A stretch of 64,000 bases of DNA, taken from sequence record SRR33789315_132; one strand, 5' to 3'. Below, piece by piece: positions 1-64,000 of this stretch. The notes beneath the pieces are model-generated. The model was not told the origin of the DNA and searched no databases. It saw only the letters and a program-made list of their open reading frames with translations. Made by a program: the position numbers and the translations under genes. Position 1 is the first letter of the stretch, and every line of letters starts with the position of its first letter.

Positions 1-118
1 GCTAGAGGGCGAAGTCGTCGATCTTAAAGAAGGTCAAGATGCGATTGAAGAGCGCGCTCGTAGCGAGTTTGGGATGGTGAAGGAAGGGGAGACCCTCTAC
101 ATCATCGTGGACGAGTAG
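1..118 (+). CDS. ftsB: Cell division protein FtsB, 3' end (partial)
   Basis: Frame from base 2 reads [38 protein letters not shown]-stop (FtsB IEERAR..GM.K.GE motif); canonical position upstream of ispD. Confidence 0.9.
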
Positions 119-215
119 AGTGAGTTTATAAGGAATTTGTCGATGCCGGTGTAAGCCGGCATCGACGCTTCTAGGGTTGTGTATTTCGTAAGTCTGGATT
201 TCAAGCGGATAGTCT

Positions 216-917
216 ATGGCAATTTGGGCAATAGTGCCGGCAGCCGGTGTTGGCGCACGCATGAACAGTGAGATGCCTAAACAGTATCTCCCTCTCAATG
301 GACAATCCGTCATTGCTCATACTTTAGAACGCCTTTCAGGCATTGAGGATCTACGGGCAACAGTGGTCGCATTGCACCCAAATGATGCGCTTTGGGCTGA
401 GCATGGAGTGGCGCTAAGAGACGGATTGATGACCTGCAGTGGTGGCGAGCAGCGCTGCCAATCGGTACTTAATGGACTCTACGCCCTGGCAGGTTTGGCA
501 GACGATGACGATTGGGTATTAGTGCATGATGCAGTTCGACCCTGTGTTCGAATAGACGATATTGAGGGCTTGCTACGCGAGATTGAGAATCATCCTGTCG
601 GGGGATTACTCGGTGTGCCGGTGAGCAGTACCTTGAAGCTCGCGAATCAACAGGGCGATATCGTCGCTACGCTGCCACGCGACGATATGTGGCAGGCGAG
701 CACGCCACAGGCATTTCGCTATGGCCAATTGCGTCAAGTATTGGAACAGTCTGTCGCGGCAGGTGACTTCGTGACAGATGAAGCTGCAGCGATGGAGAAG
801 GCTGGATATACACCCCGTCTGGTGCGAGGTGGTGCTGACAATATCAAGATTACTTTTCCCGATGATCTGCGCATGGCGGGCGTGATCTTAAAAGCACAGG
901 CCGATAACGAGGCGTAG
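216..917 (+). CDS. ispD: 2-C-methyl-D-erythritol 4-phosphate cytidylyltransferase
   Basis: PAAGVGARM..PKQY, VLVHDAVRP, TPQ.F, TDEA, NIKIT.P.DL motifs. Confidence 0.97.
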   Translation: MAIWAIVPAAGVGARMNSEMPKQYLPLNGQSVIAHTLERLSGIEDLRATVVALHPNDALWAEHGVALRDGLMTCSGGEQRCQSVLNGLYALAGLADDDDWVLVHDAVRPCVRIDDIEGLLREIENHPVGGLLGVPVSSTLKLANQQGDIVATLPRDDMWQASTPQAFRYGQLRQVLEQSVAAGDFVTDEAAAMEKAGYTPRLVRGGADNIKITFPDDLRMAGVILKAQADNEA

Positions 918-924
918 AAAGATT

Positions 925-1434
925 ATGTGGGATCGAATTAGAACAGGGCATGGCTACGACGCGCATCGCTTCGCCGAGACCGCGTTACCCGACAAACCAT
1001 TAGTTTTAGGCGGTGTGACAATCGCCCATGATAAGAGCCTGCTTGCTCATTCCGATGGCGACGCGGTCATTCATGCACTTTGTGATGCCTTGTTGGGCGC
1101 TATCGCTAAAGGGGATATTGGGCGCCATTTTCCCGACACCGATGCGCAGTTTAGCAATATAGACAGTGGCGTGTTATTGCAGCGAGTGTGCGATTTCTTG
1201 CGTGTAGACGAATGGCTAATCGGCAATGTCGATATCACGATACTTGCGCAGGCGCCTCGCATGGCCCCGTACATAGAAAAGATGTGTGAACGTCTTGCAG
1301 GCCTTATGAAAATTACGGCACAGCAGGTTAATGTGAAAGCCTCCACTACAGAGGGAATGGGTTTCGTAGGGCGTAAAGAAGGGATTGAAACGTATGCCGT
1401 GGTGTTAATTTATCGCGACAATCATGACTCATGA
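925..1434 (+). CDS. ispF: 2-C-methyl-D-erythritol 2,4-cyclodiphosphate synthase
   Basis: GHGYDAH, HSDGD..IHALCDALLGA, DIG.HFPD, VNVKA.T.E motifs. Confidence 0.97.
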   Translation: MWDRIRTGHGYDAHRFAETALPDKPLVLGGVTIAHDKSLLAHSDGDAVIHALCDALLGAIAKGDIGRHFPDTDAQFSNIDSGVLLQRVCDFLRVDEWLIGNVDITILAQAPRMAPYIEKMCERLAGLMKITAQQVNVKASTTEGMGFVGRKEGIETYAVVLIYRDNHDS

Positions 1435-1470
1435 AGACGCGATTTTTGCGCCACACTGTAGGAAAGCAAG

Positions 1471-2553
1471 ATGAATGAAGCGCAGGATGCGTACGCACGT
1501 TTAGGTTTCGCTTATGGATCCCCGCTAGCGGAAGCCGTTTTTAAGCAAACTGCGCAAGACTTTCGTGTTAGTGAAGACTTAGGCTTTGAGCTTAGTGGCG
1601 AGGGCGAGCACTTGTGTTTGCATATACGCAAAACAGAAGTGAACACGCAGCATGTCGTAAGACACCTAGCGCGGCTGGCAAACGTTCGAGAGCGCGATAT
1701 TGGCTATGCAGGCTTAAAAGATCACATGGGCGTTTGCGAGCAGTGGTTAAGTATCTATCAGCCGCAAGCGCAGGAGATCGATTTTAGCAGTCTCTCCGAG
1801 ATTGGAGTTGAGGTGCTAAACAGTGTGCGCAATAGCCGCAAGATTCGCCGCGGAAGTCATCGTAGTAATGGGTTTCTCATAGTATTGCATGGGCTCGCGA
1901 ATCACCGTGCTGGGCAATTGCAGTTCTCTGAGTTACAAGCAGATTTAGAAACGCGTCTGCTATCGATTCGTGCCCAAGGTGTGCCAAATTATTTTGGCGA
2001 ACAACGTTTCGGGCATGCGCATAGTAATATCTTGATGGCGAAGCGTTTGTTTAGCGGAGAGTTACGCCTCAAGAAAGGGTTTAAGCGCGGCATGCTGCTT
2101 TCCGCGGCCCGCTCATACGTGTTCAACGCAGTCTTGAGTGAGCGCGTTACCCAAAAAAATTGGAATCAACACTTGGCGGGGGATGTCATGAATCTCGCCG
2201 GCACGGGCAGCGTGTTCGAGGCCTTAGAGTGGGATGAGAAACTCGCCGAACGTTTAGCCAGTTTAGATATTCATCCCACAGGGCCGCTTTGGGGGAAAGG
2301 GGCACTGCGCAGCAGCGCCGATGCCGAGACCTTGGAGCTGGCGATAGCGTCATCCCAACAAGCCCTTTGTGAGGGCTTGGAAGCGGCTGGCCTGGAACAG
2401 TCGCGGCGAACCCTGCGCCTCATTGCCGCCGATTTGCAATGGAAGTGGTTGGATGAAGAGAGCTTGGAATTGAGTTTCGCGTTACCCCCTGGTACTTATG
2501 CCACTGCGGTACTTCGCGAGCTGGCGGTGCTTAAAGAGGCAAAGAACGAGTGA
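1471..2553 (+). CDS. truD: tRNA pseudouridine(13) synthase
   Basis: DFRVSE, GYAGLKD, GVPNYFGEQRFG, SAARS..FN, F.LP.G.YAT..LRE motifs. Confidence 0.96.
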   Translation: MNEAQDAYARLGFAYGSPLAEAVFKQTAQDFRVSEDLGFELSGEGEHLCLHIRKTEVNTQHVVRHLARLANVRERDIGYAGLKDHMGVCEQWLSIYQPQAQEIDFSSLSEIGVEVLNSVRNSRKIRRGSHRSNGFLIVLHGLANHRAGQLQFSELQADLETRLLSIRAQGVPNYFGEQRFGHAHSNILMAKRLFSGELRLKKGFKRGMLLSAARSYVFNAVLSERVTQKNWNQHLAGDVMNLAGTGSVFEALEWDEKLAERLASLDIHPTGPLWGKGALRSSADAETLELAIASSQQALCEGLEAAGLEQSRRTLRLIAADLQWKWLDEESLELSFALPPGTYATAVLRELAVLKEAKNE

Positions 2554-3236
2554 CGACAATGAATTTAGCGGGCATAGGCATGACCTCGCAGCGCACTAGG
2601 GAACGACTAGTCGGGCGATTATTGGAACAAGGTATTAAGCATTGGGGCGTCTTGGATGTATTCCGCAGCACCCCGCGTCATATTTTCCTTGAAGAGGCGC
2701 TTTCCCATCGTGCCTACGAGGATGTGTCGCTGCCTATCGGCTATAACCAGACTATCTCTCAGCCCTATATTGTCGCCAAGATGACCGAGGCAGTGCTCAA
2801 CAATCACCCTGCGCTAGAGCAAGGAAAACTGAATAATGTGTTAGAGATAGGCACCGGTTGCGGCTATCAGACTGCCATCATTGCGCAGCTCGCTCGCAAG
2901 GTGTATTCGGTAGAGCGTATTAAGCCCTTGCTCGAGAAGGCGCGTAAGAATATCCGCCTACTCGGGTTAAACAATGTGCAATTCAAGCACGATGACGGCA
3001 GTTTGGGTTGGAAGGAAAAAGGCCCATTCGATGCCATAATTGCAGCGGCTGCCCCCCAGCATGTGCCCGAGGAGTTATTAGCGCAATTGGCCGATGGCGG
3101 GCGCTTGATCATCCCCGTTGGCGGCGAAGACATGCAGGAATTGCGATTGATTACTCGGCAGGGTGATGAGTTTCAAACCGTTGTCATAGCGGCAGTGCGT
3201 TTCGTTCCTCTCTTTATTGGCTCGATTCAGAGCTAG
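2550..3236 (+). CDS. pcm: Protein-L-isoaspartate O-methyltransferase
   Basis: GMTSQRTRERL, QTISQPY, VLEIGTGCGYQ, GPFDAII, VRFVPL. Confidence 0.97.
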   Translation: MTTMNLAGIGMTSQRTRERLVGRLLEQGIKHWGVLDVFRSTPRHIFLEEALSHRAYEDVSLPIGYNQTISQPYIVAKMTEAVLNNHPALEQGKLNNVLEIGTGCGYQTAIIAQLARKVYSVERIKPLLEKARKNIRLLGLNNVQFKHDDGSLGWKEKGPFDAIIAAAAPQHVPEELLAQLADGGRLIIPVGGEDMQELRLITRQGDEFQTVVIAAVRFVPLFIGSIQS

Positions 3237-3254
3237 GCGCTGCAGCGGAGTCCT

Positions 3255-4175
3255 ATGGAAGTTTCCTCAGCAAAGACCTTGAAAGGAAGATTGCTCGTGC
3301 TTTTAAAAGGCATGGCGATGGGGGTGGCTGATTCAGTTCCTGGAGTGTCCGGTGGCACCATAGCGGTGATGGCAGGAATCTACGAGGAATTAATCCATTC
3401 CCTGAAGAACCTCAACCCAGTGGCACTTTGGGCTTATCGTAATCGCGGCCTCGCGGGATTCTGGGAAAGCATCAATGGCAGTTTCCTGCTGGCCTTACTA
3501 TTAGGCATTGTGACCGCGCTTTTTCTAAGCGCCAATACTGTGCTGTACCTTCTGGAGAGCCACTACCCTCAGCTTATGGCGTTTTTTTGTGGCCTAGTGC
3601 TTGCCTCCACCTTCTTCCTGCGGCGTCAGGTTAAGCAATGGGGGCGTGTAGAAGTCTCATTCTTATTACTTGGCGTAGCTCTCACCCTGCTGATTGCCTT
3701 TATTAACCCTTTGGCAGGGCAGACTGGCTACGTTTACCTGTTCCTGTGCGGCGCAATCGCGATAAGTGCCATGATACTGCCCGGCATATCTGGCGCTTTC
3801 ATTCTATTGTTATTGGGTGTCTATGATTACGTGCTCGCGGCATTGCGGGCACTCGATATCGGCGTGATCGTAGTCTTCGCGGCAGGTTGCGCCACGGGCC
3901 TGCTTAGTTTCTCGCATTTGTTGTCGTGGACGTTCCGACACTACCGCAAACAGACCTACTCCTTCCTTACAGGCATGTTATTGGCCTCCATCGTTGTCTT
4001 ATGGCCATGGAAGGTGCAGCCCGAACACGGCGCTGTTGGGGCCAGCTATTTGTCTCCTAGTGGCTATGCTACGCTTACGGGACACCCCGAAAGCATACTA
4101 AGTGCGCTCGTCCTGTTCATGCTGGGCTTTGCTTTAGTGACTATTTTTGAAAGAATCAGCCGCAGTAGCGCCTGA
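3255..4175 (+). CDS. DUF368 family membrane protein (undecaprenyl-phosphate translocase family)
   Basis: Two signature motifs KG.AMG.AD.VPGVSGGTIA and AMILPGISG; multiple TM segments. Confidence 0.9.
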   Translation: MEVSSAKTLKGRLLVLLKGMAMGVADSVPGVSGGTIAVMAGIYEELIHSLKNLNPVALWAYRNRGLAGFWESINGSFLLALLLGIVTALFLSANTVLYLLESHYPQLMAFFCGLVLASTFFLRRQVKQWGRVEVSFLLLGVALTLLIAFINPLAGQTGYVYLFLCGAIAISAMILPGISGAFILLLLGVYDYVLAALRALDIGVIVVFAAGCATGLLSFSHLLSWTFRHYRKQTYSFLTGMLLASIVVLWPWKVQPEHGAVGASYLSPSGYATLTGHPESILSALVLFMLGFALVTIFERISRSSA

Positions 4176-4211
4176 GTCGCTGCCTTCAATGCCTAAAACT
4201 ATGGAACCGTT

Positions 4212-5324
4212 ATGTTGAATGCAATCTTGTCATTACGCCCGCCACGTCCTGCCACATTGGGACAGATTGGGTTGCTGCTGGCTGTATTATTATTGCAAGC
4301 GTGTGGTGGACACTATCAAGCGCCTCTGGATGATCAGAGTCGTGTGTTGGAGCGTCAAGCGCCTCCCATTTATTCAACGACGGGAAGCAATACCACTCCT
4401 CCTCCAGTATCCTCCAACACCTCCACTAGCAATGTGACGTCATCGGTGGCTGCAGGAGTGCGAGTGCAACCTGCTCCAGGGGTAAGTGTGAATGTGGCGA
4501 ACGAACCCAGCGCAATTCGACGCAGTAGTATAGGGCGGGCACCCATTGATGGCGCGGCCGCTACAAGTACTGGAAGCGCAGCAAGTAGTAGCTCTGCAGT
4601 CACCAGTGCAGGCAGTGCGCCAAGCGATGCAATCGCAAGTGCAGTTCCCGTTGCCCCCACATCGCAAACGCATACCGTTATGCGTGGCGATACCTTGTAT
4701 TCAATCGCTTGGCGCTACTCAGTGGATTATCGAGCTCTCGCCTTAGCGAATAACCTGCCGCCTCCCTATACCATCTATCCTAATCAGCAGCTCAATGTGA
4801 ACATCGGCAATATATCCAATAATGCGATAGAGAACGTGCCAAGCATTCCTGTTGCACCTGCCGGAGACCCAGCGGTCAACGTAGGCCAAAGACCAATGGC
4901 TGCCGAGGCAAATCGGCGCGTTGGCAATGTGCCTACCAGAATGGTGGACGGGGTTTCTTGGCAATGGCCTATCGAAGGGCGCGTGTTGCGAGCCTATAGT
5001 GCGAGTGCAGCGAGCACCAGTAAGGGCATCGATATCGGGGGACGTCGCGGCGAACCAGTCTATGCCGCTGCAGACGGCGACGTGGTTTACTCTGGACGTG
5101 GCATTCAAGGGCAGGGCGATTTGATCATCATCCGTCACAACGCTCGTTATCTATCAGCCTATTCCCACAACAGCAATATGCTCGTGACCGAAGGCGCTCG
5201 AATTCGAGCGGGAGACAAAATCGCAGAGGTCGGGACCGACCCGCGCGGTTCCGAACTTCTGCATTTCGAAGTCCGTGTCGACGGTAAACCTGCCGATCCT
5301 AGTCAATACCTCCCGCAACGCTAG
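4212..5324 (+). CDS. nlpD: Lipoprotein NlpD (LysM + M23 domain)
   Basis: Lipobox LLQAC, LysM HTVMRGDTLYSIAW, M23 KGIDIGG...SAYSHN...LHFEVR; located before rpoS. Confidence 0.93.
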   Translation: MLNAILSLRPPRPATLGQIGLLLAVLLLQACGGHYQAPLDDQSRVLERQAPPIYSTTGSNTTPPPVSSNTSTSNVTSSVAAGVRVQPAPGVSVNVANEPSAIRRSSIGRAPIDGAAATSTGSAASSSSAVTSAGSAPSDAIASAVPVAPTSQTHTVMRGDTLYSIAWRYSVDYRALALANNLPPPYTIYPNQQLNVNIGNISNNAIENVPSIPVAPAGDPAVNVGQRPMAAEANRRVGNVPTRMVDGVSWQWPIEGRVLRAYSASAASTSKGIDIGGRRGEPVYAAADGDVVYSGRGIQGQGDLIIIRHNARYLSAYSHNSNMLVTEGARIRAGDKIAEVGTDPRGSELLHFEVRVDGKPADPSQYLPQR

Positions 5325-5332
5325 AGTGTTTC

Positions 5333-5360
5333 TTGCCTGCGGCGATTTTCGCGCAGGCAA
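5333..5360 (+). terminator. Stem-loop after nlpD (possible terminator)
   Basis: TTGCCTGC-G-GCGA-TTT-TCGC-GCAGGCAA; weak U-tract. Confidence 0.5.
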
Positions 5361-5522
5361 ATCTTCCTGTATAAATTCCTAGATCTCAATCAATCGTTCA
5401 ATTAGCGAGATTTTTTGTTGTCCCGTTAAAATGACGGTGCTAGTATTTTTGTTAGTGGAGATTCGGAACGAGCGTTGTAGCAAGCGTAAATTTACTCATC
5501 TCTCCTTTGCAGCTACTCCGAG

Positions 5523-5549
5523 TCTCCTTAATGCGGGTGCATAAGGAGA
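5523..5549 (+). promoter_or_regulatory. Hairpin sequestering the rpoS Shine-Dalgarno
   Basis: TCTCCTT-A-ATGC-GGGT-GCAT-AAGGAGA; the SD AAGGAG forms the 3' arm. Confidence 0.6.
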
Positions 5550-5555
5550 GTTTTC

Positions 5556-6557
5556 ATGGAAGACAATTCTCACGATGACAAGGAGCGCATCATGGTGCAA
5601 TTAGGAGAAAGCGAAGACGTAGACGTCGATCAACCGCAAGAAAAAGAGAACGGCTCGAGAGCGCGCATGGCTGTCAGGGAGTTTGTAAAAGACTTTGATT
5701 TAAAGGCAGAAAAGGCGGCAGGAAATAGGCGAGAAGCCGATGTGACACGCCTCTATCTCAACGAGATCGGCGCCGCCGATCTGCTCAGTCATGATGACGA
5801 AGTGCACTTCGCGAGACTCGCTCGGCGCGGCAGTGCCATTGGTAGGAAGCGGATGATCGTCAGCAATCTGCGCTTGGTGGTGCGCATCGCGCGGCGCTAT
5901 CTCAATCGCGGCTTAACCCTGTTAGATCTCGTGCAAGAAGGCAATCTTGGTCTTCTCCGCGCTGTCGAGAAATTCGATCCCGAGCGGGGTTTTCGTTTCT
6001 CAACCTATTCTACTTGGTGGATACGTCAGACGATTGAGCGAGCCTTGATGAATCAAACTCGCACAATTCGCCTACCTATTCATATCGTAAAGGAGCTTAA
6101 CAGTTATCTGCGAATCTCGCGGGAATGTCTAAATGAGAATCTTCAAGAGGCGGTGCCGGAACAGATTGCTCAAGCCCTCAACAAACCGCTCGCCGACGTG
6201 CAGCGCATCCTTGCCTACAACGAGAGGGCTATTTCCGCCGATAGCGCCTTAGTGCCCGGGCAGGAACAAACCATCCTAGAAACGATTCCGGCGCCGCAAG
6301 AGAGCACGCCAAACGAAGTGCTGTTAGATCAAGAGGTCAGTGAGGCCGTATTGGCATGGCTGCACATGCTCAACACTAAGCAATGCGACGTAATCGTGAG
6401 GCGCTTTGGATTTCACGGACACGACGCGGGCACCTTAGAGCAGGTAGGGCGTGAGATAGGCCTTACTCGTGAGCGAGTACGGCAGATTCAATTGGAGGCG
6501 CTTGATAAGTTACGGGAGCTTGCGGCGGAATCTGGTTTCGACTCTAAGAGCTGGTGA
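5556..6557 (+). CDS. rpoS: RNA polymerase sigma factor RpoS
   Basis: [71 protein letters not shown]; downstream of nlpD. Confidence 0.93.
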
Positions 6558-6567
6558 GGGTAGATAC

Positions 6568-6592
6568 GGAGCCTTCTCATGTAGAAGGCTCC
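6568..6592. terminator. Hairpin between convergent rpoS and fdxA
   Basis: GGAGCCTTCT-CATGT-AGAAGGCTCC perfect 10-bp stem. Confidence 0.7.
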
Positions 6593-6614
6593 CTAGTAAA
6601 CACTAGCCGAGAGA

Positions 6615-6947
6615 TTACTCGGCCTCTTTCACTAGATGCTCAATCTTTCCGGGCACACCTTTCCACTTTTCGGCATCTTCCAATGCCGGTTTCATCTCGG
6701 TGATATTGGGCCATTTCTCGGCGAGTTCGGCATTGAGCGCCAGGAACTGCTGCTGATCATCGGGCAACTCGTCCTCGGCGTAGATTGCATCTACCGGACA
6801 TTCTGGCTCGCATAGAGCGCAGTCTATGCACTCGTCTGGGTGGATTACCAGGAAATTAGGGCCTTCATAGAAACAGTCCACGGGGCAAACTTCCACACAG
6901 TCTGTGTGCTTACAAAGTATGCAGTTTTCGCCAACAACAAATGTCAT
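6615..6947 (-). CDS. fdxA: 7Fe ferredoxin
   Basis: [17 protein letters not shown] and [12 protein letters not shown]; lies between rpoS and mutS. Confidence 0.95.
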
Positions 6948-7062
6948 GATCTCTCCATCTCACTGGGCCCGAGTAGTCGGGGGTCATTCAAAGGGGCCAA
7001 TTATAAATAGGTTGCCCCAAACATGGAAAATTCTTTTTCCAATATCCCCACTAATTCTGCCT

Positions 7063-9660
7063 TCACAGGCCTTGTTTGAGCTTATAAAGCAACTCTAGGG
7101 CCTGCCTAGCCGATAAATCGTCCGGATTGAGGCGTTTTAACTCGCCAAGCACTGGGTGCTCCGGTTCGACAAAAAGTTCGGCCTGCCAAGGCGCCTGCTT
7201 GCTGTTAGGTGTGCGAGCTTGCTCTTTGGTGAGGCTGTCGCGCTCTAATTGCAGGAGTTTCTCACGTGCCTGTTTTATCACGGGCATAGGGACGCCAGCC
7301 AGCTGGGCCACTTGCAGCCCATAACTTTGGTTAGCAGGGCCTTCTTTCACGCTATGCAGGAACACGATGCCATCGTCATGTTCCGAGGCATCGAGATGGA
7401 CATTGGATATGGTCTCGAACTGCTCAGGCAGTGCAGTTAACTCGAAGTAATGAGTGGCGAACAGCGTCCAAGCATGCAGCCGCTGCGCAATATAGACCGC
7501 ACTCGCCCAGGCCAGAGAAAGCCCGTCGAAGGTGCTGGTCCCGCGACCGACCTCATCCATGAGCACGAGGCTTTGCGCGGTGGCATTGTGCAGGATATTG
7601 GCAGTCTCCGTCATCTCGACCATGAAGGTAGAGCGACCACCGGCTAGGTCATCGGATGAGCCGATGCGGGTGAAGATGCGATCGATGGGGCCGATATGAG
7701 CACTGCGCGCGGGGACGAAGCTCCCGGTGAAGGCCAGAAGTACAATGAGAGCCGTTTGGCGCATATAGGTCGATTTACCGCCCATATTCGGACCCGTAAT
7801 GATGAGCATGTGGCGCTTCGCATTGAACTCCACGTCATTCGCAACGAATACGCTAGTGCTGACTTGCTCCACCACGGGATGACGGCCTTGCTCGATTCGA
7901 ATGCCGGGTTCGTCGACAATTTGTGGTTGGCAGAAATCCAATGTTCGCGCACGCTCTGCAAAGGTGTTGAGCACGTCCAACTCTGCCAAAGCCGCGGCCG
8001 TGTTTAATAGTGGATTGAGGTCCTCGGCAATCGTCTCCAAGAGTTGATCGTAGAGCGCCTTCTCGCGAGTTAGTGCTTTGCTGTTGGCACTAAGCACCTT
8101 GTCTTCGAACAACTTTAGTTCCGGAGTTATAAAGCGTTCGGCGTTCTTTAGTGTCTGGCGGCGAATATAGTCTGCCGGCATCTCGCTAGCCTGACCTCTG
8201 CTCACTTCGATGTAGTAACCGTGCACGCGGTTATAGCCCACCTTTAGTGTGCTTAGGCCGGTGCGCGCCTTCTCTTGAATCTCTAAGTCGATGAGGTACT
8301 GTCCTGCGTTGCTGCTGAGATTGCGCAATTCATCGAGTTCCTCATCATAGCCCGGGGCAATCACACCGCCTTCGCGGATAACGACGGGGGGGTTATCGAT
8401 AATAGCGCCGCGCAGAAGTTGCGCGAGCTCGGGATAATCGCTGATCTGTGTCTGCAGCTCAGACAAGCGTGCTGATTCACTATTGCTCACGATTTCGGCT
8501 AGCTGGGTATGCAGCTGCGGCAGTATTGAAAGCGCGTCGCGCAATCGGGCTAGATCGCGGGGGCGTGCCGTGCGCAGACCCACCCTTGCCAATATGCGCT
8601 CGATATCTCCGATCTCGTGAAGGAGAGGGTGCAACTGCTCGAAGCGATACTGCTCGATTAGAGTCGCGACCACATGCTGACGATGCTCGAGGGTCCTCTT
8701 ATCCCGTAATGGTCTGTGCAACCACCGGCTCAAAAGTCGACCGCCCATCGCTGTGGCCGTGTTATCTAGCACGGACACGAGGGTGTTGTCGGTGCCACCA
8801 GAAAGATTGCGGTCCAACTCAAGATTGCGGCGGCTTGCGGCATCTAATAACAGCGCATCATTAGGCTGTTCCAGTTGCAGTGTCTGCACATGAGGCAATT
8901 GGGAGCGCTGTGTCTCGCAGGCATAAGCCAGCAAACAGCCCGCTGCCTCTAGCGCCACAGTCAATTCTTCACAGCCAAAGCCCTGTAGATCTCGAGTACC
9001 GAAATGCTGCGTTAGTGCGCGGCGACTGCTCTCTAGATCGAACTCCCAGAGAGGGCGCCGTCGAGCGCCTTGGCGTGTCTCTAATGCCTCTAGCGCTTGA
9101 ACGCTTTCGTTTAGTAGAAGTTCTGCGGGGCGTACTCGCTCGATCTCGCCTAACATTCCTTCATAGGAGCGCACTTCACTGAGCACAAAGCGGCCACTAC
9201 TGATATCTAACCAAGCGAGCCCGAAATGGCCTTCACTTGAATGGGTGCCGGTAATAGCCATGAGAATGCTGTCGCGGCGCTCATTGAGTAAGGCCTCATC
9301 ACTGAGCGTGCCGGGCGTGATAATGCGCACCACGGCGCGCTCCACAGGCCCTTTGCTAGTGGCCGGATCGCCGATCTGCTCACAAACGGCTACGGAGACA
9401 CCGGCCTCCACCAGCTTCGCGAGATAGCGATCCGCCGCATGGAAGGGGATGCCGCACATAGGGATGTCTTTACCATCGGTTTTACCGCGAGCGGTTAGGG
9501 TGATGTCGAGAATCTTAGAGGCCTTGCGGGCATCGTCGAAGAATAGCTCGTAGAAATCGCCCATGCGGTAGAACAGTAGGTCGTCAGGGTGCTGTGCCTT
9601 GAGGCGCAGAAACTGCTGCATCATGGGCGTGTGGTTAGCAAAATCCTTTTGTTCACTCAT
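7063..9660 (-). CDS. mutS: DNA mismatch repair protein MutS
   Basis: [50 protein letters not shown] clamp-binding motif. Confidence 0.99.
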
Positions 9661-9906
9661 GCTGGTGTTTCATATTACTCATCTAGAACGGGAGGCTGTG
9701 CTGCGCGTGGTACAAATTCCAAAGGTTGAAGCAAAAATCAACTCAGAAATAAGGCGCATCAAATTGACTGCGCAGAGTAACAAACCCCTTGCGATTTGCA
9801 CAATGTTTCACACCGAAGTTGCGGCCGAAAACGCCTATCAAGCGTGGACTCATTGGGTTAATGCCACTATTCTCTGTCTATAACTCCAATAATTGATCAA
9901 AGTCCT

Positions 9907-11820
9907 ATGCAGTTATTCAAGATAGTTTCCTTAGTGATAATTCAGCTTTCACTTTGCATAGCAATAAGCTTAGGGATTTCATCAACCGTGTTGGCGCAGC
10001 CAGGCAATGTTTTGCAAGTGGATGAGCTTGGAAAGGCAATTGATTTAGCACCGTTTACCTCCTTTTGGGTGGATACCGAAGGCAGTTCACTAGAGACGGT
10101 GTTTGCCAATGAAGGAACAGATTTTCAAGCCCTTCCTAATCAAGAGATATCCTTTGGTTATACGGCTAGCCGAGTATGGTTGCTAATCAATACCCATAAC
10201 AGAAGCTTCCAGCCTATAGACTTGATGTTAGATACCAACATTAAGTATATGAGACCACTAGAGATCTATGAGATTAGCAATGGAGGAATGCCGCGGTCAG
10301 TTCTCTATAACAATGAAAACTCCTTGTTTTCTTCTCGCACCATCGCGCAGCCAAAGATTGTCGTTCCCCTCCAATGGCAGCCCAGAGAGACCAAGCAATT
10401 ACTGCTCCGTGTAGGCGCGGGCGGTGCACTTTCGCTGCCATTAGTACTTAACACTCAAGCGCAAGTGGCCAGAAAATACGATAACGCCCGAACTTTCGCC
10501 GCATTTTTTGCAGGCGTTCTAATCAGTCTTATATTGATCAATATTTTTCACTTTGCAACGGTCAAACGCTGGGAGTATTTGTTATACGCCTTGATGGAGA
10601 GCTCGATATTGCTTTTTGTTTTACACAACGAAGGCTTCGCTTTTCAATATTTATGGCCCAATAGTCCTACGTGGAATGCGCACGCTACTCAAGTGCTAGG
10701 GCATAGCAGCAATATGCTAGCATCTCTTTTTGCGCTGGTTTTTTTGGAGTTACGTCGACGCGCACCATTGTTTTTCAGAGCATTGATGGGATTCTCTAGC
10801 GTCTCTGCAGTGCTACTGCTTTTAACCCCTTGGTTGGAGCCAAGAGTTTCAAATCAATTGGGGCTCATAATCCTGACTATTGGCAGTAGTGTGATTATTG
10901 CGGCTGGTTTTCGGGTACTTTTTCGAGGTCATAAACCCGCATTTTATTTCGTGCTCGGTTGGTTGTTCATGGGTAGTGGTGCTGCAATTTATGGTTTTTC
11001 AAGTCTTGGTTTGATTCGGCTCCCTATTCCAGCGATAAATGTCTTGAAGCTCAGCATACTCGTTGAGGCAACTCTGATTTCATATGGTCTTTCTGCATTA
11101 CTGAAGTTTTTATCCGATAAAATAAGGAGTTCACAGGAAGAACTAATTTCAATTACGGAGAAACGTTTGAGCGATGCGTTGGAGCGAGTAAAACTAGAAG
11201 AAAGTCGAGTGCATGCAGAGCGAGAGTTAGCCGAGAAAGCTTTAGAAATTGCGCGCACAAGTCATGACATCCGGCAACCTATTCACTCGCTTCGGTTAGC
11301 GCTATTAGCGCAAGCGCGTAACCAGGAAGATGCGTCAAATGTAGAGATGTTCAACCGCACGCTCGATCACATGGAGGATTTACTAGGCAATATCAGCGTG
11401 AGTGAGAGCGCATCTGCAAAGACCACCATTACTGGGTATGGGCAACTGACCTCCCAATTATGTGAGGAGTTTGCAGCGGCAGCATCTGAAGCCAATATTG
11501 AGTTACTTCACGTTCCGAGTTCTGTTCCATTAACAACTACGGTAGTACCATTGAAACGTGTATTGAGCAATTTGCTCTCCAATGCAGTGCGCCATTCGAA
11601 TGCATCGAGAATTCTTTTGGGTTTAAGGAGGCGCTCTTTCGGAGTAGAAGTGATGGTCATCGACAATGGCCAAGGTCTCGACCACGCTAATTCGCAGACT
11701 TCAGGCACTGGCCTAGGGATGGGAATTATTGCTGCCCTTTGCGAGGAGAATAATTGGGTAAGCAAGATAGAAACCGAAACAGGCAAGGGAACCTGTTGTA
11801 GCATTGAGGTTTACACATGA
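9907..11820 (+). CDS. 7TMR-DISM sensor histidine kinase
   Basis: Signal peptide, periplasmic DISMED2-like domain (SFGYT.SRVWL), about 7 TM helices (GFAFQYLWP), H-box SHDIRQP, NLLSNAVRH, DNGQG, GLGMGI. Confidence 0.85.
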   Translation: MQLFKIVSLVIIQLSLCIAISLGISSTVLAQPGNVLQVDELGKAIDLAPFTSFWVDTEGSSLETVFANEGTDFQALPNQEISFGYTASRVWLLINTHNRSFQPIDLMLDTNIKYMRPLEIYEISNGGMPRSVLYNNENSLFSSRTIAQPKIVVPLQWQPRETKQLLLRVGAGGALSLPLVLNTQAQVARKYDNARTFAAFFAGVLISLILINIFHFATVKRWEYLLYALMESSILLFVLHNEGFAFQYLWPNSPTWNAHATQVLGHSSNMLASLFALVFLELRRRAPLFFRALMGFSSVSAVLLLLTPWLEPRVSNQLGLIILTIGSSVIIAAGFRVLFRGHKPAFYFVLGWLFMGSGAAIYGFSSLGLIRLPIPAINVLKLSILVEATLISYGLSALLKFLSDKIRSSQEELISITEKRLSDALERVKLEESRVHAERELAEKALEIARTSHDIRQPIHSLRLALLAQARNQEDASNVEMFNRTLDHMEDLLGNISVSESASAKTTITGYGQLTSQLCEEFAAAASEANIELLHVPSSVPLTTTVVPLKRVLSNLLSNAVRHSNASRILLGLRRRSFGVEVMVIDNGQGLDHANSQTSGTGLGMGIIAALCEENNWVSKIETETGKGTCCSIEVYT

Positions 11821-11836
11821 TTGTGCAGGGCAGATT

Positions 11837-12451
11837 ATGAGAATAGCGATTGCCGATGACCATGAGATCTACCGCATGGGGCTTAAATTATTGCTGAATA
11901 GCATGTCTGATATGGAAGTGATAATCGAAGTCGACTCAGGCAATCGTCTATTGCAGGCTCTCAAAGCAACCCCCGTTGACCTCATTATTCTCGACCAATC
12001 TATGCAAGATGGGACTGGCTTAGACTTTCTCAAAACTCTCAATACTTGGGTTAAAGCTCCGCAAGTCATATTGCTCACGGGTAGTAGTGGCAGTGCAATT
12101 CTACATGAGGCAAAGTCGCTTGGCGTTGCGGCGGTTGTCGCGAAGCAAGGCAGTGGCGAGGACTTGGTCGATGCCCTAGAATTTATTCAAAAACAAAGCT
12201 TCTATGCTAGCCCGGCTTTCGCCAGCCTAGTGGATTCCGAGAATATTCTCGATCGATTGACATCGCGAGAGCGCGAAGTTTTAACTTACATAATTCGTGG
12301 CGAATCCACTCGGGCGATCTCCGAGATACTCAATGTGTCTTTCAAAACTATAGATACGCACCGCAGTCGTCTGATGAGCAAGCTCGATCTGCATAGCGTA
12401 GCAGAGTTAATGCAGTTTGCCCGTGAAGTGGGATTGCTAGAGAAACATTGA
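11837..12451 (+). CDS. NarL/LuxR-family response regulator
   Basis: IADDH, LDQSM, LLTG receiver motifs; LTSREREVL...KTIDTHRSRLMSKL HTH. Confidence 0.93.
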   Translation: MRIAIADDHEIYRMGLKLLLNSMSDMEVIIEVDSGNRLLQALKATPVDLIILDQSMQDGTGLDFLKTLNTWVKAPQVILLTGSSGSAILHEAKSLGVAAVVAKQGSGEDLVDALEFIQKQSFYASPAFASLVDSENILDRLTSREREVLTYIIRGESTRAISEILNVSFKTIDTHRSRLMSKLDLHSVAELMQFAREVGLLEKH

Positions 12452-12501
12452 TTCTTTAACGCCCTCTATTCCCTTTGTGTCCCGGAATAATTCGAGAAAA
12501 A

Positions 12502-12517
12502 TCAGGTAAACACCTGA
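12502..12517. promoter_or_regulatory. Palindrome upstream of the collagen genes (candidate response-regulator site)
   Basis: TCAGGT-AAAC-ACCTGA, perfect 6-4-6 inverted repeat. Confidence 0.45.
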
Positions 12518-12581
12518 CGCATGTATGCCTGCTTCAACGTTACCTTCTGTAAGAGAATTAACTCTTGAAGAGGGTCCTAAA

Positions 12582-13721
12582 ATGCCACTACGTACTCTAA
12601 TTGCAAAGACGGCGCTATCCGTAGCCTGCTTTGGAATGCTGGGCGTTGTCGTTGCCAAAGAAAGTCATTTGATAGAGGCCTATATCGCGGATGGCGATAT
12701 TGTTCTCATTGGCACAGATCTTTGCCTTGCCAATCCTGTCATTCGCATTGGATCTACAGATATCTATCCAAGTACTACTATCTGTGAAGATATCGACAAC
12801 GAACTACAAATGATGGTTGCGACTACAAGCGCTCTTGACCTGAGTGCTGGCAGTTACGGTGTGCAGGTACGCGCACATGATGCCAAGTCCAATGATAACT
12901 CTGCGTCTTTCTACGTCACCCTTGGGGCAATAGGTGCCGATGGATTAGCTGGGGAGAAAGGCCAACGAGGACCAATTGGTGCAGTAGGACCACAGGGCCC
13001 AATGGGACTAATAGGTCCTATAGGCGAACTAGGCCCGATCGGCGCTACAGGGCTTCAAGGCGTCACTGGGTTAGAAGGGTTGCGAGGACAGCAAGGTCCT
13101 GCTGGGGAGATTGGTGTGCAAGGGGTTCGAGGACCCGCAGGCGGGCTTGGCCCCGTGGGTGAAATTGGTGAGCAAGGCCCGCAAGGAGTGCAAGGTCCAC
13201 AAGGCGTGCAAGGTCCTCAGGGTTTGCAAGGGCTTCGCGGCCCCCAAGGTTTGACGGGCTTAACGGGCGAGCAAGGGCCGCGAGGAGCGCAAGGCTCTAC
13301 AGGTTTAGCGAGCACGGTAAGAGGACTTACGGGTCCCACTGGGCCTCAAGGGCCAGTGGGAACAGTGGGGGCTGTCGGTGACATAGGGCCGCAAGGTGAT
13401 AGAGGACCTCGCGGCGAGCGAGGAGCCGTGGGTGAGAAAGGCTATGAGGGTGCGGTCGGAGATCCCAACTGGACCCGAACTCAATATGAATATCCATGCG
13501 ACGGAATCTCATCAGGAACTAGGTATTGTGAAATCCGAGTTTATTGCCCTTCTTCTAACCAGAGAATAATTAGTGGCGGCGTTTACACAAACGTGGACAG
13601 GATCAAAATTGCGGAAAGTTATCCTGGTAAGGATGGCAATAACTGGTACGCGAGAATTAGTCATACCAACTCTCAGACAATTCGCTTTGTGGTGCCAATT
13701 GTTTGCATGAACGTCAATTGA
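12582..13721 (+). CDS. Exported collagen-like protein 1
   Basis: Signal peptide, Ig-like N-domain, 59 Gly-X-Y triplets with STVR interruption, Cys-containing C-terminal domain. Confidence 0.9.
12924..13466 (+). repeat. Gly-X-Y repeat region, 43+16 triplets
   Basis: Counted from the translation; 543 nt. Confidence 0.9.
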
Positions 13722-13732
13722 GGAGCAATACA

Positions 13733-14917
13733 ATGAGGATCCTAAAAATGAGAACACTAGTATTGATCTTAGGCGCGCTTTTCGCGGTGACGACGCAGGC
13801 TAAGACCGAGCTAATAGAGGAAGCATTTTTTACTGACAATGATTTTATTCTGGTAGGTCAGAATTTATGTGACTCGAAAAAAGATCTAGCCGTAGAAATC
13901 GGTGCGTCGACCCCAGCACAATTGAATGTTGTTGCGTGTCAACAAATTGGTGAGGGCGATGCGCTGCGCGATTTAGTGATAGCCGCCATCGATTTTGCGA
14001 TGGAGCCTGGTAACTACGCGGTCTCTTTATTTGAGCTTGCTTCACCTGGCAAGAGTAGTAATAGCGCTAAGAGCACCAAGAGTAGCAAAAGTAAGGAGAT
14101 AGCTAATTTTGTAGTGAGTTATGGAGTGCAGGGCGTGCAGGGGCCAGCGGGTGAACAAGGCTTGGAGGGTCCGCAAGGTCCGCAAGGCGAGATTGGTCAA
14201 ATTGGACCTCAGGGGCCGCAGGGTCCGCAAGGCGAACAAGGACCAATTGGGCCAGAAGGTTTGCAAGGGCCGACAGGTCCAGTAGGGGCCGTCGGGGAGC
14301 AGGGTCTGCAAGGATTGCCAGGAGAAATAGGACCACGCGGAGAACAGGGACCTCAAGGCCCAATGGGACCAATTGGAGAGTCGGGGCTTGCTGGTATTGC
14401 TGGGCCTCAAGGCCCCATCGGACAGCAAGGCGAGGTTGGGCCTCAAGGCCCACGAGGTCCGCAGGGGCCAGTTGGACTTACTGGACCGATAGGATTGACT
14501 GGTGCTGCCGGTCCAGTTGGATTGGTTGGGGCAATCGGTCCCCAAGGCCCTCAAGGCCCGCAGGGTCCTGCTAGCACTTTGCAAGGGCCTCGCGGCGAGC
14601 AAGGACTCATTGGGCCCAGGGGGTATCGAGGACCTACTGGAGACCAAGGAATTCCTGGTATTCGATATTGGTCGAGGACGACTGCTGAGAATAGCTGCCC
14701 TTCGAAAAATCATTGTTCGATGCGTCTAGAGTGTCCTGGAGGAAGAGTGATCTTAGGAGGGGGCGCCTATGTGAATGGTTCGATCTCGGAGGAAACAGAA
14801 CTAAGAGAAAGCTATCCAGGTGCTGCCGGTGATAACTGGTATGTGCGCATCTTCAACAACGAAAGTAGCGCAGTGACTTACCAAGCTATCGCGATTTGTG
14901 GATTAATGAGCGACTAA
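13733..14917 (+). CDS. Exported collagen-like protein 2 (paralogue)
   Basis: GAGGAG RBS, signal peptide, same architecture, 59 triplets with STLQ interruption, CPGG..ILGGG..SYP..W..AIC head. Confidence 0.9.
14123..14665 (+). repeat. Gly-X-Y repeat region, 50+9 triplets
   Basis: Counted from the translation; 543 nt. Confidence 0.9.
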
Positions 14918-14937
14918 TCACAATGAGCGTGAACGCA

Positions 14938-14985
14938 ACAAAATTACGCCCTGTTAGGTGCATACCTAACAGGGCGTAATTTTGT
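14938..14985. terminator. Long perfect inverted repeat / intrinsic terminator after the collagen genes
   Basis: ACAAAATTACGCCCTGTTAGGT-GCAT-ACCTAACAGGGCGTAATTTTGT, 22-bp stem. Confidence 0.85.
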
Positions 14986-15127
14986 ATCGCTTTTCGTGAT
15001 GCTCGCACCGCAAAGAGGTGCCAGAGTCAGTAACTCCGAGAAAATTAGACAATCTTAGGGAGTCTCGATGAGATTGAATGTGTTAACCATTACATGCAGT
15101 GTATTTCAAAATATTTTGGAGGCAGCA

Positions 15128-15408
15128 ATGCAGCGACGTCGTTTTTATGAAGTATTTGACAAGCCTATTGGCGGGTATGTCGATCAGCAGTATCCATTCC
15201 GCTCGCCTATTCGCCGCAAACTTGCCGGCTGATATCACAGAATTCTCTGCTTAATCTTTCCGAGGTAATTCAACACAAAATCGTTAGTTCTACTCAGGTG
15301 ATGCAAGCCTATCTTGCACGAATTCACCGCTACAACCCCCTGTACAACTCCATCTTATCGTTACAGAGCGATGCAACTTTTTTAGCGCAAGCGAATGAGG
15401 CCGATGCG
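15128..15408 (+). pseudogene. Frameshifted, truncated Tat-exported amidase (amidase-signature family N-terminus)
   Basis: GGAGG RBS; MQRRRF / MKYLTSLLAG..ADITEFSA / NLSEVIQHKIVSSTQVMQAYLARIHRYNPLYNSI..AQANEADA across two frameshifts; catalytic region absent. Confidence 0.7.
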
Positions 15409-15649
15409 GTGTTTTGGGCAAGACCAAAAGGTGTTGGGATTTGCACTGACCTACGAGAGAATTACAGATTTATTACAGCGACACATTCCGTTAGGGTAGT
15501 AAAGATTATCTGTTAGGCACGATTTACGCCCTATTATAAGACTCGATAGCGGGGCATTTTTTTCAATATAAGTCATTATAAAGCCGAATAGAGCATTAGC
15601 GTTGTCATGGGGTAATCTTTGCTCGGTGCGCCTTAGTAGGCTTTGCCTT

Positions 15650-17521
15650 TTAGTTTGAAGAAGACGCCGAGAATAGGAGTTGTGCCTGATTGGCAAACTC
15701 TCCAAGGACCACCACATTGCCATGTTGCACAGTTCCCTCAAGTCCCCCGGTATAGCGCCAGTTATTTGGTAGTTTAATGCTCAAACCCGCAATGCGGCCT
15801 TCGATACTAATCTGCAAACGCTTTTGGTATGCCGCTGGGGTATCCGTTTGTATGACTGCGCTATCACGAGTCGCCCACCATTGTCCGAATTGGGCAATTG
15901 TTCCAAACCAAGCGCGCTCTTTAAATTCTGCTACAAAGCCCTTTTCAAATTCCAGCTTGTGATCAAGCACATCAGTGTGAATCAACACGTTCACAACACC
16001 CCCGATTCGCGCAATTTTATTAGCAAGCGCTATTGCCTCAGGTAGGCGATCGCCAAGTCGGCCACTCTCGTCTTCTATGGTGATGGGGATCTCTATGATG
16101 TCGAGTTCGGTGTCGTAGCTGCGTGAATAGTTGCTGCGAAATGGCAAGTGAGTAAACGCACTATTGGCGGTCATGCTGGAACTATATTGATAACCGGTTG
16201 CCTGCAACATCTCTGGTAGCGAGATAGGCATAGAGAGATGTCCAGGTCGAAATGAAACAGTATCTTGTTCGACAAGGGTGTCTAAGAGATATTTACTGAT
16301 TCGCAGCTCACCTGAGATGCTCCCGTCTCTCACCGCATCGAATGCTGACACAAATGGTCGGTAACTTGGGTATTGCTCAGTCCCACTCCCGATAGGCATG
16401 CCCTTGAATTCGTTGGAGTGAGCGACGCTGTGACTCCCGATCTCCATGCCCTGGTCGCGAAGTTTCGTAAGGATGGCTTGATTCTCCAGATTGAAGAATG
16501 CTTCGTCGCTGAAATCAGTGACATATTTAGTCTGGATGAAATAGGTGGCTGGAATGTTTTGGCTGAATTCAAATTCTGCGTATGCCAATGTATTTTGTAG
16601 CGAGCGAGTATAGTCAATGTCGTGAGTAATGAGTGCTGTGAACTCGCGGTTAAATGGCGTTGGTAGTATCTGTACTGCATCTTGAGAGCCTTCCTTATAA
16701 ACCGCCGCCATGAATTCCAGTAGGGTATCTAGCATCGGTTGGTAATTGTTGACGTAGGTATCCGCCAATCCAGAGAAGCGATTGTTTTGTGCACGAAGAA
16801 TGAAATGCCCGAAATCAAAACCTACGGCGTAGGCGTGGCCAACCCGACCGTTAGCAGTGAAGAAATTATGAGTAATCGCGGCACTGCCATCATCGTAAGT
16901 GGCGATCGCAGGATGTTTAAGTTCGTGATAACTAACGCCAGGAAAGGGGGTGGGGTCTACCAATGAAGCGAGACGAATTCTAGACTCATCAATCTCAAGA
17001 ATAGAGTCTGGGTCAAAGTATGCCGGATCGAAGTTAACTTCTACTAGATCGTTGCGCTCCTCTGTGGTTTCGAATCCAAACACTGATGGTAGGCCACCGC
17101 CAATGACCGAGAAAGCGATGAGGGTGTGACCGTCGCGAACGTGATTGGCTAGTGCACTCAGTGTCTCAGGCTCAGTGTTTGAGCCTGTAATAGAGGGGTA
17201 TACCAGTATCACCTCATGCTGCAGGGCCTCATCGATGGATTGCACTACTCGAAATGGGACACCAATACTCTTGAGTCCATGGGCGATGCCGAGCCATGAG
17301 GCATTGCTATCCTGCAGTAGGACGGCGATGCCACTAGTCGACTCATCAAAATAAGTCTCTGGCACCGTGCGCGGTGGAATGTTGCTTGGTATTACAGTGC
17401 TCTCGATTGGTCCGGTTAACTCTGGGAATGCCGGAGGGGGAGGCACTGTCAGATTAGTATCATAGACGAAATAAGCGATGCCCATGCCAATACAAATGGC
17501 GATAAAATTACGCTTTGTCAT
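15650..17521 (-). CDS. Periplasmic polysaccharide deacetylase (CE4/NodB-like C-terminal domain)
   Basis: N-terminal anchor; THDID, ATYF, EIGSHSVAH, SFRPG, YSSS, EIPIT, LIH motifs. Confidence 0.82.
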   Translation of the reverse strand: MTKRNFIAICIGMGIAYFVYDTNLTVPPPPAFPELTGPIESTVIPSNIPPRTVPETYFDESTSGIAVLLQDSNASWLGIAHGLKSIGVPFRVVQSIDEALQHEVILVYPSITGSNTEPETLSALANHVRDGHTLIAFSVIGGGLPSVFGFETTEERNDLVEVNFDPAYFDPDSILEIDESRIRLASLVDPTPFPGVSYHELKHPAIATYDDGSAAITHNFFTANGRVGHAYAVGFDFGHFILRAQNNRFSGLADTYVNNYQPMLDTLLEFMAAVYKEGSQDAVQILPTPFNREFTALITHDIDYTRSLQNTLAYAEFEFSQNIPATYFIQTKYVTDFSDEAFFNLENQAILTKLRDQGMEIGSHSVAHSNEFKGMPIGSGTEQYPSYRPFVSAFDAVRDGSISGELRISKYLLDTLVEQDTVSFRPGHLSMPISLPEMLQATGYQYSSSMTANSAFTHLPFRSNYSRSYDTELDIIEIPITIEDESGRLGDRLPEAIALANKIARIGGVVNVLIHTDVLDHKLEFEKGFVAEFKERAWFGTIAQFGQWWATRDSAVIQTDTPAAYQKRLQISIEGRIAGLSIKLPNNWRYTGGLEGTVQHGNVVVLGEFANQAQLLFSASSSN

Positions 17522-19248
17522 TGTTGATCCCTGTAGATTTCATCGAGGCCGTGTAGAGCGACGCCAATGAAAGACGACCAACTACTTAATTCTTCATTGA
17601 GGCGGTAAGCATTCTCGTTGAGACGTTGCTGGTTGCCTCCGAAGGTGAGGGATGAGGCAGAGAAAAGCCGTTCTGCGGTTTGTTGATAAGCGTCTCCTGC
17701 TAGGTTCTCCTGTGCGTCGGAAAACAGCACTAGAATAGGCGTTGACCCAATCTGGAGTTGCCATAGTTCACCAGCATCAGTGCTTTTCTCGAAGACGCGT
17801 TGTGTTTCATCCTCTAGCGTTCCTGTCTCCAGAGCGACTCGTACGGCCTGCTGATTGCGATTTCCCCACTCTAGAAAAGGTGTCATTCCCGTTAGTAGCT
17901 GCTGGTAGTTGGTGCGGTAGTTCATGATCGTTAGGCTGATATTGGGAAGTGTCAACTCATCGAGTAGCTTAGAACCCCAGCTTGCATGTGAGCCCCACCA
18001 CACGGGTAGCACTAGGTCTAAGGGCAGCGCTTGCCCTGCAGTGCGCCTTGCAAGCGTGATGGTCTGTAGATAGCGCTCTCGCCAATAATCGTGCGCTAAG
18101 CCGAAGCCTGGCAATAAATAAGGCTCTATATCGAGTTGCACTCCTGCCAATTTCTCCACGTTTGGTACCCACGCATTGTAGCGAAGGTAGGCAAGGATTC
18201 GTGTTTGGAGTTCGGAGAAGTTGCCAGCAATGACATCATGGCGATCTCCTATGACGGCCCAAATCGTAATATCTCTCGAATTCGCTTCCCTTATGAAGGC
18301 TCGTAGTTCATGTGGATTCTGTACTTCTCCTACAGCCGTTGTTGGGGCGGTAATATAAAACTCATCGAGACCTTCAAGTTCTGCCAGAGTCCAAAAAAAA
18401 TCGGGGCTATTTAACCAGAAGGATGGATTCCAGACCCACGCTGACCGTGAGCTTCTTGTAGGGGATTCGGAACTTGGTTTTAACACCAGGGCGTTGATGC
18501 GGAGAGTGGCCGTCTCCTGTGGGCAGGTAATGGTAAGGGCTTTCCAACTGGCATCGTTGTCGGGTAGTTGAAAAGTACGATTGACCACTCGTGTGCCTCC
18601 AGCAACTAAGAGGTGGCCGATCGACAGAGTTGCTTCGTTCGCAATGCGCTTCTCATCGGCAATCGCGAGTTGGAAATCACCATCGCCAGACACGACGATT
18701 TGGAGTTGCGAATTCGCTGGCCAATGTTCAGGACTTTCAAGTTGCACTCCAGCGACTTGGCTGCCAGCGGAGCAGTTCAATTGTGTGCCGTCAATCCAAT
18801 GCGCGCGCTCCTCGACTCCAAACGTCAGAGAGTCGAAATTAGTTAGTTGGTTTTCTACCTGATTGCTAGGGACGACTGGCTCGGCAGCTGGCTCCGCTCC
18901 GATCACTTCGCTGACTTGCGCGCGACTCTCAGAAAAACTGCCTTGTAAGATCAGTCGATTCTGTGGCGTGAGACTTTGGGAAGAGGGCAGTAGTGCGCTC
19001 CACAAAATAGAGTCTGTGCTCTGTGGAATTGTGATTGATTCGCATAGAGATACATCGAGAGGCTCATCGCTTGTCACGAGCAATTGCCGTTGCCCATCTT
19101 CTGCGTAAAACTCTTTTACGATCACTTGAGGCTGAAGTGCGAGATCCGGACTACAGACTCCAATGGTGGCCGCCTCACTCAAACTGCTGAGTAAAAGTGC
19201 ATTGACAAACCCAATGAAGTAAAGGGTTTTGGTTGGAATTAGGGTCAT
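17518..19248 (-). CDS. Exported protein with putative glycoside hydrolase-like TIM barrel
   Basis: Signal peptide; C-terminal AWVW, IWAVIGD, GVQLDIEPY, IMNYR motifs; start chosen at MTLIP. Confidence 0.55.
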   Translation of the reverse strand: MTLIPTKTLYFIGFVNALLLSSLSEAATIGVCSPDLALQPQVIVKEFYAEDGQRQLLVTSDEPLDVSLCESITIPQSTDSILWSALLPSSQSLTPQNRLILQGSFSESRAQVSEVIGAEPAAEPVVPSNQVENQLTNFDSLTFGVEERAHWIDGTQLNCSAGSQVAGVQLESPEHWPANSQLQIVVSGDGDFQLAIADEKRIANEATLSIGHLLVAGGTRVVNRTFQLPDNDASWKALTITCPQETATLRINALVLKPSSESPTRSSRSAWVWNPSFWLNSPDFFWTLAELEGLDEFYITAPTTAVGEVQNPHELRAFIREANSRDITIWAVIGDRHDVIAGNFSELQTRILAYLRYNAWVPNVEKLAGVQLDIEPYLLPGFGLAHDYWRERYLQTITLARRTAGQALPLDLVLPVWWGSHASWGSKLLDELTLPNISLTIMNYRTNYQQLLTGMTPFLEWGNRNQQAVRVALETGTLEDETQRVFEKSTDAGELWQLQIGSTPILVLFSDAQENLAGDAYQQTAERLFSASSLTFGGNQQRLNENAYRLNEELSSWSSFIGVALHGLDEIYRDQQ

Positions 19249-19267
19249 ATGGCCTTTGGACAATTCA

Positions 19268-20602
19268 TTAAAATTGGTATTGCAAGCTAAGCGCAATGGA
19301 TTCCCGAGAATAGGAGTTCTTGCGCACATTGCGGCTAAAGTCGAAACGAATGGAAGTCCCTTCCCCTAGCTCTATACGTGTGTAGAGATGGTGCGCATTT
19401 GTCTGTGTGGTCAAATTGAGTTCTGTCTCAGGGGCGTCAGTGTAGTTATAACCCACGAGCACTTGCTCATCTATTTGCCAGTGCGCGCCTATATTCCAAC
19501 CGACAGTCTTCTCGCCAAACTCGTCTTTCACAATGCCAACGCCTGGTGTTAGCCAAGCATTTAAATTAAGCAAGTAGTGCGTAAAATCCAGCTTTAACCA
19601 TTGCACGTCGCCATTGCTATAGCGCGATTGTGTAAACGAAGCGCCGAGTGTAGTACTGCCTGAATTCTCACTAGCGAGCATCAAAAGGAAGTTACCACCA
19701 ACACGAATCCGCTGCTCTGGTAATACTTCACTATCGGGAGTGCGAGCGTATGCGAGTTCGAAAGTTGTGTTTTTCTTGCCATACAGTCCGCCTACCTCGA
19801 AGAGTGTGTCTTCGAATCCAAAGCGTTTCGCTTGTTCGCTGCGCAGGTAAACCTGCTTATCTAAGCTTGCACGATATCGGTATTCGAGGGTGCGATCGTA
19901 CCAGTTCTGAAAGCCTGCTTGATCCAATTCGCTTTGCTTAAAGCTGGCGGCAATCTGGTTGTGGACAATATTTGATTGATTCGAGCTTTGGCGCCTAGTG
20001 GTGACATCGATGTGAGTAGGCGCTAAGACTTCCGCACGCTCCAGCACGTCTTCGGCGATCAGATCATTTCCTGCGGCTAACTCAGTATCGTAGAGTCCAA
20101 TCACGGCATCGAGACTAGAAGGATCTTGCGCGATTACTAGATTAAATTGTCTGCGCGCCTCGGCAAAGCGGCGCTGGTAATAATAGACACGCGCCTTTAA
20201 TGAGAGCGCTTCATAATTGTTCGGGTCGATCGCTAATACACTATCAGCGATCTCTATTGACTCGTTATAGGCTCCCGAGTAGGAGAGAATTCTAGCTTTC
20301 GCTAATATCAGTTGAATGTCATCGGGATATCGCTCTAGCGATTTATCGACAATCTCAATAGCTTCGGTATAGCGTTCTTGAAACGCGATCACCATAGCGA
20401 GCAAAAAATCCACCTCATTGGTTTCTGCGGCTAGAGGCAGTGTGCGCTTAAGAGTCTCCTCTGCTGCGGGAAAATCGCCGCTATTTCGTAACTGTAAGGA
20501 TTCTTGAATCAACTCGTCATAGGTCGCTTCGGCGGCGTTGGCAGCAATCCCGTGAAGATTAAACAAAAAGCAAAACAGGGCTGTGTATCGAAAATTAAGC
20601 AA
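19268..20602 (-). CDS. TPR + YaiO-like outer-membrane beta-barrel protein
   Basis: Signal peptide, several TPR-like repeats, alternating beta-strands, C-terminal LQYQF. Confidence 0.78.
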   Translation of the reverse strand: MLNFRYTALFCFLFNLHGIAANAAEATYDELIQESLQLRNSGDFPAAEETLKRTLPLAAETNEVDFLLAMVIAFQERYTEAIEIVDKSLERYPDDIQLILAKARILSYSGAYNESIEIADSVLAIDPNNYEALSLKARVYYYQRRFAEARRQFNLVIAQDPSSLDAVIGLYDTELAAGNDLIAEDVLERAEVLAPTHIDVTTRRQSSNQSNIVHNQIAASFKQSELDQAGFQNWYDRTLEYRYRASLDKQVYLRSEQAKRFGFEDTLFEVGGLYGKKNTTFELAYARTPDSEVLPEQRIRVGGNFLLMLASENSGSTTLGASFTQSRYSNGDVQWLKLDFTHYLLNLNAWLTPGVGIVKDEFGEKTVGWNIGAHWQIDEQVLVGYNYTDAPETELNLTTQTNAHHLYTRIELGEGTSIRFDFSRNVRKNSYSRESIALSLQYQF

Positions 20603-20603
20603 G

Positions 20604-21257
20604 TTACTTCCTCACTTTGAGTAAGAATTTAAACAATTCGTTGTTTTCCATTTCCAGACTAATGGTATCGGTAGCCGATCGATTCAAAGTGAACGTCGAT
20701 CTGACTAGTAGGATCAGGTATAGACTGGCCAGCAAGGCCATTGCAGAATGTGCCGGTGCGCCCGATGAGGAGAGCACAAATATTAAGGGCCCGAGCATAA
20801 GCACATGATAGGGGATAGCCGCAAGAAGAGAGGGATAAAGTGAAATTAACCCTCCGGCCGACATGCCCGCGATGATGAAGACAATGAACGTCTCAGTCCA
20901 AGGGGCGAGATAAAATACTCCCAGTAACGGCAGTATTCCCCAACAGATACCTGATGCATAAATGAAAATCAGATAGACTCTAAGCCAGCGGCGTAGTTTC
21001 TTGAGGTCTTTTTTAAGGCGCTGAAAAATACCGACCATGATGCTGCGCAAAATTGAAATCAACACAATTGCGCCTAGCCAAATAGAGAGTACTGATTCTG
21101 ATTCGACAGAACGAAGCGTTGCGAATACTATCAACGCGTTGATAATGGAGATGAGAAAACTTGATGCGCCGTTGGCAGATAGAGTTTTCAAGGTCTCGTA
21201 TTCGATACTCGCCTTTAGATCTAACTCTGAATCAGAGTAATCTGGGTTTTTAGACAT
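20604..21257 (-). CDS. Stand-alone multi-TM sensor-like domain
   Basis: About 6 TM segments, RRW......SGICWG pattern, ends SLEMENNEL with no output domain. Confidence 0.6.
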   Translation of the reverse strand: MSKNPDYSDSELDLKASIEYETLKTLSANGASSFLISIINALIVFATLRSVESESVLSIWLGAIVLISILRSIMVGIFQRLKKDLKKLRRWLRVYLIFIYASGICWGILPLLGVFYLAPWTETFIVFIIAGMSAGGLISLYPSLLAAIPYHVLMLGPLIFVLSSSGAPAHSAMALLASLYLILLVRSTFTLNRSATDTISLEMENNELFKFLLKVRK

Positions 21258-21297
21258 AAATCGGCCAATCCGGTAGTAGCAGTAAATTAGTAAAACT

Positions 21298-22707
21298 TTA
21301 TTTCTTCGCGAATCCTGTGCGGGTCATTTCACCCCATTTATGCTTAGCGTTGGTTAACCATTCTATCGTACCTTGGATCTTGTAGAACATGTTTAACTGA
21401 CGATAGCCAAAGCACTCTAGAAACGAGTAAAAAGTCAGCAAGAGAAAGCCCTTGATGCTGGTAGTGCCAGGGAAAGTCATTTCGTCTAGAAGAAAGCTAA
21501 ACGTGGACAAAAATACCGATAACATAACTCCGAACATGAAGATTATGCCTGCGTCTATATAGTCAATTTGCTGGGCTAAAATCAAGTAAAGCGTATAGGT
21601 ATAACCCGCTAACTCAACAAAGGGGCTAAGCCATTCGAAGAGAATAAAGAATGGGAACGCCACCCATCCGATAGTGCCACTGCGAGGTTTAAATAACAGG
21701 CTACGATTGAGGAAAAGACTCTCTGAAAGCCCTCTGTGCCAACGCCTGCGCTGAGAGGCAAAGACCTTAAGCGTTTCGGGGGCCTCGGTCCAGCACACTG
21801 GCTCGGGCACATACTCAACGTGAAAAGGTTCTTTTTTCTCCATCATAGTGCGATACATGCGCAGGATTAACTCCATGTCCTCACCAATCGTGGCCGTCTT
21901 ATAGCCACCGGCCGCCACTACAGTGCTTTTACGAAACACACCGAATGCGCCAGAGATGATCAACAAGCCTTTGATTCGCGACCAGGCTACCCGGCCATAT
22001 AGGAAAGCGCGTAAATACTCGACCATTTGAAAGGTCGCTAAGAAATTTGAAGGCACTCCTCGACTAACTACTTGTCCATCTTCGACCTTGCAGCCATTGG
22101 CAATACGAACCGTTCCCCCGCTGGCTATAGTCTCGGGGTGGTCCATAAAGGGCTGTACCACTTTTATTAGACTATCAGGCTCTAGAATAGAATCCGCATC
22201 GATGCAACAGAACAAAGGACTATGGGAGATATTGATACCCGCATTGATGGCGTCGGCCTTACCACCATTGACCTTATCGACCAGACGCAGGTTCTTTACT
22301 TTGTGCGAGAGATAAACCTTCTTGATCTGCGCACAGGGAAGAGAGATTGAGACATGTTCGGGAAACTCCTCGAAGTCAAACTCCTTAATAAGCGTCGCTA
22401 AGGTTTTGTCTTTGGAGCCGTCATTAACCACGATGATCTCAAGGCGTGGATAGTTCAGCTTTAAAAGCGAATTTACTGAAGCGGTAATTGTTAGCTCTTC
22501 GTTATACGCAGGAACAACAATAGAGATCGGCGGCTCTTGTCTATTGTCCAAGGATTCATCTTTCTCGGTTCGCTTCAGGCGCCGATAAGAGCGTAAAGTA
22601 TCGAACGCAATGACATTCAATACGATGTAAGAGCCAGTACACGCTAATACGTATACTAGGAAGCCAATAGAAATTGCGTACTCGATACTGTTCATGCCGT
22701 CATCCAC
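21298..22707 (-). CDS. Processive GT2 glycosyltransferase (PgaC/IcaA/chitin-synthase-like)
   Basis: VPAYNEE, NDGSKD, NGGKADAIN, DADS, SGAFG, GEDME, QRRRW; C-terminal TM helices. Confidence 0.92.
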   Translation of the reverse strand: MDDGMNSIEYAISIGFLVYVLACTGSYIVLNVIAFDTLRSYRRLKRTEKDESLDNRQEPPISIVVPAYNEELTITASVNSLLKLNYPRLEIIVVNDGSKDKTLATLIKEFDFEEFPEHVSISLPCAQIKKVYLSHKVKNLRLVDKVNGGKADAINAGINISHSPLFCCIDADSILEPDSLIKVVQPFMDHPETIASGGTVRIANGCKVEDGQVVSRGVPSNFLATFQMVEYLRAFLYGRVAWSRIKGLLIISGAFGVFRKSTVVAAGGYKTATIGEDMELILRMYRTMMEKKEPFHVEYVPEPVCWTEAPETLKVFASQRRRWHRGLSESLFLNRSLLFKPRSGTIGWVAFPFFILFEWLSPFVELAGYTYTLYLILAQQIDYIDAGIIFMFGVMLSVFLSTFSFLLDEMTFPGTTSIKGFLLLTFYSFLECFGYRQLNMFYKIQGTIEWLTNAKHKWGEMTRTGFAKK

Positions 22708-23738
22708 TGCTTTTCAATCATGACGTGATGAAGCGTTTCGGCTGCATTTTTGTCGTTCAAGGTAGTGCTGAGTACTTCTAAGAACTGATAGTCTTTGTCC
22801 GCCAACTTCACTATTGCTTTTGCAGCGCGATAGCGGAACCACCAATCTTTGTTTTTTAACAAGGGGATGATAAGCGGAATGTCTTCGATATCCCCGAGTT
22901 TGCCGAGCGCATTAGCGGCCTGAATTCGCAGGAAAGTAGTTTCATGTTCCAAGAAAGGTATGACGATAGACTTTTCCTTTGGGCCCCCAAGATTGCCGAC
23001 GGCGCGTAGTAAGGATCCAGCCTCTTCGTTGTCACGAGATTGATGGAGTTTCTCGATGACCATGGGGAGTAGGGCTGGATCCGAGCTGCGCTCGGCCAAA
23101 GCGATGAAATTTTTAATCGTATAATTCGGGAGTCTATCGAGAAAGGGTTGTAAAAGAAGTAGGATTTTTCCACCACCTGCAGCGCCAATCTGAATAGTGA
23201 TTGCAGGAGCGAGTTCCGAGAACCGGAACAGTGTTCTAATCACCGCTTTCTCAAAGTTCTTAGCTTGCGTTCGCACGAGTGTTGTACAGGCGCGTAATGC
23301 AATGTTGCGATTTCTAGAGCCCAAGGCAACCCAGACGTATTTTTCGATTCCGTCATCCGAAATCCACTGAGCAGCAGTCAGCGCTAGCATGGTTTCCCAC
23401 ACAGGACGTTTAAACAATACGAAGCTTGATGGGCGCAGGATACGGTAAATAGTGCGGTGAAGCCCAATCTTAATCGCTATCGCGTTGAGCTTCTCAGATT
23501 CCGGGGAGCGGCTCTTCGAACGATACTTCGTCCATAACTCCAATACGACAGGCCAGTCACGTTTCTTGATCCTTGGAGTTTCCAATAACTCAAATTGAAA
23601 AATTAGCGACCACGAGGATTCTACCCGAGCCAGGCGATTGCGATTGACGGTGTAGGTAAACCGAATAGCCATGAGGTAGAGCGTTGTCATGATCACCAGC
23701 GCCATCAAAACCAGAGTCGCATAGAAGAGGGTCTCCAT
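22692..23738 (-). CDS. Membrane-anchored HEAT-repeat protein
   Basis: N-terminal TM; LRIQAANALGKLG, WWFRYRAAKAI HEAT-like repeats; overlaps the GT2 start. Confidence 0.8.
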   Translation of the reverse strand: METLFYATLVLMALVIMTTLYLMAIRFTYTVNRNRLARVESSWSLIFQFELLETPRIKKRDWPVVLELWTKYRSKSRSPESEKLNAIAIKIGLHRTIYRILRPSSFVLFKRPVWETMLALTAAQWISDDGIEKYVWVALGSRNRNIALRACTTLVRTQAKNFEKAVIRTLFRFSELAPAITIQIGAAGGGKILLLLQPFLDRLPNYTIKNFIALAERSSDPALLPMVIEKLHQSRDNEEAGSLLRAVGNLGGPKEKSIVIPFLEHETTFLRIQAANALGKLGDIEDIPLIIPLLKNKDWWFRYRAAKAIVKLADKDYQFLEVLSTTLNDKNAAETLHHVMIEKQWMTA

Positions 23739-24270
23739 GATCGAGGCGCGAGTTGCAAAGAATTGATCGATTTGTGCGAAACTAGAGTTAATGTTGAAGG
23801 CTCCTACACTCGATAATTAGCCAAGAAAGATAAATATTACCGTTCTCGTCGATGCCCCATGGCAAATCTAGGTTCAGCAGGGCAATGGAGTTTGGGTGTC
23901 CGGCCATGATTTGATGCCTATAGAGCTTAAATAGGCAGTTTTGCTCGAATTTTGAGTGCCGCTAGTATATTCGATGCGTGGTCCACTTGTAACTGGAAAT
24001 CGCAGCTATATTGGCGGGTTCTAGGGGCTTTCAATGGTCAGATGGGCAGCGTTTGGGGGGATGAACAAAAAAGTTAGCCGCCCGATCTGCTCGAGTAGAG
24101 CCTAGCGTTGGAAGTTTTAGTTCTTATGAACTCGAATTGACCAGGTGTTGTCCTAGAAATATTGTTTATTGCCTCGGGTTTCGCGATCGAGATTTGTGCA
24201 TTTCTGAGCGTCTTTTTTAGTGGAACGATCATGTATTAAATGCTTTGCTTCGTTGCTCTATTGCTTCCCA

Positions 24271-24291
24271 AACCCGCTAGCCTAGCGGGTT
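24271..24291. promoter_or_regulatory. Perfect palindrome upstream of the TonB receptor
   Basis: AACCCGCTAG-C-CTAGCGGGTT followed by a T-rich tract. Confidence 0.45.
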
Positions 24292-24432
24292 GCAGCCTTT
24301 ATTTTTGTTGCTTTGAACTGGCATCTTCGATACATTGCGACGCTAATCCTTGTTGTGCAGTGGCAATGAATAGCGGACAAATGAATTGTCCGTGTTGCCA
24401 TAGCGTTTAGTCGTTTGCTAAGGAAGCCTTCC

Positions 24433-27400
24433 ATGTCCAATTTGAAGCACCAACTCCCATCTCCCTTTAAGAAAGACACCCTCAGTGTTGCCATCTTTGT
24501 CGCCCTCTGTAGTGCCACGATGCCCTCGTACGCGCAACAAGGGGAAAGCGGTTCAGTGCTAGAAGAGGTGCTAGTGACGGGTTCTTATCTACGCGGCAGT
24601 CCAGTCGATGCCCCTTCGCCAGTACAGGTGATCGATCGCAACGCCATCGAATATCAAGGTGCAGCGCAAATATGGGATGTGATTAAGAATCTCGAAGCGA
24701 ACTCTGGCTCGATATCGAACGTTGGTTCGGGAGAGAATTCGCAGACGGAGGGCGTTGCCAACATCAATCTACGCAACCTCGGTGAGAACTCTACCCTGAC
24801 GCTCATCAATGGAAAGCGCCAAGTCGCCGCCGCCACCACAACGCGTAGTGGCGGCGAGATGGTGGACTTGAACGCAATCCCGATGGTGATGGTGGAGCGT
24901 CTGGAAGTACTGACAGATGGTGGATCTGCAACTTATGGTTCGGACGCAGTTGCCGGTGCGGTCAACGTTATCATGCGCACTGAGTTCGAAGGCTTTGAGC
25001 TCTATGGCGACTTGCAGAACGTCGAGGCGGCAGGAGATCTTTTCGATACGACGCTCAGTGCCATCTGGGGCTGGTCGGACGTGAGCTCTGACACCCACAT
25101 GGTCTTTGCTGTGGAACAGTACAAACGCGACCCTGTGCCCGTTGAGTACGCACGCTATTTTGATGAGAACTCTGAATTCAGCGACATCGTTGGGGGTACT
25201 CCCAGTGCTGCGGAATCCGTGTTCAATAGCCCCCAGTTCGGGGCGAATTTCAACATGGCCTACTACAACCCTGCGGTGGTGGCGCGCAATATTGCAGAAG
25301 GTGGCAGTAGCGAGCCTGTCTATACAGATCCTCTATGTAGCAGCTTAACCGATGCCAACGGCGATGCATTCTATGTGGGACATCGTGCCGACAGACGTGG
25401 CCTGAACACAGGGGACTGCCGAGAGAGTGTGCACGAGTTTCACAATATGACGCTAGGCATGGAGCGTAATAGCTTAGCGGGTGCCTTCAGCCATAGTGTT
25501 AGTGACAAGGCGGAGTTGTACTCCTTTGTGCAATGGTCAAAGAACCGAATCGAACGCACGGACTCAGGCGCCATTAGCTCACGTGGCCCCGCCGTATTTC
25601 TCGCAGCGCCGGGCTCTCATATCGGCAATCCGCAATGGGGAGGTTATGCGATTGGCAAGAGCGCGGAGCTTGGTTTCTTCGCTCCTGCTGTCGGCTTGGC
25701 AAGACCCACTAGCATCCCCAATTCACCTAATGCGTTAGCCAATGGGGGCATGAATAGTCCTTTATGGTCGACCATTCGGGTTAACACACCACGCACTGGC
25801 GGCGACAGCAATTTCACGGAGAGTGAAACCGTTGGGGCGCAGGTAGGGGTTAAAGGCGAGCTCTATGCCCTAAACGAGCGACGCTTTACCTACGATGTCA
25901 GTTACTCGTGGAGTGGCACTAGCTTCGAGCAGACTTACCGCACACTTCAGCGCGACCGCGCAGAGTTGGCGGCCAATGGCTTGGGCGGTACCGATTGCAC
26001 TCCCAACGGCAGTGCTAATTTCGATTTTCGCCACGCGCCCGGCCCATTGGGTGGATTGCTTCCGACCTTCTGGAATGTGTCAAATGGCGCCCTCGGTGAT
26101 GGGCTAACCCAGGAATTCTTCCCCGGATTCGTATTTGCCACTCGCGAGAGCCTTTCTCTAGCCTTAACTAGCAATAACCAAGGGCAGGGGGGGTGTGAAT
26201 TCTACAATCCTTTCCTCACCGCCTTGGTCAATCCTGCTTTAGCGAATTCGCCCGAACTAGTCGATTGGATGACACCAATGGTATTGCGCGCGGACAAACG
26301 CAATAAGTTAGGTGTAATCGATGCGGTTGTGACGGGTGAGCTTATGGAGTTGAGTGGCGGCACAGCCCAAGTGGCGGTGGGTGCTCAATACCGCATGCAG
26401 AATAATGAATCCCGTGCCCCTGCAATCAATTATCCCGGCATTCCGAATGCCATTTTGGGGTATGACCAGAGTGGCGTGCCAAACGACTTTCATTACGTCA
26501 GCAATAATTTCGAGTGCGCATCTTGCATCTTCAACTACGATCACGATCGTAATGTGAAGGCGTTGTTTACGGAGTTTTCCCTGCCACTTCTGCCGGATCT
26601 AGAAACACAATTTGCACTTCGTTGGGAAAGTTACGGCGGCAATATTGGCAGTGAAGTCACGCCTAAGATCGCCGCGAGTTGGCGTCCAATGGATACCTTG
26701 TTGCTGCGTGGGTCTTTCTCACAAGCTTTTCGTGCACCGAATATTGGAATCGTGAAACAGGGGCTCGAGGGTTCGCGCAACACATTCCGTGACCCGCTAC
26801 GCAATCAAGCGGTGCGCGCAGGGCTACTCCCTCCCACCAATGCGAATGCGCTGCCTAATGCCTCTTATACAGTAGGGGTGCCAGAGCCCAGTCTTGGCAA
26901 TGAACATTCCGATACCTTTAGTGCCGGCTTCATTTGGACGCCCGCGGGTGGCCTGTTCGATGGATTAATGGTCAATGCGGACTTCTGGCGGTTTGAGTTA
27001 AAAGATAAGGTGCTGCCACAACCGGGAATCTCCGCGATTGCCGGCGAGATCGAAGCGTTCAAACAAGCGGCGGCGAATCCGAGTAACTATTTGCTCAACA
27101 GCTCACTGTCAGTCAATGCGCAAGTGGCCTACGAGCCCTGTGACCCGAATGCCATAGAGGCGCAGTACGGCAAGAATTCCCCCGAGCGTTTGAATTGTGT
27201 CGTGGACCCGCGCACCTATATAGTTCCGGGTGTAACACGTACCTTAAATTCCACTAACGCCGAACTCAGTACCACAGTGCTTAGTACCATTAATGCCGGC
27301 ACTATTATTTCCGATGGCGTGGATGTGAAATTGGGCTATAGCTGGGATAGCGATTTTGGGCAATTCCGGTTGGGGCTGGACTATACCCATGTGCGTCAAT

Positions 27401-27888
27401 ACCAACTCATCGATGTACCAGGCCTAGAATTGGGGTTGTTAGAAACGGGCGAGTTCGACGCGGCGGGCACTACGGGCGACGGCAATCTCGTCCGCTCGCT
27501 GCCGGATAACCGCGGCAATATCAATCTTAACTGGAACATGGGCAGGCATAGCGCCACGGCCATCACGCGCTTGATCGGTTCCTACCGGGACTTAGCGTAT
27601 GAAAGTACCTTTGAGACTGGCAACGATCTAGTGCGCTCCTTAGTAAGCAAAGAGATCGCGAGTTATCAGACGTGGGATTTCCAATACAGCTACACGATGG
27701 ATTGGGCAAACTCCAATCTTGGGACTTCGATTTTCTCAATAGGGGTCTTGGATGCCTTCAACGCCGAGCTGACCTACCGTGAAAGTGGCTCTACTTTCTA
27801 TGATTCCAGCTTAGTGTCTAACTACGACGCCAGCGTGTTCGATGGCCGTGGCCGCAGACTCTATGCGCGAGCGTTGCTGCAGTTCTAA
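24433..27888 (+). CDS. TonB-dependent receptor
   Basis: Signal peptide, TonB box EEVLVTGS, plug (NLRNLG..TLTLINGKR; ERLEVLTDGGSATYGSDAVAGAVN), C-terminal Phe. Confidence 0.95.
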   Translation: MSNLKHQLPSPFKKDTLSVAIFVALCSATMPSYAQQGESGSVLEEVLVTGSYLRGSPVDAPSPVQVIDRNAIEYQGAAQIWDVIKNLEANSGSISNVGSGENSQTEGVANINLRNLGENSTLTLINGKRQVAAATTTRSGGEMVDLNAIPMVMVERLEVLTDGGSATYGSDAVAGAVNVIMRTEFEGFELYGDLQNVEAAGDLFDTTLSAIWGWSDVSSDTHMVFAVEQYKRDPVPVEYARYFDENSEFSDIVGGTPSAAESVFNSPQFGANFNMAYYNPAVVARNIAEGGSSEPVYTDPLCSSLTDANGDAFYVGHRADRRGLNTGDCRESVHEFHNMTLGMERNSLAGAFSHSVSDKAELYSFVQWSKNRIERTDSGAISSRGPAVFLAAPGSHIGNPQWGGYAIGKSAELGFFAPAVGLARPTSIPNSPNALANGGMNSPLWSTIRVNTPRTGGDSNFTESETVGAQVGVKGELYALNERRFTYDVSYSWSGTSFEQTYRTLQRDRAELAANGLGGTDCTPNGSANFDFRHAPGPLGGLLPTFWNVSNGALGDGLTQEFFPGFVFATRESLSLALTSNNQGQGGCEFYNPFLTALVNPALANSPELVDWMTPMVLRADKRNKLGVIDAVVTGELMELSGGTAQVAVGAQYRMQNNESRAPAINYPGIPNAILGYDQSGVPNDFHYVSNNFECASCIFNYDHDRNVKALFTEFSLPLLPDLETQFALRWESYGGNIGSEVTPKIAASWRPMDTLLLRGSFSQAFRAPNIGIVKQGLEGSRNTFRDPLRNQAVRAGLLPPTNANALPNASYTVGVPEPSLGNEHSDTFSAGFIWTPAGGLFDGLMVNADFWRFELKDKVLPQPGISAIAGEIEAFKQAAANPSNYLLNSSLSVNAQVAYEPCDPNAIEAQYGKNSPERLNCVVDPRTYIVPGVTRTLNSTNAELSTTVLSTINAGTIISDGVDVKLGYSWDSDFGQFRLGLDYTHVRQYQLIDVPGLELGLLETGEFDAAGTTGDGNLVRSLPDNRGNINLNWNMGRHSATAITRLIGSYRDLAYESTFETGNDLVRSLVSKEIASYQTWDFQYSYTMDWANSNLGTSIFSIGVLDAFNAELTYRESGSTFYDSSLVSNYDASVFDGRGRRLYARALLQF

Positions 27889-27900
27889 GTCCCTCGTTTC

Positions 27901-27933
27901 ATAGTGGTATCCCAAATTTAGGGATATCACTAT
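27901..27933. terminator. Terminator after the TonB receptor
   Basis: ATAGTGGTATCCC-AAATTTA-GGGATATCACTAT followed by GTTTT. Confidence 0.75.
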
Positions 27934-27943
27934 GTTTTAACAG

Positions 27944-27967
27944 CTTTGTTATGCAAAGTACTTGACA
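27944..27967 (+). promoter_or_regulatory. Operator copy 1, overlapping a TTGACA -35 box
   Basis: CTTTGTTATGCAAAGTACTT, then TTGACA at 27962-27967. Confidence 0.7.
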
Positions 27968-27998
27968 GTATTTAATGTTCGCGGCACTCTTCTGCGCT

Positions 27999-28601
27999 AT
28001 GAAATCACGTTCCTCTAAAAGTCCTGAACCGATCTCTTTACAAGAGCATGCGCAGGATAATCTTCGTTTTATACGCGCCACCATGGAAAGCACTACCGCT
28101 TTCACGGGGGTATCGGGGCTGGGCTATGTTTGCGCTGGAGCTACAGCGATTCCGGCTGCTTGGCTAGCGCAAACACAAAAGACAGAGGAGGGCTGGCTCA
28201 CGATTTGGATGTTAGAGCTTCTAATCGGAGCGGGAATCGCGTTTGGTCTGACCATTCGAAAGGCGACCACGCAAGGGACTTCTCTTTTCTCTGCCAGTGG
28301 TAAAAAACTCCTAATGGCTTTCTTACCAGCGATGCTGGTTGGGGGGGTTATAACTCTAGCGTTTTACCTATCGGACTTCGTTGCGCTGCTACCAGGTTTA
28401 TGGCTCTGTCTTTACGGGGCCGCAGTGATGACAGCGGGCGCTTGGTCTGTACGAGTGATCCCTGTAATGGGTGGCGTCTTTCTCTTGTTTGGCGCTATCA
28501 CGCTTTTAGCGCCAGTATCTGGTGATTTGATGTTGGGGCTCGGCATGGGCGGCATTCATTTGTGCTTTGGATTTATAATTTGGAGATACTATGGGGGCTG
28601 A
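27999..28601 (+). CDS. Integral membrane protein (about 6 TM)
   Basis: A.DNLRFIRATME N-terminus, H..FG.II.R.Y C-terminus; overlaps the wHTH gene. Confidence 0.75.
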   Translation: MKSRSSKSPEPISLQEHAQDNLRFIRATMESTTAFTGVSGLGYVCAGATAIPAAWLAQTQKTEEGWLTIWMLELLIGAGIAFGLTIRKATTQGTSLFSASGKKLLMAFLPAMLVGGVITLAFYLSDFVALLPGLWLCLYGAAVMTAGAWSVRVIPVMGGVFLLFGAITLLAPVSGDLMLGLGMGGIHLCFGFIIWRYYGG

Positions 28602-28971
28602 AATTAAGGCGAAACCACAATCTGGCAATGCCATCGCAGCGAAGGCTGAACTACGTGCCAAACCGCAATCAGAGTCTGCAACCAATCTCGATCGGCTCAT
28701 TCACGAACGCACTCGTTTGGCGCTAGTGAGCGCACTTGCCGCAGAGAAAATGCTGACGTTCAATGATTTGAAATCTCTTCTGTCCATATCCGATGGAAAT
28801 CTCAGTGCGCATGCCCGAAAATTGGAAGACGCAGGCTATATCGATTGTAAGAAAAGTTTTGAAGGACGTGTGCCTAGAACAGAGTATCGACTTACTAGCA
28901 GTGGGAAGGCTGCATTGCAGAAGTACATAGGGCATATGGAGGCATTAATTAACGCAGTGAAGAAAAAGTAG
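28591..28971 (+). CDS. Winged-helix transcriptional regulator (ArsR/MarR-like)
   Basis: LDRLIHERTRL, F.DLK..L.ISDGNLSAH..KLEDAGYI, PRTEY.LT..G. Confidence 0.9.
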   Translation: MGAEIKAKPQSGNAIAAKAELRAKPQSESATNLDRLIHERTRLALVSALAAEKMLTFNDLKSLLSISDGNLSAHARKLEDAGYIDCKKSFEGRVPRTEYRLTSSGKAALQKYIGHMEALINAVKKK

Positions 28972-28989
28972 GTTTTTTTTTGATAATCA

Positions 28990-29010
28990 ACTTTGTAATG
29001 CAAAGTACTT
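28990..29010 (+). promoter_or_regulatory. Operator copy 2
   Basis: ACTTTGTAATGCAAAGTACTT; 19/20 identical to 27944-27963. Confidence 0.7.
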
Positions 29011-29045
29011 AATAACGAATCAATTGAGAGGGAAGGAGTTCGGCC

Positions 29046-30599
29046 ATGGAAACAACGAACGTTAGATACACACTGTTAGCAGACAGAAACGCTCACCTAT
29101 TACTCACTGGGCTCGTGTTAGGGGTGGCGGGAGATATCCTCCTTTGGGAAAGTGAAGTTGCAGGGCCAGGCATTAGTATTTGGATATTTCTCTTATGTGG
29201 GGCTACGTATCTGCTTAATAATCGTGCCGAGAGTGCTTGGCGAAAAGTGCTGGTTTGTTGGTCCGCAGTGGCATTTTCTGCGAGCCTACTTCTTGTATTG
29301 CGCGCTTCGATGAATGTGCTCCCTCTTGTGCTAATGACGATTGTGATGAGTGCCGTCCTAGTTCTGTTACAAGCCAGCGGTGGCTCTTTAGTTGAGGCAA
29401 AACTACGCGACTACTTTCGTTCAGGTTGGAGGTTACCCATACGCGTATTGCCAGGGTTATTTCCGGTGCTCGCATCTCTGCAATGGCAAGGTTTAGCCGG
29501 CAGTACAAAAGTTCTTGGGCTTGTTAAGGGAGCTCTGCTCGCCACGCCTTTATTGTTTATTTTCATAACCCTCTTTGCATCGGCAGATGCAAATTTCGAC
29601 CGCTATGTTGCAGAGTTAGTGGATACCCTAAGTTTCGCTGCTCCGCAGCATTTACTATTTATCCTCTTTGTCAGTTGGATCTCGATTGGGTTGCTGCGCT
29701 GCACCTTGTTGCAAAGAGAAACAACACGCGTTAGCGAGCGGCGATGGCAATTAGGCGCAGAAGAAACAGCCATGATCATGGGTTCATTGGCGCTCTTGTT
29801 TATTAGCTTCGTTGTGCTGCAGGCGAGCTACTTGTTTGGAGGCCAATCTACATTAGCGCTAAGTACCGGTTTAACGGCTGCGGAATACGCCCGGCGTGGT
29901 TTCTTCGAATTGATTTTGGTGGGCTCTTTGACGTTGGCAGTGCTTCTAGGATTGTCTGCTAGCGAAAATTCCACGCGTATTTTTCGTCCACTTGCGGTGG
30001 TTCTGATCGTATGTGTATTCGTTATTTTCGTTTCGGCAATTCAACGACTAAGTCTCTATATTGACTCGTTTGGGTTAAGTTTAAGTCGGGTATTTGCAGC
30101 CGCTTTCATGATATGGCTTGCGGGCAATATCTTGTCTTTCGCATTGACCTGCCTGAGAGGGAATGAAAGGGGCTTTGCGTCGGGGTTGGTACTAAGTGGT
30201 ATTGCAGCAGTTTTTATTTTGGTACTCGCAAACCCGGCCGCAATTGTAGCCAGAGTGAATCTCAATCGCTCGCTTTTAGTCGAGCAGGAGTTGGATCTAA
30301 CCTATCTTTTAAACTTGGGGCCGGACGCTGTGCCCGTTATTCTTAGCTACCTACCGCGGCTGAAAAATACACAGCAGTGCGAGATTGCGAACGCGTTTTT
30401 GCTGCGCTATGGCAATGAAAGAAATTCTAGCGTTAAAGATTGGCGTTCTTGGAATTATGGTCGTGAACATTCTAACAAAATGGTGGCCAACGCCTATGAT
30501 GAGCTCTATCAATTATCTGGTCGTGAAAAGGCAATGGTAGAGTTTAAATCGTTGTTACCAGTGCGAAGCGCGATTGTTCCACTTTGTGGCGCCGGTTAA
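29046..30599 (+). CDS. DUF4173/DUF4153-family membrane protein
   Basis: LFASAD..F, Q..YLFGG, YARRGFFEL, RL.LY...FGL...R, YL..L..DAVP, DWRSWN. Confidence 0.8.
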   Translation: METTNVRYTLLADRNAHLLLTGLVLGVAGDILLWESEVAGPGISIWIFLLCGATYLLNNRAESAWRKVLVCWSAVAFSASLLLVLRASMNVLPLVLMTIVMSAVLVLLQASGGSLVEAKLRDYFRSGWRLPIRVLPGLFPVLASLQWQGLAGSTKVLGLVKGALLATPLLFIFITLFASADANFDRYVAELVDTLSFAAPQHLLFILFVSWISIGLLRCTLLQRETTRVSERRWQLGAEETAMIMGSLALLFISFVVLQASYLFGGQSTLALSTGLTAAEYARRGFFELILVGSLTLAVLLGLSASENSTRIFRPLAVVLIVCVFVIFVSAIQRLSLYIDSFGLSLSRVFAAAFMIWLAGNILSFALTCLRGNERGFASGLVLSGIAAVFILVLANPAAIVARVNLNRSLLVEQELDLTYLLNLGPDAVPVILSYLPRLKNTQQCEIANAFLLRYGNERNSSVKDWRSWNYGREHSNKMVANAYDELYQLSGREKAMVEFKSLLPVRSAIVPLCGAG

Positions 30600-30616
30600 T
30601 TACAAGTGGAACATCT

Positions 30617-31855
30617 TTAGCTAAACATATCGAAGCCTGCGAAGCTGCCGTTCAAAATAGCGATAGTATCTCCTTGGCCTAGCCAGCCCTGCATCATGGT
30701 TTGATAAACACGGCGGAAGTCAGTGGTGTATTGCAGGTTTTCCCCCTCGGTAAGCTCGGTTAGGCTGGGGATCTCTCCGTAGTGACCGCCTTTAACGGGC
30801 TTGCCAACAACGAACATGGCGTTGGCGGCGCCATGGTCGGTGCCAAGGCTCACGTTTTCGGGTACGCGACGTCCGAACTCAGAGAAAATCATTAATACAA
30901 CATCATCAGCGCGACCGATTCGTTCAAGGTCCTGCATAAAGCCTGCGACTGCGTCGGAAGTGTAGGTCAACAAACGTTGATGTAAGTCGTTCTGAAATAC
31001 ATGGGTGTCGAAGGCATTATTGCGATAGGCCACGTAATAAAGGCTGGTAGGCATGTCGGCCTCAAGCAAGGCGACAACCTTGGGTAGATCGAGCCCTGCA
31101 ATTCCGTAATCGACAGGCGAGTCATAATTCTTCCAGGCCTCCCGCACTAAGCTAGAGGCATCATTGGCGCTGCGGGCAATATCGAGCAGGAAGCGACGGG
31201 AAGGATTGTCGATTGCGCCGACTTCTGCCACCGCCTCCAAGGCTTGCTTCTCCTCAAAGAACGCTTCACGCATGAAGCGCGCCGGCTCATCGAAAACCAC
31301 TGGAACATGACGCTGGCTACGCACCGCCAGTGACTGGCGATCGGCGATGTTGACGAGGAAGTTAGCCGGGGCATCTGGCGCCATCGTGTCGGCGAGTTTA
31401 CCTACCCAGCCGTATTCGTCACCGCTATTGGGTGAAGCGGTATGCCAATAGGCCATGGAAGTGAAATGTGAATAGGAAGGATTGTCATAGCCACAGCCAT
31501 GCACGATCGCCATCTTACCGTCTTTATAGAGTCGTTCGAATCCAGACATGCCAGGATTGAAACCGAAATGATCATCGATCAGGCGCAGCTTGTTCTTCGG
31601 TAAGCCTATATTGGGACGGTTGCGATAATAAGCGTCGTCGCCATAGGGAACTACGGTATTGAGGCCATCGTTGCCGCCGGAAAGCTCGAGAATGACGAGC
31701 ACTTTACCATCGGCCTGAGCCTTGGCGGCAGCTGCTTGAGCTGCGCGTGCAAAACCTGTGGGCACCATTCCAAGCGCGCCAAGACCTAGGCCGAATCCTG
31801 CACGGAGTAGGGCGCGGCGGTTGAGAGGCTGTTGCAGCAATGGGGACTTTTTCAT
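30617..31855 (-). CDS. DUF1501 family Tat-exported protein
   Basis: NRRALL Tat motif; L.GGNDGLNTVVP, SHF, FDTH, SEFGRR, GTDHG, DFR.VY. Confidence 0.92.
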   Translation of the reverse strand: MKKSPLLQQPLNRRALLRAGFGLGLGALGMVPTGFARAAQAAAAKAQADGKVLVILELSGGNDGLNTVVPYGDDAYYRNRPNIGLPKNKLRLIDDHFGFNPGMSGFERLYKDGKMAIVHGCGYDNPSYSHFTSMAYWHTASPNSGDEYGWVGKLADTMAPDAPANFLVNIADRQSLAVRSQRHVPVVFDEPARFMREAFFEEKQALEAVAEVGAIDNPSRRFLLDIARSANDASSLVREAWKNYDSPVDYGIAGLDLPKVVALLEADMPTSLYYVAYRNNAFDTHVFQNDLHQRLLTYTSDAVAGFMQDLERIGRADDVVLMIFSEFGRRVPENVSLGTDHGAANAMFVVGKPVKGGHYGEIPSLTELTEGENLQYTTDFRRVYQTMMQGWLGQGDTIAILNGSFAGFDMFS

Positions 31856-31871
31856 GGTCGTCTCGCTCTTA

Positions 31872-33707
31872 TTAGCTCAGTTGGTACTCGGGTTGGCTCA
31901 TGACCAGATGCAGCAAAAGTCGCAACGAGTCTTCCATATAACTTTGCGCTATCGTGATATCGGAGGTGCCTAAGTCCTCGTTGAGAAACGCGATTAGTCT
32001 TCCCCGCGTTTCTTGGTCGGGAGCCACCCGCATGAAGCGCCCTATAAAGTAGTCGACTACATCGTCGCTTCTCACGAGCCCCTCATTCATCACCATGGCA
32101 CTTAGATTCAATTGGGCGGTCTGTCTTGGAATCGGGATAACGCGCTCGATTGCCATCTGCCAGCCACGAAAGCTGCCATAACGCGTATTGAAGTCCTCAT
32201 CGCGGTCCGCCAGCATATTAGACTCCGCCATTACTTGGCCCTCGCCCACGGCTGAGGGTTGGGTTGCGGTAGTGATGTCTAGGCCTTGGCGAATGCGATC
32301 GGCGACACTGCGGATCTCTTCGCTGCCATTAACACGATCGGGCGGGATGAAGTTAATATCGGGAAACAAAACATCGCGCGCGAAATTACCGCGCTCCAAT
32401 AATAGTCCTGGCGTGATCCAAGTGCGCCCGCCAGCCCAACCAGCGACAGTTGGCGGACGGAACAGGGACTGCCCTAAGGCGCCTGTTGCCATATTAAAAT
32501 CGGGTACGCCAGGCGCCTCCTTCAAACCTAACTTACGATAGGTGGACACGGCGAGTTGTACCGGGCTTTTAATTTGCGTGCCCATCGAGGCGTTGCTATA
32601 AAAGTCCTGCGACAGGAAGATTGTTTCGAGGAGCGGGGCTATCTCATAGTTGGCATTGCGTAGCACGTCGCCTAGTTGACCCTGCAAGGCGGGGGATAAG
32701 TCTTGGCGCACAAAATAACGGTAGAGCTTGCCTGCTATATAATCGGCAGTCGCATCCTGTGCCATGATGATATCAATGATCTGCACGCCATCGAAATTGC
32801 CATGTCGCCCTAGAAACTCTTTCTCGTCATTGTCGTGTTGCTCTGCGTTGACTACAAAGTTTACGTCTACGTAGTTCCAGCCGGTGAAGGCACGTGCCGC
32901 CTCACGAATGTCTTTCTCGCTATAGTGACCAACGCCCATGGTAAAAAGCTCCATGATCTCGCGGGCGAAATTCTCGTTCGGAGCCCCTTTTACATTAACC
33001 CCAGCATCGAGGAAGGAGAGCATCGCCGGATCCTGTGCCACGGCGACCATCAAATCGCGAAAGCTTCCGGTACCCATCTCGTGAAACAGGGTTAATTCAT
33101 TCAATAGTTTGCGGTAGTCGCGGACCTTGCTTTCATTCACGGCGAAGTGGCCGTGCCAGAACAGCGCCATTTTTTCCTGTAAGGGTGCGTTCGTGTTGAC
33201 CATGCGATTAGCCCACCAATAGGCCACGCGATTGGTCTCCAGCACGCTGGCGCGCAACCAATAGAAAAACTTGTTTACTACAGGCTGAAGGCGACGATTA
33301 CCCTTGGGCTTTACCTTAACGCCAAGTGCCTCGCCATTAGCCTTGGCTAATTCCGTTGTGGCAGGGCGACTAGGGGGAAATGGTTCTAGCCCCGGGTCGT
33401 GAATGCCAGAGTGCTCGAAAGGGGCAAGGTGGTGATTGTCGACATCTTGGAAATAGACGAGGGATTGCACAGCCTGGGAGGGCGACATGGCGGCAAGTGC
33501 TTCAACCTGCTCTGGCGTGCCTCCGAAACCCGCTCGCTCGAGCAGATGTGCTGCAGTTTCGTAATTCCAGCGCGCGGTGGGGAGTGGGCTGAGTTGATCT
33601 CGCCCGTCATCCAGACCTGTTTGCTGCGCTGTGCTGATGGGGGCATTCACTAGTGACGCGAGTGATAATGCGCTTAGCAAAGCGAATTTGTTCAGGAATC
33701 CAGCCAT
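31872..33707 (-). CDS. DUF1800 family protein
   Basis: AAHLL.RAGFG, EKMALFWHGHF, PNENFAREIMELFTMG, ARAFTGW, PP.V.GW, PEYQL. Confidence 0.92.
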   Translation of the reverse strand: MAGFLNKFALLSALSLASLVNAPISTAQQTGLDDGRDQLSPLPTARWNYETAAHLLERAGFGGTPEQVEALAAMSPSQAVQSLVYFQDVDNHHLAPFEHSGIHDPGLEPFPPSRPATTELAKANGEALGVKVKPKGNRRLQPVVNKFFYWLRASVLETNRVAYWWANRMVNTNAPLQEKMALFWHGHFAVNESKVRDYRKLLNELTLFHEMGTGSFRDLMVAVAQDPAMLSFLDAGVNVKGAPNENFAREIMELFTMGVGHYSEKDIREAARAFTGWNYVDVNFVVNAEQHDNDEKEFLGRHGNFDGVQIIDIIMAQDATADYIAGKLYRYFVRQDLSPALQGQLGDVLRNANYEIAPLLETIFLSQDFYSNASMGTQIKSPVQLAVSTYRKLGLKEAPGVPDFNMATGALGQSLFRPPTVAGWAGGRTWITPGLLLERGNFARDVLFPDINFIPPDRVNGSEEIRSVADRIRQGLDITTATQPSAVGEGQVMAESNMLADRDEDFNTRYGSFRGWQMAIERVIPIPRQTAQLNLSAMVMNEGLVRSDDVVDYFIGRFMRVAPDQETRGRLIAFLNEDLGTSDITIAQSYMEDSLRLLLHLVMSQPEYQLS

Positions 33708-33764
33708 ATTGCGGGTCCTTTTATTGTTCTAGTGTCAGAGGCTGTCGCTATTCTAGCGCTAAGC

Positions 33765-34490
33765 CTACACCCTGCCCATGGTCTTGGCGCTATCTGCGCT
33801 GGTATTTTCGTGTTGTGCGCGCATCGCATCGAGACCTGCGAAAAGGAAGTCTTTGAGGTGCGCTTTCAACGCGGCTTTATCTTCCCATACCTGTCCGATA
33901 ACGCGACTCATATTGGCGCGATGCCCTACCAATAGGAGCATGCAGGGGCCTACCGCGCTGAGAACTGCGAGTGACAGGGCCGGGTCCGATTCGTCTATGC
34001 CAGTGATCTCGCTAATTAAGACTCGAATGAGTGAGAATTTTGGGAGGGCTTCCTTTTCGATCATCTCCTCGATAAAGACCGAAGGGGTCATGATCTCGCG
34101 AATGAACAGACGAGAATGCCACTGGCAACTGTCGACTCCATCCACGAGGGAGTCAAGAATTCGGGAGAGCTTAACGCGAGGGTCGTCCTGACTCTTCGTA
34201 ATATCTAACAATGTGTTGAGGCCGATCAACCTGCGATGGGATTCCACCAGCACACTGCTATAGAGTCCATCGCGACTACCAAAATGATAATTCACCGCAG
34301 CGACGTTACAGCCACATTCCTCACAGATTAGCTTGCTAGTCGTGCCGCCATAGCCTAAGTCGGCGAATAATTGTCCTGCGGTTTCCAGAATCTGCTGGCG
34401 GGTATTGTCCCCGTCTGCGCGGGAAAGACGCCCGGCCTGCTTGCCGTTGGAGCTAGCAGCCTCTGTAGTTTTAGCTTTGTTCAATGCCAT
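33765..34490 (-). CDS. TetR/CecR(YbiH)-like regulator
   Basis: TRQQILETAGQLF...NVAAVNYHFGS..GLY; CecR-like C-terminus; divergent from a ybhG-like operon. Confidence 0.88.
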   Translation of the reverse strand: MALNKAKTTEAASSNGKQAGRLSRADGDNTRQQILETAGQLFADLGYGGTTSKLICEECGCNVAAVNYHFGSRDGLYSSVLVESHRRLIGLNTLLDITKSQDDPRVKLSRILDSLVDGVDSCQWHSRLFIREIMTPSVFIEEMIEKEALPKFSLIRVLISEITGIDESDPALSLAVLSAVGPCMLLLVGHRANMSRVIGQVWEDKAALKAHLKDFLFAGLDAMRAQHENTSADSAKTMGRV

Positions 34491-34521
34491 GCGATTGTTT
34501 CTCAAAGACTTTAGTTTAAAT

Positions 34522-34537
34522 TCAAATTTGCATTTGA
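34522..34537. promoter_or_regulatory. Candidate TetR operator
   Basis: TCAAAT-TTGC-ATTTGA palindrome in the divergent promoter region. Confidence 0.5.
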
Positions 34538-34604
34538 TTTAGGCGATTCTAACAGCTAATATCGCCACAATCATCACTCAACTGCCGAATGGGTCAAACT
34601 TACT

Positions 34605-35615
34605 ATGGATAAGAAAAAAATTCTCGTGCCGGTGCTATTTCTCGGAGCGGCGGCAATTCTAATCCTGCAGCCATGGCGCACTAATGAAATGAGCGACGAC
34701 ATTGTGCTGTATGGCAATGTCGATCTGCGCCAAGTGGCATTAGCGTTCAAGGGCAATGAGAGAGTCCAAGAAATGCGCGTGGAGGAGGGCGATAGCGTAG
34801 TGCCTGGCCAAGTGCTAGCCGTATTAGATACCAGCATGCTTGAGCTGCGCATCCGTCAGGCGCAGGCGCAGGTTAGAGTACAGCAAGAAGGTCTGAATCG
34901 GCTGCGTTCGGGCAGCCGCCCCCAGGAGATTGCGCAGACCGAGGCGGCGAGTGCCGCAGCACAAGCAGAACTGACTCAGGCACGTCAGCAACTCGAACGG
35001 CTAAGCAACGTGCGTGCGGAAACTAACGGCCAAGCGGTAAGCCAACTCGATATCGAAACTGGCGAAGCCCGTGTAGCGATTGCTCAGGCGAATCTGCGCC
35101 GTGCGCAACAAGTGCAGGAATTAAGCGTAGACGGTCCTGCGAGTGAGGATATCGCGCGAGCAGAGGCGATGCTTGAGGCCGCTAACGCAGAACTCGCAGT
35201 GTTAGAACAGCAGCTCGAAGATGCACAGCTGCGTGCCCCAATCGCCGCGATTGTGCGCTCCCGGCTACTTGAGCCTGGCGATATGGCCTCCCCCCAGCGG
35301 CCAGCCTATAACCTCGCGATCGTCGAGCCTAAATGGGTTCGCGCCTATGTCAGCGAGACAGACCTAGGGCGCGTGCAAGCGGGGCAGGCTGCTTCGATCA
35401 CTACCGATAGTCATCCAGACCAAGCGCTGCAGGGCATCGTGGGCTATATCTCTTCAGTGGCGGAGTTCACTCCGAAGACAGTGCAAACTGAGGACTTGCG
35501 CACGAGCCTCGTTTACGAGATTCGCATACGCGTCACAGACCCTGAAAATCAACTTCGCTTGGGCATGCCCGCGACTGTTCAGCTTATGGCCGCTGGCGCG
35601 GGGGCGCAGCGCTAA
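34605..35615 (+). CDS. HlyD-family periplasmic adaptor (YbhG-like)
   Basis: LYGNVDLRQV, G.RPQEI, WVRAYV.E, AEFTPKTVQT.DLRTSLVY. Confidence 0.92.
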   Translation: MDKKKILVPVLFLGAAAILILQPWRTNEMSDDIVLYGNVDLRQVALAFKGNERVQEMRVEEGDSVVPGQVLAVLDTSMLELRIRQAQAQVRVQQEGLNRLRSGSRPQEIAQTEAASAAAQAELTQARQQLERLSNVRAETNGQAVSQLDIETGEARVAIAQANLRRAQQVQELSVDGPASEDIARAEAMLEAANAELAVLEQQLEDAQLRAPIAAIVRSRLLEPGDMASPQRPAYNLAIVEPKWVRAYVSETDLGRVQAGQAASITTDSHPDQALQGIVGYISSVAEFTPKTVQTEDLRTSLVYEIRIRVTDPENQLRLGMPATVQLMAAGAGAQR

Positions 35616-37444
35616 TGAGCGGGACAGGCTGCGCCGTCGCAGTTCAAGGGGTTCACAAGCAGTTTCTCGACAAAGAGTCGGGCCGCACGATTATCGCGCT
35701 GCGCGACATTAATATGTCGATACCCAGTGGCACCATTAGCGCTTTCGTTGGTCCTGATGGTGCGGGCAAGACGACGCTACTGCGTCTAATGGCGGGTTTG
35801 CTGCGCGCCGATAAAGGCAGCATCGAAGTGCTCGGTGTGGACGCTAGGCGCGACCCTCAACAGATACAAGACCGCATCAGTTATATGCCCCAACGCTTCG
35901 GCCTCTACGAAGACCTCAGCGTGCAGGAGAACCTAGACCTCTACGCAGATCTGCACGGCGTGGAAGCCGAGGCTCGCGTGGAGCGATACAAGCGTCTCAT
36001 GGAGATGACAGGTCTCGCCAAATTCACCGCGCGTCCGGCAGGGAAACTCTCCGGTGGCATGAAACAGAAGCTCGGCCTTGCCTGCACCTTGGTGCGCTCC
36101 CCGGAACTACTTCTATTGGACGAACCCACGGTGGGGGTAGACCCGCTCTCGCGTGTAGAGCTTTGGGAGATCGTGGAGCAACTGCGTAAAGACGAGCAAT
36201 TGACCGTCATCATTAGTACCGCCTATCTCGACGAGGCAGAGCGCTGTGCGCAGGTCTATGTCATGCACGAGGGCGAGGTACTGGCGCAGGGCACCCCCGC
36301 GGCACTCAGTGACCACGCACGCGGGCGCTGCTTTATGGCGTTCTCGGAATCTAAGCAACCCACTCGCGTACTCCAGTCAACACTACTCGATGCGGCGAGT
36401 TTGGTGGTCGATGCCGTCCCACAAGGCGGCGACGTGCGCTTTATATTAAACGAAGAGGCAAGATTAGATTCCGAAGAGTTGAAAACCATACTCAAAGAGG
36501 CACGAATCGAAGAAGTTCAACCGCGGCTAGAAGATGGCTTCATGGTGTTGATGCGTGCCAAATTGCAGCAAGAGAAGAGTGATGTGCAGGCGGCGTTGAC
36601 GGCTGCCGCCTCGTTGGCAAAGAAAAGCGACACGCAAGATGCCGATAGCCGTAGTGACCCCGCAGAGGTGATGATCGAGGTACGCGATCTGGTGCGCAAG
36701 TTCGACGACTTTATCGCCGTCAACAGCACTTCCTTTGCCGTGACACGCGGCGAAATCTTCGGCCTACTTGGCCCCAATGGGGCGGGCAAGACTACCACCT
36801 TTCGCATGCTCTGCGGTTTATTGCCTGCCACTAGCGGCTTCTTACAAGTGGCAGGCGTAAACCTGCGCACCGCACGCGCGGATGCGAGGCGCCGCATCGG
36901 CTATGTGTCTCAAAAGTTCTCTCTCTACGGCAATTTATCGGTGCAAGAGAACCTCGAGTTCTTCGGCGGTGCCTATGGTTTGCGGGGCAAACGCCTGCGC
37001 GAGCGCATGAACACTGTGAAAGAGCAGTTCGAGTTGCATGGGCTAGAGCGCACGCCTTCGGGGCATCTGCCTGGTGGGTTTAAACAACGCCTCGCGATGG
37101 CGGTGGGTCTATTACATGAGCCAGACATCCTCTTCCTCGACGAACCCACTAGCGGCACCGATCCACTGGCGCGCCGCGAGTTCTGGCGACGCATCACCGC
37201 ACTCGCCAAAACGGGTGTGACCATCATCATTACGACGCACTTCCTTGACGAGGCCGAGTATTGCGATCGCATTGTGATTCAAGATGCCGGTGAATTAAAG
37301 GCGTTGGGAACGCCCCGCGAGGTGTGGGTGCAGGCAGGGCATAGTGCCAAGTCGCCCCTCAATATGGAAAAGGCTTTTATTGATATCGTGAATCAGGCGC
37401 GTCAGAAAACACAGGAGAGCGCAGCGGAGGTGGTCCATGCCTGA
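35615..37444 (+). CDS. Double ABC ATPase (YbhF-like)
   Basis: Two Walker A motifs (GPDGAGKT, GPNGAGKT), LSGGMKQK, LLLDEP. Confidence 0.93.
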   Translation: MSGTGCAVAVQGVHKQFLDKESGRTIIALRDINMSIPSGTISAFVGPDGAGKTTLLRLMAGLLRADKGSIEVLGVDARRDPQQIQDRISYMPQRFGLYEDLSVQENLDLYADLHGVEAEARVERYKRLMEMTGLAKFTARPAGKLSGGMKQKLGLACTLVRSPELLLLDEPTVGVDPLSRVELWEIVEQLRKDEQLTVIISTAYLDEAERCAQVYVMHEGEVLAQGTPAALSDHARGRCFMAFSESKQPTRVLQSTLLDAASLVVDAVPQGGDVRFILNEEARLDSEELKTILKEARIEEVQPRLEDGFMVLMRAKLQQEKSDVQAALTAAASLAKKSDTQDADSRSDPAEVMIEVRDLVRKFDDFIAVNSTSFAVTRGEIFGLLGPNGAGKTTTFRMLCGLLPATSGFLQVAGVNLRTARADARRRIGYVSQKFSLYGNLSVQENLEFFGGAYGLRGKRLRERMNTVKEQFELHGLERTPSGHLPGGFKQRLAMAVGLLHEPDILFLDEPTSGTDPLARREFWRRITALAKTGVTIIITTHFLDEAEYCDRIVIQDAGELKALGTPREVWVQAGHSAKSPLNMEKAFIDIVNQARQKTQESAAEVVHA

Positions 37445-38615
37445 AGCCGTCGCAACTGCACAGCAACACAATTCGCCTCAGCACTCGCTGCGTGCCTTTG
37501 TGCGCCGCCTCCTCGCGCTTACCCGTAAGGAAGTACGCCAGTTGCTGCGCGATAAGAGCAACCTTTCCATTGGCTTACTTCTGCCGGTCATTCTCATGTT
37601 GATCTTCGGTTATGGTCTGTCTCTGGATGTGAAGAACGCCCCGATCGCGGTGGTGATGGACGATGCGTCGCCCACTGCGATGGAGACCATAGTGGGTCTG
37701 CAATTGAGCCCCTATCTCACTCCCGTAATGCTCACTTCGATGCAAGAGGCCGAGGCCATGATGCTCGCGCGTGAGGTTGATGGCATTGTGCGTGTGCCGA
37801 GTAATTACTCCAGCGCCTTGGCGGCAGGGCACGCCTCAGTTCAAGTGATCGTCCATGGCGCTGAGGCCAGTCGCGCGAGCATTATTCTGAATTACGTTAC
37901 CGCGACACTTGCCCAACAAGGCAGCAGAAATGCCGACCGTGTCGGCGGCATCGGCCAAGGCAGCATCGGCTATGTGAATATCGAGTCGCGGCTGTGGTTC
38001 AACGAGTCTAACACCAGCACTTGGTATCTAGTGCCTGGCCTGATTGTGCTTATCATTACCTTGGTGGGAGCATTCTTGACGGCACTGGTGATGGCACGGG
38101 AATGGGAGCGCGGTACCTTCGAGGCGCTATTCGTATCCCCTGTAAAACCCGTCGAGATCTTGCTGGCGAAAATCATTCCCTATTTCTGCGTGGGCATTAT
38201 CGGCCTGACTATGTGCCTTTGCACAGCACGGTTCTTGTTTGGAGTCCCGATGGAAGGGTCCTTGCTGATCCTACTTTTTGCCTCGGTATTGTACCTGCTT
38301 GTTGCACTCGGTATTGGACTGTTGATCTCCTCGGTGACAAAGAATCAATTCATGGCCAGTCAGGTGTCACTCTTAGTGAGCCTGTTGCCTGTGTTCATGT
38401 TGTCCGGCTTTATGTTCGATTTGCGCAATGTGCCGGTGGCAATCAATGTCATTGGCCATTTATTTCCCGCCACGCATTTCATGACGCTGATCAAGACGCT
38501 CATGCTGGCGGGGAATGTGTGGCCACAGATCATTGTCGAGTGCAGCATTCTCATTGCTTATGCTGTGTTGTTCATTTCTCTGGCGCGGGTTGTGACGCGC
38601 AAACGACTGGATTAG
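37437..38615 (+). CDS. ABC-2 permease (YbhS-like)
   Basis: KE.RQL.RD, LVPGL, AREWERGT.E.L, LSGF.F. Confidence 0.92.
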   Translation: MPEAVATAQQHNSPQHSLRAFVRRLLALTRKEVRQLLRDKSNLSIGLLLPVILMLIFGYGLSLDVKNAPIAVVMDDASPTAMETIVGLQLSPYLTPVMLTSMQEAEAMMLAREVDGIVRVPSNYSSALAAGHASVQVIVHGAEASRASIILNYVTATLAQQGSRNADRVGGIGQGSIGYVNIESRLWFNESNTSTWYLVPGLIVLIITLVGAFLTALVMAREWERGTFEALFVSPVKPVEILLAKIIPYFCVGIIGLTMCLCTARFLFGVPMEGSLLILLFASVLYLLVALGIGLLISSVTKNQFMASQVSLLVSLLPVFMLSGFMFDLRNVPVAINVIGHLFPATHFMTLIKTLMLAGNVWPQIIVECSILIAYAVLFISLARVVTRKRLD

Positions 38616-38624
38616 GGGGATACT

Positions 38625-39743
38625 ATGTTGGCACTACTGCATCGCATCCTTGTTCTATGCCGTAAGGAATTGCTCGCCATTTTAAAGGACCCCTCCAGCC
38701 GCATCGTGTTGATCATGCCGGTGTTCATTCAGAGTTTCCTATTCGGCTATGCCGCGACCTACGATCTGACTAATGCTCCCTATGCGGTGCTAGATCAGAG
38801 CCGCTCCGCAATCTCGACGGAGTTGATCGCGAAGCTTGAGAGTAGCGGGGTGTTCCACCGAGTGGCGAACCTGAGCTCTGAGCATGAGATCGCGGAAATA
38901 ATCGATGTCGGGGATGCCCTCTTAGTGCTGCAGTTCGGCCCGACGTTCGCCGAAGATTTAAATGCAGGCAAAGAAGCGGACCTGCAAGTGATCTTGGATG
39001 CGCGCAACTCCAATAGTGCCGGTTCGGCGGCAGCCTATGTCAGCGCTATTGTGACCTCGTTCAATCAGGATTGGCGTAAGAGCCACGGCGGGGGAGAACC
39101 ACCACTTAGCATCGAATCGCGCGCCTGGTATAACCCGAATCTGGAAACCCGCTGGTTCTTTATGCCCAGCATGATTGCCTCACTGGCCTTCTTGCAGACG
39201 CTGATGCTGACGGCCTTGTCGGTGGCTCGCGAGCGCGAGCAGGGCACCTTCGACCAACTATTGGTCACGCCAATGTCGCCTACTGAGATCATGATTGGCA
39301 AGGCGGTGCCGCCCATCATGATTGGCTTGGTGCAATCCACCATTGTGATGTTAGTGACCAAGTATTGGTTCGAAGTGCCTATGGCGGGGTCATTCGTCAC
39401 ACTTTATTTGGGGCTTATCTTCTTCATGATTTCGAGCGTCGGGGTAGGGCTGGCGATCTCCGCTCTGTCTGCGAATATGCAGCAGGCGATGCTGTACGCC
39501 TTTATGCTGATCATGCCGTTGATGTTGCTCTCTGGCCTAGCCACTCCGGTGCGCAATATGCCCATGCCGATTCAAATTTTAACCTATGCCAATCCCCTGC
39601 GCTTCGCCATCGACATCATTCAGCGGGTGTATCTAGAGGGAGTGAGCATCCTGACGGTCTGGCACGATTTGGTGCCCTTGTTTGTAATCGCTGCGTTGAC
39701 CCTGCCCTGGGCTGCGTGGTTGTTTCGTCATCGCTTAGTGTAA
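38625..39743 (+). CDS. ABC-2 permease (YbhR-like)
   Basis: RAWYNPNL, AREREQGTFDQLLVTP, LLSG..TP..NMP. Confidence 0.92.
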   Translation: MLALLHRILVLCRKELLAILKDPSSRIVLIMPVFIQSFLFGYAATYDLTNAPYAVLDQSRSAISTELIAKLESSGVFHRVANLSSEHEIAEIIDVGDALLVLQFGPTFAEDLNAGKEADLQVILDARNSNSAGSAAAYVSAIVTSFNQDWRKSHGGGEPPLSIESRAWYNPNLETRWFFMPSMIASLAFLQTLMLTALSVAREREQGTFDQLLVTPMSPTEIMIGKAVPPIMIGLVQSTIVMLVTKYWFEVPMAGSFVTLYLGLIFFMISSVGVGLAISALSANMQQAMLYAFMLIMPLMLLSGLATPVRNMPMPIQILTYANPLRFAIDIIQRVYLEGVSILTVWHDLVPLFVIAALTLPWAAWLFRHRLV

Positions 39744-39756
39744 TTCGGGAGAACTC

Positions 39757-41289
39757 ATGAAACGCGTTTCTCAACATCGTCGTCCACGCATTCTTGGACT
39801 TATCATCCTTAGCGCTGCGCTCAGTGCTTGCCTGAGTGCGGGGCCAGATTATGTCCCGCCCGAGCTCGCAGTGCCGCCGCAATGGCAAGACTTGAATCCT
39901 AGCGCGAATGGGTCCGCCGATAATTCCCTGCGCCGCGATGGCGAAACGCTATCGATGTTGGAGGGCTTCGCGCTGTTCCAAGAGGACAGTCTTACTGATC
40001 TTCAACAACGCGCCTTGGCGAATAACCAAGACTTGCAGATAGCGTTGGTGCGTTTCGCCCAGAGCCGATTGCAGCGCAGTGCTGTATCGGCACAAACTCA
40101 AGCACAACTGGCCGTGAGTGGGGCGGCGACGCAGCAGCGCCAGAGCGAATCAGGAACTGCAACACGCCTATTGGGCGCCATTGCCCAGCCGGGTCAAACC
40201 CAAGACTTAATCGATTTCATCAGCGATCCTTTTGAGCTCTATCAGATTGGCTTCGATGCCTCTTGGGAGCCAGACCTGTGGGGCCGAGTAAGCCGCAGTA
40301 TCGAGGCCGCCGACGCGAGGGTAGATCTTGCGCAGGCCAATCTTGCACAGTGGCAACTGGGCTTATTGTCAGAAGTAGCGCGGCATTATTTCGAGCTGCG
40401 AGGGGCGCAGAATCAAGCGCAATTTTTACAGCAGGATCTTGACCGTAACTCTCAGAAATTAACGTTGCTTGAGGCGCGTGAAAGTGCAGGATTAGACAAT
40501 GCATTAGAGCGCGAGCAACAACAGGTAGTACTAGCGGAGCTGCGCAGTAGGCAGTCATCTCTAGTGGAGCAACAGTCCCGTTCACTGAACGCCTTGAGCC
40601 TGTTGCTTGGGCAGACACCCGGCAGCCTTGCTGGCGAATTAGCCAGTACGCAGATCTGGACGGTCGCCGCCATGCCAGACCTTGCACTCGGTGTGCCGAG
40701 CGATGTGGTGAATACACGGCCAGACATCCAAGCCAGTGAAGCACGCCTGCGGGATGCAACCGCGCAGATCGGCATCGCTCAAGCGGATCTGTACCCACGC
40801 ATTACCCTCAGTGCTGGCCTTGGCTTAGAGACACTCGAGAGTAGCGAGCTAAGTGATTGGGGTAGCAGGCAGTGGTCCATAGGGCCCCATTTTAGCCTGC
40901 CGCTGTTCGATCAAGGGCGACGCAAGACAGCCATTGCGCTGCGCGAGTTACAGCAGCAAGAAGCGGCCATCGCCTATCAACAAGTGGTGCTCAGTGCCTG
41001 GCATGAGGTCGACAATTCTCTGGCTCGCTATAGCGCCGAGCGCCAGCTGCGCGAAGAGTTGCAGGACAAGCTTGCCCACCAACAACGGGCGTTGACACTT
41101 GCTCAGGCAAGCTATCGCAACGGCATGACTAACTATTTGACGCCGTTAAATCTAGAGCAGGCTGTGGCCAATGTGCAGCGCGAACTCAGCCAGAGCGACA
41201 CGCGTTTAGCGCTGAACCTTGTGGCGCTGTTTAAGGCATTGGGCCGAGCGGAGCCAATCACGTCGGCGACACTTGCACCAACGCCATGA
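39757..41289 (+). CDS. Outer membrane efflux lipoprotein (NodT/OprM family)
   Basis: Lipobox LSAC, GPDY, WEPDLWGR, RPDI, ADLYP, LFKALG. Confidence 0.92.
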   Translation: MKRVSQHRRPRILGLIILSAALSACLSAGPDYVPPELAVPPQWQDLNPSANGSADNSLRRDGETLSMLEGFALFQEDSLTDLQQRALANNQDLQIALVRFAQSRLQRSAVSAQTQAQLAVSGAATQQRQSESGTATRLLGAIAQPGQTQDLIDFISDPFELYQIGFDASWEPDLWGRVSRSIEAADARVDLAQANLAQWQLGLLSEVARHYFELRGAQNQAQFLQQDLDRNSQKLTLLEARESAGLDNALEREQQQVVLAELRSRQSSLVEQQSRSLNALSLLLGQTPGSLAGELASTQIWTVAAMPDLALGVPSDVVNTRPDIQASEARLRDATAQIGIAQADLYPRITLSAGLGLETLESSELSDWGSRQWSIGPHFSLPLFDQGRRKTAIALRELQQQEAAIAYQQVVLSAWHEVDNSLARYSAERQLREELQDKLAHQQRALTLAQASYRNGMTNYLTPLNLEQAVANVQRELSQSDTRLALNLVALFKALGRAEPITSATLAPTP

Positions 41290-41358
41290 CAAGGCCAAAA
41301 TCTTTGCTATGCTCATAGCAGCGATTAAGACCTTTGACCCCCTCGACGCGAGTGCAAC

Positions 41359-41877
41359 ATGAACAACACGCTCTACACATTGAGCCAGCAAATTGGTGAA
41401 CGGCTCCTCAGAAACGGCTGGAAAATGAGCACTGCGGAGTCTTGCACTGGCGGCTGGGTTGCCCGATGCATCACGGATGTTGCCGGGAGCTCGCAGTGGT
41501 TCGAGAGCGGTTTCGTCACCTATTCCAACGCGGCAAAGCAGCGCCAGTTAAATGTGCCCGCGCAGTATTTCACAGGGCCGAAGGCGCCGGGGGCGGTCAG
41601 TGCCGAGACTGTTATCGCCATGGCGCAAGGCGCGTTGGCCGCCTCGGGTGCGCAGTTTGCCGTTGCCACGAGCGGTATCGCTGGCCCCGGGGGTGGTAGT
41701 ATCGACAAGCCCGTTGGAACAGTCTGGATTGCGTGGGCATGGACCCTAGGGCAGGGCAATATCGACAGCGTTGCCCAGGTGCAATTATTCAAGGGTGATC
41801 GTGAGGCGGTGCGCCTGCATAGTGTTGAAGTGGCACTATCTGGCCTGTTAAAAGTGCTAGACGAGCAGGCGGCATAG
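41359..41877 (+). CDS. cinA: CinA/PncC nicotinamide-mononucleotide deamidase
   Basis: TAESCTGG, GSS.WF..GFVTYSN.AK, GAVS, SGIAGP.GG...KPVGTV; upstream of recA. Confidence 0.93.
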   Translation: MNNTLYTLSQQIGERLLRNGWKMSTAESCTGGWVARCITDVAGSSQWFESGFVTYSNAAKQRQLNVPAQYFTGPKAPGAVSAETVIAMAQGALAASGAQFAVATSGIAGPGGGSIDKPVGTVWIAWAWTLGQGNIDSVAQVQLFKGDREAVRLHSVEVALSGLLKVLDEQAA

Positions 41878-41932
41878 TGTGCAAAGCCTTATAATTGGCC
41901 ACCTGAAGGGGTGTATAAAGAATTTTTACATC

Positions 41933-41952
41933 TACTGGTTGTATATACAGTA
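41933..41952. promoter_or_regulatory. LexA (SOS) box of recA
   Basis: TACTGGTTGTATATACAGTA = CTG-N10-CAG. Confidence 0.9.
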
Positions 41953-42076
41953 ATACTTTGTTTTAATAATCCGCAATTGAAAACCAGTCCTCCTGACTTG
42001 GAACAGCGAACGAGACGAACACTGTTTAACCGAACCCGCTAGGTCGCCGGATCAGTTGAGTCTAAAGGAAAACATT

Positions 42077-43141
42077 ATGGCCGTAGAAGCGCAGAAAGAC
42101 AGCAACCGAGAGAAAGCCCTAACCGCCGCGCTATCGCAGATAGAGCGTCAATTCGGTAAAGGCTCCATGATGCGCCTTGGTGACAAGGGCAAAGAAGCCA
42201 TTCCCTCTATTTCGACTGGCTCACTGGGCTTGGATATCGCCTTGGGTATTGGCGGTCTGCCGCGAGGCCGCATCGTCGAGATTTACGGACCGGAGTCTTC
42301 CGGTAAAACCACGCTGACTCTGCAAGTGATTGCTGAGTGCCAACGCAATGGCGGCACTTGCGCCTTCATCGACGCGGAGCATGCCCTTGACCCAATCTAT
42401 GCTGGCAACCTCGGGGTGGACGTTGAAAACCTATTAGTCAGCCAACCCGATACGGGCGAGCAAGCCTTGGAGATCTGCGACATGATCGTGCGCTCCGGCG
42501 CAGTCGATGTTGTGGTAATCGACTCAGTCGCCGCCCTAACTCCGAAGGCGGAAATCGAAGGCGACATGGGCGATAGCCACATGGGTCTGCAGGCGCGTTT
42601 GATGTCACAGGCGCTGCGCAAGATGACGGGTAATATCAAGAACTCCAACACCTTGGTGATCTTCATTAACCAAATCCGTATGAAGATTGGCGTGATGTTC
42701 GGCTCGCCCGAAACCACCACTGGCGGTAACGCCTTGAAGTTCTACGCCTCCGTCCGCTTGGACATCCGCCGCATCGGTTCCATCAAGGAAGGCGATGAAG
42801 TGGTGGGCAGCGAGACGCGCGTGAAAGTGGTCAAGAACAAGGTAGCGCCACCCTTCAGGCAGACCGAGTTCCAGATTATGTATGGCACCGGTATCTACCG
42901 CATGGGCGAGGTCATCGATCTTGGCGTGAAGCTCAATCTCGTCGACAAATCCGGTGCGTGGTATGCCTATAACGGCGAGAAGATTGGCCAGGGCAAGAAG
43001 AATGCCGCCAATTATCTGGAAGAGAATCCTGCCATCGCGAAGGAGATCGAAGACAAGATTCGCGTGCAATCACTAGGCGGCGCCGTCTTGGAAAGCGAGG
43101 ATGCGATAGTGGAAGCAGACGAGGTCGATGAGTTCGAGTAG
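42077..43141 (+). CDS. recA: Recombinase A
   Basis: [48 protein letters not shown] 42077 follows AAGGA. Confidence 0.99.
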
Positions 43142-43173
43142 TCGTCCTGCCTCTCTCGCACTAGGGGTCGCTC

Positions 43174-43653
43174 ATGTCTGCCGAAGCAGAAAAAGCCCTT
43201 AAAACAACCTTGCGGCGTTCCGCTATGGACTACCTAGCGCGCCGCGAGCACTCCCGCGCAGAACTCTATGAGAAGTTGCTGCGCAAATACCCCGAGCACG
43301 AAGACCCCATTAGCCCCGTGCTCGATCAGCTCGAGCACGACAACCTGCTCAGCGACGAGCGCTTCGCAGAAGCTTATATTCGTTATCGCCGTAATCGTGG
43401 CTTCGGCCCGCTCCTGATTACGCAGGAGCTCCGTGGCAAGGGCGTTAGCAATGCCCTGTTGGAAATCTACCTCGAAAGCCATGACCCCGAGTGGCGCGAC
43501 AGTCTAATAGCGCTTATCGAGCGTAAGACTAGGGGGAAGGCGAGCATCGAGGGGGACATGAAAGCCCGGCAAAAGCTATTCCGTTTTTGTCTCTCGCGCG
43601 GGTTTAGCGCCGATCAGATTGGTCGGGCTCTGCGTAGCGATCTTGAGTTATAA
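43174..43653 (+). CDS. recX: Regulatory protein RecX
   Basis: LARREHS..EL, LSD.RFAE, RGFGP..I.QEL..KG, RGF. Confidence 0.95.
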   Translation: MSAEAEKALKTTLRRSAMDYLARREHSRAELYEKLLRKYPEHEDPISPVLDQLEHDNLLSDERFAEAYIRYRRNRGFGPLLITQELRGKGVSNALLEIYLESHDPEWRDSLIALIERKTRGKASIEGDMKARQKLFRFCLSRGFSADQIGRALRSDLEL

Positions 43654-43725
43654 TCCCACCACAATTTAGGCAGATAAGGCGGTGCATAGTGCGCCATGCC
43701 GAGCCAATGGGCGAGGACTCACCAC

Positions 43726-44427
43726 ATGAACCTAGCGTTTCTGGTATCTCGAACACTGCACAGGGCGGGTTCCTTGCTGCCTGTGGCTATGCTATTGACC
43801 AGTTTTAGTTTGCCAAGCCATGCCGCAGAGTTACACATTGCCCTGCAAGACGCCGAGACCGGTCTTGCCCTAGAAGACGCTGTGGTGGAAGTTTTGCTCC
43901 CCCTCGGACAACAAGCAAACTATAGTGCCGCAGCCACCTACAGCGTGGATCAGGTTGAGAAAGAGTTTGTGGCCAATGTCACCGTCATCCCGCTTGGCAG
44001 CCGCGTGAACTTTCCTAATAGCGACGATATTCTGCACCATGTCTATTCATTTTCCCCCGCAAAAGTCTTCGAACTGCCCCTTTATGGCAATGGTCAGAAT
44101 ATTAATTATTCAGAGCTATTTGAGCAGGCAGGGGTAGTGGAGATCGGCTGTAATATTCACGACTGGATGTTGGGCTATATCTATGTGGCACAGACTCGCT
44201 TAGCCGTTAAAACCGACGCGAATGGACAGGCCGTCATCGCCGATGTGCCGGCCGGAGAGTATACCGTCAGGATATGGCATGCCCGCGCTCCTGCGGACAG
44301 CCTAGAGTTGGAACAGCGCGTAAGTTTCGACGATGCCCAACCGAGTTCCTTGCGCATGGCGCTTACATTAGATCGAGACAATCGCCTGCGCAGGGCGCCG
44401 AATGTCTCGAGGACGCGCTATCGATGA
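43726..44427 (+). CDS. Exported cupredoxin-domain protein
   Basis: Signal peptide; FPNSD...HHVYSFS..K.FEL.LY; GCNIHDWM (candidate type-1 Cu ligands); C-terminal Ig-like segment. Confidence 0.82.
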   Translation: MNLAFLVSRTLHRAGSLLPVAMLLTSFSLPSHAAELHIALQDAETGLALEDAVVEVLLPLGQQANYSAAATYSVDQVEKEFVANVTVIPLGSRVNFPNSDDILHHVYSFSPAKVFELPLYGNGQNINYSELFEQAGVVEIGCNIHDWMLGYIYVAQTRLAVKTDANGQAVIADVPAGEYTVRIWHARAPADSLELEQRVSFDDAQPSSLRMALTLDRDNRLRRAPNVSRTRYR

Positions 44428-44443
44428 GGTCCTCGCTGCCGTG

Positions 44444-46429
44444 ATGGCATTCTTCTCGTTCCGCAGTTTTCGAACCCGCTTACTGGTGTTCCTATTAGCG
44501 CTGTTATTACCGGTGCTACTAGGCATCTATGTTTTTGTGAATCAGGAGAATGATCAGTACACCACTGACACGATCGATAGCTATCTTGAGCTAGGGGCCG
44601 ACGTATTCGACTTCACACGAGAGGAGCATAAGAACACACTACTCACGATTACCAGCACCATGACAAGGGATTGGGGCTTTCGCAATGCCTTCGGCACCGG
44701 TGACCCCTATACCATCATCGATGCAGCGGACAATATTCTGCTGCGCTCCTTAGGTGCGGCGGACATGATGTTGATCTCCTCTATGGACGGAGAGGTCATA
44801 ATCGACACCAAGATCCAGGGCTTCGAGAGGCTCGAAGGGGAATGGCTAGCCTTGATGAACGAGGCCGCGCAGAGCGATACCGGCATTGGTGATGCCATCA
44901 TTAATGTGCAAGGCGTACCCTATCAGATCACCGTGATTCCCTTATTCCTACCCACTCCCGTGGCATGGATTTTCGGAGGCTTTCCCCTCGATAACGACTT
45001 CACCGATACGGTCAAGCAGAGCATCGTCTCGGATGTATCGATTGTGGAGTATCGCAGTGCTCTCAGCGCAGAAGAGGACCCTAATTTTAACGGATCTCGA
45101 GTAGAGGTTATTGCCTCGACACTGAGCCCAGTCGATCAAACCAGGTTGACCGATCAACTCCAAGTGACAGGACTCACCTATAACGATACGCAGCGCATCA
45201 TGTTGGAAGACGGTGAGTACGGAACGCTCATGCGTTACTTGTACGGCGAGCCAGGTGCTCCACTGCAGATCGTGGCGGTAATCCAGAAGTCCTATAACGA
45301 GAATATCGAGAACTTGGAAGCGTTTCAGCGTGTCCTGCTGCGCTTCTATTTGGGAGTACTCGCCCTAAGTTTGCTCGCTGTTATCTTTCTGGCCCGCTCA
45401 GTCACCAGGCCAATCCTCGACCTAGCAGTGCGCGTTAAGCACATCGAGGATGGCGACTACGGTCAGTCCGTGCGGATCAAAGGCAAGGATGAGATTAGCC
45501 AATTGGCCGGCTCGGTGAATAACATGGCACTAGGACTAGCCGAGAAAGAGAAGGTGCGCGACCTGTTGGGCAAAGTGGTGTCCCATGAGATTGCCGAAGA
45601 ACTGCTAAGTAAGAAGATCGAACTCGGCGGGGAAGAGAAAATTGTGACGGTGCTATTCGCCGATATTAAAGGCTTCACGACTCTTTGTGAGACCTCCGCG
45701 CCGCAAGCCGTTCTAACCCTCTTGAACCGCTACCTGAGTGAGATTACCAAAGTGATCGAAGACCATCATGGCGTGGTCGACAAATACACAGGCGATTCGG
45801 TGATGGCCCTATTCGGTGCGCCATTGACCCGTGACAATGATGCGCACAATGCCGTAAGCGCCGCTCTGGCCATTCAGGAATGCATGGTGGAGCTAAATCG
45901 CGTCAATAGCGCCGAGGGCATGGCATTGATGGAGGCGGGCATCGGTATTCACACGGGCCTTGTAGTCGCGGGCAATCTTGGTTCACAGAACCGCTTGAAC
46001 TACACGGTAATCGGTGACTCAGTGAACCTCTCTGCGCGCCTTGAAGGCTTAACGCGCATCTATAACATCCCGAATATCGTCAGCGAGACCTGTCGCCAGC
46101 ATGCACCAGAGTTCGTTTATCAGGAACTTGACCTCGTGCAGGTTGCGGGTAAAAGTGAGCCTGTTAGAATCTACCAAGTGATTGGGGCGAAGGACGAGGT
46201 ATCGCTGCAGCAGCACGAGAAGATGCGTGCGTTTGCAGATGCCTTAGCGTCGTATCGTGCCCAGCATTGGGAACTAGCGACGCAGAAGTTTGCAGCACTC
46301 CAAGAGGCCTTACCAGAGGACGTACGCACTGAGAGCCTCTACTCGGTGTATCTGGACCGCATAAGCACTCTACAAAAACGCAATTTGCCGGCAGATTGGG
46401 ATGCCGTCTTTAATTTCGATCGTAAATAA
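44444..46429 (+). CDS. Membrane class III adenylate cyclase with periplasmic sensor and HAMP
   Basis: 2 TM, HAMP (DEI..L....N.M), FADIKGFT, DKYTGD.VMA.FG, YTVIGD.VN..ARLE. Confidence 0.92.
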   Translation: MAFFSFRSFRTRLLVFLLALLLPVLLGIYVFVNQENDQYTTDTIDSYLELGADVFDFTREEHKNTLLTITSTMTRDWGFRNAFGTGDPYTIIDAADNILLRSLGAADMMLISSMDGEVIIDTKIQGFERLEGEWLALMNEAAQSDTGIGDAIINVQGVPYQITVIPLFLPTPVAWIFGGFPLDNDFTDTVKQSIVSDVSIVEYRSALSAEEDPNFNGSRVEVIASTLSPVDQTRLTDQLQVTGLTYNDTQRIMLEDGEYGTLMRYLYGEPGAPLQIVAVIQKSYNENIENLEAFQRVLLRFYLGVLALSLLAVIFLARSVTRPILDLAVRVKHIEDGDYGQSVRIKGKDEISQLAGSVNNMALGLAEKEKVRDLLGKVVSHEIAEELLSKKIELGGEEKIVTVLFADIKGFTTLCETSAPQAVLTLLNRYLSEITKVIEDHHGVVDKYTGDSVMALFGAPLTRDNDAHNAVSAALAIQECMVELNRVNSAEGMALMEAGIGIHTGLVVAGNLGSQNRLNYTVIGDSVNLSARLEGLTRIYNIPNIVSETCRQHAPEFVYQELDLVQVAGKSEPVRIYQVIGAKDEVSLQQHEKMRAFADALASYRAQHWELATQKFAALQEALPEDVRTESLYSVYLDRISTLQKRNLPADWDAVFNFDRK

Positions 46430-46462
46430 GCCCAAAGAATTGTGACTCAACAAGGACCCGAC

Positions 46463-47707
46463 ATGAAGTTGATTAGACCGTTCAACGCCCTAAGACCAAT
46501 ACCAGAACTCGCTGCGCGTGTCGCCGCGCCTCCCTATGACGTGCTCAATCGTGAAGAGGCCTTCGAGATGGCCACAGGCAATGACGTCAGCTTCTTGCGC
46601 ATCAACAAGCCAGAGATCGATGTGGACACGGCCATCGATGTATACGACCCACGGGTGTACGAGCGCGGCGCCCACAATCTGCAGAAATTTATCGACAAGG
46701 GCATCATGAAGCGCGACGCAAGCAACTGCTTCTATGTTTATAAACAAGTGATGGGCAAACACGCCCAGGTGGGTCTTGTGGCCGCCGCCTCCGTTGCCGC
46801 GTACGAGCAAGACCTCATTAAGAAGCATGAGTTTACGCGTCCTGATAAAGAGGATGATCGCGTTAACCACATCAATACACTCAGCGCCCAAGTAGGCCCG
46901 GTATTCTTGACCTATCGTGCCAAGCCCGAGATCGATGCCTTGATCAGCGGCGTTACCGCTACCACACCAGAATATGATTTCGTGGCCGAGGATGGCAACC
47001 AACACGTGCTGTGGGTAGTGTCAGACCAGGCGCTTGTAGCAAAGATTCAAGCAGAGTTCGATAAAGTCGACTGCCTCTATGTGGCCGATGGTCACCACCG
47101 TTCTGCTGCCGCGCAGCGTGTGAAAGACTTGCGCAAGAATGCGAATCCTAAGCACACTGGTGAAGAGTCTTATAACTTCTTCTCTACGGTTATTTTCCCT
47201 GACAATCAAATGCAGATTCTGGACTACAACCGCGTAGTGAAAGATTTGAATGGTTTGAAAGTCGATGAGTTCCTCGCGAAGGTTCAAGCCAGCTTCAAAG
47301 TGAAAGAATCTACCAGCGGCGCAGTAAAACCGGCCCATGAACATCAGTTCACCATGTTCCTAGAAGATAAGTGGTATGTGCTCGACGCCATCGAAGGCTT
47401 GTGGGATGAGAACGACCCGGTGCGCAGTTTAGACGTGAGCATTCTGCAAGAGAACTTGTTCCTGCCATTACTGGGAATCGAGGATCAGCGCCGCGACAAG
47501 CGCATCGATTTCGTGGGGGGAATTCGGGGCCTAGGCGCGCTTGAGAAACGCGTGAAGTCAGGGGGATGCAAAGTCGCGTTTGCGATTTACCCAACCTCCA
47601 TCAAGAGCCTGATGGAAGTTTCGGATGCGGGCGAAGTGATGCCCCCGAAGTCCACTTGGTTCGAGCCTAAGCTCAAGAGTGGCCTGTTCGTCCACATCCT
47701 CGACTGA
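46463..47707 (+). CDS. DUF1015 family protein
   Basis: PPYDV, IKKHE.TR, YVADGHHRSA, YNRVV, MPPKSTWFEPKL.SG. Confidence 0.92.
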   Translation: MKLIRPFNALRPIPELAARVAAPPYDVLNREEAFEMATGNDVSFLRINKPEIDVDTAIDVYDPRVYERGAHNLQKFIDKGIMKRDASNCFYVYKQVMGKHAQVGLVAAASVAAYEQDLIKKHEFTRPDKEDDRVNHINTLSAQVGPVFLTYRAKPEIDALISGVTATTPEYDFVAEDGNQHVLWVVSDQALVAKIQAEFDKVDCLYVADGHHRSAAAQRVKDLRKNANPKHTGEESYNFFSTVIFPDNQMQILDYNRVVKDLNGLKVDEFLAKVQASFKVKESTSGAVKPAHEHQFTMFLEDKWYVLDAIEGLWDENDPVRSLDVSILQENLFLPLLGIEDQRRDKRIDFVGGIRGLGALEKRVKSGGCKVAFAIYPTSIKSLMEVSDAGEVMPPKSTWFEPKLKSGLFVHILD

Positions 47708-47709
47708 GT

Positions 47710-48840
47710 TTAGTTCGCAGTCTTTCGATACTCTTCTTGATGCGCGCTTTCCGCGGCATCACGATATTGAGTAGGCGTAATCTTCATGATGTCCTTGAAT
47801 GCCTTATTGAACGAGGACAGGGCAGAGTAGCCAACATCAAAGGCGATGTTGGCGATCTGTTCGCGATGATCCGAAGGCAAAGCTAAGCGCTTACAAGCCT
47901 CCTGAATACGAAACTCGTTTAGGAACTGATTGAAGTTACGATAGCCTAATTGCTTGTTGATCAAGCGGCGTAGTCGGTACTCCTGTATCGTGAGTCGTTT
48001 GGCAAGCTCCCCGATTGTAAGACCCGTTCGCGTGTATAATTTCTCTTGTTTCAATACCTCATAAACCTTCTGAACTAATGCGGGATTATCCACTTTCTGA
48101 ACGGCATTCGGAACGGGGCTTAGATGGCTTTGGAGTTGTTCGCGAGGCAGCCGAATGACCTGCAAGGCATCGCTCTGCAGACGCATACTCGTGATGTTGA
48201 ACACTAGGGTGATTAGGAACATATAGAAGAACAATAACTCCACTGGCATCGGCGTAATCGGGAATGGCAGTAGATAGGCGTAATGGTGAAACGCGACAAC
48301 GAAGCCGCGCACTAGAATCGCGGTAACCAACATGCCCATGGCGACGACGAAGGGCACGCGCATGCGTCGGCGCGATTCCACCAAGTCATTGCTAAGATCC
48401 TGAATGGCCAAGTACACGGCATGGCCACAGAAACCCATCATGATGATTTGGGGAAGCACGTAACTAATCAGATAGAGGGCTTCCAGTGGAGGGGTGTCGC
48501 CGGTGCCGATGTAGGCCCCAATGCCGCGAATAGTGAGATAGAAGGCCATCAAGGCGATGACAGGCTTGGATACCCGTGCATTGTCGACGAATAGATATAG
48601 CGCCAAGAGCCAGAGTGCAGCAGGGCCCATGGTGGCGATACGCATTAAGAGGTAGTCGAGAACAGGATAAACGTTGCCATCGATGAAATGAGTGGCGACA
48701 TAGCAAAACAGACAGAAACTATAGAAGGCTAACAATCGGCCGATCAGTTGTTGGCGGTGATAGATCAGGAAGAACAAGCACATGAAGCTTAGCTGAGAGA
48801 TCGCTAATGCGCCGACGGTATTCAGACTCATACTGAGCAT
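47710..48840 (-). CDS. Membrane-anchored AraC-family regulator
   Basis: N-terminal TM bundle; LTI.ELA..L...EYRLRRLIN..LG.RNFN.FLN..RI, IA...GY..LSSFNKAFK....TP..YR. Confidence 0.9.
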   Translation of the reverse strand: MLSMSLNTVGALAISQLSFMCLFFLIYHRQQLIGRLLAFYSFCLFCYVATHFIDGNVYPVLDYLLMRIATMGPAALWLLALYLFVDNARVSKPVIALMAFYLTIRGIGAYIGTGDTPPLEALYLISYVLPQIIMMGFCGHAVYLAIQDLSNDLVESRRRMRVPFVVAMGMLVTAILVRGFVVAFHHYAYLLPFPITPMPVELLFFYMFLITLVFNITSMRLQSDALQVIRLPREQLQSHLSPVPNAVQKVDNPALVQKVYEVLKQEKLYTRTGLTIGELAKRLTIQEYRLRRLINKQLGYRNFNQFLNEFRIQEACKRLALPSDHREQIANIAFDVGYSALSSFNKAFKDIMKITPTQYRDAAESAHQEEYRKTAN

Positions 48841-48918
48841 GACCCACCTCGTTATTTATAATTATCATTATTGAGAGTTATAAAGCCATGACTTACGCCA
48901 AGATGCAAACAATAAAAA

Positions 48919-48958
48919 TGCCCGACACCTTACGCGGGGTTAACGCAGGTATCGGGCA
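48919..48958 (-). terminator. Intrinsic terminator after the 49961 gene
   Basis: TGCCCGA.ACCT...AGGT.TCGGGCA stem followed by TTTTTATTGTTT on the minus strand. Confidence 0.7.
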
Positions 48959-48989
48959 CTCTCCCAAACTTTACTGCTGTTACTTGCCA

Positions 48990-49961
48990 TTACTCAGAGA
49001 CGATCACCGTGATGTATTCGTCGTGATATAGGCCTCCATCATCGGCACGCCCCCACAGCACATAGGTGCCGGGCTCGTTGAAGGTTACCTCGGTTTCATA
49101 CAGGCCATCCTCAGGTACTGGCGGGGGAGTCCACAATGGTCCCCATGGGGAGTTTGCCGAGGTGCGCGTGTCTTCCCAAGGTTTGATTTGGGGCGGGTCG
49201 AATTCGACTTCTCCCTCGCCGCGATAGACATTCCAAGACAGGAATAACCCGTTTGTCTTGCCAACCGTGACTTGCCGAGGAGGGGTCAACATGCGCTCGC
49301 GACCATCGAGCACCGGACGTGTCAGTGAGGCCGCGCGGGGTTTAGGCAGGCCATCGTCCTCGACTTTCGCCTCTATCTTGAGGGGCTCACCCACGCGTAC
49401 GCGGCGGGTAATCTGATCGCCAGTGCGATCGCCTAATACTGTTAGGGTAGGGGCGATATTAGCGCGTGACTCTGGGCTACTAGTGCCGGCACCTAAGGAG
49501 CCAGTTTCGGAGGCAATCACGACATTGTCCACGACATAGTCGCGAGCTAGCGTAGCATAGGCGGTTTTGGTGACGCCGTTACTCGTGATCGTCCAAGTGA
49601 GTTCTTTATCGCCCCAGTCAGCGGGAACGATTACCTCAAAGGTGAAGCGATTGCGTCGTGGCAGGAAGTGTGTGGGCTGACCACGGTCTGGATTGCCAGG
49701 CTCGAAGAGATTGTCTTCGCCTACAGGGATGTCCAATTCCTCTTCCCAGTTCTCGTTGTGATAGCCAAAGAGGAAGCTGAAAGTCCCGTCATCATTCTCC
49801 CACCATCCTTCATAGGCGGGTTCGATATGCTGGCCTGTCCGATAGGTGTCGGCCTGCGTTGGGGCAACGAGAAACGCAGTAAGTAAGACGGTGAAAAGTA
49901 GAGTTTTAAACCGAGCGAAAGGGGTAACAAAAGCAGGAATTGAAGAATACTGATAAGACAT
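48990..49961 (-). CDS. Exported hypothetical protein with C-terminal PKD/Ig-like domain
   Basis: Signal peptide (PTQA); P.YEGW..N.DG..S..FGY; VTFNEPGTYVL...ADDG. Confidence 0.7.
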   Translation of the reverse strand: MSYQYSSIPAFVTPFARFKTLLFTVLLTAFLVAPTQADTYRTGQHIEPAYEGWWENDDGTFSFLFGYHNENWEEELDIPVGEDNLFEPGNPDRGQPTHFLPRRNRFTFEVIVPADWGDKELTWTITSNGVTKTAYATLARDYVVDNVVIASETGSLGAGTSSPESRANIAPTLTVLGDRTGDQITRRVRVGEPLKIEAKVEDDGLPKPRAASLTRPVLDGRERMLTPPRQVTVGKTNGLFLSWNVYRGEGEVEFDPPQIKPWEDTRTSANSPWGPLWTPPPVPEDGLYETEVTFNEPGTYVLWGRADDGGLYHDEYITVIVSE

Positions 49962-50141
49962 GAAATACCCTCACTTGGTGCATCTTGGCGATTAGCTTGC
50001 CTGCGCACAATTTTTATTGTTTCAGCGGACTAGCTTGTTCGCTGATGAGGGCAAAGTAGCCTGAGGAGGGAAGGGAGTCTGCCGTGAAATGAAAAACATT
50101 TGACGAAATCTGAATATTTGTCAGCTTTGTACAAATGGAAA

Positions 50142-50201
50142 CGCCTGCGAGGCAGGCTCCTAGTGCGATGCTTCGAGCATTAGGAGTCTTCCCCGCAGGC
50201 G
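50142..50201. terminator. Long imperfect hairpin downstream of ibpA
   Basis: 25-nt arms CGCCTGCGAGGCAGGCTCCTAGTGC / GCATTAGGAGTCTTCCCCGCAGGCG, 4 mismatches. Confidence 0.6.
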
Positions 50202-50213
50202 ATGCCGCAAAAA

Positions 50214-50669
50214 TTACGCGGTTTTGTTATCGATCAATTGCGCAGTCTTACCATTAATCGCGATTTGACGTGGCTTCATAGCCTCGGGCAGTTCGCGCTC
50301 AAGATCGATATTCAACAAGCCATTCTCTAGGCTAGCGCCAGTGACTTTAACGTGGTCCGCCAACTGGAACACGCGCTCAAAATCACGGCCTGCAATGCCT
50401 TGATGCAGGAAGTTGCGCTCCTTGCCATCGTCAGCTTTCTTGCCGCGGACGGTGAGGGTGCGCTGTTCGGATTGAATCTGCAGTTCGTCGTCCACAAAAC
50501 CGGCAATGGCCATGGTAATGCGGTACTTATCTTTACTCAGCAGCTCAATATTGTAAGGGGGATAACTGGGTTGGCTTTGCTCACGCTGCGTGACGGAGTC
50601 GAGCAGGGAAGTAAGGTGATCGAAGCCAATTGTAGAGCGGTATAGGGGTGCAAAATCAAACGTTCTCAT
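50214..50669 (-). CDS. ibpA: Small heat-shock protein IbpA/Hsp20
   Basis: DF.PLYRS.IGFD, YPPYNIE, LHQGIA.R.FER.F.LA, NGLL.I.L, P..KPR.I.I. Confidence 0.93.
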   Translation of the reverse strand: MRTFDFAPLYRSTIGFDHLTSLLDSVTQREQSQPSYPPYNIELLSKDKYRITMAIAGFVDDELQIQSEQRTLTVRGKKADDGKERNFLHQGIAGRDFERVFQLADHVKVTGASLENGLLNIDLERELPEAMKPRQIAINGKTAQLIDNKTA

Positions 50670-50673
50670 GATG

Positions 50674-50694
50674 TATATCCTCGTAAGCAATATA
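50674..50694 (-). promoter_or_regulatory. ROSE-like RNA thermometer hairpin
   Basis: Minus strand TATA-TTGCT-TACG-AGGA-TATA: UUGCU opposite the SD AGGA. Confidence 0.75.
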
Positions 50695-50768
50695 AGTTTT
50701 AAGTTGAAAGCCCATCCGAAGATCGAGCTCTACGGCAAATCTCCTAGGAGCATCTGCCGTTGTTTCCT

Positions 50769-50796
50769 TTATGTGGTCGTGTGTTTTATTTTCAAG
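50769..50796 (-). promoter_or_regulatory. Sigma32 promoter of ibpA
   Basis: Minus strand CTTGAAA-N13-CCACATAA. Confidence 0.75.
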
Positions 50797-50869
50797 AGGA
50801 ATGTTGAAGATTTATTTGGAGGGTGTGTGGTTTGGTGGTTGGTTCGCGGGGGTTGTTGCTTCGATTGAC

Positions 50870-50987
50870 GCGCTTCGCTGCACGGTAAAGCGCTGCAGGA
50901 GACGCCACAAGCACATCCATGTGGACTCGACGAACGCCATCCCTGGCGTTCGACGCTCCTGCATCACTTCACCGCACAGCGAATCGC
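50870..50987 (-). repeat. Structured palindromic intergenic element (MITE/REP-like) with two GGA-loop hairpins
   Basis: 31-nt terminal arms enclosing CACATCCATGTG and CGAACGCCATCCCTGGCGTTCG. Confidence 0.7.
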
Positions 50988-51049
50988 TGTTTTTGTGCGG
51001 GCTGCTCGTGAGATTCATTTGAAAGCGAGAATCTCTGTCTTATTGCTGA

Positions 51050-52498
51050 TTAGATAACCAATAGGTCCATGAATTCGTGGACTGGCGTGGCTTCTAGGGC
51101 TTTCTGGTCTTTACATAGCTTGAAGATTTTCTCGACTCTTGAGGCTGGGAATCTCGTGGCTAGATTGTTGCGGAACTTGCGCTCTAGTAGCGGGATGCCT
51201 TCTTCGCGTCTTCTTCTGTGACCCACAGGGTATTCCACTTCTACTTTCTCCGTTGAGCTGCCGTCTTTGAAGAAGACTTGCAGGGCGTTGGCGATGGAGC
51301 GCTTGTCTGCCTCTAGGTATTCCTTGGTGTAGCGTGGCTCCTCTATGATCTCCATCTTGTCGCGCAGGATGTCAATGATGGGGTGTGCCTTGTGGAATTC
51401 GTCTTCGTAGTTTTCGGCGATTAGGTCGCCGAATGCCAAGGGCACGGCGGTCATGTATTGCAGGCAGTGATCGCGGTCGGCGGGGTTGTTGAGTGGGCCG
51501 CTCTTGCTGATGATGCGGATGGCGGACTCGTGGGTGTGGATGACAATGCGGTCGATCTCGTCCAGGCGATCTTTCACTTGTGGGTGCAGGCGCACGGCGG
51601 CCTCCGCGGCTGTTTGCGAATGGAACTCGGCAGGGAAGGAGATCTTAAAGAGGATCTGCTCCATTACATAGCTGCCATAACCTTGGGTGAACTTGAACTT
51701 ATTGCCTTTGAACTGCACGTCGTAGAAACCCCACTTCGGTGCGCTTAATACGCTGGGATAACCGATCTCGCCGCGCATGGTCAGGTCTGCAAGACGCACC
51801 GCTCGCGAGGTGGCATCGCCCGCCGCCCAAGATTTGCGCGGGCCGGCATTCGGGGAGTGACGATAGGTGCGTAGGCTCGAGCCGTCTAGCCAGGCTTGCG
51901 AGAGGGCATCGATGATCTGCGATTGCGAGCCACCCAGCATCTGGGTGACCACGGCAGTGGAGGCCACCCTCACTAATAGTACATGGCATAGGCCCACGCG
52001 GTTGAAGCTGTTCTCCAATGCCAATACGCCCTGAATCTCATGGGCCTTGATCATGGCCGTGAGCACGTCCTTCATTAATAGGGGTGCCTTGCCTGCCGCG
52101 ACATTCTTCTGGGAAAGATAGTCTGCCACCGCCAATATGCCGCCGAGGTTATCGGACGGATGGCCCCATTCGGCCGCTAGCCACGTGTCGTTGTAATCCA
52201 GCCAGCGGATGATGCAGCCGATATCCCAAGCCGCTTTGACTGGGTCTAATCGGAACTGAGTGCCCGGTACGCGCGCGCCATGGGGAACGATCGTGCCCTC
52301 TACTAATGGGCCAAGCAGCTTCGTACATTCTGGAAAGCGCAGAGCCAACAGGCCACAGCCGAGTGTGTCCATTAGGCAATTGCGCGCCGTGTCGTAGGCC
52401 TCGCTTGAGTTGATTTGGTAGTCGGTAATGTATTGCGCGATATCGACAAGCTCCTGGTCTGGGGCTGGTCTTTCGTTGAATTCCACAGTAGCTGACAT
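51050..52498 (-). CDS. prpD: 2-methylcitrate dehydratase
   Basis: [48 protein letters not shown]. Confidence 0.97.
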
Positions 52499-52653
52499 GC
52501 TAATTCTCTCGGGTCGGGTTGGGAGGCGCTATGGTAGCGGAAAAAGGCGTGTAACAAAATTTCGGCCGATTTATGGCGGCATCGAAAAACCTGAACTAAC
52601 TTAAAAGTGAACACACGGAACGTGTTTGTAAAGCCTGAGACGGACCTTGGGCG

Positions 52654-52719
52654 GGGTCATGGTCCGGGCGTGCTTCCCTAAACCCCATGACCCAACCGGG
52701 GGCAGCGCGGCTGCCCCCG
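52654..52719. repeat. Double hairpin in the prpC-prpD spacer
   Basis: GGGTCATGG...CCATGACCC and CGGGGGCAGC-GCG-GCTGCCCCCG. Confidence 0.6.
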
Positions 52720-52733
52720 ACCTTTTTATCAAA

Positions 52734-53858
52734 TCACCGATCCGAAATATCCACCCACTCCGCCGTTGCCGGCCCCGTGTAATCCGCGCTCGGGCGAATG
52801 ATGCGGTTGTTCGCGCGTTGCTCCTTCACGTGGGCCGCCCAGCCAGTAACGCGCGACATCACGAATATCGGCGTAAACAACTTAGTGGGGATGCCCATGA
52901 AGTGATAGGCCGAGGCATGGAAGAAGTCCGCATTACAGAACAGTTTCTTCTCGCGCCACATCACTTCCTCGCAGCGCACGGACACAGGGTAGAGCTCCTT
53001 ATCACCCACATATTCGGCTAGTTTTTCTGCCCATTGTTTAATAATCACGTTGCGCGGATCAGAATCCGCATAGATCGCATGGCCAAAACCCATGATCTTC
53101 TCTTTGCGCGCCAGCATGCCCATGATCTCGCGCTCTGCTTCATCCGCGCTATGCCACTGCGCGATCATATCCATCGCCGCCTCGTTCGCGCCGCCATGCA
53201 AGGGGCCGCGCAGCGAGCCGATGGCCGCCGTAACGCAGGAATGTATATCCGAAAGCGTGGAGGCGCATACCCTAGCCGTGAAGGTAGACGCATTGAACTC
53301 GTGCTCGGCGTACAGGATTAAAGACACATTCATCACTTTGGCAAACAGCTCATTCGGCACCTCGCCACTGAGCATGTGCAGGAAATGCGCGCCGATGGAA
53401 TCGTCTTGAATAGCGGTGTCGATGCGCACCCCATCGTGAGAGAAGCGATACCAATAGCAAATAATAGAGGGCAGTGTGGCTAACAAGCGGTCGATCGCAT
53501 CGTCCTGCTCGTCGAAGCTCTTCTCTGTTTCCAGATTGCCCAGCATCGAGCAGCCAGTGCGCATCACATCCATTGGGTGCGCGTCGGCGGGGATGCGCTC
53601 CAATACTTCTTTTAACGCTTTAGGAAGCTCGCGTAATGATTTGATTTTGTTAGTATAGACATCTAACTCTAGCTGCGTGGGCAGGTGGCCGCGCAGCAGC
53701 AGGAATGCCACTTCCTCAAACCGCGCTTTCTCGGCAAGTACGCTGATATCGTAGCCCCGATAAGTGAGGCCAGAGCCGGTTTTACCTACGGTGCAAAGGG
53801 CGGTTTCGCCGGCGACCTGACCGCGAAGGCCCGCGCCTGAGAGGGGTTTTGTTGCCAT
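52734..53858 (-). CDS. prpC: 2-methylcitrate synthase
   Basis: GAGLRGQVAG, LTYRGY, YAEHEFNASTF, GPLHGGANE, MGFGH. Confidence 0.97.
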   Translation of the reverse strand: MATKPLSGAGLRGQVAGETALCTVGKTGSGLTYRGYDISVLAEKARFEEVAFLLLRGHLPTQLELDVYTNKIKSLRELPKALKEVLERIPADAHPMDVMRTGCSMLGNLETEKSFDEQDDAIDRLLATLPSIICYWYRFSHDGVRIDTAIQDDSIGAHFLHMLSGEVPNELFAKVMNVSLILYAEHEFNASTFTARVCASTLSDIHSCVTAAIGSLRGPLHGGANEAAMDMIAQWHSADEAEREIMGMLARKEKIMGFGHAIYADSDPRNVIIKQWAEKLAEYVGDKELYPVSVRCEEVMWREKKLFCNADFFHASAYHFMGIPTKLFTPIFVMSRVTGWAAHVKEQRANNRIIRPSADYTGPATAEWVDISDR

Positions 53859-53886
53859 GGTGAATTCCTATTTATTCAGATGATTG

Positions 53887-53931
53887 TGTGGGAGCGCTTG
53901 CCCCCCCCTTACGAGGGCAAGCGCTCCCACA
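53887..53931. repeat. REP-like inverted repeat between prpB and prpC
   Basis: TGTGGGAGCGCTTGCCC...GGGCAAGCGCTCCCACA, perfect 17-bp stem starting with GTGGGAGCG. Confidence 0.75.
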
Positions 53932-53964
53932 GGTGGTTTCTGTAAGATTTTTGGTGGGCAATGC

Positions 53965-54846
53965 CTAATCTTTATCAAACAGCTTATCCAATTTCTCTTC
54001 GTAAGCATGATAGCCCAGCACCTCATACAGCTCCGCGCGGGTTTGCATCAGCTTCACCACCGAGCCCTGATCGCCGTCTTCCATAATGCCCGCATAAACT
54101 GCCTCCGCCGCCTTACTCATCGCGCGGAATGCACTCAACGGATACAGCACCATCGCCACGCCGGCCGCGGCAAGATTTGTCTTGTTATAAAGAGGGGTAG
54201 CCCCGAACTCCGTAATATTCGCAAGAATCGGCACATGCACCGCCTCAGAAAACTGGCGGTATTGATCCAGATCCGTAATTGCCTCAGGAAAGATCGCATC
54301 CGCGCCTGCTTCGACACATGCGATGGCACGCTCAATCGCAGACTCGATACCCTCAACCGCAATCGCATCGGTGCGCGCCATGATCACAAAGTCGTGGTCG
54401 ATCTTCGCATCCACCGCGGCCTTGATGCGATCCACCATCTCACTCTTACTCACGATCGCCTTATTAGGCCGATGCCCGCAGCGCTTCTGCGCCACCTGGT
54501 CCTCCAGATGCACCGCCGCCGCGCCTGCCTTCTCCATCGCCTTAATAGTGCGGGCAATATTGAACGCGCCACCCCAGCCAGTATCGATGTCCACCAGTAG
54601 TGGCAAATCAGTAGCGCTGGTGATGCGATCCACATCGGTAATCACATCGCTCAGGCTAGTCATACCCAAATCCGGCAAGCCATACGACGCATTCGCCACC
54701 CCAGCGCCAGAAAGATAAAGCGCCTGATGCCCAGCGCGCTGCGCCAGCATGGCCGAATAAGCGTTAATCGCGCCAACGATTTGCAAAGGAGAATTAGCTT
54801 GCAGCGCCTGATGAAAACGGGCGCCTGCGGACAGAGGAAGTGGCAT
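53965..54846 (-). CDS. prpB: 2-methylisocitrate lyase
   Basis: YLSG.GVA...[39 protein letters not shown]. Confidence 0.97.
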
Positions 54847-55133
54847 GCTGGGATCCTTATGAACGTGCGAGAAATCAGCCAGCAAGTTAACGGAAAGTGG
54901 GGGGGATGTAAATTGGAGGGATTGTTAAGAAAATGAATAGAGCCCACTTCTGATCACTTTTTGAGCGAATCAATTCAGAGTAGATAGTTTATCCTCAAAA
55001 AAAAGCCCTACCCCCAGAAGTAGTGGTGGTAGATGACCTCTATAGGTTGTATTATTCCGGCACATAAAATTAGCTGATTCATAGGCTTAAACCGTAAAGC
55101 GCACTAAACGCATAAGCAAGAAGTTAAAGGAAT

Positions 55134-56024
55134 ATGACAGTGATAAACTCGCCATGCAAAGGCATTGTTTTGGCCGGTGGCAGCGGCACACGTTTGTACC
55201 CCATTACGAAAGGTGTTTCGAAGCAACTTCTTCCAGTCTATGACAAACCTATGATCTATTACCCCATGTCGGTTCTCATGTTAGCCGGCATTCGGGATAT
55301 TCTTGTTATCACCACCCCTGAAGACATAGCTTCTTACCAGCGTTTACTTGGCGACGGTTCTCAGTATGGAATCAATCTTACTTTTGAAATTCAGCCAAGC
55401 CCTGATGGTTTAGCACAAGCGTTCATTATCGGTGAGAAATTTATTGGCGATAGTCGAGTTTGCCTAGTATTAGGAGATAACATCTTTTACGGGCAAGGTT
55501 TCACTGGGAAGCTAGAAGAAGCCGCTGCGAGAGAGAGCGGGGCTACTGTGTTTGGCTATCAGGTGAAAGACCCAGAGCGTTTTGGAGTTGTTGAATTTGA
55601 CAATAACAAGCGCGCCATCTCTATCGAAGAGAAGCCTTTAGTAGCAAAGTCTAACTTTGCCATCACCGGCCTTTACTTCTATGACAACGACGTAATTGAG
55701 ATTGCCAAGAATGTTAAGCCATCCGCTCGAGGTGAGCTGGAAATCACCACTGTTAATCAGACTTATATGGAGCGGGGTGATTTGAACGTAGAAGTGCTTG
55801 GCCGAGGTTTCGCTTGGCTCGATACCGGCACCCACGAAAGCCTGCTAGAAGCCAGCATGTTTGTTCAGACTGTGGAGCATAGACAAGGTTTGAAAATTGC
55901 TTGTCTTGAAGAGATTGCCTGGCGTAAGGGTTGGTTGAGCGACGAAGAGTTGATACAGCGTGCCAATAACCTAGCTAAGAATGGCTATGGGCAATATATG
56001 AAGAGCTTGATAGGTGGTTTTTGA
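55134..56024 (+). CDS. rfbA: Glucose-1-phosphate thymidylyltransferase
   Basis: [49 protein letters not shown]. Confidence 0.97.
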
Positions 56025-56249
56025 TCGATTTCACATTTCTTGATAGTGGAGCTGGCAGTCGTATGAGCACATGGTACAAAGTGTCCTTGGTGTAAATGCT
56101 ATATTGGCCGTTGTTTTAGCCTCGTGCACTAGTAAGTAAACCGTACCAAATTTAGTGAGAAGTTTTCAGCAAACAGAAGGCAAGTTTAAAGAACTGTAAT
56201 TGGCGCAAACAGAACAGCCTGTATTTATTACCTAAACAAATATTTTTAC

Positions 56250-57530
56250 ATGAGTTACCGAATGATTAACCGAACAGCACGCTTATTTATCGTCCTCCTA
56301 TTAACGATGCTGCTAACAGGCTGCCTTGTTCCAGGTAGTAATATCGATCCCGATCAATATAGTGCCGGTAATCAGCAAGGTAACTGGTTTGAGGTCAACC
56401 AAGGGGTGTGGTTCCCAAGTTTTCGACAAGGCGCTGTTGGTGCTGGTAGCGATACCGAAGAGGACCGAAAAGAGGTTGAAGATCAGGTTGATGTAGTCAC
56501 TATTACTTCTCAACTAATTGCGACGCAGCAACGTGAAGCTACGATCAATAACGCTGTACCTGCAGCGATGCCCGCCAGCCTGCAGCAGCAGATAGCCAAC
56601 TACGAATACCTCGTAGACAAAGGCGACATGCTGCAAATTACCGTTTATGACCACCCGGAACTTACCAATCCTAGTGGCAGCAATAACAACAATGTAGAAA
56701 ACTCCGGTATCACCATAGAGAATGACGGCACCCTTTATTATCCCTATATCGGCAAAGTTAGCGTTGCAGGTTTGAGCGTGGATGAAATCCGCGAGGCGAT
56801 CGCGACGCCTTTAGCGGAATTCATTACAGATCCACAAATATCTGTAAGAGTCGTCCGTTTTAACGCAAAACGTGCTTATGTTACAGGGCAAGTGAACGAA
56901 CCGGGTCCCCAGTCCATAACAAACGTTCCGTTGACAGTGTTAGACGCGATTGCGCGAGCAGGGGGGTTGAGTGAAGATGCCAATTGGCACGAGGTGCTGC
57001 TTTCCCGCAACGGAATTGAAACCAGACTGTCTGTTTACGAAATGCTTAATAATGGTCGATTAGGCCAAAATATGTTGCTGCAAAACGGAGATGTCTTGCA
57101 TGTTCCGGTAACGGGTCAGCAGCAAGTTTACGTATTGGGTGAGTTGAACCGCGTCAACGCATTAGCGATGGGCAATATCCGCATGTCGCTTACGGAAGCA
57201 TTGACTAGAAGTGGTGGCTTGAACCAAGTCACCTCCAACGCTGAAGGAATCTTTGTAATCCGACCCCGCTCAATCAACCCCAGCGTTATCGAAACAGCCG
57301 CAGTAACCAGCACGGCCAATACTGGTGTTACAGATAGCAAACTCGGCACCATTTACCAGTTGAACGTGAAAAACGCGGTCGCATTTGCTGTGGGTTCGCA
57401 ATTTATGCTACAGCCCGGTGACATCGTCTACGTGACGACTGCGCCAGTGACGCGCTGGAACCGTGTGATCAGTCAGATCATACCCAGCCTGAATGCGTTG
57501 ATCACAGCAGACAGAATAGGGACGCTTTAA
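56250..57530 (+). CDS. wza: Polysaccharide export lipoprotein Wza
   Basis: Lipobox LTGC, GD.L.ITV.DHPELT, DG...YPY.G, LQP.DIVYVT.AP..RWNR.I.Q. Confidence 0.93.
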   Translation: MSYRMINRTARLFIVLLLTMLLTGCLVPGSNIDPDQYSAGNQQGNWFEVNQGVWFPSFRQGAVGAGSDTEEDRKEVEDQVDVVTITSQLIATQQREATINNAVPAAMPASLQQQIANYEYLVDKGDMLQITVYDHPELTNPSGSNNNNVENSGITIENDGTLYYPYIGKVSVAGLSVDEIREAIATPLAEFITDPQISVRVVRFNAKRAYVTGQVNEPGPQSITNVPLTVLDAIARAGGLSEDANWHEVLLSRNGIETRLSVYEMLNNGRLGQNMLLQNGDVLHVPVTGQQQVYVLGELNRVNALAMGNIRMSLTEALTRSGGLNQVTSNAEGIFVIRPRSINPSVIETAAVTSTANTGVTDSKLGTIYQLNVKNAVAFAVGSQFMLQPGDIVYVTTAPVTRWNRVISQIIPSLNALITADRIGTL

Positions 57531-57555
57531 GATATGGGCACAGCAAAGAGCAACT

Positions 57556-58002
57556 ATGAGTCCATACAATAATATTCTGGTCCTGTGCCAAGGCAATATC
57601 TGCCGCAGCCCGGTCGCTGAAGCATTGTTGAAACGGCAGTGGCCGACCAAGCAAATACAGTCAGCAGGTCTCACCGCCATGGTTGGTCACGGCGCTGACG
57701 CGACAGCGGCTCAGATAGCCAGCGCTGATCAGTTAGATCTGTCCGCGCACAATGCGCGGCAGGTGACATCAGATATGTTGCAGTGGGCCGATTTAATACT
57801 GGTGATGAGTCAGGGGCAGCGCAGCCAAGTAGGTCAGTTGACCCCTGAAGCCATGGGCAAAACACTGTTGTTGGGGCATTGGTTGGATTTGCCGGGGCAA
57901 CAGAAAGACATCCCGGACCCCTACAAAAAAAGCCGAGATGTTTTTGAACATGTTCATAAACTGCTGGCACAGGGCGTTGCCCTATGGTCAAACAAAATTT
58001 AG
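57556..58002 (+). CDS. wzb: Low-molecular-weight protein tyrosine phosphatase Wzb
   Basis: CQGNICRS, ADLILVM, DIPDPY. Confidence 0.95.
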   Translation: MSPYNNILVLCQGNICRSPVAEALLKRQWPTKQIQSAGLTAMVGHGADATAAQIASADQLDLSAHNARQVTSDMLQWADLILVMSQGQRSQVGQLTPEAMGKTLLLGHWLDLPGQQKDIPDPYKKSRDVFEHVHKLLAQGVALWSNKI

Positions 58003-58036
58003 CGTAAGTTGACAACAAGGTTCATTCAAACTCCTT

Positions 58037-60355
58037 ATGACAGATACTACAAGCACCACACAGCCATCCCGCAATAAGAATGTCCAGCAACAAAATGCCG
58101 ATGATGAAATCGATCTGGGCTATCTTCTCGCTGTCTGTCTAGACAACAAGTGGCTGATCATTATTATCACCTCCTTGGTAACCTTAACTGGTGCCGCATA
58201 TGCCTGGCTGGCCACCCCAGAATATCGGGGCGATGCCCTGCTGCAGGTAGAGCAGCGCCAAAACAACTTAGGCTCTTTGGACATGGCTTTGTTGGGTCAG
58301 GAGCAAACTGCGTCTAGCACCCAGACTGAAATCCTAAGCTCACGCATGATTATGGGCCAGGCGGCCCAACAGGCGCGATTGGATCTGGTTGTCACTCCCA
58401 ATTATTTTCCGTTGATTGGTGCGACACTCGTTCGCCGGGGTAAAGAGCGGCCGGATTGGTCGCAGGGCAGTGAGTATGCTTGGGCAGGTGATGATGTCAC
58501 GGTAGATGAATTGAGAGTAGAAGATCTGCTGTTGGGTCAGGCCCTGACGCTCACCGTTACCGGCCCCGACACTTACCAGTTGTCTCAACAAAATGGCCGG
58601 ATCATCGGCAATGGACAAGTTGGTGTGCTTTTTAATAGTGAAACACCTTTTGTTGAATTGCGCGTCGGTCGTATCAATGCCCCAGTCAATGTTAAGTTTA
58701 CGCTGATCAAACGCAGCGATATCCAGATGACGCGCAATCTGCAAGGACGCTTCAGCGTGGTGTCACGCGGCCGTGACACCGGTATTCTGGAGCTTTCTCT
58801 GGTTGGCCCTGATCGCGCCGAACTGCAACGTTCTTTGGATGCCATCTCCGATGTCTATTTGGTGCAGAATATCAACCGGCAAGCTGCCGAGGCCGAAAGC
58901 CGACTAGAGTTTCTAGAAGAACAGACACCAATGATTCAGGACGATCTAAACAGCGCGGAGAATCGCCTGAATGAATATCGCGCCAACCAAGACAGTGTGG
59001 ATCTAAGTTTTGAAACCCGCACAATGCTTGAACGCATGGTCGGGCTGGAAACCGAACTGAACAGCCTGCAGATACAGGAAAGCGAACTGGCGCAGCGTTT
59101 TACTCCCAGCCATCCAAGCTATAAATCTTTGCTTGAAAAACGCAATCAGTTGCAGGGTGAACAGCAGCGGCTGGAAGCCGAAGTCAACAACCTGCCTGAA
59201 ACCCAGCGGCAAGTATTACGCCTGAATCGTGATGTCGAAGTCAGTCAGCAGATTTACATGCAGATGCTCAATGCCACTCAAGAACTGCGTATCGCCCGTG
59301 CCGGTACCGTAGGTAATGTGCGTATTCTAGACCGAGCGCTGGTGGGTAATACCCCCATCGCCCCTCGCACTAATCTGATTCTGGTGATCAGCCTGATGGC
59401 TGGCCTGATGCTGGGGCTGATGGTGGTGTTGATCCGCCACATGCTCCACCGAGGCATTACTTCAGTAGAAGAACTACAGGCATTGGGATTGCAAGTGTAT
59501 GCCACGATTCCGCTGTCCGAGCGGCAGTTAAAGATTTTTGACCGCTTCTCTGATAAAAAAACCAAACATCGTTTGCGGAAAACACTGGGAAAAACACTGG
59601 GTGACCAGGTAAACAGAGTGATGGGCAAACCCCGTAAAAAACATCAAAGTGACGAGGAAAATGGAGTTCTGGCACTGATTGACCCAAGCGATCTGGCCAT
59701 TGAGGCACTACGCAGCCTACGTACCAGTTTGCACTTTGCCATGCTGGAAGCGCCCAATAACCGCCTGATGTTGACCGGTCCCAGCCCCGCAGTAGGTAAA
59801 AGTTTTATTTCCACCAATTTGGCTGCTATCTGTGCGCAGGGAGGTCAACGTGTTTTGTTAGTAGACGGTGACCTTCGCAAGGGACATATCCATCGCTCAT
59901 TTGGTGGCTATAGCGAAGACGGGCTAAGTGACTACCTGGTGGATGATATTACGTTGGAGCAACTGATCCGTGAAACTGAGCAAGAAGGTCTGGAATATGT
60001 GGCCCGTGGTACTGCGCCACCTAACCCTTCCGAATTATTGATGAGTCAGCGCTTTAATCAGTTTCTACAACAAATGGGTGAACAATACGATTTGGTGATC
60101 ATCGACACTCCGCCGGCACTGGCGGTAACCGATGCCGCCATAGTGGGCAAACAAGTAGGAGCTTCGCTGATGATCACCCGCTTCCGTGAGAACAACCCCA
60201 AAGAAATAGAGCGCGCTTTACAACAACTGGAAGGCGCAGGTGTGGTAGTCAAAGGCAGTATTCTCAATGCTATAGAGCGCAGTGCGTCATCGTACTACGG
60301 TTACGGTTACGGTTACGGTTACTACCACTACGCCTACAAGTCTGATGAAAAATAG
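58037..60355 (+). CDS. wzc: Tyrosine autokinase Wzc
   Basis: DEIDL, 2 TM, EALRSLRTSL, GPSPAVGKS, DGDLRK, DTPP, C-terminal Tyr cluster. Confidence 0.96.
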   Translation: MTDTTSTTQPSRNKNVQQQNADDEIDLGYLLAVCLDNKWLIIIITSLVTLTGAAYAWLATPEYRGDALLQVEQRQNNLGSLDMALLGQEQTASSTQTEILSSRMIMGQAAQQARLDLVVTPNYFPLIGATLVRRGKERPDWSQGSEYAWAGDDVTVDELRVEDLLLGQALTLTVTGPDTYQLSQQNGRIIGNGQVGVLFNSETPFVELRVGRINAPVNVKFTLIKRSDIQMTRNLQGRFSVVSRGRDTGILELSLVGPDRAELQRSLDAISDVYLVQNINRQAAEAESRLEFLEEQTPMIQDDLNSAENRLNEYRANQDSVDLSFETRTMLERMVGLETELNSLQIQESELAQRFTPSHPSYKSLLEKRNQLQGEQQRLEAEVNNLPETQRQVLRLNRDVEVSQQIYMQMLNATQELRIARAGTVGNVRILDRALVGNTPIAPRTNLILVISLMAGLMLGLMVVLIRHMLHRGITSVEELQALGLQVYATIPLSERQLKIFDRFSDKKTKHRLRKTLGKTLGDQVNRVMGKPRKKHQSDEENGVLALIDPSDLAIEALRSLRTSLHFAMLEAPNNRLMLTGPSPAVGKSFISTNLAAICAQGGQRVLLVDGDLRKGHIHRSFGGYSEDGLSDYLVDDITLEQLIRETEQEGLEYVARGTAPPNPSELLMSQRFNQFLQQMGEQYDLVIIDTPPALAVTDAAIVGKQVGASLMITRFRENNPKEIERALQQLEGAGVVVKGSILNAIERSASSYYGYGYGYGYYHYAYKSDEK
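60296..60319 (+). repeat. (TACGGT)4 microsatellite in the Wzc Tyr cluster
   Basis: Four perfect copies encoding YGYGYGYG. Confidence 0.9.
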
Positions 60356-60459
60356 AACCGCTTCCGGCCCCTTTTTTTGTTTCACCCTTTTTTAGTGTTG
60401 TAAAAGTATGTACCAAGCATTAGCATGTTCAATCATTGAACGCACAACAGAAAAACAAC

Positions 60460-60786
60460 ATGCTAACCGACGATGCCCGCTACAATATCCTCAAACGGCT
60501 GCAAGGCAATCCCGAAATCAGCCAGCGCCAGCTAGCGGAAGAGCTGGGCTTTAGTCTGGGCAAAATCAATTACTGCCTGAAAGCTCTCATCGACAAAGGC
60601 CTAGTCAAAGGCAAGAATTTCAGCAAAAGTAAGAATAAACGCCGCTACTTGTATATTCTTACGCCTGCTGGGCTCGAGAACAAAGCATCGTTGACTAAGC
60701 GATTCCTGACACGCAAGCTGTCAGAGTACCAATCCCTACGTGAAGAAATTGAAGAGATCCAGAAGGAACTGGAGGCTATAAAATGA
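60460..60786 (+). CDS. EPS-associated MarR-family regulator
   Basis: NPEISQRQLA.ELG.SLGK.NYCLKAL..KG, Y.Y.LTP.G...K..LT..FL..K..EY. Confidence 0.9.
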   Translation: MLTDDARYNILKRLQGNPEISQRQLAEELGFSLGKINYCLKALIDKGLVKGKNFSKSKNKRRYLYILTPAGLENKASLTKRFLTRKLSEYQSLREEIEEIQKELEAIK

Positions 60787-61051
60787 GCTGGTTTCTGATT
60801 CAATGCAAAGCCAACCAGCAACAACCCGCCGAAACCAATCTAGGCAATAAGGACTTCGAGCTTTACACCCCTATGTCAAAGCTGAACGCATCATTCGCCG
60901 TCAGCCTGTGATTCGCGAAGGGGCGGTATTCCGAGGTAATTTGTTTATCCAATTTGACCGACACGCGCCCATGAAGTGGACAAGTTTGGTGAGTTTTAAT
61001 GGCTGTCCTCTTACCGTGTCAGATGAGCTGGTCATGGGTTTCTTGCAGTAG
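60783..61051 (+). pseudogene. rfaH: Frameshifted/truncated RfaH (NusG paralogue)
   Basis: MSWFLIQCKANQQQPAETNL..ELYTPM / KAERIIRRQPVIREGAVFRGNLFIQFD..LVSFNGCPLTVSDELV-stop matches the RfaH NGN domain; no intact KOW domain. Confidence 0.78.
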
Positions 61052-61135
61052 TTTGACTCAGAGTAAAAGCCGGTAGCTTTTCTGCGGTGCAATTCAAAGT
61101 GTAAGATAGATTGTAAACCTATACAGAGTGTAAGA

Positions 61136-62236
61136 ATGATACCAGTCACCAAACCATACCTTCCCGAACGGGAAAAGCTAGACAAATACATTGACGGTAT
61201 CTACGAGCGGCAATGGCTGACCAATAACGGGCAATTAGTCCAGGAACTAACCCGTCGCTTGGAAGATTTTTTGGGTTTAGAAAACTTGCTGCTTGTTTCC
61301 AATGGGACTTTGGCGTTGCAAATAGCTTATCGGACACTTGGTTTACACGAGCCTGTGAGCGGCAAATCGCCACAGGCTATCACGACCCCCTTTACCTTCA
61401 TAGCTACAGCTAGCTCCCTCAAGTGGGACGGTATAGATCCTGTATTTGCAGATATTGATCCTGAGACGTGGTGTATAGCACCCCAAAACATCGAAACTGC
61501 TATCACGCCTAGCACGCGCGCTATCGTACCAGTTCACGTATTTGGTAATGCTTGCGATGTGGAAGCTATCGATGCAATCGCCAGTAAACACAAGCTTAAA
61601 GTTGTTTACGATGCCAGCCACGCGTTCGGCGTGAAATACAATGGTCAAAGTTTACTTCAATTCGGTGATGCCGCAACGCTTAGCTTCCATGCAACCAAAC
61701 TTTTCCACACCGCAGAAGGGGGGGCGATTGTCTTCAGGCACAAAAAAGACTTGGAACGTGCCAAAAAGTTGATCAACTTTGGTATTACAGGCCCTGAAAC
61801 GATTGAAGAACTGGGCATCAATGCAAAGATGAACGAGCTGCAGGCTGCAATGGGACTGTGTGTGTTGGATGAGATTGAGCAAATCAATATAGACCGAAAG
61901 ACCGTAACAGAAATCTATAATAGTTATTTAAATACTAAGGTTCAGAAACAAAAGGCCCAAGCCGGCTCCTCCTCTAACTATGCTTATTACCCGATTGTAT
62001 TGCGAGATGAAACGCGTATTGTCAACGTGATGGATCATTTGCATGATTCAGGAGTTCACGCACGCCGTTATTTTTATCCCTCGCTAGATTCAGTAACTTA
62101 CTTGGAATCTACTGAAACTAACTGTCCTGAGTCGCGATGGTTATCACAAAGAATTTTATGCTTGCCAATTTATTCAGGATTGAGTAACGAAAGTATTAAG
62201 GGAATTGCAGAAACAATTTTAAAGGTATGTACATGA
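61136..62236 (+). CDS. DegT/DnrJ sugar aminotransferase (VioA-like)
   Basis: IPVTKP.LP, WLTN.G, NGT.AL, YDA.HAFG, SFHATK.F.T.EGG, RRYFYP. Confidence 0.9.
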   Translation: MIPVTKPYLPEREKLDKYIDGIYERQWLTNNGQLVQELTRRLEDFLGLENLLLVSNGTLALQIAYRTLGLHEPVSGKSPQAITTPFTFIATASSLKWDGIDPVFADIDPETWCIAPQNIETAITPSTRAIVPVHVFGNACDVEAIDAIASKHKLKVVYDASHAFGVKYNGQSLLQFGDAATLSFHATKLFHTAEGGAIVFRHKKDLERAKKLINFGITGPETIEELGINAKMNELQAAMGLCVLDEIEQINIDRKTVTEIYNSYLNTKVQKQKAQAGSSSNYAYYPIVLRDETRIVNVMDHLHDSGVHARRYFYPSLDSVTYLESTETNCPESRWLSQRILCLPIYSGLSNESIKGIAETILKVCT

Positions 62237-63177
62237 CTAGACCTCCAGCAGGGGTTTTTTTCAGAAACCCGGTGTCGTCTTCACATGTTATTGCGCATAT
62301 CAAAGCGCTGGTCGGTCTTAGCTTGTTGGAAGGCCCGAGTGATTTGGAGTTGGAAGGTACTTGTGACTCACGTTGCGGCGGCCATAAACAATTGGTTTTC
62401 ACTACATGTGAGCATTATTCGAACAGGTTATCGTTAACTGAGTCCTTAGTGCTGATTGACGAGATTCCCGATAAATTAATACGCGGTTCAAATCAGTTCT
62501 GTATGCTATGCGACCCCAGAGCTATATTTATAGATGTATTGACGTGGTTGATAGAAACGGTAGGTGTAGATGCCCATCATCGCGGCTTTACGAATGAAGC
62601 TACTATTTCAGTAAATGCTCAGGTATCAAGCGCTGCGATCGTTGAGCATGGAGTAGAAATCGGGTCAGGAAGCGTTATCAGTGCAGGTGCAGTGGTCAAA
62701 ACTGGAACCCGTATAGGTAAGAACACGTTTATTCGAGAAAACGCCGTTATTGGTAGTGACGGCGTGACTGTCTATCGTACGGCAGACGATAGGCTATTAA
62801 AATTTCCCCATCTTGGCGGTGTGTTTATTGGAAGTAATACCGAAATCGGAGTGAGCACCGTTGTTGCCGGAGGAATTCTTGCTCCCACGATTGTTGATAG
62901 TGATGTAATTATCGGCAGTCTGTGCAACATAGGTCATGGCAGTAAAGTAGGAAGATTGGTGTGGATGTCGGTAGGTTCACTGCTAGGAGGCCATACAACG
63001 GTTAACACCGGAGCGACCATAGCTATGGGGTGTTGTATTCGCGATAACTTAGTGATTGGAGAGAAGGCGTCCTTGGGTATGGGTAGCGTAGTGGTGAAGG
63101 ACGTTGAGGCAACACACGCGGTATTTGGCAATCCCGCTAAGCGAATGCCTAGGCTTAAAACGGGTCCTAGCCGATAG
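62227..63177 (+). CDS. LpxD-like left-handed beta-helix N-acyltransferase
   Basis: Hexapeptide repeats, DPR..F, IGSDG, KFPHLGGVFIG, NIGHG, GNPA. Confidence 0.8.
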   Translation: MYMTRPPAGVFFRNPVSSSHVIAHIKALVGLSLLEGPSDLELEGTCDSRCGGHKQLVFTTCEHYSNRLSLTESLVLIDEIPDKLIRGSNQFCMLCDPRAIFIDVLTWLIETVGVDAHHRGFTNEATISVNAQVSSAAIVEHGVEIGSGSVISAGAVVKTGTRIGKNTFIRENAVIGSDGVTVYRTADDRLLKFPHLGGVFIGSNTEIGVSTVVAGGILAPTIVDSDVIIGSLCNIGHGSKVGRLVWMSVGSLLGGHTTVNTGATIAMGCCIRDNLVIGEKASLGMGSVVVKDVEATHAVFGNPAKRMPRLKTGPSR

Positions 63178-63186
63178 ACAGGAGTT

Positions 63187-63762
63187 GTGATGTCTGAAAT
63201 TCTAAAATTTGTTTTAAAGGGGCACCGGAATTACGTGCAGGGAACCAGTTTGTTTAATGCACTGGTTGAGGCGGGTAGTCGGAGAGGTTTGACTGAGGGG
63301 CGTATTAGTGTGTCTTTTAAACACATGCTTCATAACCCTGTCGGTATTTTGGAAGAGCGAGCAGCAACTCCAGGAGATGCAGTTATAGCTAAGATATCGG
63401 GCAAAAATGGCAAGATAATCTCACTGTGTATTAACGAATCAGCTGAAACGGAAAAAGCCGTGCGTCAAGAGTTTAACGAAATCGAAGTCTGTCGTGATTC
63501 AGTCGTCGGCGATAAAAACATAGTTCAGTACAATCCGCAACACGAAGATAGGATTGAATTGCTTGTGTCGCTCTGTAAGAAAATGCATCAGGAGTGTATA
63601 GATAACACTAAAAAATGGGTATTTTCCCGTTATGAGGGAGCCTATCCAATTCGTATAACTGATAAAGTAGAGTTGCGTATCACAAAACAGGTAGGTACTC
63701 GATTGACGAACAGTGATGTATTGGCAAGTGGCCAAAAAATCGGTGAGATCTACTTTTCATGA
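63187..63762 (+). CDS. Hypothetical protein
   Basis: 191-aa ORF with CAGGAG RBS, in operon context; KG.RNYVQGT motif; start may be 63190. Confidence 0.7.
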   Translation: MMSEILKFVLKGHRNYVQGTSLFNALVEAGSRRGLTEGRISVSFKHMLHNPVGILEERAATPGDAVIAKISGKNGKIISLCINESAETEKAVRQEFNEIEVCRDSVVGDKNIVQYNPQHEDRIELLVSLCKKMHQECIDNTKKWVFSRYEGAYPIRITDKVELRITKQVGTRLTNSDVLASGQKIGEIYFS

Positions 63763-63788
63763 CAAACTAAATAGCTCAGGAGACAATA

Positions 63789-64000
63789 ATGCTTGGGATT
63801 CAAGCGGTAGCAAGCTACCTTCCGAATGGGCGGGTAAACAACCTAGATCAAGCTGACCATTTTCAGACGGCTAGAGATTTTGTAGAGCAGAAAATTGGCG
63901 CTACAAGTCTGCCAAGATTTGAGCAGCAAGATAATGTAGTGAAGGCCAGTGTAGCCGCTTTCGAGCGCCTTACTCAGAACGCCAGCATAGACAAGTCTGA
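63789..64000 (+). CDS. FabH-like 3-oxoacyl-ACP synthase III, 5' end (partial)
   Basis: AGGAG RBS; MLGIQAVASYLP....NL....F....DFVEQKIG open to the window end. Confidence 0.7.
   Translation, partial: MLGIQAVASYLPNGRVNNLDQADHFQTARDFVEQKIGATSLPRFEQQDNVVKASVAAFERLTQNASIDKS

Follow-up and report, generated by a model that had tools for sequence, protein, structure and literature searches.

To our knowledge, a mixed triple helix has so far been described for animal collagens only. In C1q, tandem paralogous genes encode chains with near-equal, interrupted collagen stalks and a trimerising C-terminal beta-sandwich head, and these chains form a mixed trimer. Resistin is a trimer of small disulfide-bounded beta-sandwich heads placed on a coiled-coil stalk. 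According to an excerpt of PMC4774423, C1q-type heterotrimers of the chains A-C combine a collagen-like stem with a globular domain. The characterised bacterial collagens are described as homotrimers in the excerpted text of a 2022 review (PMC8968730), as the first-pass annotation of the DNA analysed here had also stated, and the same text names this homotrimer rule as a limit on prokaryotic collagens as models for heterotrimeric animal collagens. For BclA1-3 of C. difficile, an in silico test of heterotrimers led to their rejection (PMC13188886, excerpt). The Pcl genes of Pasteuria ramosa form tandem paralogous collagen-like triplets of fixed order and orientation that were duplicated and moved as a unit (PMC13233619, excerpt); heterotrimers have been raised as a possibility for their products (PMC7743900, excerpt), and the excerpts of the Pcl literature claim neither co-varying helix lengths nor a charge register.

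The locus described here lies in a 64,000-nt stretch of DNA from sequence record SRR33789315_132 (the window; all genes and gene parts mentioned below are on its plus strand). It is a probable two-gene operon of neighbouring collagen-like genes, colA and colB, in a marine-type gammaproteobacterium. The colA gene (12582..13721) encodes a protein of 379 aa composed of a predicted signal peptide (12582-12656, probably cleaved after VVA), an N domain, a collagen part and a head, and its start codon at 12582 is preceded, 7 nt upstream, by the ribosome site GAAGAGGG. The colB gene (13733..14917; 394 aa) has the same order of parts, beginning with a predicted signal peptide (13733-13801, probable cleavage after TQA). 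Its start at 13733 lies 11 nt past the colA stop, which is overlapped by a GAGGAG site, and colB is predicted to be translationally coupled to colA. A hairpin search found no terminator-like site between the two genes, which therefore look like one transcription unit; the same search detected a 20-bp stem with a T-rich tail (14939..14984) 22 nt 3' of the colB stop. Both proteins match Pfam PF01391 (Collagen) well above its gathering cut-off of 27.2 bits (ColA 95.6 bits, E 1.4e-27; ColB 95.0 bits, E 2.2e-27), and no other Pfam family was matched at E <= 1 in either of them. ColA and ColB are 33% identical over the whole protein, with homologous N and C domains.

Directly upstream of the pair are genes for a sensor histidine kinase (9907..11820; 7TMR-DISM extracellular, 7TM and HATPase domains in Pfam) and a response regulator (11804..12451; Pfam receiver and LuxR/GerE HTH domains). 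In the related loci L001 and L003 the kinase is also linked to the collagen pair (synteny, 70% identity), and copies of the regulator that are 81% identical precede it. An inverted repeat, TCAGGT-N4-ACCTGA (12502..12517), is situated about 65 nt 5' of the colA start. In an alignment of the window, L001 and L003 its arms are invariant and the 4-nt centre varies; the repeat, which was also flagged by the hairpin search, is a candidate operator for the adjoining regulator, or a candidate RNA hairpin. An exopolysaccharide operon is linked to the pair in the window and in L001. This linkage, together with the two-component system, suggests that the pair acts on the cell surface or within the matrix, as judged from two lineages only.

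The collagen parts of the two proteins are equally long, 181 aa (543 nt) each. That of ColA (12924..13466) consists of 43 triplets (12924-13310), the break STVR (13311..13322) and 16 triplets (13323-13466), and that of ColB (14123..14665) of 50 triplets (14123-14572), the break STLQ (14573..14584) and 9 triplets (14585-14665). Our recount reproduced, exact to the base, the 59 triplets plus one 4-residue break per chain reported in the first-pass annotation. Two further observations made there also held: the flanks are in the same register (...SFYVTL|G and ...NFVVSY|G upstream, GDP|NWTRT and GIR|YWSRT downstream), and the triplet sequences are widely different (at the non-Gly positions, ungapped identity is highest, 0.23, at an offset of -18 residues and not at 0).

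The two breaks follow a common Ala-Ser-Thr-aliphatic-x pattern, and an A-type relative (P0001) has the break SSIA at the position of the colA break, 16 triplets from the head. It had been argued that the 7-triplet offset between the breaks speaks somewhat against a simple heterotrimer. The breaks do sit apart, but the objection is weaker than claimed, because each of them adds one residue to the Gly phase and most of this phase is kept when the chains are flush. In the flush alignment the two +1 breaks cancel: the Gly phase is common to both chains at residues 1-129 and 155-181, and is one residue off only over residues 130-154. What still counts against a mixed helix is that, with breaks 21 residues apart, it would be out of Gly phase over this segment. 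In heterotrimeric collagens, interruptions need not occur, or be equal, in all three chains (PMC11923368, excerpt).

In an AF2 model (pLDDT 84.2, pTM 0.75), the N domain of ColA (12657..12923, 89 aa) is an Ig-like sandwich that is entirely beta and contains one Cys pair. Foldseek returned no matches for this model at E <= 0.001; the weak matches were of a generic Ig/IPT type (best E 0.017). The N domain of ColB (13802..14122, 107 aa) is homologous to it by alignment and carries an extra Ser/Lys-rich linker (about 14030-14090). The length of this linker drifts among close strains, the ColB proteins of L001 and L003 differing by 6 aa, and a contig from an estuary has a 27-nt deletion at position 14050, within the linker.

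The heads of ColA (13467..13718, 84 aa) and ColB (14666..14914, 83 aa) contain four Cys residues each and are 33% identical. They are homologous to single modules of a family of three-module bacterial proteins (569 matches at E <= 0.001), chains of which dominate the head family: most of the 150 matches listed have three matched stretches. Comparison of the heads with each of the three modules gave hhalign probabilities of 95.6-98.7%. The idea that each of the two heads is the counterpart of a different module was rejected, since the matches to modules 1, 2 and 3 come in one and the same score order for ColA and ColB. The model of one three-module homologue, P0009 (pLDDT 94.2), matched the C-terminal domain (CTD) of PCSK9 (7anq_A, E 1.5e-6, TM 0.61 on the target) and also the APC-beta domain of TgPLP1 (6d7a, 5ouo), to which the family profile is weakly similar in sequence as well (E 0.004); the title of entry 2qtw states that the PCSK9 CTD is structurally homologous to resistin. 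The heads themselves did not match the Pfam families Resistin or PCSK9_C1-C3 at E <= 1, and a sequence search of the PDB with the head profile gave one chance-level match (E 0.4). The sole sequence lead to PCSK9 was an Atlas match (0.81) to a cluster with PCSK9_C1/C3 in 10% of its members. The fold assigned to the heads of the window rests on homology to the P0009 family and on the complex model described below. The PCSK9 CTD is resistin-like, with three modules about a pseudo-threefold axis, and the modules to which the head is homologous are predicted to be placed likewise; the most likely function of the head is therefore that of a trimerisation knob.

Prediction of the trimer had been proposed as a check. 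A complex of two ColA and one ColB chains (A2B), each comprising the collagen tail plus the head, reached an ipSAE of 0.83 (individual runs 0.83, 0.85 and 0.83; best control 0.00), a mark attained by 51 of 78 solved complexes and by 2 of 108 mismatched pairs. The runs agreed in at least 94% of contacts, which span both triple-helix residues and heads, with a partner pLDDT of at least 83. The A2B model therefore passes, but mixed and pure trimers are not separated by it: a prediction of this kind does not discriminate between A2B and A3 or B3, and it may also be passed by a protein closely related to a true partner. We regard the model as support for the ability of tails and heads to trimerise with ColB included, and for that only.

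The colA/colB pair resembles C1q in being composed of tandem paralogues whose collagen parts agree in length and register. It differs from C1q in having two genes instead of three, a bacterial host and an extra Ig-like N domain, and in that its mixed trimer is a proposal. The heads, moreover, do not appear to be gC1q/TNF jelly rolls; they lack a Pfam match, modules homologous to them match the CTD of PCSK9, and the matches listed for the P0009 model include none described as C1q or TNF. Resistin, the PCSK9 CTD and TgPLP1 APC-beta are small disulfide-bounded beta sandwiches arranged three around an axis, as the head family is predicted to be. Unlike that of resistin, the stalk of ColA/ColB would be a collagen triple helix and not a coiled coil.

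With Scl1/Scl2 of Streptococcus, Lcl of Legionella and BclA of spore formers, the pair shares Gly-X-Y repeats without an obvious hydroxylation system, a repeat number that varies by strain and, as predicted for ColA and ColB, an adjoining globular trimerisation domain and a surface or secreted location. In contrast to all of these, it is a conserved pair of matched length. Membership of the Scl1/Scl2 or Lcl families was rejected because the whole-protein scores are far under the curated NCBIfam cut-offs and the collagen part alone matches (Scl2, NF038329: ColA 106.4 and ColB 113.3 vs 325; Scl1, NF038330: 81.8 and 85.8 vs 400; Lcl, NF046116: 107.1 and 103.5 vs 500). A C-terminal LPXTG motif is absent from both proteins, which end right after the head (ColA in ...VPIVCMNVN, ColB in ...AICGLMSD). 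As in the Pcl triplets of Pasteuria, tandem same-strand paralogues are retained as a unit, here of two genes; Pcl, however, belongs to a Gram-positive endospore former and comprises three genes in dozens of copies.

The pair stays together in all four lineages in which we found it, with a gene spacing of 10-40 nt in every lineage and differing neighbour genes. A scan of genome contigs yielded one locus, one of metagenomes four loci (two of them near-duplicates of others), and one of viral contigs none. The pair was present in 2 of 251 genomes of the family of G001 and in 1 of 401 genomes sampled from its order; a further member of this order, G357, gave a weak match to the head only, at a locus (L008) without a collagen ORF. 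A search for homologous proteins with the head and the N domain of ColB found nothing, and the B orthologues were drawn from loci only. In a search of sequencing runs, small shares of the stretch were found in three DNA runs of one estuary study, in contigs of 66-406 nt that span no collagen part, and no RNA runs carrying the stretch were listed.

Because chance and selection could not be told apart from one genome, the comparison of helix lengths was extended to these related loci. Counting triplets in orthologous pairs had been set as a test beforehand, and it revealed that the lengths are not independent. The A/B lengths are 181/181 aa in the window, 171/171 in L001 (and L003), 228/231 in L002 (and L005 and G491) and 114/114 in P0153/P0154 (L004); three lineages match exactly, and the fourth to within one triplet. 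Among the 24 permutations, no other matches the lengths as well as the observed pairing (r = 0.9998), although only four independent lineages are available, which sets a floor of 1/24 for the formal permutation p. If lengths were independent and uniform over 114 to 231 aa, all four pairs would fall within one triplet with a probability of about 3e-5.

In a phylogenetic tree the A|B bipartition was supported at 97/94 and the A clade of three close lineages at 100/99. The A/B split therefore appears older than the lineages, which implies that both genes altered their length in parallel, and these parallel changes took place inside one bacterial family (the MutS protein of the window is 90% identical to that of G491 and 82% to that of G001). 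Both genes thus shifted length repeatedly, yet stayed matched. The earlier proposal that helix length is under selection, through either co-assembly or a fixed distance to be spanned, is supported by this tracking in four of four lineages. Gene conversion as the cause of the equal lengths was rejected, as it left no signal in protein or DNA. A-B identity at non-Gly positions is 0.23-0.28 within genomes and never best at offset 0; it is no higher than between genomes (0.18-0.28). Within a genome, the collagen DNA of A resembles that of B no more than background, while the collagen DNA of the window and L001 orthologues is still co-linear from base 1.

Between the two alternatives, our analysis leans towards co-assembly, since the A and B chains show charge pairing in register. 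An axial pair was defined as position Y of triplet n in one chain and position X of triplet n+1 in another (KGE/KGD-type geometry). With flush chains, both directions and all four lineages combined, the net number of opposite-charge axial A-B pairs was 20, rank 1 of 32 offsets (the remaining 31: mean 5.9, sd 3.5). Axial self-pairs amounted to 2 in A, which is rank 23 of the 32 offsets, and to 6 in B, which is rank 1. When the triplets of B were shuffled, the axial count was reached in none of 5000 trials and a wider score gave p = 0.0004; shuffling inside blocks of 4-12 triplets gave p values from 0.004 to <0.001. The cognate A/B pairs had z values of 1.5, 0.8, 2.8 and 1.6, and the 24 non-cognate combinations values around zero (-1.4 to 2.5). 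These figures depend on a charge scoring scheme of our own choice, in which the breaks of the window were handled with a dummy triplet, and the axial cross pairs per lineage are few (3, 4, 8 and 5); in the window z is only 1.5 and all three axial pairs lie inside the last nine triplets. Per trimer, the six mixed registers contained 15-21 net axial pairs, BBB 13 and AAA 5, the poorest of the eight. After addition of lateral pairs, the mixed registers ranged from 33 to 41, and no single mixed composition or register stood out. A pure A3 trimer looks least favoured; B3 is not disfavoured, given the axial self-pairs of ColB. Bulk charge complementarity, with one chain basic and the other acidic, was ruled out, as ColA and ColB each have a net acidic charge in all lineages.

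We therefore propose, with a probability of roughly 0.5, that ColA and ColB chains wind into one mixed triple helix. The operon would encode the two chain types of a single secreted collagen-like rod. At the collagen rise of 0.286 nm per residue, 181 residues would make it about 52 nm long. Behind its signal peptide, each secreted chain would have an Ig-like N domain, followed by the Gly-X-Y part and, as the head, a small beta sandwich bounded by a disulfide; three heads would associate and nucleate the triple helix, zipping would run toward the N terminus, and the trimer would contain A together with B. Trimerisation would thus proceed through the heads. If both ends of the chains are held in register in this way, equal residue numbers would be required, so that a triplet gained or lost in one gene would have to be matched in the other and a one-residue break in A cancelled by one in B. 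Against strict matching stands the L002 lineage, in which the lengths differ by one triplet (228 vs 231). The fuller picture, slightly more tentative than the mixed helix as such, is that of a natural prokaryotic heterotrimeric collagen, in which co-transcribed chains are selected by resistin-like heads and lengths, one-residue breaks and axial salt bridges co-evolve; it would be a bacterial parallel to C1q or type I collagen, with an origin separate from that of the animal proteins.

An alternative that we consider unlikely, though a serious competitor, is that two pure trimers, A3 and B3, stand side by side in one structure, for instance like pillars that reach from the cell surface or an exopolysaccharide layer to an outer layer formed by the heads. 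As both would span an equal distance, selection would match their lengths without a shared helix. Homotrimers would agree with the description of all characterised prokaryotic collagen-like proteins in the excerpted review (PMC8968730), breaks at different heights in A and B would be harmless to them, and B has axial self-pairs of its own. Co-varying lengths are expected here too; the one-triplet difference in L002 is easier to reconcile with a required distance than with residue-for-residue matching, and the exopolysaccharide operon linked to the pair in the window and L001 fits such an arrangement. However, a requirement to span about 50 nm should leave room for a difference of a few triplets, whereas three of four lineages match to the residue, one of them by way of a one-residue break in each chain. 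Furthermore, the A-B charge peak lies exactly at Y(n)-X(n+1) in both directions, a geometry that is specific to chains of one helix and that the packing of separate helices does not predict, and A, whose axial self-pairs fall below those at most offsets, would form the poorest of the eight trimers.

That the equal lengths are meaningless, reflecting inheritance from the duplication, occasional conversion of whole blocks or coincidence, is very improbable: tandem paralogues with repetitive DNA are good substrates for conversion and only four lineages are known, within which nothing changed between L001 and L003 or L002 and L005, so that independent events are few, but four lengths in A and four in B mean no fewer than three changes per gene, every one of them matched by the other gene, the sequence comparisons given above argue against conversion, and the Ser/Lys linker of ColB drifts among close strains when the longer collagen repeats do not.

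The matched lengths make an evolutionary question open to testing, namely by what means two repetitive genes remained equal in length, within one bacterial family, while their sequences diverged to saturation. If ColA and ColB do form such a helix, they would provide a simple, hydroxyproline-free system, expressible in E. coli, for the study of chain selection, register and interruptions, and their head of about 83 residues would be a new chain-selecting element for designed heterotrimeric collagens. The head may also tie a large family of three-module proteins secreted by bacteria, so far uncharacterised, to the fold of the PCSK9 CTD, resistin and APC-beta.

The collagen-like genes colA (12582-13721) and colB (13733-14917) are adjacent on the plus strand. 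A triplet recount bore out the first-pass annotation, which had reported two helices of exactly 181 residues, in every detail including the quoted flanks: the Gly-X-Y stretch of colA consists of 43 triplets (12924-13310), the four-residue break STVR (13311-13322) and 16 triplets (13323-13466), and that of colB of 50 triplets (14123-14572), the break STLQ (14573-14584) and nine triplets (14585-14665), each amounting to 543 nt. The whole proteins are 33% identical and their N and C domains are homologous; in ungapped alignment of the collagen parts, non-Gly identity peaks at 0.23, at an offset other than 0. A ribosome site is located 7 nt 5′ of the colA ATG, and a GAGGAG site overlaps the colA stop, with the colB ATG 11 nt past that stop. 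Between the two genes no terminator-like site was found; 3′ of colB there is a hairpin (14939-14984) whose stem is 20 bp long.

The upstream side of colA carries rpoS and mutS (opposite strand; rpoS-mutS region at 5556-9660), after which come a 7TMR-DISM histidine kinase, a LuxR-type response regulator and the collagen pair. A synthase-dependent exopolysaccharide operon (15650-23738, minus strand) converges on the pair from downstream; it encodes a polysaccharide deacetylase, an unknown 603-aa protein, a TPR and YaiO-type beta-barrel protein, an unknown 217-aa protein, a family-2 glycosyltransferase (chitin/PNAG-synthase-like) and a HEAT-repeat protein. The window contains no collagen-like ORF besides colA and colB. 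A Wzc-type tyrosine kinase/chain-length regulator (Wzz, GNVR and AAA domains) is encoded at 58037-60355, and therefore a second, Wzy-type polysaccharide locus probably begins near the right end.

By Pfam, ColA and ColB are collagen-like proteins (Collagen is the sole family matched); the NCBIfam Scl1, Scl2 and Lcl models matched the collagen part alone, with scores far under the cut-offs, and an LPXTG anchor is absent. Both proteins start with a hydrophobic leader ending VVA/K or TQA/K, which, read by eye, is a predicted Sec signal peptide. For the N domain of ColA (89 aa) the model is a beta sandwich of eight strands (pLDDT 84.2), with Ig/IPT-like but weak structural matches (best E 0.017); the N domain of ColB has an additional Ser/Lys-rich linker.

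In the C-terminal Cys-bounded head (83-84 aa), 18 positions are invariant, among them four Cys, GG, ESYPG and NWY. Searching exhaustively with the B head, HMMER returned 569 proteins at E <= 0.001; among the 150 of these matches that were listed, most are about 270-330 aa long with three matched stretches, and therefore three modules per chain. Only P0001, P0002, P0021 and P0100 among the 152 proteins examined combine the head with a long collagen part, and P0076 has 8 triplets. When the window heads were compared with a profile of the three-module proteins (116 proteins of 255-340 aa, with longer, shorter and the four collagen-bearing ones excluded), they matched each of the three modules with 95.6-98.7% probability. 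The AF2 model of one such protein, P0009 (pLDDT 94.2, pTM 0.87), has as its best PDB matches the PCSK9 C-terminal domain (7anq_A, E 1.5e-6, TM 0.61 on target) and the APC-beta domain of apicomplexan perforin-like proteins; its matches include entry 2qtw, the title of which gives the homology of the PCSK9 C-terminal domain to resistin. Since this module sits three per chain round a pseudo-threefold axis, and here occurs once per chain behind a collagen tract, the head would most simply be a trimerisation head.

The three-module family itself (P0003-P0152) is large and comprises secreted bacterial proteins of ~290 aa with three Cys-bounded modules, some having five or more. It is without a Pfam family; it yields a high-confidence model resembling the PCSK9 C-terminal domain and TgPLP1 APC-beta, and its sequence profile matches TgPLP1 weakly (E 0.004).

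The pair of A-type and B-type genes is rare: two of 251 genomes in the family of the related genome G001 have it, as does one of the 401 sampled from its order. It was found in the Gammaproteobacteria MAG L001 and its near-duplicate L003; in L002, in L005 (a near-duplicate of L002) and in genome G491, both collagen parts of which equal those of L002; and in L004, a 1.4-kb contig on which a complete B-type gene comes after the final part of an A-type gene. The A-type end on L004 matches P0153; for both this protein and the B-type P0154 the recorded source is a Logan contig 7578 nt long, which we take to be one and the same. P0001/P0156 are A-type proteins. In MutS the window and G491 share 90% identity, and the window and G001 82%, which places three lineages within one family.

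The kinase and regulator also precede the pair in L001 and L003, and in L001 five exopolysaccharide genes (52-72% identical) adjoin the kinase-regulator-colA-colB block in a different, divergent arrangement. The neighbours in L002 and L005 are unrelated housekeeping genes and an IS200-like (Y1) transposase (L005 12376-13071, 1.7 kb downstream of the pair), the latter fitting movement of the pair as a unit; only the pair itself is constant across the loci. An inverted repeat, TCAGGT-N4-ACCTGA(CGC), at 12502-12517 of the window and at about 9070-9090 of L001 and L003, is invariant apart from its 4-nt centre (AAAC, GTTT, ATTT), although the three colA upstream regions have otherwise diverged; it may be an operator for the LuxR-type regulator, or a hairpin.

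Two sequence variants were noted among the A chains. In L005A (L005 about 8105-9319), triplet 34 has Cys in place of Gly (GDT-CLT-GPK, against GGT-GLT-GPK at the same place in L002A), which is either a natural Gly substitution within the helix or an assembly error. The helix of P0157 (353 aa, P0001 cluster) is the same, but its head stops short, with other residues at the close (…SHTTRARFVS), apparently because the 3436-nt contig is frameshifted or truncated.

All of the helices begin directly after F-x-V-x-x and end one residue short of W-x-R. Counting of triplets in orthologous pairs, a check named in the first-pass annotation, revealed that A and B lengths track each other: 114/114 residues in P0153/P0154, 171/171 in L001 and L003, 181/181 in the window and 228/231 in L002, L005 and G491. 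None of the other 24 possible permutations fits as well as the actual pairing, itself one of the 24 (the lengths differ by 3 residues in sum, versus 23 for the runner-up), and the probability of all four pairs falling within one triplet is about 3e-5 for independent uniform lengths, figures which we treat as illustration only because the lineages are few and related. In a tree of the N and C domains, A is separated from B (support 97/94) and the A chains of the three close lineages form a clade (100/99), the placement of the long-branched P0100 and P0021 being less sure. The duplication therefore predates the lineages, in which both genes have changed length repeatedly and in parallel.

Gene conversion was ruled out as the cause of the match, as A-B protein identity within a genome is at background. 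At the DNA level, A-B similarity within a genome (50.7, 49.1 and 84.0 bits, all off register) is likewise at background, and the orthologues WA/L001A and WB/L001B (window and L001 chains) still align from base 1 (91.9 and 120 bits). The shorter Ser/Lys-rich linker of ColB (about 14030-14090) varies in length among very close strains, by a 6-aa KSSKSD unit between L001B (10341-10682) and L003B (10341-10664) and by a 27-nt deletion at 14050 in a single estuary contig; collagen length is constant between L001 and L003.

Neighbouring chains of a triple helix bring a basic Y of triplet n in one chain next to an acidic X of triplet n+1 in the following chain (KGE/KGD geometry), and we chose this axial pairing as a prediction specific to chains within one helix. 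Chain misalignment is reported to reduce the number of such salt bridges (PMC11923368). With the chains of the four lineages aligned flush, net opposite-charge axial pairs number 10 from A to B and 10 from B to A, a sum of 20 that ranks 1 of 32, the remaining 31 offsets giving 5.9 +/- 3.5, with 2 within A (rank 23 of 32) and 6 within B (rank 1). None of 5000 trials with shuffled B triplets reached the actual count, p was 0.0004 for a wider score with lateral contacts, and shuffles confined to blocks of 4-12 triplets, which keep regional charge density, gave p from 0.004 to <0.001. When B was shifted by -20 to +20 triplets, the flush position ranked 3, 2, 1 and 3 of 41 (the fourth pair here being P0100/P0021); cognate pairs had z of 1.5, 0.8, 2.8 and 1.6, and the 24 non-cognate values lay around zero (-1.4 to 2.5). 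The paired positions differ from lineage to lineage and are therefore not inherited motifs. All six mixed trimers have more net axial pairs (15-21) than BBB (13) or AAA (5). As the counts are small and the scoring scheme is our own, we regard this register as suggestive of chains sharing one helix. Bulk charge complementarity was ruled out, both chains being acidic.

Both window breaks follow the pattern Ala-Ser-Thr-aliphatic-x (GLA-STVR-G in ColA, GPA-STLQ-G in ColB), and the A-type P0001, with a helix of 163 residues (37 triplets, SSIA, 16 triplets), has its break at the same place as the window A chain. Each window break shifts the Gly phase by one added residue, and the two therefore cancel: in flush chains the Gly columns coincide at 1-129 and 155-181 and are one residue off at 130-154. 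Separate homotrimers offer no reason for a same-size break in both genes of the sole lineage having breaks, whereas a mixed trimer in register at both ends would, at the cost of a 25-residue stretch without canonical helix or with changed chain stagger. Interruptions in heterotrimers may be lacking in some chains or vary in length, altering the offset before and after (PMC11923368). The 7-triplet offset of the breaks, held by the first-pass annotation to speak somewhat against a simple heterotrimer, does stand as mild evidence against one, and the cancellation as mild evidence for co-assembly.

Two A tail-and-head chains (114 aa) predicted with one B tail and head (110 aa) gave an ipSAE of 0.83 (runs 0.83, 0.85 and 0.83; controls, best of three, 0.00), with at least 94% of contacts shared among runs and a partner pLDDT of at least 83. 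Of the 78 solved complexes in the calibration set, which is unlike this job, 51 attain the score mark, as do 2 of 108 mismatched pairs. Contacts in the model involve residues 1-28 of all three chains, plus head to head. The prediction supports a trimer able to contain B; its score does not separate A2B from A3, because a relative of the true partner can pass. For BclA1-3 of C. difficile, AF3 was confident on homotrimeric heads, with no interaction among different BclA heads (PMC13188886).

We put at about one in two the probability that ColA and ColB build one mixed triple helix, nucleated by their resistin-like heads. The main rival, two pure trimers of matched length within one structure, would leave the paired breaks without a reason; we consider it less likely. 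With lengths matched over four lineages and conversion without signal, the proposal of the first-pass annotation that helix length is under selection is supported, and an equality without functional meaning appears very improbable.

Paralogous chains with matched stalks and a C-terminal head that would select and nucleate resemble C1q and type I collagen; the window proteins are not members of these families, because their head is of another fold class. The nearest bacterial precedent of linked collagen paralogues is the Pcl triplets of Pasteuria ramosa (PMC13233619), for which heterotrimers have been named as a possibility (PMC7743900). Among the articles read in our full-text search, none demonstrates a heterotrimeric collagen that is natural to a prokaryote, describes helix lengths that co-vary between collagen paralogues of bacteria, or joins a collagen stalk to a head like that of resistin or the PCSK9 CTD. 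The pair may build a fibre at the surface or in the matrix, with a possible tie to the adjoining exopolysaccharide system and two-component regulator.
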